A stretch of 64,000 nucleotides of DNA from an uncultured virus (IMG/VR IMGVR_UViG_3300010051_000002) (Duplodnaviria > Heunggongvirae > Uroviricota > Caudoviricetes), in IMG/VR virus record IMGVR_UViG_3300010051_000002, positions 1-64,000 of that record. One strand, 5' to 3'. The notes beneath the pieces were generated by a model. That model was not told where the DNA came from. It saw only the letters and a program-made list of their open reading frames with translations, and did no database searches. Made by a program: the position numbers and the translations under genes. This document shows positions 1 through 64,000 of the stretch, piece by piece; position 1 is the first letter of the stretch; each line of letters starts with the position of its first letter.

Positions 1-681
1 TTCTTCTTCTTCTTCCTTTTGTTGATTGTTCTTTTGATTTGACAATTTTTTTTTAACCTTCGAGTACGTATTAACAACATTGTTTTTATCGTTCATCTGA
101 ATTAATTCTTCAAAATCATCAAACATAAATGCAACCTGATTGTTAATTCTTCTCTTATCTGTGATATAATCAGTGCCTATTTCCTGCACAGGTTTGCAGT
201 ACCCAACATAACATGCTATATTCTGACTATTTCTAGACTTTTGAAATATCTGTTTTATCTTATCTTCTGTATACGGTTCATAGAAATCATTTTGTGTTTC
301 AACCAGTTCAATATCTGTTATCTGGTTTTGACTGTTTTTATGTTTTGTAGTTTGTGGTGCATTTTCTACCCCTATCTTTTCAACATGAGGGCATTTAACT
401 AGATTGCCTTCGTAGTCGTATGTTTTGCTTGTTTGGTACCAAACCAGAAATTCTTTATTATTATCACGATTTTTTAAACGGTAAACCTTTGCAACCTGTA
501 CTATTTCCTGATCTGGTCGTTCTGTTCTTAATTTGTTATAGGTAATGTAAGATTTTTCTTTCTTATCAAATTCAAATGTGTAACCTGCTTTAACTGCGTT
601 CTTTCTTCTAATTTGTAAACCTAGTGGAACATTACTTAAATCCTGTTCTGCTTTTGGGATGTTTTTAGTTAAAATACCCAT
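1..681 (-). CDS. Hypothetical protein, runs off the window start (partial)
   Basis: ATG at 681 on the minus strand, read by eye as open to position 1 (MGILTKNIPKAEQDLSNVPLG...); absent from the ORF track because no stop lies in the window; TATA-like TTATATATAA at 700-709. Confidence 0.7.
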   Translation of the reverse strand, partial: MGILTKNIPKAEQDLSNVPLGLQIRRKNAVKAGYTFEFDKKEKSYITYNKLRTERPDQEIVQVAKVYRLKNRDNNKEFLVWYQTSKTYDYEGNLVKCPHVEKIGVENAPQTTKHKNSQNQITDIELVETQNDFYEPYTEDKIKQIFQKSRNSQNIACYVGYCKPVQEIGTDYITDKRRINNQVAFMFDDFEELIQMNDKNNVVNTYSKVKKKLSNQKNNQQKEEEEE

Positions 682-731
682 GCTCTTATTTTACAGAAAT
701 TATATATAAAAAGATACGCAAGAGTAAATAC

Positions 732-1205
732 ATGCGTGTATATGTGGATTTCTATTATTTGATTGATACCATTGCAGGGTTATATCGTGATAATCCATAT
801 GTACTATGTGTTAATTATAACAACCTAAACAATTCAAAAACTGGTGCAATATATCTTATTGATAACAAGAAAGTAGATTTTAACCGAATGGGAATTAAAT
901 TTATAACTATAGATTTAGATGAAGAATTCTTAGATTTTTATTTAAGGAACGTTAGGAATCCTGTATACGATAAGATAGATTTACGAGCTGTATATTTTAT
1001 CAATAAACTTGAACCAGAAGATAAAAAATATTTTATTAAATGGGTTAGGGATGGTAAATTTATATTTTCTAAAAATAGAATTTGTGATTATTATACTTAT
1101 TTAGAGATAGATAGAAACGTTAGGGTATCATGTACCAATGATGCGTTTTCCAAAAAGGAAAATGATAAAAAATATTATTGCCTTCAACATATCGCAATTA
1201 CCTAA
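732..1205 (+). CDS. Hypothetical protein (157 aa)
   Basis: ORF track; divergent from the 681 ORF across a shared TATA-like element. Confidence 0.6.
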   Translation: MRVYVDFYYLIDTIAGLYRDNPYVLCVNYNNLNNSKTGAIYLIDNKKVDFNRMGIKFITIDLDEEFLDFYLRNVRNPVYDKIDLRAVYFINKLEPEDKKYFIKWVRDGKFIFSKNRICDYYTYLEIDRNVRVSCTNDAFSKKENDKKYYCLQHIAIT

Positions 1206-1238
1206 ACATTTTTTATATAACTATGTCAAACATAAAGT

Positions 1239-1964
1239 ATGAGTAACAACAATCAACCAAATGGTGAAAATAATCAGGCTACTCGAAATTCAAGACGGGA
1301 AACGAGATCTGGTTTAGCAAATGCAACAGGTGGTAACACTGTTGCTGAAACTCCAACAGTAGTTACTACTGGTCAAGGTCAAGCAGGTACAACTGGCACA
1401 GGAACGGGTAATGCTGGGAATGTAGTAACAAATGAAAATAGAGGATTAAATGTCAATCCTGCAAATACAGGAAATCAAAATGTTCCAAATATCAATAATC
1501 CTTATGCCAATGTACGAACTGCTTCAGTTTTTAATGAAGAAAGTTTGCAGAAGGCAACAGCAGGAAAGAATAAGGTAGCATCAAATCCTTTTGCTGATGG
1601 TGATGGTGGTGGTGAGCCAAATACCAATAATACAAATGGTAGAGTAAAATTAGATAAAACCCAACTAGACAATCATACCAGATTTCTGTTAAGGCATTAT
1701 CTAGAGCTTGCCAATCCTGTATATGAACAGGAAGATGTAACTATAACAGTTAAGCGAAGAAATGGAGCAACAGAAGATGTTACACGAAAGAAACCAGTGT
1801 TTAAGGGGTATGATTTCTATGCAGTAAATGGGGAAAGTTTTGATAAATGGATTACAGAAAATATTGGAGCAGGTTTTAAGGTTGATCCAATGACCAAAGA
1901 AATTTACAAAGAGGGTAATGCTGTTAATCAGACAGATACCCAAATAAAAAATAATAACGGTTAA
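1239..1964 (+). CDS. Hypothetical protein with low-complexity N/T/G-rich N-terminal half
   Basis: ORF track; TTTATATA at 1212-1219 upstream. Confidence 0.7.
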   Translation: MSNNNQPNGENNQATRNSRRETRSGLANATGGNTVAETPTVVTTGQGQAGTTGTGTGNAGNVVTNENRGLNVNPANTGNQNVPNINNPYANVRTASVFNEESLQKATAGKNKVASNPFADGDGGGEPNTNNTNGRVKLDKTQLDNHTRFLLRHYLELANPVYEQEDVTITVKRRNGATEDVTRKKPVFKGYDFYAVNGESFDKWITENIGAGFKVDPMTKEIYKEGNAVNQTDTQIKNNNG

Positions 1965-2494
1965 GGTATCTGACTGCTTTCTTCAATCAATATTTTTTCA
2001 AAATGCTGGGTGCATCTAACTGCTACCTTTAATCTATAAACATAATTATTTCCTTCATCCTGTTCTGTTGCGTTATTATTAATAAAGGTCATTAAGAAAA
2101 TTCCTTTATCTTGCAGTGCTAATCTATTTCCATTAATAATATCTCTTACAATATTCCGCATTGTTATCAAATCTTGTGGTACATCATCAACAAAATTATT
2201 GATATGTCTTACTTCTAGTTTAATGCCTACTTTTGTTATTTCCCTAGTCAGTGTATCATTTGTTTCTAAACTGGTAGTTTCCGATCCATCCCAATAACAT
2301 TTTAACGCATTTTTAGCAGTGGTAGAAACGTTCTGTTTTATCTTGTAACTGAATTTTATTGTATTTTTATTCAGTAGTGTATTGTTCCAGTTATCAAAAA
2401 GAAATTTTTCAACTAATTCGTGGGGTGGAATTTTTATATTTGGATCGTTAACATCAACAATGCCAGTTGGTTTGAATCTAACAATTACTGCCAT
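1961..2494 (-). CDS. Putative tail terminator/tail completion protein
   Basis: 177 aa, adjacent to tail tube; alpha/beta pattern ending in a beta strand (YVYRLKVAVRC) resembles lambda gpU/SPP1 gp17-like proteins; mainly positional inference. Confidence 0.5.
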   Translation of the reverse strand: MAVIVRFKPTGIVDVNDPNIKIPPHELVEKFLFDNWNNTLLNKNTIKFSYKIKQNVSTTAKNALKCYWDGSETTSLETNDTLTREITKVGIKLEVRHINNFVDDVPQDLITMRNIVRDIINGNRLALQDKGIFLMTFINNNATEQDEGNNYVYRLKVAVRCTQHFEKILIEESSQIP

Positions 2495-2497
2495 TAT

Positions 2498-2989
2498 CTA
2501 GGTCCAAACCCCACGTTCATAACCTGACCAATCTTCCCCATAAATAGTATCATATTCACCATAAGGTGCATCAGGTGACATAAACGGTTTTTTGTTTCTA
2601 TTCTTGTAGTAATTTGCTTCTTCAACTCCTGCAATTATAAGAATATTACCTTCATCATCATCAGTTGGTAAGCCTTCATTTATCGCTTCGCATAATTTAA
2701 TGGCAATATTTCTGTATGTAATGTATAATGGAGTACCACCATCATTATCACGTATAGTTTTTGGTATCAGGTTACTTGCTGCAAAAAAGTTTGCTGCTTC
2801 TCTTGCTCGGTAAAATTGTTTATCTGTTATTTCCCAATCAAATTTGTTTGTTATAAGGCAAACTTCAGAATTACCAAACATCAAACTTTCAGTTACTTTT
2901 TCATCACTGTATTCCTGTGCAGTAATTCCTTCTACTAAATCCCTAACAGCTTGCATTACTGCAAGATTTGTTGGTATTGGACTACTCAT
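2498..2989 (-). CDS. Putative head-tail adaptor (neck) protein
   Basis: 163 aa, helical; 'AVRDLV...YSDEKVTESL...REAANFFAASNL' resembles SPP1 gp15/HK97 gp6-type adaptors; next to tail genes. Confidence 0.5.
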   Translation of the reverse strand: MSSPIPTNLAVMQAVRDLVEGITAQEYSDEKVTESLMFGNSEVCLITNKFDWEITDKQFYRAREAANFFAASNLIPKTIRDNDGGTPLYITYRNIAIKLCEAINEGLPTDDDEGNILIIAGVEEANYYKNRNKKPFMSPDAPYGEYDTIYGEDWSGYERGVWT

Positions 2990-3089
2990 ATATTATTAAA
3001 ATAAATATCGTTCTATTTCACAGTTTAGTTAGTTTTTCATTCTCAAAATCCCTTAATTTTTATATATTAAAACAATTCAAATCTATTAT

Positions 3090-4010
3090 ATGGCAACACC
3101 TAGACCAAGTATGTCTGCAACCGATGGAGCTCTTGCTATGGTTACAATGACAGATTTTGATAGTGCTTTAGTAGATCCAGTATGGGATGCAGTAGGTTTA
3201 ACTACTGATTGGCGTGTAGATCCTGCAAAGGAACATCAACTAGCATTTTATGGTGGCAGGCGTAGACTTGCAAATGATATTAAAATTGGGGAAGCATATA
3301 CTGCATCTTTTTCATTAGATGTTGAAGCAGTTGGGCTTGCAATGTATGACAGAGTTACTAAAGATCTTAATGGAACAGGAACAGCAGAAGAGGTTTTAGC
3401 CTTTGCATGTAGGGTAAAATATGCTGGAACAGACTTTTATTATCTATTAAAAGGTGCATTACTTAATGAAGTTACTCTTACAATTGCAAGAGATATTGTT
3501 AAGGCAACCTTTTCTGTTATGATTTTAACGAGTGTTGATATTCTCACACTAGCAGAATTCAGAACTGCAACAGGCTTAGATGTAGCAGAGAATCCAGTAT
3601 TTAATGCTCCACCTGCTCCCGAACCATTCACGCATTTGTCACCTGGAGCTGGAGTTATTCCTTGCACATTTAACGGAGTAGAAAAGGGTATCATTTCAAT
3701 TGCGATCACACATACCAACGGTGTACAACCAATTAGATGTACCAATGATGTTATCGCTTCTGGTGGTGCAATAGGGCATCAATCGGTACGGTTGACTATT
3801 ACTGTCTATGAAAATACTAGGGAATTCTTTCAGGGAATGAAAGCAGATACTTACTATGATATTGTGTATAAGATCAATACCACACAGCAAATAACAATGG
3901 ATGATTTCAAGATTAACGGGCATCCTATTGCTCACCCACAAACTTCTGAAGATCTTGGAACAATCGGTTTAACCCTAGACGGTCCAGCAGCAATTTTAGG
4001 AACTATCTAA
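3090..4010 (+). CDS. Major tail tube protein (siphovirus-type)
   Basis: 306 aa with two beta-rich halves; precedes a frameshifted chaperone pair and the tape measure; TATA at 3059-3066. Confidence 0.7.
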   Translation: MATPRPSMSATDGALAMVTMTDFDSALVDPVWDAVGLTTDWRVDPAKEHQLAFYGGRRRLANDIKIGEAYTASFSLDVEAVGLAMYDRVTKDLNGTGTAEEVLAFACRVKYAGTDFYYLLKGALLNEVTLTIARDIVKATFSVMILTSVDILTLAEFRTATGLDVAENPVFNAPPAPEPFTHLSPGAGVIPCTFNGVEKGIISIAITHTNGVQPIRCTNDVIASGGAIGHQSVRLTITVYENTREFFQGMKADTYYDIVYKINTTQQITMDDFKINGHPIAHPQTSEDLGTIGLTLDGPAAILGTI

Positions 4011-4077
4011 TCTTTTTTATTTTTTCAATTCTTAACTAAACTTATATAATTAGTAACCAGTTTTTTTACTGTACAAC

Positions 4078-4782
4078 ATGAGTACACAAAATAATAACAA
4101 TACTAAAGAACAATTTAGAAAGTTAGATCCCGATTCATTACCATTTCCAGTTGAGGGTATGCGTGGATTAAGTGATACAGAGAAGAAAGAAATTAGTGCA
4201 GAAATGGAACGTGAGAAGAAAGAAGAAGCACGAATAAAACAATTGAAAGAAGCAGCAACATTTCCACACTTACCAAAAGATCCTGCATATAGAGCAGTAC
4301 CGGAAGATATTCTAACGATAAATGAATTTAACAAGAATCTAGAAACATCAACCAGAATTATGATTAACGTTGCACTGGGTGAATACTGTATTGTACGTGA
4401 AGTAGATGATCAGGGTAATGATCATAATAGGCAACTGCTTTTCAAAAGGGTAACCTATGATGAATATGGTGAATACCAAGAGATTCAGGAAAAAATAGAT
4501 GATTTGAATAACCGTATCAATCTATTGCGTTCACTGGTAGATAAGACAGAGCAAACCTTTGATAGAATACGAGAGTATCAAAAACAGCTCAAGGGAATAG
4601 TAGATGAAAAAGCAGAAAAAGGATTAAAAACATTTTTCAAGCCTAATGATATTCAAAAGGCAATTTTAACAAATAAGAAAAACTTTGATTACAACGATCT
4701 ACTACTATCTGTTGAAATCGGTTACTTTAGGTACACACGATCCCCTTTCTTGAGGTCGATCAGCTCTTCAAGCAGTACTTGA
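4078..4782 (+). CDS. Tail assembly chaperone (gpG-like)
   Basis: Between tail tube and tape measure; coiled-coil; ends in a low-complexity SISSSSST tail just after a slippery heptamer. Confidence 0.65.
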   Translation: MSTQNNNNTKEQFRKLDPDSLPFPVEGMRGLSDTEKKEISAEMEREKKEEARIKQLKEAATFPHLPKDPAYRAVPEDILTINEFNKNLETSTRIMINVALGEYCIVREVDDQGNDHNRQLLFKRVTYDEYGEYQEIQEKIDDLNNRINLLRSLVDKTEQTFDRIREYQKQLKGIVDEKAEKGLKTFFKPNDIQKAILTNKKNFDYNDLLLSVEIGYFRYTRSPFLRSISSSSST

Positions 4783-4805
4783 TCGGGATTCTACCCGATA
4801 AGTAC
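4743..4805 (+). promoter_or_regulatory. Programmed -1 ribosomal frameshift signal (slippery CCCTTTC plus downstream hairpin)
   Basis: X XXY YYZ heptamer in the correct frame; hairpin GTACTT-G-ATCGGG/ATTCTA/CCCGAT-AAGTAC at 4775-4805. Confidence 0.6.
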
Positions 4806-5048
4806 AGACCGTACCTTAACAGACCATTTTTTGAGGTAATAAAAATAGGTACAATGGCTGAAGATATGAATATGACACCTAAAGAAATTTGTGAGGTATT
4901 GAGCAATAACAGAGGTTATTACAAGGAAGTTTTTGATTATTTTACATTTGCCAAAGCAAAGATACGGGCAGCAAGACAGTATAGAAACCCTGATTATAAG
5001 AAGGCTAAATTCATGGAATTCTTTCAGGAATTTATGGGTGGAGGTTAA
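4743..5048 (+). CDS. Tail assembly chaperone gpT-like part, reached by -1 frameshift (gpGT fusion)
   Basis: The -1 frame is open from 4731 (TAG at 4728-4730) through the tracked TTG ORF 4779..5048; C CCT TTC heptamer at 4743-4749. Confidence 0.6.
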   Translation, partial: PFLEVDQLFKQYLIGILPDKYRPYLNRPFFEVIKIGTMAEDMNMTPKEICEVLSNNRGYYKEVFDYFTFAKAKIRAARQYRNPDYKKAKFMEFFQEFMGGG

Positions 5049-5049
5049 A

Positions 5050-5072
5050 TTTGCGAAGATCTTCTTCGCAAA
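5050..5072. repeat. 23-bp palindromic element copy 1 (TTTGCGAAGA-TCT-TCTTCGCAAA)
   Basis: 10-bp perfect inverted repeat with 3-nt core, between convergent stops at 5048 and 5074. Confidence 0.95.
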
Positions 5073-5073
5073 A

Positions 5074-5418
5074 TTATCTGAATTTTAATTTAGTTACTGC
5101 TTGTCCTGTTAAGTTTGAGCTTTCAGAAACCATTGCATTATACATAAATTTTATTCCCTTTAATCCTCTTGATGTTCCTTCTTCCTGCCATCTAGAGTAA
5201 TTAACTGAAGCGTAAACCATATAACCATTCTGTATTCTAGTAACAATAATACCACTTCTCAATGCTCCTGTTTTAACTGGTGCATGTGCTTTTGCTTCAC
5301 GCATTATATTATTTGCTGATTCTTGAAGTATACTGTCAACTTCTTGTGGTAACGAATTAACCCAACTTTTAAAACGAGAAATATCACCTGCTGGTGAAAC
5401 ATATTTTAATTTAATCAT
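5074..5418 (-). CDS. HK97 gp10-like neck/tail completion protein
   Basis: Motifs 'EAKAHAPVKTGALRSGI', 'VNYSRWQEEGTSR' and 'KFMYNA' match the HK97 gp10 family pattern. Confidence 0.85.
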   Translation of the reverse strand: MIKLKYVSPAGDISRFKSWVNSLPQEVDSILQESANNIMREAKAHAPVKTGALRSGIIVTRIQNGYMVYASVNYSRWQEEGTSRGLKGIKFMYNAMVSESSNLTGQAVTKLKFR

Positions 5419-5493
5419 TTTTCTAATTCTGATCCGTTAAAGATGGTTATATGTTTAATAGCGTTGAAACGTTTTTTAATTTAGAAATTATCT

Positions 5494-14163
<8,670 letters not shown>

Positions 14164-14207
14164 CCACATACTTTTTTATAATAACAAAATTAATTTTATA
14201 TTATAAG

Positions 14208-17200
14208 TTGTCTGTTACTAGAGATCTATTAGCTCGAAGGTTACGAGCTCCACAGGAAAAAATGCTACATGATATTAATCAGATGTTAGCAGATCAGGCA
14301 GCAGAAAATATCAATGTAGTAACATCTAACTTAAAGGGTTATGCAATTAAACCAGCAACCACTACCAAATCAAGAGATAAGTATTATGCATATGTTAGAC
14401 CAATAACATCAGATAAAAATTATTACACTGGTAAATACCCCGATTATGATAATTGTAGGCTTTTTATACGGAGTGAAAATTTTGGTAAGGTTTTTGATTA
14501 TTCTCTTCAGGGTAATCAAGCAAAGGTATTATCTGATGTAATGATTCAGGAAGTACTAGTTCGTGAAGAAGAAAATAATATGCTTGGTGCAGAATTTGTT
14601 TCTTACTTTAATGGTAGTCATTGGATCAACGTTTCTGATGATAGAAAGATAAGCATTAAAGATATTATTGTTGATACCCCTGAAAAAGATGGTTTTTGTT
14701 TTGTTAAACGTTTTAATCCTCTTAGATATGGTAATTCTTCGGCTGATTCTATTGTATTAACACAAAAGACTGATACCAGCCAAAATAAATACGGTTATTC
14801 TCTTAATCTTGATGATAAAGGTAATCTTTTCTTTTATGTTGCTTTTAATTACAGGGTTTATCATGTTGTGTTAAAAGATGCATTTCAAATTAATTTGGGT
14901 AATGTAGATTTCTATTATCAGAACTTTAACCCCAAGAATTTCAAAACAGAAATTGATAGTGTAGAAGAATGGGCTAAAACAATGTATGATGTTGCTTGTT
15001 CATTTGACTTTACTACAAAAGAATGTAAAATAAGATTAAGATGGAAAGATAAAAATGGAGTTGAGCAACTTTTAACAGCATCATCAGTTAATTCTTTATC
15101 AACAAATTTACAGGTTAATCTACCACTTCAGGAAGGTAAATGGACAGAAACAGAAGATACCCCACTAAATGTTGTTTATGATTCTAAAAATAACTTTATT
15201 GTTCCAATAACTAACCCAACTTTAACAGGTACATGGCAAAATGATAATACTTTTAAAAATTCTAAAGCAGCAAGTGGTACTTACTTTTCTATTGCAAATC
15301 ATGCATTACTAAACGGTTTCACAGAATTTACGATTTCATTATGGGCTAAATTTGATAATCTTACTAATGATGGTTCATTTCGTTCTTTATTTAATAAAGG
15401 ATGGGGAGCTAATGGGGGGATTATTATCTATAGAGGTACCAACAGTGGTAATATATCGGTTGAATTTAGAACTGATGCAGGTACTAGACCGTCAGTAACT
15501 TTTACCAATGTAGTTCAAAGTCCTACTACATGGTATCATATTGTGGTTAGATGGAAATCAGGTGAGAATTTGAAAATGGCTATAAATGGAGTGGAATCTT
15601 TAAGCTCAATTACTGCTTCTGGTACAATTACAAGTAGTTCTAATTTAAGGGTACATGATGCTGTAACCGATGATATGACCATTGTTAATTTTATGATGTG
15701 GAATAGACAGATAACCCCAGCAGAAGTTGCAGACTTGTATTATTATGGACCGCATATGTCACAATTTCCAACAAATAAAGAACCGCAGCGTACCCCTTCT
15801 GGTTCACCAGCTCCTATTACAAACCCATTTGCAATACTTTATGATTTACCAAAAAAATCAGGTACACTTACATCAGCAGATTATACTTTTTTGAATAATC
15901 CAAGTGCAGCAAATCCTTTCGAGTCTAAATATAATATTGCTGCTGGTACTCCTGAAAATATTCCAAAAGTAACGCCTTACAACGTTCCTGATGGTGGTGG
16001 TACTATTGCAGATCCATATGTTTTGCAATCTGAGTTAACAACCAGTGATAATTCATATGTTCAACTTTCTAGTAATGACAACAGAGCTGGAGCTGTAGAA
16101 ATTACTAATACTGGTAGTGGTAGAGGTTTGGCATTATATAATAAAGCATTTACTAAAGTAGGATTTTGGTTTAAAAGAGTTACAAGCTCAATTGGAGGAA
16201 CTTTATATTGTAGAATATGGAATTCTTCTGATGCTGTTGTAGGAACGATAGGGTCAAAAACAAATCTTATTTCATTATTACCTACGACTGACTGGACCTA
16301 TTTAGAATTTGTAAATAATGCTAATACTTACAAACTAACAGGTAGTGGTTATAAAATTGGAATTGAATATGTTTGGGCTAGTAGTGGCGAACAAATCAAT
16401 ATGCAACGAAGTAATGAAAATCTTGATTCTACTATAGCGATGGCTTCGATGAATTACGGATCGAGTGATTTTAACACTGGTACTGGTAATGATGTAGCAT
16501 ATCGTGTTTATACTGGTCAAGGTACTGCTGCTGCAAATCCTTGGTACTCAATGAGTTATGGAAACTACAAACGATTTGCACAGTATATTGGTACAGGTGA
16601 TTCAATGATTGGGAAAGCTCCAAGTGAAGCAACATATAAAATGTATAGGGATTCAGGAACAATTTCAGGTAATCTTAGATGGAAAATTTGGAAGTCTAAC
16701 GGAACAATAATAACACTTGCTGCTGCTGCACTTGCTGTATCATCAATAACAACCACAACGACAGGTACAGTATACACTTTTCAAGATTTTGATAATCCAT
16801 ATACACTTGCTGCTGGTGATCGTTTGGGTATAGAATGGGAATCACAACCACTTAGTTCTGCGAAAGTGTACATAATGACCAACTATAACAACAATGCAGG
16901 ATCGAATAATTATAACGGTAATGCTTCATATTTCCATCTTTATCAATCATCATGGACTGGTGCAAACAGTCTTGATACAAGTGGCACATTAAGTTACGGT
17001 GGTTATTCATTTACCGCTATTTTTAAATTTACAAATACAGTTACAAGGGTAGGACAGAGAGCGGTAAATAACAGTGCATCATTTTGGAGTCAATTAATAA
17101 CAAGAGCAGTACCAAAAATAAAAAGAACGGGTACTATACCAGCTCCATCTACCATAACCTGTACCATAAGAAGGCAATCAGATAATGCTGTTCAAAAAAC

Positions 17201-18158
17201 AATAGGAACATTTGATGCTAATTCAATTTCAACTGCTACATTTGAAGATGTTCCGTTTACAAATATAGGTAGTGATTATATTATTGCGGTAGGTGATTAT
17301 ATCTGCTTTGAGCTAACAAGCTGTACTACAACACAGTATATTGAATTTGCAATTAACAAGGATGTAGGAACAAATACGTTATTAGTACAACATTCTTCTA
17401 ATGTAACTTCTGATGTAGCACAGTATGATCTGTCTGGTCAATTTTACATAGGTGGGCAAATAGATGCAACAAGTCGTACAAGGGTAGGGCAATATATCAA
17501 TACTCAAAATTCTTTGTTTATGACTACTGATGATAATAAGATAACCGTTTTAGAGGTACCGATGTATAAGCGAAATGCTCCAACAGGAATGATTTATTTT
17601 AACATCAGGGATGAAAATGATGTTGCAGTTAAAACATTAGGACAGATACCAGCATCAGGGTTATCTACCGATCCAGCTAATCCTACAATAGTGTATATTG
17701 AGGATCTCAATAATACTTACATTTTGGCAGCAAAGAATTTCATTTCAATTGAATTTGAAGGTGGGGATTCTGATGATCAGGTGGGAGTGCATACAAGAAC
17801 ATCAACATATGATGGTAACAATTCCTATCTTGCAAGATACAACGGTATTGATTATGATTATGATACTACAAAAAATCTAGTAGCATTGATAAAGACTGGT
17901 GGTAATACATACACTCCTGATCCAGCAGATTTACCCCCTGATATGCCACAGTCAGATACGGATCTTTACATTGGTATATCTGGTGATTTTGAAGGTGAAT
18001 ATACAATTGAGATTTTTGATCTCTTTGTATTTACAACTGAATTGTTAACCGATGATGAACTAGATAATTTTTACTTTACCAGAAATGATTTTGAAAGTAA
18101 TGCATGGGATGAAATACTTATTACTAATCATTCATTCATTAACGTTGAGGAATCTTAA
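14208..18158 (+). CDS. Large virion adhesin/tail-tip protein with LamG (concanavalin-like) domains and four beta-sandwich repeats
   Basis: LamG hallmarks 'FTISLWAKF...WYHIVVRW...MAINGVE...WNRQITPAEVADLY'; four ~150-aa repeats with 'RVGQ...I.IE'; directly follows TMP; TTG start. Confidence 0.75.
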   Translation: MSVTRDLLARRLRAPQEKMLHDINQMLADQAAENINVVTSNLKGYAIKPATTTKSRDKYYAYVRPITSDKNYYTGKYPDYDNCRLFIRSENFGKVFDYSLQGNQAKVLSDVMIQEVLVREEENNMLGAEFVSYFNGSHWINVSDDRKISIKDIIVDTPEKDGFCFVKRFNPLRYGNSSADSIVLTQKTDTSQNKYGYSLNLDDKGNLFFYVAFNYRVYHVVLKDAFQINLGNVDFYYQNFNPKNFKTEIDSVEEWAKTMYDVACSFDFTTKECKIRLRWKDKNGVEQLLTASSVNSLSTNLQVNLPLQEGKWTETEDTPLNVVYDSKNNFIVPITNPTLTGTWQNDNTFKNSKAASGTYFSIANHALLNGFTEFTISLWAKFDNLTNDGSFRSLFNKGWGANGGIIIYRGTNSGNISVEFRTDAGTRPSVTFTNVVQSPTTWYHIVVRWKSGENLKMAINGVESLSSITASGTITSSSNLRVHDAVTDDMTIVNFMMWNRQITPAEVADLYYYGPHMSQFPTNKEPQRTPSGSPAPITNPFAILYDLPKKSGTLTSADYTFLNNPSAANPFESKYNIAAGTPENIPKVTPYNVPDGGGTIADPYVLQSELTTSDNSYVQLSSNDNRAGAVEITNTGSGRGLALYNKAFTKVGFWFKRVTSSIGGTLYCRIWNSSDAVVGTIGSKTNLISLLPTTDWTYLEFVNNANTYKLTGSGYKIGIEYVWASSGEQINMQRSNENLDSTIAMASMNYGSSDFNTGTGNDVAYRVYTGQGTAAANPWYSMSYGNYKRFAQYIGTGDSMIGKAPSEATYKMYRDSGTISGNLRWKIWKSNGTIITLAAAALAVSSITTTTTGTVYTFQDFDNPYTLAAGDRLGIEWESQPLSSAKVYIMTNYNNNAGSNNYNGNASYFHLYQSSWTGANSLDTSGTLSYGGYSFTAIFKFTNTVTRVGQRAVNNSASFWSQLITRAVPKIKRTGTIPAPSTITCTIRRQSDNAVQKTIGTFDANSISTATFEDVPFTNIGSDYIIAVGDYICFELTSCTTTQYIEFAINKDVGTNTLLVQHSSNVTSDVAQYDLSGQFYIGGQIDATSRTRVGQYINTQNSLFMTTDDNKITVLEVPMYKRNAPTGMIYFNIRDENDVAVKTLGQIPASGLSTDPANPTIVYIEDLNNTYILAAKNFISIEFEGGDSDDQVGVHTRTSTYDGNNSYLARYNGIDYDYDTTKNLVALIKTGGNTYTPDPADLPPDMPQSDTDLYIGISGDFEGEYTIEIFDLFVFTTELLTDDELDNFYFTRNDFESNAWDEILITNHSFINVEES

Positions 18159-18161
18159 GAG

Positions 18162-19124
18162 TTGTCAGTTGTAGAAACAACATATCTTACTGGTACCAGA
18201 GTTACGGTAACAGGAGCAATGTTAAACAGGGTTTCTTGTATTTCAAAAATTGGTGATAATATACCCAACGTTCCAATGTCAGTTGGAGTACCATTAATTA
18301 AATGTCAGCAAGATGGCGGTAGTGGGTTATACAAGGAAAATAGACTATATCTAGCACGTTCCGATCTTTCAGGTTATGATCCAGTATTCCCAGTACATAC
18401 CCACGATCCAGATAACGCTTTTAATGATGGTGGTAGTCTTTATGATATTTTAAAGGCAAATAGTTATCATATTTTAGATTATTTTGATCCTCAAATGCTT
18501 ACAAAAAACTGGTATATAGAAAGTGATGAAGCAGCATCAATTGCAACGGTTGATGAAAGATTAAACGGTTCGTTATATATCAAGGGTACCAGCAATCAGG
18601 TTTCAACAGTAAACAAAGCATGGAACATTATGAAGGGAGGATTAAGATTAGATTTTTCATACCCATTTCTTTTCACAACCAAACTAACATTATCACATGA
18701 TACCAGTTTAGTCTTACGAGCAGGGGTAAATATGGCACTGGTACAAAATACTGGTGGTTTTCAAAATCAGGTAGGTATAGAAGGATGTACTTCTTCTTCT
18801 GCAAACTTTCAGGTAGTAACAGCTAACGGTAGCAATGCAAGAACAGGTGCAGTATTACCTAGTGCTTCACTGAGTTACGGATCACCTAAAGGTTATAAAA
18901 TAGAGTACCTTCCAGGTGATAGGGTATTATTTAGTGACGCATTGGGTAACGAAATATCAAAAACCGATGCCTTACCTACAATGAATTCAGGTAGTGATGG
19001 TGATGCAACTCTTAGATATGGATTGGTAACATCTAACAATGTTTCTAAAATACTAAAGATATTTTCAAGTAGGCTTGTTGGTAAAATATTTGATACTAGG
19101 GCTGCAATTGCGGGATGGTTATAA
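18162..19124 (+). CDS. Putative minor tail protein with lectin-like beta domain
   Basis: In tail cluster; C-terminal beta-rich region resembles those of 25605 and 26474. Confidence 0.5.
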   Translation: MSVVETTYLTGTRVTVTGAMLNRVSCISKIGDNIPNVPMSVGVPLIKCQQDGGSGLYKENRLYLARSDLSGYDPVFPVHTHDPDNAFNDGGSLYDILKANSYHILDYFDPQMLTKNWYIESDEAASIATVDERLNGSLYIKGTSNQVSTVNKAWNIMKGGLRLDFSYPFLFTTKLTLSHDTSLVLRAGVNMALVQNTGGFQNQVGIEGCTSSSANFQVVTANGSNARTGAVLPSASLSYGSPKGYKIEYLPGDRVLFSDALGNEISKTDALPTMNSGSDGDATLRYGLVTSNNVSKILKIFSSRLVGKIFDTRAAIAGWL

Positions 19125-19128
19125 TGAA

Positions 19129-19254
19129 GTGGTGGAAATACGTGCTTGTGAAAAGAAAGGCTGTGGTGTATTGTTTCCAGTATATCAAGATACCAACTAT
19201 GATGAAAAATATTGTGTTAAACATAGGGGTAGGAGTTTAGAAAACCATGAGTGA
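19129..19254 (+). CDS. Small putative zinc-finger protein (41 aa)
   Basis: Read by eye from GTG: VVEIRACEKKGCGVLF...YCVKH; fills the gap between 19124 and 19247. Confidence 0.4.
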   Translation: MVEIRACEKKGCGVLFPVYQDTNYDEKYCVKHRGRSLENHE

Positions 19255-19882
19255 TATTAAATTTAAATTCTCAAATGAGAAACAGAGAAAAATAAATCGT
19301 GGTGGAACAGTAGATCCGATTGAAGATAACATTAGAAGAATGGGCAGGCATTACAGACATTTCAGGGTTAACCTAACCAAAGCAGATATTAGAAAAGTAA
19401 GATACCCTGAAGGAATAGAATATGCAACCTACCCATTGCGTGATGAACATAATGAATACATACTTCCACATGATCCAAGATATTTTAAAATAAAACCAAT
19501 TAACATGACACTCTTTTGTAGCGAAAACCATCCATACATTTTATCAAGATTCAGTGCATGGGAATTAGATAATTTTCTTACAAGCATATTTGGTAAATAC
19601 ATAGTACGTGAAAATATTACTGTAAAAGAAGAGCCAGGTATCAAAGATTTATTGTTTACACATTCAGGATTAATAGAAGAAGCAGATCTTACAGTAAATC
19701 CACATGCGGTTAAACATGCTTTTAATGTTAGACCAATTGCACTATATGAGCAAGATATTGAAGAAATGAATCGTAAGCTTGAGATAATGGGCTATAAGGT
19801 TAAAAAAGAAAATGCAATTATGACAAGTCAAAAAACAATCAATTCCCCAAAGAAATTTTATTTTGAAGGAGCTGATTTTTAA
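19247..19882 (+). CDS. Hypothetical protein (211 aa)
   Basis: ORF track; operon-like spacing. Confidence 0.6.
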   Translation: MSDIKFKFSNEKQRKINRGGTVDPIEDNIRRMGRHYRHFRVNLTKADIRKVRYPEGIEYATYPLRDEHNEYILPHDPRYFKIKPINMTLFCSENHPYILSRFSAWELDNFLTSIFGKYIVRENITVKEEPGIKDLLFTHSGLIEEADLTVNPHAVKHAFNVRPIALYEQDIEEMNRKLEIMGYKVKKENAIMTSQKTINSPKKFYFEGADF

Positions 19883-19888
19883 TACCAT

Positions 19889-21409
19889 ATGCCAGTTACC
19901 GTTAAAGAAAAACTTGTATTTGTAGCACAGAAGCATATTAGAATACGACAGTCAGGCAATCCTGTTAATGGATTGGGTGATGTAATGAATGTTGCAGAAA
20001 TTGCTGAAACAGATTTACATAATATATTTCCTGCTGCAACTGATTCCGAAGCTCTTAACGGTATAACTGATTATCAATGTGTTTACATCTATAATTCACA
20101 TCCATCAGTAACGGTAAAAGGAATTATCATGTATTCAGATAATACTACTTATTCAGGTGATCATATCAAGTTTGGTTTAGATCCTGCTGGGGTAGGTGAT
20201 GGTTTAACCTTTGGAGTAGCACAAACGATTGCAAATAAAACAACAACTCCAACAGGTGTATTTTTTAAAGATGGTAGGAATAGAACGGATGAAGATGCTC
20301 TTATTTTACCAGATATTCCACCGTTAAAGGCAGTTGCAATATGGCATGAAAGAAGAATACAACCAAGAGCTCAGAGTGTAGAAGATAATAAAATGCGTGT
20401 TGTTTTAGATACATCCAATATTGTAGGTGATTACGGTATTGTATCAAAACCAGGAACATCTACAACAGCGGTTACGGGTCAAACTGAAACAACAATTGAT
20501 TTAACAAATCTTATAAATTTAATTTCACTTGAGCATTGGCTTGATAATATTTTCTTTTTAGGTAATACAACTTCAGGTGATGATAGTACCCAGTGGATTA
20601 GAAACATGGGTACATTTTTGCTTAAAGATATTATGAAAATGGTATTTGGTTATCTTGATGTAATGAGTCATGCAAAAAGAAATCAATTAGTTAACGGAGT
20701 AGATCCAAAAGCTTATGCAGGTTATCAAAGTTACAATAAAAAGAATGTTAACTATACGATTTTAGACACATCAGGATTTCAGAAATATACCAATCCTTCT
20801 ACACAATACAACAAGATAGCACAGTATCTTGAAAATGCAAACAAAAACCCAAACATTGATTTTATAGTTGTAATGATGGGTACAACTCCATATGCTTCAT
20901 TACCCGATAATGATACAAATCCAAAAGTTAGAATAGATACGGATTTAAGAAAAACATACCATGAACTTTTTACCAAATGGGGGGTTCACCTAGTAATAGG
21001 AAGTGGTATTAACAATTATCAACGCCACCATGTATTAGGGTTTAATGCTGCTGCTCCTGATTCACCAAACCAACTTTTAACTACTCAAGCTCCAAATTAT
21101 GTAATACCAGTAGGTGAAAAGAATTTTAAAGTTGGCAGTCTTTACCTCAATGTTGGATCGGCAGTAGCAAAACCAATTCATAATGTACCAACTCCAAAAC
21201 CATATTCTGTTTTTACATATGTTCCTAAAGGTGTAGGTTATCTCAAATTATTTACAACACAAAGAACAAGCACAGCAGAACCAATACTAGAAGGAAGATA
21301 TTTTGATTATTATGCAGATCCACCAGAACAAGGGAGTGTAAACCCAAAGAAAACTGTGCATCTTGTAGATAGGTTTACGATTACATTTGAGGCTGAAGAA
21401 GAAACTTAA
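19889..21409 (+). CDS. Virion-type N-terminal domain fused to a degenerate purple acid phosphatase/metallophosphoesterase domain
   Basis: N-term 'LHNIFPAATDSEALNGITDYQCVYIYN' resembles phage structural proteins; C-term 'YTILDT...QY...FIVVM..TPY...YHELFTKWGVHLVIGSGINNYQR' follows the PAP fold without the metal ligands. Confidence 0.6.
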   Translation: MPVTVKEKLVFVAQKHIRIRQSGNPVNGLGDVMNVAEIAETDLHNIFPAATDSEALNGITDYQCVYIYNSHPSVTVKGIIMYSDNTTYSGDHIKFGLDPAGVGDGLTFGVAQTIANKTTTPTGVFFKDGRNRTDEDALILPDIPPLKAVAIWHERRIQPRAQSVEDNKMRVVLDTSNIVGDYGIVSKPGTSTTAVTGQTETTIDLTNLINLISLEHWLDNIFFLGNTTSGDDSTQWIRNMGTFLLKDIMKMVFGYLDVMSHAKRNQLVNGVDPKAYAGYQSYNKKNVNYTILDTSGFQKYTNPSTQYNKIAQYLENANKNPNIDFIVVMMGTTPYASLPDNDTNPKVRIDTDLRKTYHELFTKWGVHLVIGSGINNYQRHHVLGFNAAAPDSPNQLLTTQAPNYVIPVGEKNFKVGSLYLNVGSAVAKPIHNVPTPKPYSVFTYVPKGVGYLKLFTTQRTSTAEPILEGRYFDYYADPPEQGSVNPKKTVHLVDRFTITFEAEEET

Positions 21410-21411
21410 TA

Positions 21412-21443
21412 GTTTGAACAGTTCAAACAAAATTTGAACTGTT
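21412..21443. repeat. Overlapping inverted repeats upstream of mcm (candidate origin/operator/terminator)
   Basis: GTTTGAAC-A-GTTCAAAC (21412-21428) overlaps AACAGTTCAAA-CAAAA-TTTGAACTGTT (21417-21443). Confidence 0.7.
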
Positions 21444-21490
21444 ATCTTTATTTAATCTAATCGTTAATATTCTCAAATATTTACAAAATC

Positions 21491-21502
21491 AAAACTTATA
21501 TA
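21491..21502 (+). promoter_or_regulatory. Archaeal-type BRE/TATA promoter of mcm (likely leaderless transcript)
   Basis: AAAA-CTTATATA ending 24 nt before ATG 21526. Confidence 0.55.
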
Positions 21503-21525
21503 CAGATCATATAGTGTGATTTAGA

Positions 21526-23733
21526 ATGACCGTACCAAAGAAAAATGAGGATGAAGAAGAGGAAGAGATCGAAATTCCTATAAATAATACCGATAGTACA
21601 ACAGATCAGTTTAAAACAGATTTTGAATTAAAAATTGATGAAGCAAAGGAAGCAGAAACTACCGAAGAAATGGAATATGAAATTATTGCAGGTTACAAGC
21701 AGGACAGGGTAAATGAAGATATTGAATCCTTTATTGGAATTGAAAAGTATTCACTGCAAATTGCTGAAATTGTGGCACAGCAGCGGAGTAGTTTGATAGT
21801 CGATTTTAATGATATTTTTAATTACGGACATTCTATGTATGATAAACTAACAGAAAACCCCAAGATTTTTTTAAAATTCTTTCAGGAAGTTTTATACGAA
21901 TTAGATAATAAAAACGGATGGGGTTATTTTTCACCAGATAAATTTTTTGCAATCAGAATATCTAATTATGTTAACAATAAAGATATAGCAAAAATTCGAG
22001 TTGGTCTAAACAACCAGTTCATAACATTCAGGGGTATAGTTCAACGACAATCAGAGATCAGACCTTACGTATTGAAATTTTACATGAGATGTCCAAAATG
22101 TAAACTGGGCAGGTATACCGTTTACCCCGAAGCAGAATGTATGAGGTGTGATAATAATCCAAGAATGATACCAATAAAAGATAAACATGTTTATACCGAT
22201 TCTGTTATGATAAAGGTTCAGGAACTAAATGAAGATTTACGTGGAGCATTACCAAGAGCTGTTGATTGTGTGGTTGTAGGTGATCTTGTTGATGATATAA
22301 AGGCAGGTGGTAAATTAACCATTACTGGATTTGTAGAACTGAGGGAAATTAAAAGTGCTATGAGTAAATTTTTGAAATTCTTTGTACTGGTTAATGTGAA
22401 TAATGTACAGCCTATTGCTACAAATGATCTTAAACTGGAATTGGAAGAAACTAAAATTACAAAAGAAGATGAAAAAGAAATTCTTGAATTTAAGAAAAAA
22501 CCACAGCAGGAACGATTGGACATTTTACAGGCTTCCTATGCTCCTGCTATCTTTGGGCATTTTGATGTAAAATTAGTGTTACTGTTAGCTCTAATTGGTG
22601 CAGGTAGAATTATTGTAGAAGGTGTATTAATTCGTGATAGAATACACGTTCTATTAATTGGTGATCCGAGTATTTCCAAAACCCAGCTTTTAAAATTTGG
22701 TGAGCTCATAACAATAGGATCATGGTATGCTTCTGGTAGTGGTACAAGTGCAACTGGTTTAACAGCAGCAGCAATTAAAGAAAGTGATGGAACGTATGCA
22801 CTTCAACCTGGGTATTTGATATTTGCCAACGGATCAGTTCTATGGTTTGATGAAGCTGATAAGGTTAAACCTGATGTTTTAAGCCATCTACATCAATCAA
22901 TGGAAGATGGTTTAGTATCACTTGCAAAGGGTGGACAGATTGCTACTTTAAACGCTAACACTACAATAGTAGCTGCAATGAATCCAAAGAATTCTAGATA
23001 CGCTTTAGATTTACCTGTTAAAGATAATATTGATGATGAAATACCCGATTCATTTCTAACAAGATTTGGTTTTATTTTTATCATGCTTGATAAGGTGGAT
23101 GAAAAACTAGATAGAAAAGTATCAAAACATATTGATTCGATCATAATTGATAGGGTGGTACCGAATTACGGAGTTGATATTATGAATACCGTTCAGCTCA
23201 GAAAATATCTAGAATATGTTCATATCAAAGATATTGATCCAGATTTTACAAGAGAAGCAAGAGATAAACTAGAAGATTACTATATTGAAAAGAGAAATAA
23301 AAGTACCCCTGATACGCTAGCCATAACCGCAAGAATGAAACAAGATATGCTTAGATCTTGCAGGGCATTAGCAAGACTATTACTAGATAGAACGGTTGAT
23401 CTTTTTCATGTTGATATAATTATTGGACTTATGGATCGTATGTTTGAAACAGTGCTAAAGGATGAAGATGGTAATTATAACGTGCAGCAGATAGTGGGTA
23501 AAACCGCAGGGAAACTAAAAGGTGCAAAACTCTTGCATGATATATGTTATCAAATGGTTGTAAAGGAAGGTACCCCTATCAACCGAATACCTAAAACTAA
23601 ACTGCTGAATATACTGGTTGAAGTGTATCATAATACTGAAAAGAAAGCAGCAGAGATGATTGAAAACGCAATCTTTGAAGGCATACTTAGAACAGCAGGT
23701 GAAAATAGACTGGAATACCTGCATAACTTTTAG
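21526..23733 (+). CDS. mcm: MCM replicative helicase
   Basis: Zn finger CPKC...CMRC, 'YTDSVMIKVQE', Walker A GDPSISKT, 'GLTAA', Walker B WFDEADK, 'AAMNP', Arg finger LTRFG, sensor 'ITAR'. Confidence 0.97.
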   Translation: MTVPKKNEDEEEEEIEIPINNTDSTTDQFKTDFELKIDEAKEAETTEEMEYEIIAGYKQDRVNEDIESFIGIEKYSLQIAEIVAQQRSSLIVDFNDIFNYGHSMYDKLTENPKIFLKFFQEVLYELDNKNGWGYFSPDKFFAIRISNYVNNKDIAKIRVGLNNQFITFRGIVQRQSEIRPYVLKFYMRCPKCKLGRYTVYPEAECMRCDNNPRMIPIKDKHVYTDSVMIKVQELNEDLRGALPRAVDCVVVGDLVDDIKAGGKLTITGFVELREIKSAMSKFLKFFVLVNVNNVQPIATNDLKLELEETKITKEDEKEILEFKKKPQQERLDILQASYAPAIFGHFDVKLVLLLALIGAGRIIVEGVLIRDRIHVLLIGDPSISKTQLLKFGELITIGSWYASGSGTSATGLTAAAIKESDGTYALQPGYLIFANGSVLWFDEADKVKPDVLSHLHQSMEDGLVSLAKGGQIATLNANTTIVAAMNPKNSRYALDLPVKDNIDDEIPDSFLTRFGFIFIMLDKVDEKLDRKVSKHIDSIIIDRVVPNYGVDIMNTVQLRKYLEYVHIKDIDPDFTREARDKLEDYYIEKRNKSTPDTLAITARMKQDMLRSCRALARLLLDRTVDLFHVDIIIGLMDRMFETVLKDEDGNYNVQQIVGKTAGKLKGAKLLHDICYQMVVKEGTPINRIPKTKLLNILVEVYHNTEKKAAEMIENAIFEGILRTAGENRLEYLHNF

Positions 23734-23734
23734 G

Positions 23735-24286
23735 GTGAATATATTGAAAGATAAAATTGATGGATTGATTAAAGTGGCATGTTATCTTTACAATACCAAA
23801 TCAGTAACAATAACCCTTAAAGATCATCTAATGTTAAAAGATAAGTATTATGTAGAGGATGAAAGCGTACGCGTTCCATTCTGGTATGCCAAACTTTTGT
23901 ATAGAAGGGGAATAACACAACCGATCAGGGAATTGATTCAATATGAAAAAAGATTTTTACGTGCTATTGCAGATCAGAAAATAAATAGATCACAATTAAT
24001 TACAGTTGATCAGGATTTTTATTTTGAATTTTTTGATTATTTCAAACATATATTGAAAAAAGAAAATGATAGGCATGAGAAATTGAAAAAACTTAAAGAG
24101 TTCAAAAACCAAAGAGCTTCTATTATTATGAATTTATTACGGATGGAAAAACCCGATATGAAGCAAATAATGAATATGACATTTGAAGAATCAATTTTTT
24201 ATGTTAACACAATTAAAAACAAAAATCAACCGTATTTATTTTTTAATAAATTAACCCAAGAAGGAGGTGATAATGTAGTTGAGTAA
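23735..24286 (+). CDS. gins: GINS-like protein (B domain then helical A domain, Gins23-type order)
   Basis: 'VPFWYAKLLYRRG' B-domain motif, 'DQDFY', 'MTFEESIFY'; directly after mcm; in-frame GTG at 23735 preferred over tracked 23660. Confidence 0.75.
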   Translation: MNILKDKIDGLIKVACYLYNTKSVTITLKDHLMLKDKYYVEDESVRVPFWYAKLLYRRGITQPIRELIQYEKRFLRAIADQKINRSQLITVDQDFYFEFFDYFKHILKKENDRHEKLKKLKEFKNQRASIIMNLLRMEKPDMKQIMNMTFEESIFYVNTIKNKNQPYLFFNKLTQEGGDNVVE

Positions 24287-24719
24287 TAGTAAATATGATT
24301 TTCATGGATTAGATAATCACGATCAAGAAGAAGAAGAAAGAGGTGGTGAAATAAACTATGATCAGGAACAGAATTTTACCAGAGAAAAGGAAGTACTAGA
24401 AGATAAAACAACTGTTAAAACCACAGTTGTAAGTATGGGAGGAAGTGACATAGCAAGAGGTGAAGAGTTACCTGAAGAATTGGCAGCAAGGCTTATCAAA
24501 CCACCACAAACACAAGATGTTTCTATTTTTTCCTGTTATCAATGCAATATTGCGAATGTGAAATTATTGCCAATAATAACCGAAGAGCAGAAACGAGCCT
24601 ATTCTTGTTTTAGATGTATATCTAATGATATTTTAGATATTCATTTTGAAGAATTTCTTAATGGAAATGATACTTACATTGGTGTATTTCATAATTATTT
24701 AGACAAGCAAAAAGCTTAA
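24279..24719 (+). CDS. Hypothetical protein, acidic N-terminus and CxxC...CxxC zinc finger
   Basis: CYQC and CFRC motifs. Confidence 0.6.
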   Translation: MSNSKYDFHGLDNHDQEEEERGGEINYDQEQNFTREKEVLEDKTTVKTTVVSMGGSDIARGEELPEELAARLIKPPQTQDVSIFSCYQCNIANVKLLPIITEEQKRAYSCFRCISNDILDIHFEEFLNGNDTYIGVFHNYLDKQKA

Positions 24720-24756
24720 CCTTTTTTATTATACCATTTCGTTTTTATTATTATTA

Positions 24757-25605
24757 ATGGCAACAAAGCTGAAAAAAGTAATTAATCCTTTAGAAACAAG
24801 TGAAGAGCTTGTAGGTGCTGAATTTACAAATCAGTTAGTAGATTTATTACATGGAGTTTCTCTTGATGTTGATGAAAATGATTTAGCAGTTAATACTATA
24901 ATTCGATTCTGGAAAAATAAACTTGCGTTATTTGATATTAATCAAACTCATTTATTTTTATTTTCAACGGAAGAAATCAGTGATGAAGTAAATAAAACGA
25001 TCTTGTGGCGTGATATTACAGAAGGTAATACCGATTCACCAGTTTATGAAGTTGAACCTCAAATTCTTTTAAACAAAACATTAGGTGTTGATGGAATAGG
25101 CGGTACAAATTTAGGTGAAGATTTGGATGCTTTAGGGTTTACGGTTAACAATCTAGGTAAGTTAATGATGCATGATATGGGTGATCGAAACATCAACGTT
25201 TTGTATGCAAACGGTACAAATCCTAATACAGTATGGGATTTTATCAAAGGGTATAACACAGAAACATACGCTGCATTAAATTCTGCAACAGATATTAAAG
25301 TTAGATTTGGGTGGCAATCTGAAATAGATGTTTACGAATGGTGGAGTGAAACAACAGGATCAAATATTAAATTATTATCACTAGCTCCCACATTAGCAGA
25401 GTTTAACGTTACTGCCATAGATTTTAAAGATGCAACAATAAATAATTTCCAACAAAAACAAATTGAATTTTTGGATGTAACAAGCGAACCAGTTGGCACT
25501 TCAACAGTGGACTTTTTTTATAGAGAAGATATAGATGCAAATAATCACAGGGGTTATATTTCAAAGTTTGAAAACGGTGTACCGGTAAGGATCAGGGTTT
25601 ACTAA
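24757..25605 (+). CDS. Putative tail fibre/structural protein
   Basis: 'QILLNKTL' fibre-shaft-like motif shared with the next two ORFs. Confidence 0.5.
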   Translation: MATKLKKVINPLETSEELVGAEFTNQLVDLLHGVSLDVDENDLAVNTIIRFWKNKLALFDINQTHLFLFSTEEISDEVNKTILWRDITEGNTDSPVYEVEPQILLNKTLGVDGIGGTNLGEDLDALGFTVNNLGKLMMHDMGDRNINVLYANGTNPNTVWDFIKGYNTETYAALNSATDIKVRFGWQSEIDVYEWWSETTGSNIKLLSLAPTLAEFNVTAIDFKDATINNFQQKQIEFLDVTSEPVGTSTVDFFYREDIDANNHRGYISKFENGVPVRIRVY

Positions 25606-26477
25606 TGTCATTAAACACATATGCAGGATTATTAAAGCGTGGCAATGATGCAAGCAAACCAGATCCTACATATTGGTTAATTGGATTTTTATATCATGCT
25701 ATCGATACAGGTAATCTATACTATTATCAGGATTCAACAACTAGGGTACTTTTGCAAGGTGCAGAGAAAGCAGAGATCTTGAAAAATAAATCAATTAATT
25801 TTGCAGAAAATAATGTATCAGGTGTTATTAAAGATCCGTTTACCTCTATGAAACGAGAAGGTATTTTTGTACCTGCTGCAACTCATAATGCATCTTTTCA
25901 ACTTGCATTAAAAGGAGCTCCTTTAATCGGAACGTATACACTTGTTAAAGATGGTGCAGAAGGGTATGTTGGTAAATTTGAAGGTAATACATCAGGTAAA
26001 GCTGGTATTGTTTCAAATCCTACAACAAGTTTTGTAACAAGACGTGGTTATAATCCTAGAATAAAAGCAAGGTTTAAGGTACTTGATCCAGCAACGCAAA
26101 TTACCGTTTTTGGTTTTGCAAGTGCTTTACCTTTTGGTAGCGGTTCTGCTCTTGATAATAGTACCGCTGGTGCAATAATAGCACAAAGTACCGGAAGTGC
26201 TGTATATATAATACGTAATGGAATTGGTGATGGTGTTACTCCTGCTACAAATTTTAATACAACTACGAATAAAGCAACTGGTTATGCAAATTATGAAATT
26301 CAAATGGATGCAACTGAAATTAGATTTTATATAGATGGTGTTTTAGTTAGAACAGTAACTTCAAATTTACCTGCCTTAGATAGAGATATTTACCTTATTT
26401 TAGGACATGAAAGGAGTACCTTTGTACGAGATATTACTTTATCTAAAATGTATTTCAGTGATGATATACTACCATGA
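25605..26477 (+). CDS. Putative tail fibre with C-terminal lectin-like domain
   Basis: 'EILKNKSI' motif; 'YEIQMDATEIRFYIDGVLVRTVTSNLP' concanavalin-like end. Confidence 0.6.
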   Translation: MSLNTYAGLLKRGNDASKPDPTYWLIGFLYHAIDTGNLYYYQDSTTRVLLQGAEKAEILKNKSINFAENNVSGVIKDPFTSMKREGIFVPAATHNASFQLALKGAPLIGTYTLVKDGAEGYVGKFEGNTSGKAGIVSNPTTSFVTRRGYNPRIKARFKVLDPATQITVFGFASALPFGSGSALDNSTAGAIIAQSTGSAVYIIRNGIGDGVTPATNFNTTTNKATGYANYEIQMDATEIRFYIDGVLVRTVTSNLPALDRDIYLILGHERSTFVRDITLSKMYFSDDILP

Positions 26478-27259
26478 AACATTACATAAATAGAAAAACA
26501 GTAGAAAATAACGAACTTCTACCTTCTGCTGCATACTTGCAGGATTGGATCACACATGAGGTTGACACTGGTAATGTCTTTATGAGTAATGGTACAGTAA
26601 TTACAAAAGTACAGGGAGCAGATAAAACTGAAACATTAAAAAATAAACAACTTGAATTATTAGATAATAATTTTACAAACACAAATGGAATTATTGATAA
26701 TTCTTTTCTTTCTGATATGGAAATAAAAGGTGGGGTTGTACCAGCAACTACAATTTCAGATTCATTTTATGGTATTTTAGAAGATAATGCTGTTTTACAA
26801 AATCCAAATAAACCAGTTACAAATGCATTAAATCAAAATTTTGATAGTGTAGTTTTAGAATTTAGAACTGGTGATCCCGATGGAGTAATGGGTTTTGTTT
26901 CTCAGTACCCTTACTTTAGTCGTGAAATGGGTTTTGAAGTAAAATCTATTATTAAATCAGTATCAAGAAAATTGTATTATGGATTTTCAACAAGTAATGT
27001 TTTGGATTTAGATTCTGCATGTGTTTTTATTGGATTCGATCAAGATTCAACTCATTTTACAATTTACTCAAGCAATGGATTAAACAACAGAACAGAAGAA
27101 TTTACAATACCAAAAGATGTTTTTGAACATACAGTAGAAGTTATTTTAAGAACTGATTCAATTATTTGTAAGTTAGATGATGAAGAGATAACGTTAACTA
27201 CAATTAGAATACCTGCAATTACAGATCAATTATATCTTCACTGTTATGGTATAGTCTAA
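26474..27259 (+). CDS. Paralog of 25605 putative tail fibre
   Basis: 'HEVDTGN...VQGADKTETLKNK' matches 'HAIDTGN...LQGAEKAEILKNK'; similar C-terminal domain. Confidence 0.6.
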   Translation: MKHYINRKTVENNELLPSAAYLQDWITHEVDTGNVFMSNGTVITKVQGADKTETLKNKQLELLDNNFTNTNGIIDNSFLSDMEIKGGVVPATTISDSFYGILEDNAVLQNPNKPVTNALNQNFDSVVLEFRTGDPDGVMGFVSQYPYFSREMGFEVKSIIKSVSRKLYYGFSTSNVLDLDSACVFIGFDQDSTHFTIYSSNGLNNRTEEFTIPKDVFEHTVEVILRTDSIICKLDDEEITLTTIRIPAITDQLYLHCYGIV

Positions 27260-27293
27260 ATCACAAATATTTAATAAAGAACAACTTTCTATT

Positions 27294-27566
27294 TTGTTAT
27301 ATATGGCAGCAATAATTGGGAATAATCCCCTTGTGTGCTACTTACACGATAATTTCACAACAGAAGATATTAATGAATGGAATCAACACTGTTTAGAAAC
27401 AGGTCATACAATGAGTGGTGAAACTGCTTGTATTGATTGTGGGGTTAGTTTACGTTTTGAAAATGTACCATTTCAACCAATTACCCCAACTGGTCACAAT
27501 ATAAGATTTAGATGCGACACATGCAAGCAAAAAGAAATAGATAGATTACAAAATGGAGGTATTTAA
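27294..27566 (+). CDS. Small zinc-finger protein
   Basis: CxxH...HC..H plus CIDC...CDTC; start may be ATG 27303. Confidence 0.55.
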   Translation: MLYMAAIIGNNPLVCYLHDNFTTEDINEWNQHCLETGHTMSGETACIDCGVSLRFENVPFQPITPTGHNIRFRCDTCKQKEIDRLQNGGI

Positions 27567-27571
27567 TAAAA

Positions 27572-28120
27572 ATGAGTTTACAAGTAATAGAACAAAGTAA
27601 AATGATGCTGGGTAAACCAGCAATAGGACATGAGCAAGATAGAGCTCATAGTTACTGGTGTGTATCAACATATGATAAGGAAGGTAATTTAAAAAAATTA
27701 TGTGCAGATTTTGATCATAATGTAATACCTTCTGCTTTTATTGATAAACTTCATAAAATGGCGTTTCAAGATATTACAGCATCAGAAAGAGGCTTTGGTA
27801 CAATTGCCCTAACTGCTGATACCACACAAACACTAAACGCATCAGTAACAGCATTAACTGGTGAAATTACAACAAACGGACTTGCAAGAGTCAACGCCAC
27901 AACAAGAACACATACCAACGGTACTAATTCTTCATTGGTGGAACATACCTTTACCCTAACAGGATCACAATCTGATATTACACGTGCAGCATTGTTTAAT
28001 GTTAATACTGCTCCTGTTTCTGGTACTATTGGACCAGTGGCAGCATTTTCTAATGGTGCAACGGGTGCAATGGTAAGCGGTGAAACTGTAAAGGTAAGTA
28101 TAACTATCACAACTTCTTAA
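27572..28120 (+). CDS. Putative tail/baseplate structural protein
   Basis: 'HNVI...IALTAD...TALTGEI...R...HTF...ITRAALFN...SG' resembles phage tail-fibre attachment domains; similar to C-term of 52245. Confidence 0.6.
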   Translation: MSLQVIEQSKMMLGKPAIGHEQDRAHSYWCVSTYDKEGNLKKLCADFDHNVIPSAFIDKLHKMAFQDITASERGFGTIALTADTTQTLNASVTALTGEITTNGLARVNATTRTHTNGTNSSLVEHTFTLTGSQSDITRAALFNVNTAPVSGTIGPVAAFSNGATGAMVSGETVKVSITITTS

Positions 28121-28186
28121 TTTTTTTAAGTAGCACTAAATAAATATTATAATTCTTTAAATATAACAGTTTGTTATTGTAATATA

Positions 28187-28465
28187 ATGAGTAAATCTAA
28201 ATTAGTCATTACAAGTGTTTTACTTGTAGCAATTCTTTCACTAGCAATTAGTGGTATTGTTGCAGTTGAGGATGTAGAAGCAAAAAAGAAAAAGAAAGTA
28301 AAAGGTACAAATGGAGCTAATGGTGCAAATGGAGCTGACGGTACAAGTACTGGAAACGTTAGTGTAAAAGGTACTGATGGTGCTGATGGTCAAAATGGTG
28401 GTACTGGTCAAAATGGTGCTGATGGTGCATCAGGACAGGTTGGTATAAAGATTAATACCAAATAA
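28187..28465 (+). CDS. Small secreted/membrane-anchored protein with collagen-like G-X-Y repeats
   Basis: N-terminal hydrophobic segment, poly-Lys, (GAN/GAD/GQN)n; TTTAAATA at 28156-28163. Confidence 0.7.
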   Translation: MSKSKLVITSVLLVAILSLAISGIVAVEDVEAKKKKKVKGTNGANGANGADGTSTGNVSVKGTDGADGQNGGTGQNGADGASGQVGIKINTK

Positions 28466-28536
28466 TTTATTTTTTCTTTTATTTAAAAACAAATCATTTT
28501 TTAACTTTTAACCCCTAGATTTTTTAGGGCAATATT

Positions 28537-31500
28537 GTGACTAGATTATATCTTCGTAATAAACTTGATACTACTTCTAATTTACCAACTGCTGAACAGG
28601 CTTCTTTAACTTCTGTTCGAGATTGTATGCCTCAAACTGACAATTTGGGGATGTTTACAAACAAGGGTATAATGCCTGCTAATGCTAATATTGCTTCTTT
28701 TTCGTATACTGTTGCTGTTAAAGAGGTGTATATTGGTAGATGGGTTTACCCACTTACCACCGTAACAAGTCTATCTGCAAATACTTGGACATTATTACAT
28801 AGTTCTGGAACGGGAAACAACATTCACAAGTTTGCATTAGATGCGAATAAAAAAATTTATATTAATTTGTATGTTTGGCGACCAGGAACGGGAAAAATTG
28901 CAACTGTTTTTGAAGGTGATAGTAATGCAACTACCGCATCCATACCACATGCTTCTGCTATTTACAGAAATACGTTTTCAGGTTCATCAGTATCTAGTAT
29001 TCAAAACACTGACTTTTTAGTTTTAGAATTATGGAGTCATACAAGCTCGTCTACTGGTGGCAATCAAAATGCTATGTTTTATTATAATGGCACTGATGAT
29101 ACAAGTGCAGATGGAACATCATCAACAAATGCAGCAGCGTATTTGGAAACGCCACAAACTTTACCCACTTTAGAATTTAATCCTACAAAATTATACTTTC
29201 ATGAAACATTATCTGATGTAAGCGGTACGTTACCTTCATCAGAACAAAATACCGCAATATCTACAATAGAAGCAAATGTTGATGCACAAACCGTTAACAG
29301 AACAATGAATGATACTATAGGAACTTCGCAAACTTCTAAACAACTTTCAGTACCTACTGTTTCAAGTACTCGAAATTATTATTTTACTCGATTTGTTTCC
29401 CCACCATTAGGAGCTCAAACAATAAGTGCTGGTGATTGGGGTTTAAGTTTCGCAGTTAAAGAAAGTGCTACTTCTGTAAACTTTCCTGTTTCAGGTACAA
29501 ATCATACTATTCCCATTACCTGTTACGTGTGGCGACCTTCAACAGGTGAAAAGGTTGCAGATATAAAAAATGGTTCATCTAGTAATACATTTTCAGAACC
29601 TAGTTCTGCTAATTCTGAACAGTCTGAATTTGGAACTTTTGCTGGATCAGAAGTTACATTGCAGGCAGGTGATGTTATTGTTATTGAATTTTTGTTTTCA
29701 TTTAATCACGGTACTACTAGCGGTAGAACTGCAACCTTATATTATGATGGAACAACAGAAGAATTTACAACAAGGACTGTTGTATCAAGTATTGCATCCT
29801 GCTTAATTGTACCTGCTACATTAGATTTTACTTCACTTAGAAATCTAGAAAGAACTATTTCAGATAGTATTGGTATATCTGATATTTCACCTACTAAATT
29901 ACGGAATAAGGTTAGAGAAATAGGGAGTGTATACGATTCTGATAATTTTGAAAGTGGTACTTATTCATTTACAGAAGGTGGAACATCACCTAATGGTAAA
30001 TGGATCAATCAATATCTCGGCGGTACCGGTTCTGCTAGTGGGGTTAGACTTTCTGCTTCTGTAGGTAATAATGTTATGTGGCAAAAACCACAGGTATCAA
30101 CAGCTCAATTTGAAACTCATGCAACTTTTACATTATTCAATACTACATATTCGGATTTTGATCTTACGGTTGATTTACGAACTATTTCACAGTTACGTCA
30201 AAATTTTACGCCTAATAGTTGGGAAACTGCTTGGATTCTTTTTAGGTATACTGACAACTGGCATCATTATTATCTTGTATTAAAAACAGGTGGTATTGAG
30301 CTTGGAAGAAAAGATTATGCTACTCAGATAGAACAGCAGATATTTCTTGTTACTAATGCAACTCCATTTACTGTTGTTGGTAGATGGGAAAATGTAAGAA
30401 TTAGAGCTGTTAAGAATAGATTTACAGTTTGGGTTAATGGAGTTTTTGCTTTTGATTTTACTGATGATGGATCAGTTGGTTATGATAGTAATACGGGTGG
30501 ATTACCAGCATTTCCTAGTGCAGCAATGTTTAGTGGAAAAATAGGTTTGTATAATGAAGATGCAGAGGTTGAATTTAATAATTTTATAGTTGCTGAAACA
30601 CATGTAATAACAATATCAGAAGCAATTTCTAGATTAAGAAATTTAAATCAAACAATGACAGATACAGTTGGTCCAATTGCTAATTCTAATAACAGATATA
30701 GGGGTAAAAATTCTGGATTTACCGATAATGTTGGTCCAATTGCAGATACAAATTCTAGATTACGGGGTTTAATACAATTATTTACAGATAACATTGGTCC
30801 AATATCTGATTCAATGCCTAGATTAACAAATAGACTTAAAACAATTACCGAGAATATAGGTACTATTTCTAGTAATCATACTAGATTAAGAGGATTATTA
30901 AAAGTATTTACCGATAACGTAGGACCGATTGCAAGCGTTCATGATAGATTCAGGCATTTTAATAAATTCTTTACAGATAACATAGGTCCTATTGCAGAAA
31001 CTATTGCTAAAAATACCCAAATGGTTAGAACATTTACAGAAAATATTTCTATAACATCAGATCATTTTAGAATAACAGATCGATTTAAAGGCTTTACAGA
31101 AAATATTACAATTACTGATAATCATGAAAGGTTAAGAGGATTTGTTAAATTATTTACTGATAATATTGGACCGATTGCATCAAACCATACAAGATTAAGA
31201 GGATTTAGTAAAACAATAACAGAAAACATAGGTCCAATATCTGATACTACTTCAAGGTTTAAGGTTCTTTTAATTAGAACAATAACAGAAAACATTACAA
31301 TTGCATCAAACCATTCACGATTACGTGATCTGTTAAAAGATTTTACAGAAAATATTGTAATTGAAGATCTTCATGTTCGCTTACGAAACAAGTTAAAAGA
31401 TTTTACTGAAAACATTACAATAACATCAGTTCATAACAGGTATAGAGGATTATTACAATCATTTACAGAAAATATTGGTCCTATTACATCAGTTCATTTA

Positions 31501-31692
31501 AGACTTGTTGATAGGATTAGAACCTTTACAGATAATATTACAATAGCATCCGAACATTCAAGGATTAAAACAATATTACCTAGATTAATAACGGAAGATA
31601 TAGGTATTAATTCTACTGTTATATATTCAATTGTAAGAAGTTTCTATATAAAATTACTAAGGATTAAAACAAATAAAAATAATATAATATAA
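28537..31692 (+). CDS. Fibre/adhesin: two N-terminal repeated domains, a DUF1080-like lectin domain and ~16 tandem 20-22-aa shaft repeats
   Basis: 'TRLYL/TKLYF...LP..EQ...YVWRP.TG' twice; 'DFDLTVD...WILFRYTD..HYY...WENVRIRAV...VWVNG...GKIGLYNED'; repeats FT(D/E)NI..I...H.RLR. Confidence 0.7.
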   Translation: MTRLYLRNKLDTTSNLPTAEQASLTSVRDCMPQTDNLGMFTNKGIMPANANIASFSYTVAVKEVYIGRWVYPLTTVTSLSANTWTLLHSSGTGNNIHKFALDANKKIYINLYVWRPGTGKIATVFEGDSNATTASIPHASAIYRNTFSGSSVSSIQNTDFLVLELWSHTSSSTGGNQNAMFYYNGTDDTSADGTSSTNAAAYLETPQTLPTLEFNPTKLYFHETLSDVSGTLPSSEQNTAISTIEANVDAQTVNRTMNDTIGTSQTSKQLSVPTVSSTRNYYFTRFVSPPLGAQTISAGDWGLSFAVKESATSVNFPVSGTNHTIPITCYVWRPSTGEKVADIKNGSSSNTFSEPSSANSEQSEFGTFAGSEVTLQAGDVIVIEFLFSFNHGTTSGRTATLYYDGTTEEFTTRTVVSSIASCLIVPATLDFTSLRNLERTISDSIGISDISPTKLRNKVREIGSVYDSDNFESGTYSFTEGGTSPNGKWINQYLGGTGSASGVRLSASVGNNVMWQKPQVSTAQFETHATFTLFNTTYSDFDLTVDLRTISQLRQNFTPNSWETAWILFRYTDNWHHYYLVLKTGGIELGRKDYATQIEQQIFLVTNATPFTVVGRWENVRIRAVKNRFTVWVNGVFAFDFTDDGSVGYDSNTGGLPAFPSAAMFSGKIGLYNEDAEVEFNNFIVAETHVITISEAISRLRNLNQTMTDTVGPIANSNNRYRGKNSGFTDNVGPIADTNSRLRGLIQLFTDNIGPISDSMPRLTNRLKTITENIGTISSNHTRLRGLLKVFTDNVGPIASVHDRFRHFNKFFTDNIGPIAETIAKNTQMVRTFTENISITSDHFRITDRFKGFTENITITDNHERLRGFVKLFTDNIGPIASNHTRLRGFSKTITENIGPISDTTSRFKVLLIRTITENITIASNHSRLRDLLKDFTENIVIEDLHVRLRNKLKDFTENITITSVHNRYRGLLQSFTENIGPITSVHLRLVDRIRTFTDNITIASEHSRIKTILPRLITEDIGINSTVIYSIVRSFYIKLLRIKTNKNNII
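30650..31645 (+). repeat. Tandem 60-66-nt coding repeats (~16 copies)
   Basis: Consensus FTDNIGPIASNHxRLRGLxK in translation. Confidence 0.9.
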
Positions 31693-31701
31693 TATAATTT
31701 T

Positions 31702-32283
31702 TTATTTGTATGTTATGTGTTCGATTGCTCTTGCTACAAATGTACCGTTTGGTGTTTGTATTATAGTTAATGGTACTCCTTTTTCTGGTCGCCAAAACGG
31801 TTGCAGTTTGAATGTTTTACCTGCTAAAAAGTCATCAAGTGTTTGGACATGTGACCCCCATTCATCAGCATACCCTGTTTTTTTCTGTCCAAATTGACTT
31901 GAAGGTTTAGATTTATTTTCAACTTCTTTAACTTCTTCTGAAACTTCATCATATTTTATTTCTGATTTGGTACTCAGGGTAGAATTATCTGGATTGTCTT
32001 GATTTATAAAAACATTATACCATTTATCTTTAAATTTCAATGATTCCATTTTTCCAGTAGCATTTGTAATTTTATCTAATACTGCTGTCTTGAGTTCTGA
32101 ATCTAAGATCTGGTTGTAAAAAATACTTTCAAATCCTGTATCATACCCACCAGTGGCAGGCTTCATTACCCATTTCTGACCTTGTGCATCCTCATGTATT
32201 CTTTTTTCACCTTGTATATAATAGCGTGATTTATTAGCCTTCTCGCTATTTTCTTGGCTTTCTAAATTATTTGATGTTGACAT
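31702..32283 (-). CDS. Hypothetical protein (193 aa)
   Basis: ORF track. Confidence 0.65.
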   Translation of the reverse strand: MSTSNNLESQENSEKANKSRYYIQGEKRIHEDAQGQKWVMKPATGGYDTGFESIFYNQILDSELKTAVLDKITNATGKMESLKFKDKWYNVFINQDNPDNSTLSTKSEIKYDEVSEEVKEVENKSKPSSQFGQKKTGYADEWGSHVQTLDDFLAGKTFKLQPFWRPEKGVPLTIIQTPNGTFVARAIEHITYK

Positions 32284-32330
32284 TTTGTGTCAACATTACG
32301 ATTATATTATATAGTATATTAATATTGCTG

Positions 32331-32732
32331 GTGAATTTGGCAGTTTTACACAAATACAAATCTTTTATTTTAGGTAAGTGTAATTGTGGATGTAATGAAG
32401 ATATACCATTATATAATTTTGGTGCTAAGAAGTTTAGAAGATTTAAAAAAGAGCATATTAATAAAAATAGGCGACAACCTAAATTTGTTAAAATTTCATC
32501 TTCAGGTTATTTAGTTATATGGAATCCTATTTTAAAAAAACATGAAAAAGTACATAGATTAGTTTATGAAGCATATCATAAATGTTGTTTGTTAGAATGG
32601 ACTGTAATTCATCATATAGATGGAAATAGACAAAATAATGATATTACAAATTTAATGCCAATTCGTGACGTTTTACATCTTTATTTAGAACAAACTAATG
32701 CACGTTATATTAAAAGTTTAAAAAAGGATTAA
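32331..32732 (+). CDS. HNH homing-type endonuclease
   Basis: 'HRLVYEAYH...VIHHIDGNRQNNDITNL' and N-terminal CNCGC; start probably GTG 32331 or TTG 32337 rather than 32271. Confidence 0.85.
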   Translation: MNLAVLHKYKSFILGKCNCGCNEDIPLYNFGAKKFRRFKKEHINKNRRQPKFVKISSSGYLVIWNPILKKHEKVHRLVYEAYHKCCLLEWTVIHHIDGNRQNNDITNLMPIRDVLHLYLEQTNARYIKSLKKD

Positions 32733-32737
32733 AATAT

Positions 32738-33286
32738 ATGCCACATATAAATAATCTTCGTAGACAACGTGGGTACTCTTGGGAAACATCTATCGTTGAT
32801 TTTTTCAATTCTAAAATGGGCTATGTTTCTAGACGTTTAGGAGGATCTAGCAGTGGTTTACCTGATATAATAACTACACATAACGATAGTGGCACTATAT
32901 ATGTTTTTGAAGCAAAAAGTGTAACAGGAACAGTTGCGTATATTCCTAATGACCAAATTACAAGATGTTTGGATGTTCTAAAGATGTTTGAATATTACCC
33001 TAATAGATGGATGTGGTTTGCTTTTAAATTTGGAGTAAATAAGGTAGATTATCAGAAAAGAAAGAAAACAAACGAAAAAACAAAATTTTATTTCTTCAAG
33101 GTTACATTAGTTTCAAATCTAGAAAGTATACGGTTTGTTTCATGTAATTATAACGGTGAACTTTCATTAATGAAACATGAAGATTCTATTGATACTCCAT
33201 ATATGGAAGCTTGGCAGTATACAAAACTAAATGACTTGCTTGTAGAAAATGCTTCTAAAAGAACCAAACAGGCAACATTAATTTAA
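32738..33286 (+). CDS. hjc: Archaeal-type Holliday junction resolvase
   Basis: 'RGYSWE...RRLGGSSSGLPDII...VFEAKS' PD-(D/E)XK Hjc pattern. Confidence 0.85.
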   Translation: MPHINNLRRQRGYSWETSIVDFFNSKMGYVSRRLGGSSSGLPDIITTHNDSGTIYVFEAKSVTGTVAYIPNDQITRCLDVLKMFEYYPNRWMWFAFKFGVNKVDYQKRKKTNEKTKFYFFKVTLVSNLESIRFVSCNYNGELSLMKHEDSIDTPYMEAWQYTKLNDLLVENASKRTKQATLI

Positions 33287-33287
33287 T

Positions 33288-33310
33288 TTTGCGAAGATCT
33301 TCTTCGCAAA
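33288..33310. repeat. 23-bp palindromic element copy 2 (core TCT)
   Basis: Identical to 5050-5072; fills the gap between convergent stops at 33286 and 33311. Confidence 0.95.
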
Positions 33311-33748
33311 CTAAACAACGTTAAACATACTGAGGTTTTTACCACTACCCCGATATGTTAACCAACTTTTTACTAGAACATCATCACGTTCCATATTACC
33401 CTTACTTTTACAGTGTCTAACATCTATCGGAGCTCCTTCTAAATGTCTAAATATAAAATCTTCTCTAGTCATATCTAGTTTCATATAATCACCTTCAAAA
33501 TATTCTTTTATTTCTTCTTCACCAATATGATCCCTAACCAATCCTACCATTACAGAAATAGGGAAATACTGCACTGGATGGTTACCTACTATTGATCTTT
33601 TAAGTTGTAAAATTTTATCACCCAATCTTGCTTCTGCAATTTTACGGGCAAATACAAAATTGTTACTTTTAGAGAAATAAACTAACACTCCATCTTTGAG
33701 TAATTGTTTTTTCTGTTCATCAGAAATTTCTTTTAATTTATTTTTCAA
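33311..33748 (-). CDS. Hypothetical protein (145 aa)
   Basis: ORF track; solitary minus-strand gene. Confidence 0.6.
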   Translation of the reverse strand: MKNKLKEISDEQKKQLLKDGVLVYFSKSNNFVFARKIAEARLGDKILQLKRSIVGNHPVQYFPISVMVGLVRDHIGEEEIKEYFEGDYMKLDMTREDFIFRHLEGAPIDVRHCKSKGNMERDDVLVKSWLTYRGSGKNLSMFNVV

Positions 33749-33806
33749 TATCAGATGTTGATTAAATTAGTATATATTTTTATTCAAGCGAATTACAAAA
33801 ATTATA

Positions 33807-34826
33807 GTGGTTCTTGATCAGCTAGGCATAGCCAAACAATTACCCGATTCTATGAACAATCCTCAAAATATCTTTATAGGAAACATAGAACATCTTACAA
33901 ATAGGGTAAGCCTAGCTGGTGCTTTATCTGGTATACATCAGATAGATGTAGAAACAGGAACAATTGGTTTTTTAAATGGAAATACCAATGCGATTTTAAA
34001 ATTTAGAACAACTTCAGGTTATTCACTTGGTAAGGTAAGTAGGGATCATGGTGAAAATCATGCTAACGGATTCATGCAAGATCCATTGGATTTTAGAAAT
34101 TTTGAATTTTCAACTTATATTTTTTTAAACAATGCAGTTTCAAATGGTTATTTTAGAATACAGGGAAGAGGTGGTGAACATTATGGAAACAGAAATTTAG
34201 AAGGTACGGCAGTTGGTATTGATCTTGGTTTTGATGGTAGGATTCGAGCCTTTAAAACACGAAGATACCCCGATGTAAATAATTTTACCGAATGGCAAAA
34301 CGGAATAGGGGATTTAGAAGGTAGATGGGTAGGCTTTAAGGCTATTTTTTATAATGTAAACGATAATGAAGCGGTAAAATATCTGCTTTATCTTGATACC
34401 GATCTATCTAACAAATGGGAAAAATTTTTTGAAATTGTTGATGATGGTAAGGGAGTTCTAGGCGGTGCTGGATCAGTTGGTAATGGTGCAATTGGTCAAC
34501 CTATAACATGGGGTGGACCTTTGGTATTTTTTAAATGGTTTGGATGTGCAGATCCCGATGGCGTTTTACTTCAGAATATTTCTTTAAGGGAAATTGATGC
34601 AACAACAGTTGGTGGTTCACCATCCATACCTACTACCCAGCAACAGAAAACAGAAACCCCTGAAGGCACGTTAGAAGATCCTGACTGGTTAGAAAAAATC
34701 AGCGGTGATTCCCCTGCTACAACAAATCTGTTTGGAGTTCAAAATATCTATGCATACGGTGATATAATTTATGCTCCTAGTGATTGGACATTGCAACCTG
34801 GTGAGGAAACAACGCCTGATGAATAA
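33807..34826 (+). CDS. Beta-jelly-roll (lectin/polysaccharide-lyase-like) domain protein
   Basis: 'RGGEH...EGTA...FDGRI...RWVGFKAIFYN...YLD...W...ITWGGP'; paralogous to 34850, 48715 and 61114. Confidence 0.6.
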   Translation: MVLDQLGIAKQLPDSMNNPQNIFIGNIEHLTNRVSLAGALSGIHQIDVETGTIGFLNGNTNAILKFRTTSGYSLGKVSRDHGENHANGFMQDPLDFRNFEFSTYIFLNNAVSNGYFRIQGRGGEHYGNRNLEGTAVGIDLGFDGRIRAFKTRRYPDVNNFTEWQNGIGDLEGRWVGFKAIFYNVNDNEAVKYLLYLDTDLSNKWEKFFEIVDDGKGVLGGAGSVGNGAIGQPITWGGPLVFFKWFGCADPDGVLLQNISLREIDATTVGGSPSIPTTQQQKTETPEGTLEDPDWLEKISGDSPATTNLFGVQNIYAYGDIIYAPSDWTLQPGEETTPDE

Positions 34827-34849
34827 TAGTAAAGAGGTACGTTACTGAA

Positions 34850-36238
34850 ATGTCAATGTCCATTGATAAAAGAAGCGATGGTACGCGTTTCAACTGGACA
34901 GGCTTAGGTAGTCGTTACGCTAGTTGTGAAATGATACTTTACGTTAGACATCCTTGTGGATCGTTTGGGGATGAGGTATCAGGCAAAATGGGCGGTGGAA
35001 AACATAGCTCGGGATCCAGACCGCGTTGCTATGATATAGGTGTAGATTCTGACAATGGCAACACTAGGTTAAGGGTTGAAGATAAACATCCCGAATATGA
35101 TACTGTTTCAAGTAATCGTGGTGATGCTCCTAATCAGGGAGTAGGATTAGGTGGTAATTGGATTGGTTACTGTTTCATAAAAAGAAACATGAACGGTTAT
35201 GTTCTTTTACAGGTATGGCAGGATGCAGGAAATAATAACGGTTCTACTCCTGCTAATGCTTGGAAATTAATTGGATCATGGAATTGTTCTAACCCATACT
35301 GGCCTAATCCACCAAGTGATCATCAAGAAACAGTACGTATTGATAATGTGGATTGTTTAGAACATAAATGGGGATCGTTACGTGAAATTACTGGTAACGC
35401 TTCCACAACTCCAGGTACAGGTGGAGTTGGTGGCGGTACAACTGGTGGTGGAACAATTGGAGGTGGTACTATTGGTGGCGGTACAACTGGCGGTGGGCAA
35501 GTGCCAGGCGGACAGATACCAGGCGGTGGATCGTGGGGTACAGGTGGAACAGGTGGAGTTGGAGGATCAACAGGTGGTGGTATTGGTAGTGGTGATGGTA
35601 GTGGAGGTACCGGTACTGGTGTAGATACTCCAAATCCTGCCGAGAGTACCGTACTTTATGAACGAAAAGAATACTGGATTCGGTACAACATTAATTTTAT
35701 TTCAGGTGATGCATGTGGTGTTGGTAAGAATCCTCAAACATCACCACTTGTTGCAGTGTATAAGGTACAGGGTGATGTGTATGTTGAAGGTAAAAATTAC
35801 AGTCGTGTTGGTATTCATATTGCTAAAGAAAATAAAGACAATCCTGCTGAAACTTCAAGGTTTATTGGATTACCACCTATAATGGCAATGACACTTGTTT
35901 TAAGACGGGCAGGTACTAACTCTATGAGTGGCAATATTAACATAAGAATTAGAGATAAAAATTATAGTATTGTAGCAGAACTTGGAACAATTGCGATCAC
36001 AGCAGTACAGGCTAATGATCTATCATTTCCTTTATCATTTCCAAATAACCTTAGAGATCTAAAAGTGGGTGATCATCTTTCAATAGAATATGATGGAAAT
36101 AACCAGACAGATTACCTTAGAGTAAAGGTTAATCAGTTTGAAAAATTTGATGGTGCATTGACAAGGATGTTTGTATATGATGGTAATGCATACATCTATG
36201 ATGATTTTGCCGATCTAGCTGCCGAGATAAGTGTATAG
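34850..36238 (+). CDS. Modular adhesin: jelly-roll domain, Gly-rich linker and one copy of the 14208 repeat domain
   Basis: 'GGGKH...HPEY...WIGYCFIKR...WQD...RIDN'; C-term 'SRVGIHI...RIRD...GDHLSIEY...DLAA'. Confidence 0.65.
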   Translation: MSMSIDKRSDGTRFNWTGLGSRYASCEMILYVRHPCGSFGDEVSGKMGGGKHSSGSRPRCYDIGVDSDNGNTRLRVEDKHPEYDTVSSNRGDAPNQGVGLGGNWIGYCFIKRNMNGYVLLQVWQDAGNNNGSTPANAWKLIGSWNCSNPYWPNPPSDHQETVRIDNVDCLEHKWGSLREITGNASTTPGTGGVGGGTTGGGTIGGGTIGGGTTGGGQVPGGQIPGGGSWGTGGTGGVGGSTGGGIGSGDGSGGTGTGVDTPNPAESTVLYERKEYWIRYNINFISGDACGVGKNPQTSPLVAVYKVQGDVYVEGKNYSRVGIHIAKENKDNPAETSRFIGLPPIMAMTLVLRRAGTNSMSGNINIRIRDKNYSIVAELGTIAITAVQANDLSFPLSFPNNLRDLKVGDHLSIEYDGNNQTDYLRVKVNQFEKFDGALTRMFVYDGNAYIYDDFADLAAEISV

Positions 36239-36297
36239 TCGACTATACAAGTAGTTCTTATAAAAAATGTTTTATGTAGTACTTGAAAGTACTACAT
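36232..36297. terminator. Two palindromes at the convergent adhesin/PCNA junction
   Basis: Perfect 18-bp TGTATAGTCGACTATACA (36232-36249) and ATGTAGTACT-TGAA-AGTACTACAT (36274-36297); terminator role is inferred. Confidence 0.5.
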
Positions 36298-36304
36298 TAA
36301 AAAA

Positions 36305-37129
36305 TTAATCCTCAACTCTAGGAGCAAGTATACAGACAAGATTACCTACATCATTACTTTCTTCATTGATATAATAGAATGAAACTGGTAACTTATCATT
36401 ATATCTTATATCAACCTTTGAATAGGCTTTTGATTCAGTAACCAAGTGATTCAAAAAGTCCATAGAATAGAATCCTTCAATTTTTTCTGTGCCATCATGT
36501 TCTTTTTCTGACATATCGACAAAATCAACAGTTTCAAATTTGTTTATTTTTATCTTCTTTCGTATGTTGTTCTGACTTGTTGCTTCAAAGTTTAGTTGTG
36601 TTCCACTGTTTGTAATTTTAATTGCATCAGCTTCATAATCGTTTATTTCATGGATGCTATCAACAAGGTTTTCTATTTCCATTCTTGCAAGGGGTATATC
36701 ATTTCCATAGCCTAAGTCTGGTATGTTTATGTTTTGTTCATAATTAAATGCTGGAATTTGAATTTCTTTTATTACTTCATTGGTATCATTACTTGTTATT
36801 ATAAAGTTGATTCCAAGTAATTCACCACTTTTATCTGTTTCAGCATTTACCGTTGTAGTGTTATCTTCAACTCTTGCTAATATTTTTGAAACATCTTTTA
36901 CCGATAGCTCAAATGTTTTATCATTGAGTGGTTTTGCTAGACTTTCAAGTTTGTAATGCTTGTTGTTTCTTAAATCCAAGTTAGCCATACATACATGACT
37001 TGGATCTATGAATTTTAGATTCATTGTATCATTATTAACGGTCATGGCAAATTGCTCTTGATATTTTGATGCAACCTTTAAGAATGTGTTTATTTGATCT
37101 ACTCCATTTTTGAGTAATTCTATTTTCAA
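36305..37129 (-). CDS. pcna: PCNA sliding clamp
   Basis: 'IDPSHVCMANLDL', 'YSMDFL', 'LPVSFYY', C-terminal 'ILAPRVED'. Confidence 0.93.
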   Translation of the reverse strand: MKIELLKNGVDQINTFLKVASKYQEQFAMTVNNDTMNLKFIDPSHVCMANLDLRNNKHYKLESLAKPLNDKTFELSVKDVSKILARVEDNTTTVNAETDKSGELLGINFIITSNDTNEVIKEIQIPAFNYEQNINIPDLGYGNDIPLARMEIENLVDSIHEINDYEADAIKITNSGTQLNFEATSQNNIRKKIKINKFETVDFVDMSEKEHDGTEKIEGFYSMDFLNHLVTESKAYSKVDIRYNDKLPVSFYYINEESNDVGNLVCILAPRVED

Positions 37130-37153
37130 TTCATAAACTAAAGATCGATGTGA

Positions 37154-37161
37154 TTATATAA
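37154..37161. promoter_or_regulatory. Palindromic TATA box shared by divergent pcna and terminase-region genes
   Basis: TTATATAA lies 25 nt from both start codons (37129 minus, 37186 plus). Confidence 0.65.
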
Positions 37162-37185
37162 GTTTAATTATCACATAATTTTATT

Positions 37186-37941
37186 ATGACGGTAAGTAAT
37201 GAGCTGAAACTTTCAAGGTATCAGGTTGATTATGTAACCAATCTTGTTAAATTTGTTATTAAAAAATACAGCGATCTTAACAAGCATGACCAGTATAATA
37301 TTTTTGCAAAATTAACCAGAATATCATTATTGAAAAATGAATTCTTTGATTATCGTGATAAGGTTATTGATCTTTTGAAAGGTGGATTTGATCCTGATGA
37401 TGAACGGATGCATTTCTATGTAAGTACAGATTTACCGCATACACATCTTGAAATAACCGAATCAATGAAGCAGGTATTTAGTTATTGGGATGAAAGATTT
37501 AAGCAAGAGATAGAAAAAGTAAATCCTGATGATCAGGTTTTGAAGGATGTTACTCAGTTAATGTTGGCAACTTCGGAACGTGTTTCTAAATTGGCACTTG
37601 GTACCCCTGTAATGGTATGGGTACAGAGAAAGGTTAGACTGATGCAGAAAACTAACAAAGCAATTAGTATCAAAGATTTTGGTGCAGAGTTAAGCACAAA
37701 TAAATATAATACCGATTCTAGTAAAATAGATACTTTAAATAATGGCTCAACAGCTCCTTCAATCCCCACCAACATTACCAAATCCGAACAACAACGAGGA
37801 AAGGATGGAGGATCTGTACGATTATCTGGAACAGGTAAAGGACAGCATATACAAAACAGCTCTTCAAGCTCCACTGACAAAACAGGAGTTGAAGGAGTAC
37901 AAGGAAGCGATTCAGGAAGAAAAACGGAAAAACTTTTCTAG
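37186..37941 (+). CDS. Putative terminase small subunit
   Basis: Helical protein directly upstream of and overlapping terL; positional inference only. Confidence 0.45.
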   Translation: MTVSNELKLSRYQVDYVTNLVKFVIKKYSDLNKHDQYNIFAKLTRISLLKNEFFDYRDKVIDLLKGGFDPDDERMHFYVSTDLPHTHLEITESMKQVFSYWDERFKQEIEKVNPDDQVLKDVTQLMLATSERVSKLALGTPVMVWVQRKVRLMQKTNKAISIKDFGAELSTNKYNTDSSKIDTLNNGSTAPSIPTNITKSEQQRGKDGGSVRLSGTGKGQHIQNSSSSSTDKTGVEGVQGSDSGRKTEKLF

Positions 37942-39553
37942 GGATTTTGCTTATTTAATTCGTAACGTTCCTTTTTGGATTATTGACAAGCATGAACATA
38001 AGGCACGTTATGAATTATGTGAAGAAGAATATGGTGTTGCTTGTTGCTGTTTTAATCATCTTATCGGTTTACCAAGAAAGGCTGATGATTTTGGGGTTAT
38101 GCAACCCCATCCACTTTATGAATATGAGTGTATTTTATATGATAATTTAATTAACAAAGGTATCAAGTGGCAGTGGGTAAAAAAAGCCACTGGTTTAGGT
38201 ATTACTGAATTTTATCTAAGGTTGATTTTATGGTTCTGTTTCTATGAAGGATTACGTGAAAGATTTAATGAATCGCAGATCTGTATTGTTGTCGGTCCAA
38301 ATTTAGAATTAGGCAAAAAATTAATGACCAGAACCAAAAGGATGTTTAACAATCTTAAAGAAACTCCTAAAATTCCACTTCTTAAGGGTTTTATTTTAGA
38401 TGGTTCTGCAAAAGAAATTGTAGTAAATAACGTTACAATTACAGTATTTCCGAGTAACCACCTTGATGCAATGAGGGGTTTACCCAACGTTTCCTTTATT
38501 TTTATAGATGAAGCTGATTACTTCCCACCTAATGAACAGCTCAATGTTTTAACGGTAACAACCCGTTATGTTGCAAAATCTGATGTATGGATCGCAATGG
38601 TCAGTACTCCAGGTTTACCCGATGGATTGTTTTCAATAATAGAAAACGATAAACATTCCCCATTTGATAAACAATTTTTCGATTATAAATGGGGTATGCA
38701 CTATCATGATGCAGAAATATTTACCCCAAAGATGATCGCAGAAGCAAGACTTCATAGAGCAGGTGATTTTGCAAGGGAGTATGAAAATCAGTATGCTGGT
38801 TTTGCTGGCAATGTTTTTTCTGTGCAGTGGTTATATGAATTACAAAAACGAAGTAAAGATTATGATGTTGTTAAAATTTTAGAGGATGAATTTAATAAAG
38901 AAATTCCTGCATCCTATCAGGAATATATCTATCAGGATGAAGAAGCAGGTGTTTATGTAAAAGATGTTGATACCGCAGCTTTTGAACGATATGCACAAAA
39001 ATACAGTGCTATAAGGTACAAACGTATAATTGGAATAGATCCAGGTCATGTTAGTTCTAAATTCGGGATTGTAATAATACAGATAGATATTGAAACTAAT
39101 GAAATTCAAATTATTTACGAAGCAGAATTTAGTAGTATGCATAGTAATGAAATGATTGATTTTGTTGCATACTTACAAAGAACGTTACATGCTGAAAGAG
39201 TATGTGTAGATAGAGAAGATAGTGATTTTATTCGAGGTTTAAAGGATGAATTAGAAGATTATGAGGATGTAGATTATACCAAATTAACAAAAGCAGAAAT
39301 GAAAATGTATATTGATGCAGGTATGGTTGTTGTTCCGATAACGTTTAACAGACAGAACAAGAGGGCAATGTTATACCATCTTAAGGAGTTAATGTATGGT
39401 GGGTATGTTAAAATTCGTGAAGAGTGCAAAATGATTTATGCAGCATTAGCAAGTATCAAGGTAGATGAAAGTATGATGTTTAAGAAAAAAGATGTACCAC
39501 ATAATGACGCATTAGATGCTTTATTTGTTGGATTATTTTTGGTACACTTTTAA
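37742..39553 (+). CDS. terL: Terminase large subunit
   Basis: Walker A variant KATGLGITE, Walker B FIFIDEA, motif III VSTPG, 'FAREYENQY', nuclease IIGIDPG and HNDALDAL. Confidence 0.93.
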   Translation: MAQQLLQSPPTLPNPNNNEERMEDLYDYLEQVKDSIYKTALQAPLTKQELKEYKEAIQEEKRKNFSRDFAYLIRNVPFWIIDKHEHKARYELCEEEYGVACCCFNHLIGLPRKADDFGVMQPHPLYEYECILYDNLINKGIKWQWVKKATGLGITEFYLRLILWFCFYEGLRERFNESQICIVVGPNLELGKKLMTRTKRMFNNLKETPKIPLLKGFILDGSAKEIVVNNVTITVFPSNHLDAMRGLPNVSFIFIDEADYFPPNEQLNVLTVTTRYVAKSDVWIAMVSTPGLPDGLFSIIENDKHSPFDKQFFDYKWGMHYHDAEIFTPKMIAEARLHRAGDFAREYENQYAGFAGNVFSVQWLYELQKRSKDYDVVKILEDEFNKEIPASYQEYIYQDEEAGVYVKDVDTAAFERYAQKYSAIRYKRIIGIDPGHVSSKFGIVIIQIDIETNEIQIIYEAEFSSMHSNEMIDFVAYLQRTLHAERVCVDREDSDFIRGLKDELEDYEDVDYTKLTKAEMKMYIDAGMVVVPITFNRQNKRAMLYHLKELMYGGYVKIREECKMIYAALASIKVDESMMFKKKDVPHNDALDALFVGLFLVHF

Positions 39554-39562
39554 TTAATTAAA

Positions 39563-40063
39563 TTAAAATTGGTTAGTATCTAAACTGTAAACTTCAGCAT
39601 CAGTATAATATTGCATTTCATATTGATCTTCTGTTTCACGTTCAACCGCTTGAAAGAAATCCTGCTTGTCTTTTGAGTTTATTCTTGGATCTCTTCCTGC
39701 AATCTTTAATGTTTTTTTAGGTGATAGAATTACATCTTGATCCTTCACGATTTTATTATCACAACTTTTGCAGTAGTAAATACCCTGTTCTTTATCTAGA
39801 TGCATGTATACTTTTTTGGTGTAAATATCTTGCAAAATCGGATCTTCTTTCAAATCTTGTTTATCATGAATCTGTTCAGCTAGAAATATTCTGAAAAAAT
39901 TATCAGTACAGTTAACACATACAACTTTATTCTCGTTTTCTTTATTGTCTTTTTCATTAATAAAACCAACTTCAGGTTTTACTGGTTCTAACTCTTCACC
40001 TGCATATCTAAAACCTGCATTTAATTTTTTATTTTCATATTCATTAACTGATAGAATCCCCAT
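39563..40063 (-). CDS. Hypothetical zinc-ribbon protein
   Basis: CVNC...YYCKSC; solitary inverted gene between terL and portal. Confidence 0.6.
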   Translation of the reverse strand: MGILSVNEYENKKLNAGFRYAGEELEPVKPEVGFINEKDNKENENKVVCVNCTDNFFRIFLAEQIHDKQDLKEDPILQDIYTKKVYMHLDKEQGIYYCKSCDNKIVKDQDVILSPKKTLKIAGRDPRINSKDKQDFFQAVERETEDQYEMQYYTDAEVYSLDTNQF

Positions 40064-40110
40064 ATTCAGATAATCTATTAAGTAACAATCTAGTACTTAA
40101 ATTATAAAAT

Positions 40111-42009
40111 ATGGCAACAATAAGTGAGAATGATATTCAGGTTGCAGAATTAGAAAAAGATAAAGATGATAATAGTGAATTTATTGCTTCTGTTATTACC
40201 AACGCATTTAAAGAAACATTTAACACGACTCAAAACCCTAATGATTGGAATCTAAAACATATCTATACAGGTGGTTATAGTCCATTAACAGGACCATCAG
40301 AGCAGGCACAAACACAAACAATTGATTTTAGTACCAATATGTTAACTGCTTCTGCACAGGTTGTAAATCCCAATATTTCAAATCAAAATGCTAACGCAAC
40401 CGTATTTGTTAACGGTGAAGAGATAGTACTTAATGATATTGTTGCAAGGGCAGCAATGCCATATACAAAGGGTTTAAGACGTAGATTTATCAACGCCTTA
40501 ATGTCAGATCCAGTTATAGGTACTGTATTTGGTATCATTACTTTTTATGTTTTCAATGTGGAAAGAAAATCTGTAATCAAACCTATCGGTGATAATAGAA
40601 CTAAAAATTCACAGGAATTAAATGATATTCTAGAAGAAATTATTCCATCAGAAATACAGGATGGATGTATTAACTATCTGGATGATGTTGATACCTATTC
40701 TAGAGTATGGGATTGGTATGCACCTTTATCATTTCAGCATATGCTAACACACGGTACAGGTGGGTTCTTTAAAGAACTGATTAACAATACTGGAATCTTA
40801 AATGAAGAATTGGGTATTGAGATCCCGATTGGTACCCCAGCAGTATTAAAAGAATTAGACCCGATGTATTTTGAAAAAGTTTTCATTCATAGAAAGACAT
40901 TTGGCAATATTTTTCTAGAATATACGGATCAGGGTTTGGAACTTATCGATGATGAAATTTTTAACAATCCAAAAATACCACCTGAAATTGCCAATGAATT
41001 CAAAGGATGGAAGCAGTTAATCATTCGAGATCCAACAAAGAATACTGCCAATGCTGGTAAAAATTTGATGTTACCTGTTAACCAAATGGTAATATTTAGA
41101 AATCAAATGAACATTGCTCCAAATGTGTCATTCTTTGGAGTATCAAAACTTTTCTCAATATTACCAATTTCAGAAATCCAACGAGAATTAAATTATAATG
41201 TAATTCCATCAGTAAATAAGGTCCAATCTCAGGGAAGCTGTATTATCAATACCAAAATTAGATCTGAAGCTAAAAACAAGCAATTAGTTGGGCAGTTAAA
41301 ACAAGGAACAAATTATATTGTTACAAATTCGGAAGGTTTGGATGTAAAGAATATTGCCATTAACGTAGATTTGGCAGGGTTAGCAAAGGAAAGATTCGAC
41401 AACGTTTTAATGGAAATTATGGGATTAAACTACCCTTCACCACTCATAAATTTTGAAGGTGTAACAAATCGTGCAACAATGGACAGTGTACTTACATTCT
41501 TCCAAAATACAAGCCTAGAAGGATTACGTGATATTGTTTCTACTGCAATGAATGATCAATGGTATATACCTAACATGATGTTTTTCTTTAATTATGTATT
41601 ACCTCAATCCAAAGTTGTCAATGAAAGTAAACGAGAAGCAAAGAAATGGAATTATGCCAATCTTAAATTAAAGATCGTAACCGAATTTGAGAAGCTTGAT
41701 TTTAGTTCACTAACAGATAAACTAACAGCATTAAACCCTGTTACTTTTCTTAATGATACAGAGAAAAGAGAATATGTAGGTAAAGATCCTGAAATAGATG
41801 ATCCAGAAGCAGAAAACATTGAGAAGGTTAATACTGAATTAAAAGAAATAGAAGAGGTTAATGCCAATCCTATGAGAGCAGAACAGGACAAAAATAAAGA
41901 AGTAGAAGAAATTAAAAATCAAATGCGTGAAATGATGGAAGCAATTAAAGATCCAAAGGTAAAGCAATTAATGATGCAAAGAATGGCAGATCGTAATTTA
42001 TCATTATGA
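40111..42009 (+). CDS. Portal protein
   Basis: 632 aa after terL; 'DPVIG', 'MLTHGTGGF', 'FFGVSKL', 'IMGLNYPSPLI', 'NRAT', 'LNDTEKREYVG' fit the portal pattern. Confidence 0.85.
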   Translation: MATISENDIQVAELEKDKDDNSEFIASVITNAFKETFNTTQNPNDWNLKHIYTGGYSPLTGPSEQAQTQTIDFSTNMLTASAQVVNPNISNQNANATVFVNGEEIVLNDIVARAAMPYTKGLRRRFINALMSDPVIGTVFGIITFYVFNVERKSVIKPIGDNRTKNSQELNDILEEIIPSEIQDGCINYLDDVDTYSRVWDWYAPLSFQHMLTHGTGGFFKELINNTGILNEELGIEIPIGTPAVLKELDPMYFEKVFIHRKTFGNIFLEYTDQGLELIDDEIFNNPKIPPEIANEFKGWKQLIIRDPTKNTANAGKNLMLPVNQMVIFRNQMNIAPNVSFFGVSKLFSILPISEIQRELNYNVIPSVNKVQSQGSCIINTKIRSEAKNKQLVGQLKQGTNYIVTNSEGLDVKNIAINVDLAGLAKERFDNVLMEIMGLNYPSPLINFEGVTNRATMDSVLTFFQNTSLEGLRDIVSTAMNDQWYIPNMMFFFNYVLPQSKVVNESKREAKKWNYANLKLKIVTEFEKLDFSSLTDKLTALNPVTFLNDTEKREYVGKDPEIDDPEAENIEKVNTELKEIEEVNANPMRAEQDKNKEVEEIKNQMREMMEAIKDPKVKQLMMQRMADRNLSL

Positions 42010-42036
42010 GAAACAGAATAAAAAGGAGTAATCAAA

Positions 42037-42999
42037 ATGGTAGTAGTCAATACGGATCTAATCAAAAAAACCCAAGATATAGAACGAACCAAAGAAAGTC
42101 GAAAAGCACAAAATCTTGAAAGCAAATTACTGATAGATCTCAATACCATTTTAGAATTCATTATAGATAATTTTGATTTTAAAAGCAGTGATTATGTTAC
42201 GCAGCTTGAAAGAATCAGAAAAATAACATACAACCAAACCTATGCAGTCATAAGACATTATTACCAAGAAGCATATCTACTTGGTACAACATTTGTTAAT
42301 GAAATTTTTGTTTCTTCACCATTTTTAACACATTCTGATCTGGATCATATTACAAAACAATCTGATGATTATACAAATCGTTTCTATGGCAGGTTGTTCA
42401 AAGTTTTAAAAAAAGGTAATAAAGAATTTTACAAAAGTTTGTTTAGTAATATAACAAATTCTTCTGCTCTTATCAATGATGATGAACAGATTGAATTGTT
42501 TGCAAAACAGTTAGAAAAAGCATCCAACTATTTGTATACTTCTTTGGCAGTTTTAGTTATATCTGAAGCTCTAAACAGTGCAACCATACAAAAAACTCAG
42601 AAACTATTACAACCAACATTACAACCTTCTAATACATTTACAAGTACATTACAGGCAGGTGAAGCAACAAACAAAATATTACGTGAAGCGTTAGAAGAAG
42701 AGCTAGCAAAAGAAGCAGAACCACCACAATCCACAGGTTTTTTTGTTATACCAATAGGTAATACTCAACCCAATCAATCAAGGAAAAATATACAAAGAAA
42801 AATTAAAGAAATGGACATTTCACAAATGCGTTATAGATGGGTAGCAAGACAGGATGAAAAAACTTGTTTTGAATGTCAGATCTTGGATGGTACAGAATAT
42901 ACAGCAGAAGATAATATACCACAAATTCCTGATGATTCACATTTTAATTGCCGATGCAGGATCGTTGTTGTGTCAGGTTCTGAAATAACTATAGAATGA
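42037..42999 (+). CDS. Minor head morphogenesis protein (Mu gpF/SPP1 gp7-like)
   Basis: C-terminal 'YRWVARQDEKTCFECQILDG...HFNCRCRI'. Confidence 0.85.
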   Translation: MVVVNTDLIKKTQDIERTKESRKAQNLESKLLIDLNTILEFIIDNFDFKSSDYVTQLERIRKITYNQTYAVIRHYYQEAYLLGTTFVNEIFVSSPFLTHSDLDHITKQSDDYTNRFYGRLFKVLKKGNKEFYKSLFSNITNSSALINDDEQIELFAKQLEKASNYLYTSLAVLVISEALNSATIQKTQKLLQPTLQPSNTFTSTLQAGEATNKILREALEEELAKEAEPPQSTGFFVIPIGNTQPNQSRKNIQRKIKEMDISQMRYRWVARQDEKTCFECQILDGTEYTAEDNIPQIPDDSHFNCRCRIVVVSGSEITIE

Positions 43000-43127
43000 C
43001 ACGCTTTAATATGCGATTAACAGAAGCAGATAAGATCCATATACAAACCTTAAAAACACATTTTGGGTTTAAGAAAACTTCAGAATTAATTAGATATATT
43101 TTAACTGTAGAACGAAATAGAAAATAA
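42996..43127 (+). CDS. Ribbon-helix-helix DNA-binding protein (43 aa)
   Basis: Read by eye: MTRFNMRLTEADKIHIQTLKTHFGFKKTSELIRYILTVERNRK; CopG/RHH pattern; below ORF-track cutoff. Confidence 0.75.
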   Translation: MTRFNMRLTEADKIHIQTLKTHFGFKKTSELIRYILTVERNRK

Positions 43128-43150
43128 TTTGCGAAGAAGATCTTCGCAAA
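43128..43150. repeat. 23-bp palindromic element copy 3 (core AGA, opposite orientation)
   Basis: Reverse complement of copies 1-2; begins right after the RHH stop and ends 1 nt before the stop at 43152. Confidence 0.95.
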
Positions 43151-43151
43151 A

Positions 43152-43412
43152 TTATTGTGTTTCTTCAGAATATGGGTTTTTATCGCTGCTCTTAAAAAAG
43201 AAATCCTTAATGTTTCCCTTTAATATACCTGCATCATATCTAACTTCATAACCCTTGACTCCAAGAAATGCTGCAAGACTACCACCAAATTCTTGAAGTT
43301 GGTTGTTAATTTCTTCAAAACTTTCACCACTTACTTCAGAAACAGTTACAAATTTGTCTTTACCTAGTTCTACGTCTAGTTGTATTGCTACATTGTTTAA
43401 TTTTATTGTCAT
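43152..43412 (-). CDS. Hypothetical protein (86 aa)
   Basis: ORF track; solitary minus-strand gene. Confidence 0.6.
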   Translation of the reverse strand: MTIKLNNVAIQLDVELGKDKFVTVSEVSGESFEEINNQLQEFGGSLAAFLGVKGYEVRYDAGILKGNIKDFFFKSSDKNPYSEETQ

Positions 43413-43459
43413 TAAATCAAGCTCACTTTGGAAATAAATAAATCTTTGTAAGATAAGTC

Positions 43460-44023
43460 ATGATCATGGAAATTGAATATTATTCAATCCAAATAGCAGT
43501 AGCTATTTTAATGTGTATTGCAGGAGTGTTTGCGTATACATTGGGTAGATACTATTACAAAGATCAATCTATAAAAAATCTAAATGATTTTCTAAAAACT
43601 TTAGATATTGATCTTGTAATAGAAAAATTAAAGTTTGATCAAAAATTCTGGAAAACAGCAGCGGTTGCAATGGTTGCGTCAGTAGTTATTGTAGCATTAA
43701 TTTACAGTGATATAATAGTACAGATAGTACCTAACGAGCATATTCTAGTAACTGCTTTTAAATTCTTTGCGGTTGGGATTGGTATGAATTTTACGATCAA
43801 TAGTTTGGCAACAGGTGGAAAGTTATCAAGCATATTACAATCTATATTAACCGCATTGTTATCTAATGATTTGAAAGCACAGAGCAAGACACAAGCAGTT
43901 GCTTCTGTTCTTAGGTCAAACAACGTTGTGTGTCATATAGGAAGTAATAATATCAATCCTAACGCTGAAGCAGCAATTTCTGAATCACAACAGACAAGAG
44001 AAACGGTTAAACCTAAAGAATAA
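43460..44023 (+). CDS. Multi-pass membrane protein (holin-like candidate)
   Basis: About three hydrophobic segments. Confidence 0.55.
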   Translation: MIMEIEYYSIQIAVAILMCIAGVFAYTLGRYYYKDQSIKNLNDFLKTLDIDLVIEKLKFDQKFWKTAAVAMVASVVIVALIYSDIIVQIVPNEHILVTAFKFFAVGIGMNFTINSLATGGKLSSILQSILTALLSNDLKAQSKTQAVASVLRSNNVVCHIGSNNINPNAEAAISESQQTRETVKPKE

Positions 44024-44049
44024 ATACAATCCTTTTTTATTTTTAGTTC

Positions 44050-44733
44050 GTGGAACAATCCACAAGTTTTGATTTACAAAAACATTATAATGAAATTACC
44101 ATAAAATATCGTTCTTTTATAAAAGATTTTGACCTGGCAGATTACATTGAATTTAAAAGAATAACTGGTAAAAATCATTGTTTGAAATGTCATTTTCAAA
44201 TTGATGAACCAGTAGAACATCACCAGGCAAAAAAGAAACTATTTGAAATTGTTCTTAATGATGGTAATTATATGGTTGATTCAGAATTAAGGGCAATCAA
44301 AAATAAAGGATGTTTACAGGTTTTTGATAAGGGTGAAAAACAATACCAGTTTGATGTACTGGCTATTAATGTTAGAAATTTAGCAGTACTTTTTGATCAT
44401 GTTGATGGAAAAGTACCAGTATCACATGATTTTTTGAAAGGTATTGAGCATGATATTATATTTGCACTTGAAGCTGATGGAAAACATTCTTGGAAAAAAG
44501 ATCAACTACGTGATAAATTCTTTTTTGAAGAATATGGAATTATTACAGTAAGGTACCCAGTTAGTGATCTTGTAGATTTATATAGAAAACCAAGAAGCAA
44601 ATACGCATCAAAAGCACATATGCGATATTATAACAAAGAAGTAACTGAAGCTTATCTTAATCGCTTAAGCATGCAAGATATTTTGGGCGATGTAAAAGCC
44701 TTGTATAAAAAAAAATATTTGAATAGATATTAA
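44050..44733 (+). CDS. PD-(D/E)XK nuclease, Vsr/DUF559-like
   Basis: 'YQFDVLA...ALEADGKH...KDQLRDKFF...GIITVRY'. Confidence 0.7.
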   Translation: MEQSTSFDLQKHYNEITIKYRSFIKDFDLADYIEFKRITGKNHCLKCHFQIDEPVEHHQAKKKLFEIVLNDGNYMVDSELRAIKNKGCLQVFDKGEKQYQFDVLAINVRNLAVLFDHVDGKVPVSHDFLKGIEHDIIFALEADGKHSWKKDQLRDKFFFEEYGIITVRYPVSDLVDLYRKPRSKYASKAHMRYYNKEVTEAYLNRLSMQDILGDVKALYKKKYLNRY

Positions 44734-46609
44734 ACGATATAATAACTTCTATTATGCATTACATTAAATTCTTCATCAGCAGATAAACCAACTTTCATTT
44801 CTGTTTGGACCATATCAGCAGTTTGGAATGATGATTTCTTTAATGCTTCTTCTAATTGTCTAATTCTTTCCTGCTTAATTCTTAAAACATTTCTTAAATG
44901 ATCCAGTTGAACGAGTAAATACTTGGCTTGGGTTGTTGTATTTTTTTGAAGGTTTTCAATTTCTTTGTTATTTGTTCCGTTATCTAAAAGTATTTTTTCA
45001 TATTCTTCTTCAATTTCCTTATCAGCCTGTGCTGCTGCATTTATAATAATATCTTTTAGCTCATCATTTTTGTTGTTTTCCAGATCATCAAATTTAAAAT
45101 TAGTCATGGCAGGTTACTATGCTGTTTTAATATATTAAGACATTGATCCATTATTTTCTTTGTTTCAGGATTATCTGTTAAATGCTTTCTAATCATGTTT
45201 TTATTGTATAGTTTGTAAATAACATTGTTTAGTAGCAGATCCAGATTAAACGAATTGTTTAAACTTGTGATCATTTGAAAGTATAGCAGATTAGTTTTTA
45301 CAGGATCTTTTTCATTATACAAAATACCGATAATTTTTTTTTCCTTTCTAGTTAGATCTGTTTTAAAAACAGAATAAACAACATGAAATGCTTTATTGCA
45401 TAGGTTACCTGTTGCATTAGCATAGTAATAAAATACTCCTATCTTTTCCTGCTTAGGCGGTTGTTTCATTTTGGAAGATCCCATTCTATTTCAATTACAT
45501 CATAAGAATGGCAAGCTATACATCTAAAAATAGTAGTCCAATTATGTAAGACATAACCACAGTTTTTACATTTAAATGCTCTTTGATTCATTTTGTTCTA
45601 TCTACCTCAATAAATTCATATTTTGCATTGTCAATGTTGAAACTGATCATTGTATCACCATTCATTTCTTCTTTAAATTCAAAATCTGTTACCTTTTCAA
45701 AATCAAACATTACTCTCATTTTATGTCCTTTTTTACTACCATATGGTATAATTTGACTTTCAAGAATTACCGTATTATTATCAACTTTTTTTATTTCAAA
45801 TGATTTGTATTTTGCAAATACATCAAAAATTGGATCTTTCATTTCTTTTTTTCTTTCCTTAATAATTTAGGTGTATTCTTAAGTAAACAAGGAAAACAAA
45901 ATGCTTTACGTTTCTCTTTGCCAATTTTTAAATAATGAACTTCATCACCTTCTATTGTTATTTTACAATCAGTACAGGTTGTTTTTTTAAAACTAGGCAT
46001 TTTAAAATTACATTCGTTGTCTGTCATGTTGGACATTCCGTACCTGTTATAATATTAATATGAGAAATTGATATTACATCTTTATACATATTCTGGTACC
46101 ATTTTGGATCTACCTTTACGGGTTTACCGCATAACTCACATGGGTAAAGATAATACCCATTTTCATCAATTTCACAATCTGGATGTTTTGCCCTTTTAAA
46201 AGTACGTGATCTGTGAGTTGGTCTAACCCTGTTCTTATTCTTTAATGCGTTCATTTTTTTACTGTTAAACCTCATGGTTTGATAATACTATACCAGCGGT
46301 TGCTTCTTCATTTGTAATAAATTTTGTTCCTGCAAAAATAGCGGTATGATCTGCATTACGCCACACTAAAAAATACTGTTCTGAATTTGTATTTTTATCT
46401 TCATGCCCTAATGTTTCAATATGTGTATATAATGAATTGTTCTTTAGGTTTTCCAAAAGCATTACGATCCTCATGTTTTTATCTGAATAGGGTGAAGATT
46501 TGATAATAAAATCCTCAACTTCCTTAGCGGTTGTCTGTTCGGTCATATCAAGCTTAAAAATCATTTTTCTGTCTTTATGATAAAATTTAATTAATATATA
46601 GTTTGTCAT
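44730..46609 (-). other. Cluster of small hypothetical ORFs (44730-45107, 45104-45484, 45588-45842, 45839-46036, 46024-46275, 46265-46609)
   Basis: Co-oriented ORFs with overlapping start/stop codons; two have CxxC motifs. Confidence 0.65.
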
Positions 46610-47287
46610 TTGCTTAGAATGACAAGATCAACGCCTAATCAATCACTTAGTATTTTATTAATAGCAGCGGCAATTTTTGGAATTATTGCAATCACGTTTA
46701 CATTAGATTATGCATTTGGACAGGTGCAAAACGTAACTTCCCCACCTGCTCCTGCTCCTGCACAATTAGAACAGGTAGTTGAAGAGGTACCCGCTATTGC
46801 AGAACAAGCAGATACAAATACAGCATTAACTTCTACTCTAATTCCAATAGTAGGTGCTGTTTCAGCTTATATTGGTGGAAAAACTCTTAAAGACAAGCGA
46901 GATAAAGAAAAGGTTGAAACATATTCAAGTGATACTGTTAAAACCGTTTTTAATCATGTAATGGACAATTATAATGATTTTGCAAATTACTGTAAGGTTA
47001 GGCGTGAGTTTCTTAATTTAAGAGCTAGGGAAGATCTAGCAGCAAAAACTGATTTTGAATTAATGAATATGATAGCAGATCCAGTTATAAAGAAAACATA
47101 CATGCAGATAGAAGCAGAAACATTAGATAGTATCATAGCATGGAATGTTGAATATTATGGTAGTCCATCAACAGATCCAAATATAGTATGTCCAGATCCT
47201 AAAAATAAGATTGCCCGAACAATGACAGAGATTAAGAAATATTCAGTACCAAGTACTGTAAAACCAAGTGCCGAAACCCCACCATAA
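46610..47287 (+). CDS. Secreted/membrane protein
   Basis: Signal-like hydrophobic N-term ending AFGQ, Pro-rich linker, second hydrophobic segment; start may be ATG 46619. Confidence 0.65.
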   Translation: MLRMTRSTPNQSLSILLIAAAIFGIIAITFTLDYAFGQVQNVTSPPAPAPAQLEQVVEEVPAIAEQADTNTALTSTLIPIVGAVSAYIGGKTLKDKRDKEKVETYSSDTVKTVFNHVMDNYNDFANYCKVRREFLNLRAREDLAAKTDFELMNMIADPVIKKTYMQIEAETLDSIIAWNVEYYGSPSTDPNIVCPDPKNKIARTMTEIKKYSVPSTVKPSAETPP

Positions 47288-47328
47288 TTATCAGCATCTT
47301 TAAATCTAGTTACCTTTAATTTCTTTTA

Positions 47329-48195
47329 TTGTCAAATCCATTTCCAAATGAAGATATAGTTCAAGATGATGAACCACAAGAGGTTAAAGATATTTCTAAT
47401 GATGTAAAAGAAGATGAAGGAATAATTAATGATTTTAATAAAAGACCTTCCCCTAATGATGTTGTACTTTTAGGAACTGCTGATGAATTTCATAATGATA
47501 AAAGTAGTTATCTTGTCAAAATGTTTCATGCACATATTAAACCGTATCTATTACATCCAGAAAAACAGTTTATTTTACTTACCAATGATGATATAAACAT
47601 GACAAAATATACTTCTATTTGGGCAAATGATCCAACCAAAGAGAATCTAAAATTTATGGTAGTTGGTCAAAATGATGTAATCGTTAAAGATACAGATATG
47701 CCTAAAATTGTACAGCCTATTGATGCAAGAGCAACCGATTATGATACCGATCCAGTTACAGGAATACAGCATTTCCCTACTAACATACTAAGATATAGCA
47801 ATAATGATTTCTGGAAATCCTCAAAACCATTTGCAGAATTGCCCAATAACAAAAGGGCAATTACAGTTTTATTTAATGGGATGGTCAAAATAAAATATCT
47901 TGGTATAAATTTTGTAGATCCAGAAAAGGCAAAACAAAAGTTTGATATTATATTTAAAACCGATCAAAAAACAGAACTAGGTGAAGATGTTTATTATAAA
48001 GCTGCAACAGATTTTGAAAGCATGGATTTTGACGGTATACAATTAGTTACATTTGACGAAACAATAGTAACTTCTGAAATTGCATTAGATTTTAAATCAG
48101 ATATTGGAGCAATAAATTATGTTATCGCTATAGAACAGGAAATGAAACCTGAAGCCTTAGCAATGTTTTTACATATTAATAGAAACAAGCAATAA
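47329..48195 (+). CDS. Hypothetical protein, possibly degenerate discoidin-like C-terminal domain
   Basis: C-term 'DFWKS...ITVLF...IKYLGINF...FDI' loosely parallels 48197. Confidence 0.45.
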   Translation: MSNPFPNEDIVQDDEPQEVKDISNDVKEDEGIINDFNKRPSPNDVVLLGTADEFHNDKSSYLVKMFHAHIKPYLLHPEKQFILLTNDDINMTKYTSIWANDPTKENLKFMVVGQNDVIVKDTDMPKIVQPIDARATDYDTDPVTGIQHFPTNILRYSNNDFWKSSKPFAELPNNKRAITVLFNGMVKIKYLGINFVDPEKAKQKFDIIFKTDQKTELGEDVYYKAATDFESMDFDGIQLVTFDETIVTSEIALDFKSDIGAINYVIAIEQEMKPEALAMFLHINRNKQ

Positions 48196-48196
48196 C

Positions 48197-48706
48197 ATGG
48201 TAGATCATTGTCATATCAATGTAGAAGAAGAGGAAAAGTTTTTTTTATTTCCAATTAAAAGTATTCAGGCTTCATGCACTTCTGATAAAACAAAATATAA
48301 CGTGCAGAATGTATTAGATACAAGTTATGATAATTGCTGGAATTGTTTGAAGAAGGGCAGTTATATAACACTAGAACCAGATTATACTGCTAAATATCTC
48401 AAAGGAAAGGGAATTAATCAGGTACATATTTCATTTGGTTACGGTCAATCAAGGGTTTATTATTTTCAAATTCAAGCAAGTGACCAAAGAGAAGATAAAT
48501 ATGTAAACCTAACAGGGCAGTTAATGAGTTCTGGAAGAAGTGACGCATTAGAACCATATTATCTTGCAGAAGAAATTAAACCAAAATTTGTTAGAATAGT
48601 TTTTAATGGGAATAACGTTGATGAAACAAATACTGTTTTTACGATTCAACTGGTAAATGCAGAAATGCAGAGTTTTGGCAATTCATATATACCTAATCTA
48701 TCTTAA
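48197..48706 (+). CDS. Discoidin/F5-8 type C (CBM32-like) domain protein
   Basis: 'NVLD...W...GSYITLE...V.ISF..GQSRVYYFQIQASD...SSG...KFVRIVFNGN'. Confidence 0.75.
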   Translation: MVDHCHINVEEEEKFFLFPIKSIQASCTSDKTKYNVQNVLDTSYDNCWNCLKKGSYITLEPDYTAKYLKGKGINQVHISFGYGQSRVYYFQIQASDQREDKYVNLTGQLMSSGRSDALEPYYLAEEIKPKFVRIVFNGNNVDETNTVFTIQLVNAEMQSFGNSYIPNLS

Positions 48707-48714
48707 CATTTTTA

Positions 48715-49731
48715 ATGTCTGCACAAACTGCACAAGACAACCAAATAGAAAAAGAAATTACTATTGGAGGTATCGTTTATGTTTTAAAAGGAAAAGTTGA
48801 CATTACTATAACTCCTAAAGAAACACAACCTGTACCGCCAACTCCACCAGTAGATCCTGCTAAACCAGAACCAACTAAACCAGATAGTTTTGGAACAATA
48901 AAGGATGGTGCTTCATGGTCTAAGAATCCAGGTAAAGCAGAAACTTGGAAGATAGTTAACATGAATAAACCACCAGAGAAATTCAAAATTATTGCTACTG
49001 ACGGTTTGAACGTTATTGCTGATTTAGAATCTAAAGAACAGGCACAGGGGTTAATTGACTATTTCAAGGTTAACGTATTTCCACCTAAAGGAAATGATAA
49101 TAGTACTCCTGTCGATCCAGAAGAACCACCTAAACCACCAGTAGTTGTTGATGGTGAATTACCATATAAGACAACAGGGAAAACTGTGGAAATGTCACAA
49201 CGTGGACCAACAAAAAGAAACTATGCAAGTGGTAAACCTTCAGATTGGACTATAGAAAAGAACGCAAAGAAGATAACATTCTCTAAGATTATGGCAGTGT
49301 TTACAATTGCAGTACCTACCGAATGGGAGCATGATGATAACTTATCAATCAAACTAGGCGGTACGCATATGGGAAGCGGTTGGTTTGACAATGGTATATC
49401 AATCTATGAAGGGCAAACCTGCTTAGGAACAGAAAAGAAGCATCCAAGTACAAAACTATGTGTAGTAAAGGGTAAAGCATTTGGTGATCTTAGAGGTAAA
49501 ACAGTTTCAGTATGTTCAACCTATTTCAAAGATACAAATAGCACTGAATTTTGGGTAAATATACCAGGTGTAACTAAAGGATGGGAAAAGGGATGTGAAG
49601 GTACAAATGTTGGTGGATTTAACCCTAATGCAGGAAATGAAACAGAGGTACAACTAAGAATAGATGGGTTCAAAGAAAAGGATCAACCACCAGACATACA
49701 GAAATTTGCTGTGATGGAAATCCAGCAATAA
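48715..49731 (+). CDS. Modular protein: one TMP-extension repeat plus jelly-roll domain, Pro-rich linkers
   Basis: 'ETWKIVNMNKPPEKFKII..DGLNVIADLESKEQAQGLIDY'; 'SIKLGGTH...EKKHP...LRIDG'. Confidence 0.7.
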   Translation: MSAQTAQDNQIEKEITIGGIVYVLKGKVDITITPKETQPVPPTPPVDPAKPEPTKPDSFGTIKDGASWSKNPGKAETWKIVNMNKPPEKFKIIATDGLNVIADLESKEQAQGLIDYFKVNVFPPKGNDNSTPVDPEEPPKPPVVVDGELPYKTTGKTVEMSQRGPTKRNYASGKPSDWTIEKNAKKITFSKIMAVFTIAVPTEWEHDDNLSIKLGGTHMGSGWFDNGISIYEGQTCLGTEKKHPSTKLCVVKGKAFGDLRGKTVSVCSTYFKDTNSTEFWVNIPGVTKGWEKGCEGTNVGGFNPNAGNETEVQLRIDGFKEKDQPPDIQKFAVMEIQQ

Positions 49732-49747
49732 ATTTTTTTTAATCAAA

Positions 49748-50008
49748 ATGTCAGAACAGAAACAAAAATTTTGTTGTACGTTTTTTGAACAAAGTGTAAA
49801 ATTAGGTGAAATAATAACAAAGGAAGAATTATTTAGTAATATTAATGATATAGAATTCTTAAGAATACATCCAAAGTATGTTATCAGATCTGAAAGTGGC
49901 AAATATTTAGGGTTTAATTTTTGTAGTAATTGTGGTTTTAAATATTCAACTGATGAACAGATAGAATACTGGAATAAAATATACAAAATAAAAAATAAAG
50001 ATCCTTAG
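49748..50008 (+). CDS. Small CC...CxxC zinc-binding protein
   Basis: FCC...FCSNCG; same pattern as 58227 and 62654. Confidence 0.6.
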   Translation: MSEQKQKFCCTFFEQSVKLGEIITKEELFSNINDIEFLRIHPKYVIRSESGKYLGFNFCSNCGFKYSTDEQIEYWNKIYKIKNKDP

Positions 50009-50124
50009 ATCTTTTTTAATAGATTTCTCATTTGAGAGCTGTTAGGTGTTGCTGCAAAAGGTTTACCTAAAGGCATGGTACCTGCATTTCTAATTGTTGT
50101 TTTAATTCCAGTTGTTGTTGCCAT
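50005..50124 (-). CDS. Small basic protein (39 aa)
   Basis: Read by eye: MATTTGIKTTIRNAGTMPLGKPFAATPNSSQMRNLLKKI. Confidence 0.45.
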   Translation of the reverse strand: MATTTGIKTTIRNAGTMPLGKPFAATPNSSQMRNLLKKI

Positions 50125-50177
50125 TATCTTATCTTAAGATAATTAATATTTAAATAATACTCAATATATAATATAGT

Positions 50178-50348
50178 TGGGTCTTCGGACCCATTGTTTT
50201 AAAAGAATTTTTATATATTATCTTTTATAATAACATTTGATTAGAAAGTTTTACAGACTTCTTTCTAATCTACTCTCAGCATCTAGAACCTAAAACAGCA
50301 GCTCTTTTCTATCAGGGTAGGTTTTATTGTGTTTCCCCTACCCTGATA
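50178..50348 (+). ncRNA. Candidate structured non-coding RNA or cis-element (three hairpins)
   Basis: TGGGTC-TTCG-GACCCA (50178-50193); GATTAGAAAG..CTTTCTAATC (50239-50270); TATCAGGGTAGG..CCTACCCTGATA (50310-50348). Confidence 0.4.
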
Positions 50349-50393
50349 TTTAATAACGTTTTAAACATAGGGCATTTTTATAATTAGTATTCA

Positions 50394-52202
50394 ATGGTAG
50401 TATTAGACAAAATTTACCGTACTCCTGTTAAATTTAAAGTATCAATTCTAGATTCAGAAACATTAGAACAGGTAGAACAATATTCAATGTTTGAACCCGA
50501 TAAAAGCCCTTACGGTTTGGTTGATCTGTCTTATTCTAATCCATATGGATCAGTTTCACAGCATTATTTAGAACTGCATGATCCTAAAAATGAAATAAAT
50601 TTGCAGGATTTCAGGCATGGTAATATTGTTTTAATTCAGGGAAGTAAGGATCTTTCACTTTTCCCACTTTATAATTTTGGTTATGGAAAAATAGAACGTG
50701 TTATTGAAAAAGAAAGTGTAGAAGGAAATGCTTTTTATGGTTTTGATATAGCAGGTAGTGCCAAAATAATCTACGATTCTATAGGTACATACGTTAGACC
50801 ACCACAGTACAAGAACCTTAGAAAAGGGTTTGCAAATATAGACGTAAAGAATGAGGAATATTCTATTTACAATCATCTTATGCGTCTATTTCTTTCAAAA
50901 GATGTTTTACAATCAAATATTGCTTATTCATTACAGGAACGTGGTAATTTTAGCTTAGCAGGAATATCTGAAAAGATTAAAGAAATCTACCCATCCATAT
51001 CTAAGGTATACCAGCATATCAGTGCAATCATTGATGAATTTGCAGATATTGCTGGATGTGTGTGGGGAGTTGATGAATACAATCAGGTTTATTTTAGAAG
51101 AATAAACGATCTTACTCTTGGGCATGTACTAAAAACGTACAGGGATGTAATGGATGATGATAATGTAACGGGGGTTATTTTAGATTCACCTATTAGTAAA
51201 GTAACTTCAACCTCTTCTGCGGATGGGTATTTTGATGTTGCATTTGGTTTTGTTCAACAAAGTAACATCTATGATGTTGGGGGTAATATTGTAAATTATA
51301 CATCAACTTACGACAAAGATATTTGTGTACGTGTAAAAGCAGGAACATCTAGGTTTAGAAATCTCACGATAACGGTAATGCGTGTAGGTGCAGGAACAGA
51401 CGCAAATGATCCGAGTCATGCATTTTTAACTGGTCACATTGCCAATGATGAAGATGGTAGAATTGGCAGTACTCCTGTGGCTCATTTTTGGCATCCAATC
51501 CTTGAGGTACCAGATAAACCAACAGCATTATCGGTATCTATCACAACAGAACCAGTTGATATTGATGTTAATGGTTATTACTGGATTGTACTTCATAAGA
51601 AAGGATCTAATCAAAATAATTGCTTACGTTGGTATCATGATAACGATATTAAAGATGAATATACGGATCATTGGAGTGGTACCAGACCAGTTAGGGAAAG
51701 ACAGAACGTTCAAGAATCTTGGCACAATGCAGGGTGGCAAATATATTCTCATGGTCCAATTTACAGTTACGCATTTGCGAACTATTCCAGAATTCCCAAC
51801 ATTGCGTATAACCCATTTGGCTTCAATGGTGGAGTTAAAAGAGCTCCCGTAGAAGTTGTATACAATGTAAACTGGATTAAAGACGTTCATACAATGCAAA
51901 AATGGTTAAACCTTTCTTCTTTCACAGGATCACAGCAACCTGTAACGTTTCAATTTAATCGTGTGCATATTCCAAATATACCAATTCGATCAGGCTATAC
52001 TGGTCAACTGGTTACCAAACAGATAGCAAAGAAAGAAAACGGTGGACTTATTGGAACGATAACAAATGTAAGCGGTAGGTTTGCAGGAATAAACAATGAC
52101 GATTTAAGTGGACCAGCAGGAAGCAATACATGCAGTGTTGATTTTGTTAGTTACAATAATGTAAATATTGCTACAAAGGTACCTGCAATACCAGCAGTTT
52201 AA
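50394..52202 (+). CDS. Putative baseplate hub/tail-tip protein
   Basis: 'IIDEFADIAGCVWGVDEYNQVYFRR' hub-like motif; 602 aa. Confidence 0.6.
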   Translation: MVVLDKIYRTPVKFKVSILDSETLEQVEQYSMFEPDKSPYGLVDLSYSNPYGSVSQHYLELHDPKNEINLQDFRHGNIVLIQGSKDLSLFPLYNFGYGKIERVIEKESVEGNAFYGFDIAGSAKIIYDSIGTYVRPPQYKNLRKGFANIDVKNEEYSIYNHLMRLFLSKDVLQSNIAYSLQERGNFSLAGISEKIKEIYPSISKVYQHISAIIDEFADIAGCVWGVDEYNQVYFRRINDLTLGHVLKTYRDVMDDDNVTGVILDSPISKVTSTSSADGYFDVAFGFVQQSNIYDVGGNIVNYTSTYDKDICVRVKAGTSRFRNLTITVMRVGAGTDANDPSHAFLTGHIANDEDGRIGSTPVAHFWHPILEVPDKPTALSVSITTEPVDIDVNGYYWIVLHKKGSNQNNCLRWYHDNDIKDEYTDHWSGTRPVRERQNVQESWHNAGWQIYSHGPIYSYAFANYSRIPNIAYNPFGFNGGVKRAPVEVVYNVNWIKDVHTMQKWLNLSSFTGSQQPVTFQFNRVHIPNIPIRSGYTGQLVTKQIAKKENGGLIGTITNVSGRFAGINNDDLSGPAGSNTCSVDFVSYNNVNIATKVPAIPAV

Positions 52203-52244
52203 GGGTATGTTTATAATTACTGAAAACTCAAAGAGGTTTGGACA

Positions 52245-52946
52245 TTGAGAAAATACAGTACTATCTTTCAAAGATGGATTCAACAGTTAACAACTCCTGT
52301 TTACAGACATACAACACATGTAAAGGGAAGTGATATTAACAGTTTATGGAACGCTGAAGATAGACCAATTATAATTGCCAATTATTTTAACAAGGTAAAA
52401 TTTCTTAGAATGTTATCATATGAAGATACCAAAGATCAACGATTGAAAATTATTCAGGAATATAACGACAAACAAATGAAGTGTTATAACGATCATCGAA
52501 ACGTTCTGATTAACGAGCATACACATCCATCAACATTTTTTCAACCAATCCAGGTTTCACCAATTGATAATTTAATAGTTGAAGGTGGGTTAACCAAGTT
52601 AACAGAACAGATCGCTAACGCTTCTACAACATGGTTTACATTTTTAGAAGTTGGTGAAAATAATACTGGTCATGGTAAATTAAACAACAGGTTACAAGCT
52701 CCTGTTTATAGACTTAATGTAATGGATCTTGGATGGTTTGAACCACATGGCAACACTTTATTTACAGGATCGGTATTTCCTGAAGATATACGATCATTTT
52801 ACTTAAAAGAAATAGGTGGGTTTGATGCAGGATCAGATCCTAGCACTATGTTTTGGCGTATAGTTATAACAGAATTAGCCAAGATTTTACATCATATAGT
52901 TGGTGAAACTTATGTTTCAGTAAGTCATATACATACATTTGAATGA
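52245..52946 (+). CDS. Putative tail/baseplate structural protein
   Basis: C-term 'NLIVEGG...LEVG...L...YR...F...KEIGGFD...MFWR' similar to 27572. Confidence 0.55.
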   Translation: MRKYSTIFQRWIQQLTTPVYRHTTHVKGSDINSLWNAEDRPIIIANYFNKVKFLRMLSYEDTKDQRLKIIQEYNDKQMKCYNDHRNVLINEHTHPSTFFQPIQVSPIDNLIVEGGLTKLTEQIANASTTWFTFLEVGENNTGHGKLNNRLQAPVYRLNVMDLGWFEPHGNTLFTGSVFPEDIRSFYLKEIGGFDAGSDPSTMFWRIVITELAKILHHIVGETYVSVSHIHTFE

Positions 52947-53189
52947 GTGAATAATAAGATGGTTGAAACGAGAATAAGAGAAGTCAGAATGAGCTGTATA
53001 AGATGCGGTAATACATTTTTAGAAATAAAAAATGCCCTTATTCCCATTCATTTTAAAAGTGTTAAATTGATTTGTGCTAATTGCTCAGCGGTAATTAAAA
53101 CAAAGGATGATTTTCAATCAGAAAGTTTTGAACCTGAAAACCAGCTTATATTAAAAAAGGATTTGTATAACCCTGAAAAATATACCTAA
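52947..53189 (+). CDS. Small zinc-ribbon protein
   Basis: CIRC...CANC. Confidence 0.55.
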   Translation: MNNKMVETRIREVRMSCIRCGNTFLEIKNALIPIHFKSVKLICANCSAVIKTKDDFQSESFEPENQLILKKDLYNPEKYT

Positions 53190-53190
53190 T

Positions 53191-53358
53191 ATGTCAAAAT
53201 ACAAATTCCTAAGATGCTATGTATGCGGTACAAGATTAATAGAACCCAATCCATTCAGAAGATTTTGGGTATGGTTTTATCAAACATTTACAAAAAAATA
53301 CGTGTACTGTGTTTGCACATTCTGTTACAGGGAAAAAAATGATCCAGAATATCAATAA
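53191..53358 (+). CDS. Small zinc-finger protein (55 aa)
   Basis: Read by eye: MSKYKFLRCYVCG...CVCTFCYREKNDPEYQ; stop abuts palindrome copy 4. Confidence 0.6.
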   Translation: MSKYKFLRCYVCGTRLIEPNPFRRFWVWFYQTFTKKYVYCVCTFCYREKNDPEYQ

Positions 53359-53381
53359 TTTGCGAAGAAGATCTTCGCAAA
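53359..53381. repeat. 23-bp palindromic element copy 4 (core AGA)
   Basis: Identical to 43128-43150; between convergent stops at 53358 and 53388. Confidence 0.95.
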
Positions 53382-53387
53382 ATTACT

Positions 53388-54338
53388 TTACATGCCAAAA
53401 GCATGCTGATAAAAGATTTTAAGCCATTCTTTGTTTATTATCTTGATTGTGAATTTACAATTTCCACAGGTTAGATATAGATGCACGTTAAGGTTTTCAT
53501 TTCTTGGGTATGTTGATACGGTACCATTCTGATTATCTATCAATTCTTTTGTACTTACCGTATGTTTGTGCCTTAGCTGTTCAATTAAATACTGGTCTAT
53601 AGATTTTGTACGACAGCTTGGGCATACGATATACTTCATTATTTCGATTGCATCCCTAAGCATACTATTATATAAGTATAACTTGCTTTAAAACGTTCTA
53701 GTGTTTTTTAGAATTTGGGTATTTATGAGTTACGGTATTATATAAGATTAACTTAGGCTAATCTATCATAGATTATTTTATCAACTGCTAGATCAAATTC
53801 TATTAATTCTCTATGCCATTCATTATTGTATAAATTTTCATCAGCAGTATGTATAAAATAAAATTCCATTTTAACCCTGCATCTAGGGCAGTTTATATCA
53901 TAGATCATTTTTCTAATTCTTTTTTTATTACTTCTGCTTCATTTTCTACAAAATTTATTAAATCTTTACAAAGAGCATTTTCTTCCTGTAAAATTTCCTT
54001 AGCTTTAGGGTTGAGATAGGCATATCTACTTTCATGTATGAATTCATGATTAATTTTTTTATATATTGATAATGCCCTAACTATTAATTCTAATGCTGGA
54101 GCTGTTTGTTCATTTAGACCAAATGGCATATAGTACTTTTTATTTTCTTTATCAATTATTCTATGGCTCATTTTGATAACTCTTTTAAATGTGATATAAT
54201 CATTTTTATTTCCTTAATTCTCTTTTCATGGTATTTTAAATCATTTTCATAGACTTCTAAAGCGTATATTGTAAATGCATTTGGAGTTTTTAAGCTTAGT
54301 ATATTTAATACTTCATCACTTGGTATATCATCACTCAT
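53388..54338 (-). other. Leftward cluster of small ORFs (53388-53663, ~53753-53908, 53905-54171, 54168-54338)
   Basis: ORF track plus two short ORFs read by eye; CxxC motifs in two. Confidence 0.6.
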
Positions 54339-54367
54339 TTTTGATTACTGCATTATTTGCAGATGTC

Positions 54368-54437
54368 ATATATAAACATACATTTGTATATTCTAATAAA
54401 ACTATTAGAAATGATTATATACAGAATTCGGTATATA
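54368..54437. promoter_or_regulatory. Divergent promoter region with two palindromes
   Basis: TATA-like tracts; TTCTAATA-AAAC-TATTAGAA (54391-54410); TATATAC-A-GAATTC-G-GTATATA (54416-54437). Confidence 0.55.
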
Positions 54438-54453
54438 CATCTTAAGAAAAAAA

Positions 54454-57162
54454 ATGAGTAAATTAATAACAACCAAAAAAATAAACGACACAATAGAAAA
54501 GATCGAAAAAAGACTAAGAAAAGTTGAAACAAAACCATTTCAGGTGATATATGACAAAGAATTATCTAGCTACATCATAAAGACAACAAACAAGGTAATT
54601 CATCCTGCACTTGTAGGTTCATTTCTTCAGGGACTGAACTTATGGATCGGTTCGGTAATAGTCAATGATGCAGGATTTTTAAACCTAGAATTAAAGGAGT
54701 GTTAAAAAAATGGGTGAAGATCTATATACAAAAAAACAGCTTGATGATCTTTCTCAAGATCTCAAAGAAATCAACGTTGAACATTACCCTGAAGTCTTTG
54801 ATATTGATGATTTTACATTAGGTCATTATCAGAAGGTAGAGCTTGCCAAAATATTAAACACAATAGATCCAATGCTAACAAATCAAGATATGGTGTTTAT
54901 TTTTATCAGTGTCAACAATACAACAAGCCTTACAAAAATGGTAAACTACCTGGTTGAAAAATTACGAATACATGAGAATTACAGGCTGATCGATTACAAG
55001 TTTAACAGTGTAATGACTACATCAGAAGCGTATGATAATTTTGATTTCAGCGTAAGCCTACAATTTAAGAGTACGGTTTAAAATGTCTTTTTCTTTATCA
55101 TGCGAAAAGTGCGGTACAAATCCTGAAACATTTCATAATTATAAAGATCAAATCTTATGTCCTTCCTGTTTTAAAAAAGAACTGAAGAAACACAACAAAG
55201 CGATCAAATGTGCCAAGTGTGGCAAAAAAACAATGTATTATACCAAATGGTACGGTAAGGAAGTCTGTATAAAATGTGATATGATTGCAAGACAGCTTAG
55301 AACAATAAGATACAACGGTAATAAAATACTCAAAGGTATTATGCAAGATATATATGCATTGGAGCAAAAAAAATAATGCCATTTGTAGAAGTTATAATTG
55401 AATGTTCAAATTGCGATAATAAAAAGAAAATAGAAATTGCTCAATCTACTTCTTATATTTCTGTTCCAATTGAGGATTTCACCGTTAATTGCTGCAAGTG
55501 TGATATTCAGGGTTGTGAAAACTGTACGTTAATAGATATTGAAGATAATACTTACTGTCAGGATTGTTATTTTAAATACGTGCAAAAAGGATTAATCACA
55601 AAAAAGCTAGGAGTAGAATAAGAAAAGAATGAAACTGTATTTTGAACTATCAATTGCATGTGAAAAATGCGATAAAAAAGTAATAACGATAAAAGATAAC
55701 AATGCTTATTCTATTCACGAAAAATTCACATTGGTTTGTGATCCTTGTGCTTTGAAATTAAAGCAAGAAAAACAAAAACAAAATGAAAAACCAAAACCAA
55801 AGGAAGGGGTACAATATATCATAATGGATGAATCGCATGGTAGGCATAGCTGTGAATATTCTGAAAATGGTGTTGACTGTATGACCAAAGCGACACACTG
55901 GATTACAGAACTATCAACTTATTCATGCCAGCAACACTTTGATAAATGGGCTAAAGGATGGGTACCTGAATAAAAATGGTAGGATCACCCGATAGACCGT
56001 TTAAAAGAATCAAAAGGGTAAAAGGTAACTATAAAGAATTTGATTCTTTAAGCCAAATGATAAGTAAAAGAATACGACAAATGTACGGTGATAACAGGGA
56101 AAAAATACTATTTGATAATCCTGTTATAATACTGAAAGATAAGGAAGAAATTACAAAGATGCAGGAATTTGAAAAATACATTGAGAATTTTCTTAGATGT
56201 GCCAATTGTATGAAGCAACCAGTAATGGAACATGTAGGATCTGATTCAACTAATCTTGTATTCACATGCCAAACATGTTTCTGTACCACAACAGACAGTA
56301 CCAAAGAAGCACAGGAATTTGTAAAATGGTTTAACAATGTGTTATCTAGATTCTCATGCGAATTTACCAAAATGCCAAATTACATAGTAGGGGAAACAAA
56401 AGAAGAAAACGGTGGTGGTTGGTTTCATGAATGGTGCAGCAATGAATACACTGGTGATTACGAAATAAGGGTACCAAAGANNAATTCAGATCAAACGTTT
56501 AGAAAAGAAAGATTAGAACAATTAGAAGAATTTAACAGAGCTATTAATGAAATGAATCAAAGACTAAGAAATATTGAATCAAAAATTGATGATGTAAGAC
56601 AACAAGCATTATTTTCTGTTGCTCCACAAATAAAAGAATTACAAGATAATAAATTAACTCTTATCAATCGAGTGCAGCAATTAAGAGATGAAAAAGAAAA
56701 TTACTATCAAAATACATGCGGTCATTTAGAATATAATGATGGTACAGTGCATCTGTGTTTATGGTGTGGTAAGGATTTATGAATAAAGAAAAACAGGGAT
56801 CAATAGATTTTAAGAAAGATGATAGAAGAGGATGGGATTTTAGACCAGTAGATATTGATGCAGAAATTAATGGCTACTTTGCATATGATGATCCTCTTCC
56901 TGATGAATGTAGTGGTAAATTAGGTGGTGATAAAAAGATAGGATTTAGAAGTTGTTATTCACTTAGCAGGGGATGTAAATATGATGATGAAAAAGATCCG
57001 TTATGTACGCATTATGCCAATAATCTAACTGGATGCTGCACATATCACAGATACAAATACAACGAGCTTTTGCAGGGTGAAAAGATAAGTGATTTTGTTA
57101 TTCAAAAAATAAATGAAAGAGGTGGAAAGATTGAAAAAGAAAAATTGCAAGAATGGAAATAA
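54454..57162 (+). other. Rightward operon of small hypothetical, mostly Cys-rich ORFs (54454, 54710, 55083, 55376, 55629, 55976, 56779)
   Basis: Tightly packed; multiple CxxC motifs; NN gap at 56481-56482 inside 55976. Confidence 0.65.
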
Positions 57163-57943
57163 AGATCTTTACAATAAAGACATAAACATTAACATCAATA
57201 CTAAATCATTTGATAAACTAAGTTTAGCATTATCAAAAATGAAAGAAGGTGTAGATGAATCATTAAAGAAAAGTGCAGATATGATAATTGAAGAAGCAAG
57301 AAAGAAAGTACCGTATGTGCCAACAGGATCGCTTAATTATCTTAATACTCCATTTCCATTTGTTCCTTCAGATCTTGGTATCGATGATGATTATGATCAT
57401 TTATCATTTAGTCCTACTGCATGGATTAACAATACAAGTTTTGATATGATGTTTGAAGAAGCAAAAAGAAAACATGAAGCAGGTGAACCTATAGGTGAAT
57501 TCTTTCCTTTCGTTCCTTCTGACTTACCTAGCGAACAATTAGAAGAATGGAATCCTGTTGGTGTAGTTACAGATTGGAAAATAGATATACCTGAAGAAAA
57601 GAAAAAACAAAAATTTCCAAAATTAGGTGAATCTAGAAGTCTAGAAGTAAATTACACAATAGAAGATCCTGATTTCTGTCAATGGTTGCAAGATATAGCA
57701 AGAAGTAATGAAACTATACCATTAAACCCTGAGGATGATCCAAGATTACCCAAAAACTTATTTCCAAATAAAAAAGGAATTCAATGGGTTATTGATGATT
57801 TAGTACCTGAAGATACCATACTTTGTTTTGATAAACGTAATGTTATATTTGGAGTAGATAAAGATGGAAAGGAATATGTAAAATTAAGAAACAAAAAGAA
57901 TTTTAAGAAGATCTCATTAAAAAAAGAGGAAAACAAAAAATGA
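57113..57943 (+). CDS. Mosaic protein of virion-protein-like fragments
   Basis: aa ~25-74 resemble the gp10-like 5074 protein; aa 146-158 resemble the tail tube; FPFVPSDL occurs twice. Confidence 0.65.
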   Translation: MKEVERLKKKNCKNGNKDLYNKDINININTKSFDKLSLALSKMKEGVDESLKKSADMIIEEARKKVPYVPTGSLNYLNTPFPFVPSDLGIDDDYDHLSFSPTAWINNTSFDMMFEEAKRKHEAGEPIGEFFPFVPSDLPSEQLEEWNPVGVVTDWKIDIPEEKKKQKFPKLGESRSLEVNYTIEDPDFCQWLQDIARSNETIPLNPEDDPRLPKNLFPNKKGIQWVIDDLVPEDTILCFDKRNVIFGVDKDGKEYVKLRNKKNFKKISLKKEENKK

Positions 57944-58227
57944 ATGAATCACAACAGGGAGCGTTAGCAGTTATAGGAATTATCATAACCATAATTGTAG
58001 CAGCAGTATTAACGGTCCATATTTTAACTCCAACAGAAATACAACAAGAAGAAGTAGCAAATCAAAATGAAACAATACAAAAAGTAGGTGGGGGTCAAAC
58101 AGTAGAAACAAATCCATTTAACAATGAAACAAACAATACTACCACTGCTACTACTGCCGATAATAATTCAATAGTAATCGATGATCTGAATTTAAACGTG
58201 AGTAATGCAACTGGACTAGGTGTATAA
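57940..58227 (+). CDS. Single-pass membrane protein with N/T-rich ectodomain
   Basis: N-terminal TM; several N-x-T/S sequons. Confidence 0.65.
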   Translation: MNESQQGALAVIGIIITIIVAAVLTVHILTPTEIQQEEVANQNETIQKVGGGQTVETNPFNNETNNTTTATTADNNSIVIDDLNLNVSNATGLGV

Positions 58228-58469
58228 TGAAAATACATTTTGTTAAAAATGCATGGGGTCATTGTATGCCAGTTTATTTTGATAAATGCTGTGATGCAAT
58301 GACATTAAAATATAGTCCAGAAACAAAACCATTCAATGGTTATTGGATGAATCCATACGATCAAATCTTATTTATTATTGAAAATGGTGAAATAAATGGT
58401 GTTGTTAAAAATTGTCCATTTTGTGATGCAAAGATAGAATTAATCCAGCGAGAGTTGAAAAGTTTATGA
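58227..58469 (+). CDS. Small CC...CPFC zinc-binding protein
   Basis: KCCDAM...NCPFCDAK. Confidence 0.6.
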   Translation: MKIHFVKNAWGHCMPVYFDKCCDAMTLKYSPETKPFNGYWMNPYDQILFIIENGEINGVVKNCPFCDAKIELIQRELKSL

Positions 58470-58825
58470 ATGATTTTAATTTAAACGAATTCAACAAACT
58501 TATCAAAGATATTTCTATCAAGATAAGATTCGCTGATGATCAAGATCTAATATTTGATGTTGCCAATAATAAAACATTCTATTCACCTGAAGTTGGTATA
58601 AGAGTAGACAAACCTGGAGTCAACCTAGAGTTTTCACATCCAATAAACAATAAACCTGTTGAGAATGTATCAAAATCAAAAAATTTGATAGTTCAAGGGT
58701 TTAATCTCAGTAATAATAACCTTAAACTCTATGCGTATAACCATGATGCTAAAGAATTCTATGATATAGAAATGACAGAAAGCACATTCAGATCTATCAA
58801 AGAAGCCTTCAAGATGATAAAATGA
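58466..58825 (+). CDS. Hypothetical protein (119 aa)
   Basis: ORF track; translational coupling. Confidence 0.6.
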   Translation: MNDFNLNEFNKLIKDISIKIRFADDQDLIFDVANNKTFYSPEVGIRVDKPGVNLEFSHPINNKPVENVSKSKNLIVQGFNLSNNNLKLYAYNHDAKEFYDIEMTESTFRSIKEAFKMIK

Positions 58826-59298
58826 CAGTTAATAATGAAGTAAAAGAAGTAGAATATACAAACGAACTATATCACAAGGCAGTAATCTTTGCAATCAACA
58901 GACATAAAGGACAGAAAAGAATGGATGGTAAAACAGAATTTATAACACATCCACTTGCGGTTGCTAAAAGTTTACAGTGGTTAGATGAAAAGATAGTTGC
59001 TGTTTTACATGACACAATAGAAGATACACATACAACCTATCAAGATATTGAGGTTTTATTTGGTACTCGTGTGGCAAAAGCAGTAATGTTATTAACAAAA
59101 CCAAAAGATGTTTTCTATGAAAGATATATTGGTGATTTAAGAAAATCCAGAAATAAACTTGCCATTGCTGTTAAAATTGCAGATATAAAACACAATCTAA
59201 GCAGTGCTGAAGGTATTCCTGATCCTGATAAAAGAGCTAGATTAATAGAGAAATGGAAAAAAGCATTAAAGATCTTAGAATGGGAAGTAGTAGTATAG
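58822..59298 (+). CDS. HD-domain hydrolase, RelA/SpoT (Mesh1/small alarmone hydrolase)-like
   Basis: 'HKGQKRMDG..FITHPLAVA...AVLHDTIEDT...V..LTK...VKIADIKHNL'. Confidence 0.9.
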   Translation: MTVNNEVKEVEYTNELYHKAVIFAINRHKGQKRMDGKTEFITHPLAVAKSLQWLDEKIVAVLHDTIEDTHTTYQDIEVLFGTRVAKAVMLLTKPKDVFYERYIGDLRKSRNKLAIAVKIADIKHNLSSAEGIPDPDKRARLIEKWKKALKILEWEVVV

Positions 59299-59299
59299 T

Positions 59300-60370
59300 A
59301 TGAGTGCAATTAAACAGATAAAGATTTTAGAATTCAAGGAAATAACAAACTGTGTTAGATGTTCATCAGATAATATTATAAAACTAACCAATTACAAAAG
59401 AGTTGAAGATCTCAAGAATAATAGTTTCAACAAGGGTACCGATGTAAGTATACGCTGCAAAGATTGTCACTGTCTGGTGCATTATAAAGAATGATCATCT
59501 GTTTTTGGTGTAATGGTGAATCAACTACGAAAGGTAAACCTATTGGTAGAGATTCAGATAATTTACTAATATGCAAACCATGTTCAACTATTGATAGAAA
59601 AACACGTTATCATCTTAGAAGAATGGCTAGAGAATTACCTTTTATATTAGATAAATTATTTCCAAATTATCAGAGGTTAAATAAATAAAATGAAACAATC
59701 AAGTGAGTTTAGATAATAATGATTGAAATATTAATATCAAAAGGTCAGATTATCTGGTTTGTTGGTGTTATCTTTGTTATTATAGCCTTTATATATTTTA
59801 GAAATTATTTCACTCAATACTGGTATGGTACTGTAAGTGTAGAAACAAAAGATAAAATAATTGGTATTATATTATTGGCATTTGGTTTGCTTATGATATT
59901 TTTGGGAATAAACTATGAATATAAAATAGTGGAGTTTAAGGTTATCTGATATATATGGATGGTTGGGAATGGGCTACAGTAATAGGAATATCAGTAATAT
60001 TTGGTGCAGCAATTTTAGTTATAATATTCTATGAACTACCAAAATCAACAGATCAAAAATGTGCAGAATTATCTACAATAATGGAGCATAATAACACTAT
60101 TGTTACGTTTAAGGAAAAGTGTGCAGTTTATTATACAAATGAAAAAAACTATTCTTTCTTAGATTTTGATAATCCCAGCTTTGGTCCAAACTCTTACACG
60201 TTGGTGAAAAAGAAATGACACTATCAGATTGTAGTTTATACGGTCATAATCTGGAAGCAGATCCAGAACACGAACCAATACAAGAAGGTGATATAATACA
60301 TCTTCATGTAAGATGTAAAAGATGCAACCATAAGATGTTATTACATATGAATGAAAAAAATAGTTTATAA
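59300..60370 (+). other. Small ORFs: two Zn fingers (59300, 59491), two membrane proteins (59719, 59955), CxxxGH...CKRC protein (60215-60370)
   Basis: ORF track plus one ORF read by eye. Confidence 0.6.
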
Positions 60371-61113
60371 TTCGTTTTCTATTCTATCTGTCATTAGAAT
60401 ATAAGCATGATCATGTGCAACATGTTCTATTACTTCCTTTTGTTCTTTTAAATGTAAATAACTAAAATGCTCTTCACTTAGCGATATTGATCCAGTTGTG
60501 TTTATTTCATGTGCCATATAATCCCAATAAATTTTACAATAAGGACATTTGGTCATACTTTATCATTCATTATTATTAACCAGCTCATCTATACTGATAA
60601 ATTCCATTTAATTTACTTCCACAATGTCAAATTCAAATGATAGTTTAAATTGAAAACAATCAGATGATTCTAGTGTTACGTTTTTTAATTCTTTTCTATG
60701 ATCATTTAAGAATATTACTATATCATTAAATAATTTAGAATTTGCTTTTAATTCTATATTTATAGTTATTTGTATAACCTTGATTTATGAACTATAAACT
60801 TACTAGATTCTGAGTTAGCTTCTAATGTTTTTGCTGCTGCATTTGCATCTTCTTCATTATAATAACTATCAATTATTCTATAGGCAATTATTCCTTCTTG
60901 TACTACAACATAGATGTATCTGTCAAGTACTAATGGATCTCTTCTTAATTCATTATGGTATTCTATTGTATCACTCATATGCTAGATCCTTTCCTGTTTT
61001 TTCTTTATAGATTTTTTTGGTTTGTTCATATAATTCCTTTTCATCCATTTCACCATTTTTATATAAAAGAGTTAAAATGATTTCATTTAATATTGAGTCT
61101 TCGTTATTATCGG

Positions 61114-61554
61114 TCATTCTTTTTTACAATCCTTTGTTAAATCATCTAATACTTCTTTTGCCTGTTTTGCGTCTAGATTGTAAGGGTTATCTAATCTTAT
61201 TGTATACATGTGATCGTATTCATCCGTACAACGTATGTGTATTTCACCTGATTTTGGATCAATATACGGATCAGAATGTGTTGGTTTACTTTTAATGTGT
61301 ACGTTCTTTCTTTCTTCTTCGGGAATTGCCAGGTATTCCTCTAAACTATCAACCCATCTTGGTCTAATGTAATCTGGTTCTTTGAATGACATTATACGTT
61401 TCCAAGTATTACCTTTTTTATCTGGTATTCCATCATCTTGCCATAGTTCTTTTATTATTTTACCATTCTTTGATCTTTTAATAAAAGAATAACCAATAAA
61501 ATTACGTGATGGTTTAAGTTCTTTGTTCATTTGTGATTTTCCTTCTTCGGGCAT
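61114..61554 (-). CDS. Truncated paralog of the jelly-roll adhesin domain (C-terminal half only)
   Basis: 'FIGYSFIKRSKNGKIIKELWQDDG...NTWK...TIRLDN' vs 34850 'WIGYCFIKRNMNGYVLLQVWQDAG...NAWK...TVRIDN'. Confidence 0.7.
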   Translation of the reverse strand: MPEEGKSQMNKELKPSRNFIGYSFIKRSKNGKIIKELWQDDGIPDKKGNTWKRIMSFKEPDYIRPRWVDSLEEYLAIPEEERKNVHIKSKPTHSDPYIDPKSGEIHIRCTDEYDHMYTIRLDNPYNLDAKQAKEVLDDLTKDCKKE

Positions 61555-63127
61555 GCAAATACATGTTCACCTCTAGTTACTAAACCAATTCCATTACAGT
61601 AGTCGCATTTCTTTTGTTCTTTTTTGTTTGTCATTATCTCAATCCTTTGGATTGAATGGCATACCATCATCATCAAGATTGGGATCTGGGTAATCTGGTT
61701 CATCCCCTGTTCCATATTCTTTTAGATAGCAGTCATTACAACGGTCCATAAATGCACCCTGACTTTTACTAAAACAAGCTTTGCAGATACTTCTGTTACA
61801 GTTTAAACATGATTCACTACAATCTTCACAGTAATTTTCATTACAGTAATAACAGTAGTTTAGATCATCTATGTCTGGTTTACTACATGAACAGCAGTTT
61901 ATTACTTCACTCATTTTGGTTATACCTGTATTCCCTTATACATGAAATAGAACAAAATACTTTTGTTTTACCGTTGTATATTGTATGACCCATACAGATA
62001 GGATCACCACAGTACATACAATTATATGATTTTGCTTGAGTGCAACGCACACATTGTGTACTCATTCTATTTTTAACCTCTCAGCAAGTCTTTCTAGTTT
62101 TTGTTTATAATCTAAAGTTTCTTCAATTTCCTTTTCATATTCTTTAACTCTTTCTAATTGTCTTTTTTCTTCTTTGATAAATCGCTGATGTTTACAATGT
62201 TCAACATTATGATCACAATTTTCAATTGAATCGTTAATTAATTCAACAATAACACTATGCTCCCATGTATCTATTTGTAAGGTTATAAGATCATTACTCA
62301 TTTCTTTTCTACACTACTCCTTGTTGTTGTTGTTATTTCCTTACGTATATCACCTATTATTTCACGCATTTCCTGCATATCACTACTCATATCTTCAATT
62401 ACTTCTTTTGAAAGATAATTCTTGTTATTGCTTACAGTCATACTATGATGATCCCATAACAATTCAAGAGCTCTTGAAATTATCTTACGCTGTGTTATAT
62501 TGTAGAACCCTAGTTTTTTTGAACATTCATCACAGATCAGCCTATGAGATTTTTTAAATAAATGAGGTGGTATGCTGCACTTTTTGAATCTATCTACTTC
62601 TTCACCACAGAAATTACATTCCAATACCAGATCTTTACCTTCACCTAAGATTGTCATTCTAATTTTACTCCACACATGTGACAGAATTCGGTAGGTATGA
62701 AAACATTCTTATCTTTATCAAAGATAACCCAGCAATTCATATAACCTTCTGCTTTCATTACTCTTTCTGGATGAAAACCTTGCAATAATTGAAAACATCT
62801 ATGTTCTAGAAAGTTGAGAGTATTATCTAGTGGTCTAGCTGCATTAGATATTTTTATTCTGTTTTCTTTGTTAAACATTAATCAAAATACCCCCCTGATT
62901 TCTTTTTGTATAAATCCCTAGTTTCTATTGCATTTCTTACCTTTGTAAAGAATCCCGTGAAAAACTCAGGTTGTAATGAATACCTTGTTACCTGTTCCGT
63001 TCCATTCTGCACTATAATAAACATTACATGAAATAGATCTTCTAGCTGATCGTAGTTTACCGTAATATCTTTTAGCAAGAAGGTAGTATGCTCTTTATAT
63101 TCAACTGGTGGTTTATCTTCAGTCATT

Positions 63128-63310
63128 TTAAAATCCAATTTTGTTATCTTCCACATATTTTATGATCTCTTCCTTATGATTCTCAAACATCATATTGATT
63201 ATTCTTTGAATGAACTTGGATCGTGGAATATCACCACGTAGTTTATCAATTTCATCCAGTCTTTTCATATCAATCGATAAACCAATTCCTGTTTTTGATA
63301 GTCTGCTCAT
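63128..63310 (-). CDS. Ribbon-helix-helix transcription regulator
   Basis: 'GIGLSIDMKRLDEIDKLRGDIPRSKFIQRII'. Confidence 0.8.
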   Translation of the reverse strand: MSRLSKTGIGLSIDMKRLDEIDKLRGDIPRSKFIQRIINMMFENHKEEIIKYVEDNKIGF

Positions 63311-64000
63311 ATCATTCCATTCCGTTTATTTTCTTGGTTAATACCAGCATTTTATTTTCCAAATTCTGCATTNNTAAGTTGAATATTCTGTAAATGCAAT
63401 CTTGCTTCAACGGTTGCTTTTGTATTAAATGCTCTTAACATTTCAAGCTCCCTTTTGGTTACAGGAAGATTATATTCTGTTTCTGTCATTGTGGCATTGG
63501 TCCTGAATAACCACGTTCTATCTCACCATACTTTGATTCATCATATTCACCACTACCTTCTTCTATAATGCGATTCAAAACATCCTGTTTTTCCTTGATA
63601 AGATTCAGCTCTTCCTGTGACCATTCTGTTTTTCCTTCACTTTTTTCTTTAGTCACTCCTTCATCTATTTTTCGCAATTCAATCATTGCTTTCAGTCTGT
63701 TAATAACTACCATATCAATCACTTATTTGCTGAATTGTTTTTTATAGAACAACTTTTCTAAAACGGATTTAGTAAGGTATACCCTATAATTTCCAACTTG
63801 AAGCATTGTGTAGTTGTTATGATAACCAATTCGTCTAATTGTTTCATTCTTGATTGCAAGATCCGTTGGTTTGATTTTCATAAAATTGGCTTTGGATTCT
63901 TCTATTCCTTCTGCTATTACTGCTGGTTTTGTTTTTAGGTTCGCTTTCATTTTTATTATAACCTTGCAAGATTATTGATGTCTGCATTTAATAAGGTTTT

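Follow-up and report, generated by a model that had tools for sequence, protein, structure and literature searches.

The predicted product of ORF 57113-57943 turned out in our comparisons to be a mosaic of ancient paralogous copies, taken from parts of the neck, the tail-tube and the major capsid protein of the same virus. The ORF lies in the window, i. e. the stretch of 64,000 nucleotides that was analysed here, and belongs to a genome of 90.4 kb with 291 other ORFs of at least 50 aa. A preliminary description of this DNA had proposed a chimera stitched together from such pieces. The composition from three virion proteins holds, and the likeness of the segments to the virus's own gp10-like neck protein, tail tube and major capsid protein is firmer than had been expected there. 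The stitching, however, is not recent: the ORF is a member of an old family, and the DNA identity of the copied pieces to their source genes is only 52-63%, which indicates that the copies are old. The features of the ORF and the three related genes are listed in Table 1.

Table 1. Positions of the mosaic ORF, its parts and the related virion genes
Feature	Position	Strand	Description
ORF	57113..57943	+	276 aa from ATG 57113; frame open
N module	57164..57352	+	aa 18-80; kept in 6 of 6 family members
Allelic cassette	57235..57355	+	121 nt replaced by 130 unlike letters in the relative; joint 57234-57356
Repeat copy 1	57272..57376	+	aa 54-88, SADMIIEEARKK...FPFVPSDL
Repeat copy 2	57437..57526	+	aa 109-138, SFDMMFEEAKRK...FPFVPSDL
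Tube-like middle segment	57545..57685	+	aa 145-191, similar to tail-tube aa 31-86; BLASTP E 2e-4, profile E 3.2e-4
Capsid-like core of C module	57752..57856	+	aa 214-248, KNLFPNKKGIQWVIDDLVPEDTILCFDKRNVIFGV; aligns with major capsid aa 343-378
Lys-rich C-terminal tail	57881..57940	+	aa 257-276; basic in 6 of 6 family members, read from the sequences
Tail tube protein	3090..4010	+	306 aa; PF18906 E 6.7e-7
gp10-like neck / tail-completion protein	5074..5418	-	114 aa; PF04883 E 5.6e-7, phrog_5 E 2e-12
Major capsid protein	contig 88337-89599		420 aa; outside the window

The ORF and its gene setting

The reading frame is intact, and the overlaps of 4 nt with the co-directional neighbours that had been claimed for it were found. 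The start in use is probably not the ATG but TTG 57131, which would give a product of 270 aa, since the sequence AGAGGTGG (57118-57125) ends 5 nt before this codon and a relative (run X2) has ATA in place of ATG 57113, due to the exchange 57115 G>A. The homologue P0002 begins at the position of this TTG. The ORF is placed in a tightly packed, operon-like run of small co-directional non-structural ORFs, and those adjoining it are also Cys-rich. The structural blocks are distant from it: the tail genes lie at about 1-20 kb, terminase, portal and MuF at 37.7-43 kb and the capsid gene at 88.3 kb. A joint skipping positions 56819-57886 occurred in one low-depth contig of run X1 with only 21 letters on one side and was not counted.

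The ORF codes for a genuine accessory protein, conserved in a small group of tailed viruses whose replication genes are of archaeal type. Together with five homologues it forms a family of six, the members of which have 36-91% identity to the ORF in the alignment. In all of them the N and C modules are conserved, whereas the middle varies, gaining and losing pieces; in P0003, Cys-rich (CxxC) stretches are present in the middle and at the C-terminus. The protein P0007 (725 aa, E 9.7e-4) matched via a charged tandem repeat and was kept out of the family alignment. According to the preliminary description, a single full-length family could have explained the likeness to virion proteins away. Such a family does exist, and the similarities still stand, because matches to the virion proteins are stronger for the family profiles than for the single sequence.

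Neither the ORF nor the capsid protein has relatives among the phage records. Searches of the viral contig collection with the two proteins and with the profiles of their families likewise found none, and in the species-genome collection neither the family profile nor the capsid profile found relatives. One close relative only (L003) was present among metagenome contigs, and a profile search of a set of 5.8 billion proteins yielded no further family member. Searching the solved structures by sequence with the ORF family gave no match (best E 0.36), and the best feature score in the Atlas search with the ORF was 0.78, below the lead level. Clusters of gp10-like proteins and capsid fragments appear in the Atlas lists of the ORF, which is suggestive only. 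The AlphaFold2 model of the ORF, made from the six-sequence alignment, had a pLDDT of 42.3, with just aa ~220-270 (five strands) reaching 60-78, and an exhaustive structure comparison with this model gave nothing above Z 3.9, all of it generic helices. This model supports no fold assignment.

Three modules match three virion proteins

The similarities of the segments are significant against shuffled controls. When the whole protein was compared by Smith-Waterman alignment with the other ORFs in the window that reach 100 aa (52 in number), the gp10-like protein came first (z 6.8) and the tail tube second (z 5.2). With separate segments the z values were 6.7 for the N segment against the gp10-like protein, 8.5 for the middle against the tube and 9.5 for the C segment against the capsid protein, each with 0 of 1000 shuffles as high, and from -1.8 to 1.5 for the six cross-combinations of the three segments.

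Profiles of the modules, whose borders were fixed after the first matches were known, were run against the 291 other ORFs and against 200 shuffled databases. In each case a single virion protein scored highest, with 8-20 bits between it and the next ORF. The N-module profile scored 16.2 bits with the gp10-like protein (next ORF 7.8, shuffled maximum 12.5), the middle profile 15.0 bits with the tail tube (next ORF 4.7, shuffled maximum 13.6) and the C-module profile 25.9 bits with the capsid protein (next ORF 6.1, shuffled maximum 11.6); none of the shuffled databases reached any of these three scores. The best two non-self matches of the whole-family profile among 292 genome ORFs were the capsid protein (E 1.6e-6) and the gp10-like protein (E 0.0034). 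Outside libraries agree weakly with the mosaic: phrog_5 (neck) matches two of the six members, and phrog_1650 (major head protein) matches one of the six, in its C module. The aligned stretches are short, about 26-36 residues each, and each copy comprises part of a fold but no whole domain. The low DNA identity rules out that the virion genes were the donors in a recent gene conversion.

All motifs quoted in the preliminary description were recovered from the ORF, i. e. VDES...TGSL (aa 47-74), WNPVGVVTDWKID (aa 146-158), KLGE (aa 170-173) and GIQW...FDK (aa 222-241). FPFVPSDL is present twice, at aa 81-88 and 131-138. DMIIEEARKK (aa 56-65) and DMMFEEAKRK (aa 111-120), which had been noticed as a duplication, are parts of a significant internal repeat (Smith-Waterman score 58, z 9.5, none of 1000 shuffles as high), in which the second copy duplicates the end of the gp10-like helix together with its linker.

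The C module and the major capsid protein

The capsid-like segment, which had been regarded as the weakest of the proposed links, is the strongest of the three. Its alignment to the virus's own major capsid protein, the gene of which is indeed located outside the window, gave E 2e-6 in BLASTP, and hhalign of the ORF family against the capsid family gave 92.4% (E 5.2e-7, 36 columns). The match is reciprocal: the C-module profile matched every one of the 19 capsid-family sequences, always at one and the same site, and the profile of the capsid C-terminus matched all six members of the ORF family. In the C module the residues conserved best are W, V, D and D, and they fall on invariant positions of the capsid family.

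The 36 aligned columns comprise a strand-turn-strand-strand unit near the C-terminus of HK97-fold capsids, including family-invariant residues. This unit would lie in the A/P-domain sheet, judging from the HK97 structure and from a poor model. Homology of the ORF to the C-terminal strand unit was found, and these data show that the C module copies three core beta-strands near the C-terminus of an HK97-fold capsid. The N-arm, the E-loop, the spine helix and the remaining A and P domains have no counterpart in the ORF; a complete HK97 fold, i. e. N-arm, E-loop, P domain with spine helix and A domain, was not found, the poor model of the ORF product does not show it, and the product cannot form one. 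A complex prediction of the capsid protein with ORF aa 198-276 gave no answer (score 0.00) and counts neither for nor against an interaction.

The 420-aa protein is the major capsid protein. Its Atlas feature score was 0.97, to clusters in which a minority (16-23%) carry Phage_capsid_4, and its TM to capsid-family models was 0.50-0.57. With the model of this protein, Foldseek placed phage capsid or virion entries in each of its first ten rows, with no match at E <= 0.001. The AlphaFold2 model, made from 18 sequences, had a pLDDT of 46.3. A Pfam scan of 18 capsid homologues found no capsid family, and searching the solved structures by sequence with the capsid family gave no match (best E 0.14, calreticulin). 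P0026, a capsid fragment of 264 aa, was excluded from alignment A4.

The middle segment and the tail tube

The tail tube protein is the source-like relative of the middle segment. The core of the similarity pairs ORF aa 145-170 with tube aa 31-56, where the motif W..VG..TDW.(I/V)D and the stretch following it are common to both (up to tube aa 86 in BLASTP). This part of the tube protein is N-terminal to the part aligned by Pfam (aa 96-296). Pfam found no match to PF18906 in the ORF; the ORF lacks the tube fold, and the likeness is confined to a short N-terminal piece beyond the Pfam-aligned part. In phmmer with the single sequence the tube match had E 0.048, which is within the noise of an all-against-all search of the genome. 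It improved to the profile value in Table 1 when an independent family member was added, the profile being built from two distinct sequences only.

The tube-like piece is also found in P0002 and P0005 and partially in P0004. It is absent from P0003 and P0006 and hence not essential to the family. A similarity of the middle segment to a tail protein of 2889 aa (Smith-Waterman 59-61) was rejected, as the profile of the repeat domain of this protein misses both the family and the tube (E > 5).

The N module and the gp10-like neck protein

The N module begins with LYNKDINININT, followed by helices and EA(K/R)KK..P. Its source-like relative is the gp10-like neck protein, aa 19-53 of which align with ORF aa 39-74. 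A helix followed by a P..TG.L turn is a hallmark of the gp10-like family, and the N-terminal helical half with this turn was found in the N module, which consists of a strand, two helices and, in the window allele, the P..TG.L turn. Only about 35-50 residues are alike; in contrast to gp10-like proteins, the ORF has no C-terminal beta part, and the end of the helix is duplicated.

The phrog_5 profile matched P0001 (E 0.01) and P0005 (E 0.023), both at profile positions 91-142. The gp10-like protein of this virus aligns with positions 100-190 of the profile, and the two ranges overlap. The match of the ORF (E 0.01) spans just 52 of the 239 positions of PHROG 5, and full-length membership in PF04883 or PHROG 5 was not found. 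Pfam gave no match of the ORF to PF04883 (HK97-gp10_like) at E up to 10, and BLASTP did not recover the alignment with gp10. The single-sequence phmmer match (E 0.21) is at the noise level of the all-against-all search. The gp10 link is the weakest of the three, and similarity of helix to helix is easily inflated against shuffled nulls. Both the tube and the gp10 link were raised above noise only through profiles and shuffles.

An allelic cassette at the gp10-like helix

Between the window and a near-identical relative the gene is about 99% identical except for a cassette of about 125 nt, which sits at the gp10-like helix. The 42 codons of the cassette contain 28 non-synonymous and 4 synonymous differences; in the 228 codons outside of it, there are 1 non-synonymous and 4 synonymous ones. 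This last ratio and the six members with conserved modules indicate that the ORF is a real gene under constraint. Both cassette alleles keep the likeness to the gp10 helix, albeit in different residues. Co-variation of the cassette with gp10 is ruled out, since gp10 aa 1-96 are identical in both viruses; the tube protein is identical as well. The same 21 kb contain about seven or eight other divergent islands, thus the cassette is not unique.

Possible functions of the mosaic protein

The interpretation that we tentatively favour is that the ORF product competes with the virion proteins by imitating their interfaces. The protein would be made from the operon-like run of small non-structural genes, and the copied pieces would be offered to whatever normally binds the original neck, tube and capsid proteins. 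By this, the mimic could hold back, time or poison the assembly of heads and tails, be it in its own virus or in a relative infecting the same cell. Its targets might be unassembled virion subunits or assembly partners, which taken alone is unlikely albeit plausible, or host sensors of virion proteins, for which the product would act as a decoy and which seems a little less probable again. There is a slight lean towards the assembly target, since the pieces are short parts of folds that have kept the capsid-invariant residues, and not whole domains. The run of ORFs with 4-nt overlaps, the fluctuating middle, the sharp cassette and the precedent of DSAD1 (see below) may hint at a role in conflict or competition. 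The shortness of the aligned stretches speaks against mimicry, as do the absence of the tube-like piece from two members, the lack of co-variation between cassette and gp10 and the presence of other divergent islands. A nucleic-acid-binding role unconnected with mimicry would be compatible as well with the basic tail and with the Cys-rich P0003.

Possibly, the pieces are instead re-used building blocks, i. e. folding units captured long ago that now serve an unrelated function, for example in a nucleic-acid-binding regulator. The age of the copies, the Lys-rich tail of all members, the CxxC-rich P0003 and the Cys-rich neighbouring ORFs fit with this, as does the tube-like piece being dispensable in two of the six members. 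Furthermore, a piece of 43 aa is common to the accessory ORF 61114-61554 (minus strand) and a putative protein of the tail region, and thus re-use of fragments may be common in this genome. Yet three pieces from three virion proteins in one product of 276 aa are much for neutral re-use, and a 36-residue slice of the HK97 fold is not an autonomous domain. The coincidence of the W, V, D and D of the C module with capsid-invariant positions and the resemblance of both cassette alleles to the gp10 helix through different residues also argue against it. We consider re-use somewhat unlikely, though a serious contender.

That the product is a minor virion or assembly component which docks on the lattices, for example at the head-tail junction, appears improbable. 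The pieces do come from exactly those proteins that meet at or near this junction, and the family is conserved, but the gene is distant from the tail, packaging and capsid blocks and lies among small non-structural ORFs, and a variable middle with a swapped cassette would be unusual for a lattice protein. Chance, or a composition artefact in an AT-rich, Lys- and Asp-rich proteome, is highly improbable as the source of the similarities. The phmmer E values for the tube and gp10 are no better than those of dozens of pairs in the all-against-all search, and the Smith-Waterman similarity to the 2889-aa tail protein found no backing in the repeat profile. Against this stand the failure of all 200 shuffled databases to reach the profile scores, the distance of 8-20 bits to the best of 290 other real ORFs and the improvement of the tube match by an independent member; for the capsid link, the hhalign result and the reciprocal profile matches largely refute chance.

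Relation to known systems

Sensing of capsid, portal, terminase or tail-tube proteins by host defences is by now well established. In T4, the Gol peptide of the capsid protein is sensed by the Lit protease, which shows that what a host system recognises can be a slice of about 30 residues from a major capsid protein. Unlike a separate mimic gene, Gol belongs to the capsid protein proper, and it sets off the defence.

Copying of the sensed virion proteins as the viral answer is barely known; DSAD1 was the sole case found in the literature searched. DSAD1 of SPbeta-like phages is reported to inhibit DSR2 by occupying the tail-tube pocket of this sensor, and it is presented there as a mimic of the tube protein (PMC10973363). 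A non-structural viral protein in the tube-binding pocket of a sensor would be the nearest working model for a decoy function of the ORF product. However, DSAD1 has a single target and a bacterial host, and the ORF is likened to it by description, not by sequence; we found no mention in PMC10973363 of DSAD1 being copied in its sequence from the tube protein.

Significance

Read together with these systems, the composition of the ORF suggests a candidate for an undescribed kind of molecular mimic. It is doubtful, though conceivable, that tailed viruses of archaea and bacteria keep in their accessory gene sets dedicated mimics of virion parts, put together from short copied pieces of conserved interfaces in their own capsid, tube and neck proteins, either as decoys with several targets or as poisons of rival assembly. 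If such mimics exist, the ORF would be the first example from an archaeal virus, with three copied parts and one exchangeable cassette. The ORF is thus a concrete, clonable candidate for virion-protein mimicry in a group of viruses with archaeal-type replication genes about which almost nothing is known. Just as well, its product might be a regulator or poison by which the virus acts on head and tail assembly. A genome-wide screen of accessory ORF segments against the structural proteins of the same genome, scored above shuffled controls, suggests itself and could reveal a hidden class of genes. Even if the function of the product should be unrelated to virion proteins, the ORF is a record of how a gene arose out of pieces of structural genes.

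The virus and its structural genes

The window takes up the first 64 kb of a contig that is 90,406 bp long, with 33% G+C. It holds genes for an MCM helicase, an Hjc-type resolvase, the large terminase and a MuF-like head protein, and the contig outside the window adds a family-B DNA polymerase and a primase large subunit. The virus is tailed, and its replication genes are of archaeal type. Its portal, terminase and MuF genes lie at 37.7-43 kb, about 46 kb from the major capsid gene. In a circular reading of the contig, the capsid gene would immediately precede the tail genes, and the structural genes would then form two blocks.

Features of the viral contig referred to in the text
Feature	Position	Strand	Remarks
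Tail tube protein	3090-4010		near window start, among tail genes; PF18906, E 6.7e-7
gp10-like neck protein	5074-5418	-	PF04883, E 5.6e-7; phrog_5, E 2e-12
2889-aa protein	5494-14163	+	after the gp10-like neck gene; tail protein presumed from position
HD-domain phosphohydrolase	58822-59298	+	three genes downstream of the ORF, same ORF run; PF13328 HD_4, E 1.7e-8; phrog_990, E 3.6e-39
Major capsid protein	contig 88337-89599 (L002:9337-10599)		outside the window; 420 aa; recognised only by the protein atlas
Other divergent islands	window ~49760-50300, 53780-53930, 61160-61280, 63290-63410; contig 64870-65030

The 420-aa capsid protein had no match in Pfam or PHROG. The protein atlas grouped it with capsid clusters (feature score 0.97; a minority, 16-23%, in the clusters matched carry Phage_capsid_4) and gave TM 0.50-0.57 to models of Phage_capsid families. 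A model predicted separately for this protein is poor (pLDDT 46.3). Foldseek with this model found nothing at E <= 0.001, and every chain in the ten best rows came from phage capsid or virion entries.

The accessory ORF and its family

The ORF at 57113-57943 (+) is an open frame of 276 aa within a run of small co-directional ORFs with 4-nt overlaps. Its ATG at 57113 is ATA in a close relative (contig L003), where the protein starts at a TTG matching 57131. Since this TTG sits 5 nt past AGAGGTGG, 57131 is the likelier start. Every motif quoted for this protein in the preliminary description was found at the residues assigned to it, and the internal repeat (aa 54-88 versus 109-138) scored 58 (z 9.5), a value reached in none of 1000 shuffles.

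Many of the surrounding small ORFs (55083-56782 and 58227-59688) have paired, zinc-ribbon-like CxxC motifs, and several of these ORFs are weakly alike. The window contains two short N runs, at 56480-56482 and 63372-63374. At the first, which lies inside ORF 55976-56782, 228 other letters stand between 56480 and 56483 in the contig of the relative, and contigs of the source run break there or insert CAA, which marks the spot as variable or difficult to assemble.

When 1.84 billion representatives were searched exhaustively, six proteins came up at E <= 0.001. P0007 was left out of the family because its match runs through a charged tandem repeat; alignment A2 comprises the ORF and P0002-P0006. 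P0002, from a 90.7-kb contig, is 88-89% identical to the ORF in pairwise comparison, and the other four are 36-45% identical in A2. All members share an N module (LYNKDINI..., helices, EAKK..P) and a C module (PLNPE.DPRLPK...WVIDDLIPED.ILVFDK..V.F.KD.DTGKEY) followed by a lysine-rich tail. The middle is variable: the tube-like piece is kept in P0005 and partly in P0004, Cys-rich stretches take its place in P0003, and P0006 has no middle. A profile search gained no further members, and no relatives were found in phage records, viral contigs or species genomes.

Links to three virion proteins

The link between the C module and the capsid protein is the strongest. Among all 292 genome ORFs of at least 50 aa, the top non-self match of the family profile was the capsid protein (E 1.6e-6), followed by the gp10-like protein (E 0.0034). 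The capsid-like segment suspected in the preliminary description was borne out by BLASTP (E 2e-6), which aligned aa 218-247 of the ORF with capsid residues 348-377 (11 of 30 identical, 20 of 30 similar). All six family members matched the capsid protein (E 2.8e-5 to 0.045); it was the top non-family match for five and the second for P0005. Alignment of the family with that of the capsid protein and 17 full-length homologues (A4) by hhalign gave 92.4% probability and E 5.2e-7 over 36 columns. The C-module profile matched 19 of 19 capsid-family sequences, always at the homologous place, and reciprocally a capsid C-terminus profile matched all six ORF-family members. Both families keep the W, V, D and D of WV.DDL invariant or almost so. 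The C module of P0006 also weakly matches an unrelated major-head-protein PHROG (E 0.026).

The tail tube protein was matched by the ORF in BLASTP (E 2e-4, aa 146-191 versus 32-86). When the middle pieces of P0001 (the ORF) and P0005 were combined into a profile, it matched tube aa 31-56 with E 3.2e-4, better than the single sequences (0.048 and 0.34). For the gp10-like neck protein, neither BLASTP with the ORF nor the Pfam gp10 model run against the ORF gave a match; the family profile does match it, and phrog_5 matches P0001 (E 0.01) and P0005 (E 0.023), both at profile positions 91-142. The P0005 middle piece also weakly matched ORF 26474-27259 (E 0.004), which the profile did not confirm. 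This ORF and its adjacent paralogue 25605-26477 (both +) have their N-terminal ~80 aa in common (E about 1e-10), and the latter shows weak similarity to glycosyl hydrolase 16.

Smith-Waterman z-scores were highest for the gp10-like (z 6.8) and tube (z 5.2) proteins when the ORF was compared with every other window ORF of 100 aa or more (52 in all). The three segment similarities proposed in the preliminary description stood clear of shuffled controls (N/gp10-like z 6.7, middle/tube z 8.5, C/capsid z 9.5; each 0 of 1000 shuffles), whereas the six cross-pairs among the segments gave z -1.8 to 1.5. Single-sequence phmmer values at E 0.001-0.05 mean little, because many unrelated pairs fall there in an all-against-all comparison of the genome. 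Hence one profile per module was compared with 200 shuffled ORF sets, and for none of the modules was the real score reached in any of them. The module borders were set after the first matches, a mild circularity; unsegmented searches agree in direction.

Module profiles against real and shuffled ORF sets (bits)
Module	Best match	Score	Next real ORF	Null maximum (200 databases)
N	gp10-like	16.2	7.8	12.5
Middle	tail tube	15.0	4.7	13.6
C	capsid protein	25.9	6.1	11.6

These comparisons show that the ORF belongs to a real gene family and that its product is a mosaic of old copies taken from parts of three virion proteins. The full-length match or fold that defines the gp10-like, tube and capsid families was found for none of the three, and partial homology was found to each; the product belongs to none of these families.

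Age of the copies and the variable cassette

DNA identity between the copied pieces and the virion genes is only 52-63%, which means that the copies are old and excludes recent conversion. The mosaic put forward in the preliminary description is upheld by module-profile matches above the shuffled databases, which supports the interpretation given there in part.

The relative's contig is 81-97% identical to this genome across the aligned blocks. Outside a cassette at 57235-57355, 5 of 228 codons of the ORF differ, four of them synonymously. In the cassette, 121 nt stand against 130 unlike letters in the relative; across its 42 codons, 28 differences are non-synonymous and 4 synonymous. It lies at the gp10-like helix, and the window's allele resembles that of P0003. 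The gp10 gene product is identical over aa 1-96 in both viruses, as is the tube protein; hence the cassette alleles do not track changes in the originals. Comparable islands (45-75% identity, sharp-edged, within a 93-97% background) are seen at about seven further places within the 21 kb that were compared, and point to frequent short-patch recombination.

Other likenesses were seen in the genome. A 43-aa piece (aa 16-58) of the 146-aa accessory ORF 61114-61554 (-) matches aa 101-145 of a 462-aa protein at 34850-36238 (+) with E 6e-7. The C-terminus of the latter (aa 299-460) resembles aa 1068-1228 of a 1316-aa protein (14208-18158) directly downstream of the 2889-aa protein (E about 1e-5). 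Putative virion-protein pieces may therefore recur among the accessory genes of this virus. The 2889-aa protein has, near its C-terminus (aa 2202-2666), four repeats of a ~70-90-aa domain with Gly/Thr/Ser-rich linkers between them; a fifth copy is found at aa 50-140 of the 338-aa ORF 48715-49731 (+), E 1.2e-14. The domain was assigned to no family.

Possible function

The copied pieces appear to be slices of folds, not domains, that retain core or interface-like residues of the originals. A protein displaying such slices could compete for the binders of the originals. These could be unassembled capsid, tube or neck subunits and their partners, in which case assembly might be held back, timed or poisoned in the own virus or a co-infecting relative; or they could be host proteins that sense virion proteins, for which the product would be a decoy. 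Taking both targets together, action by mimicry is our tentative preference, held with a little less than even confidence. The main rival holds that the copied pieces serve only as recycled building material in a protein with some other task, perhaps nucleic-acid binding through its basic tail; we regard it as rather unlikely. A structural role is improbable, fitting poorly with the position of the gene. Chance resemblance is very improbable: for the capsid link it is excluded, and for those to the tube and neck proteins it is unlikely.

Between the two targets of mimicry we lean slightly towards assembly subunits and their partners, because the sensors of virion proteins known to us so far recognise folded surfaces. 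In a published case, DSR2 is such a sensor of the tube protein, and DSAD1 occupies its tube-binding pocket (PMC10973363). For the decoy reading, DSAD1 is the nearest working analogue.

Within the literature covered, exact-word searching turned up no viral accessory gene described as built by copying the sequences of several virion proteins. The sequence evidence for the mosaic is solid, and the gene would offer a direct handle on the idea of mimicry.
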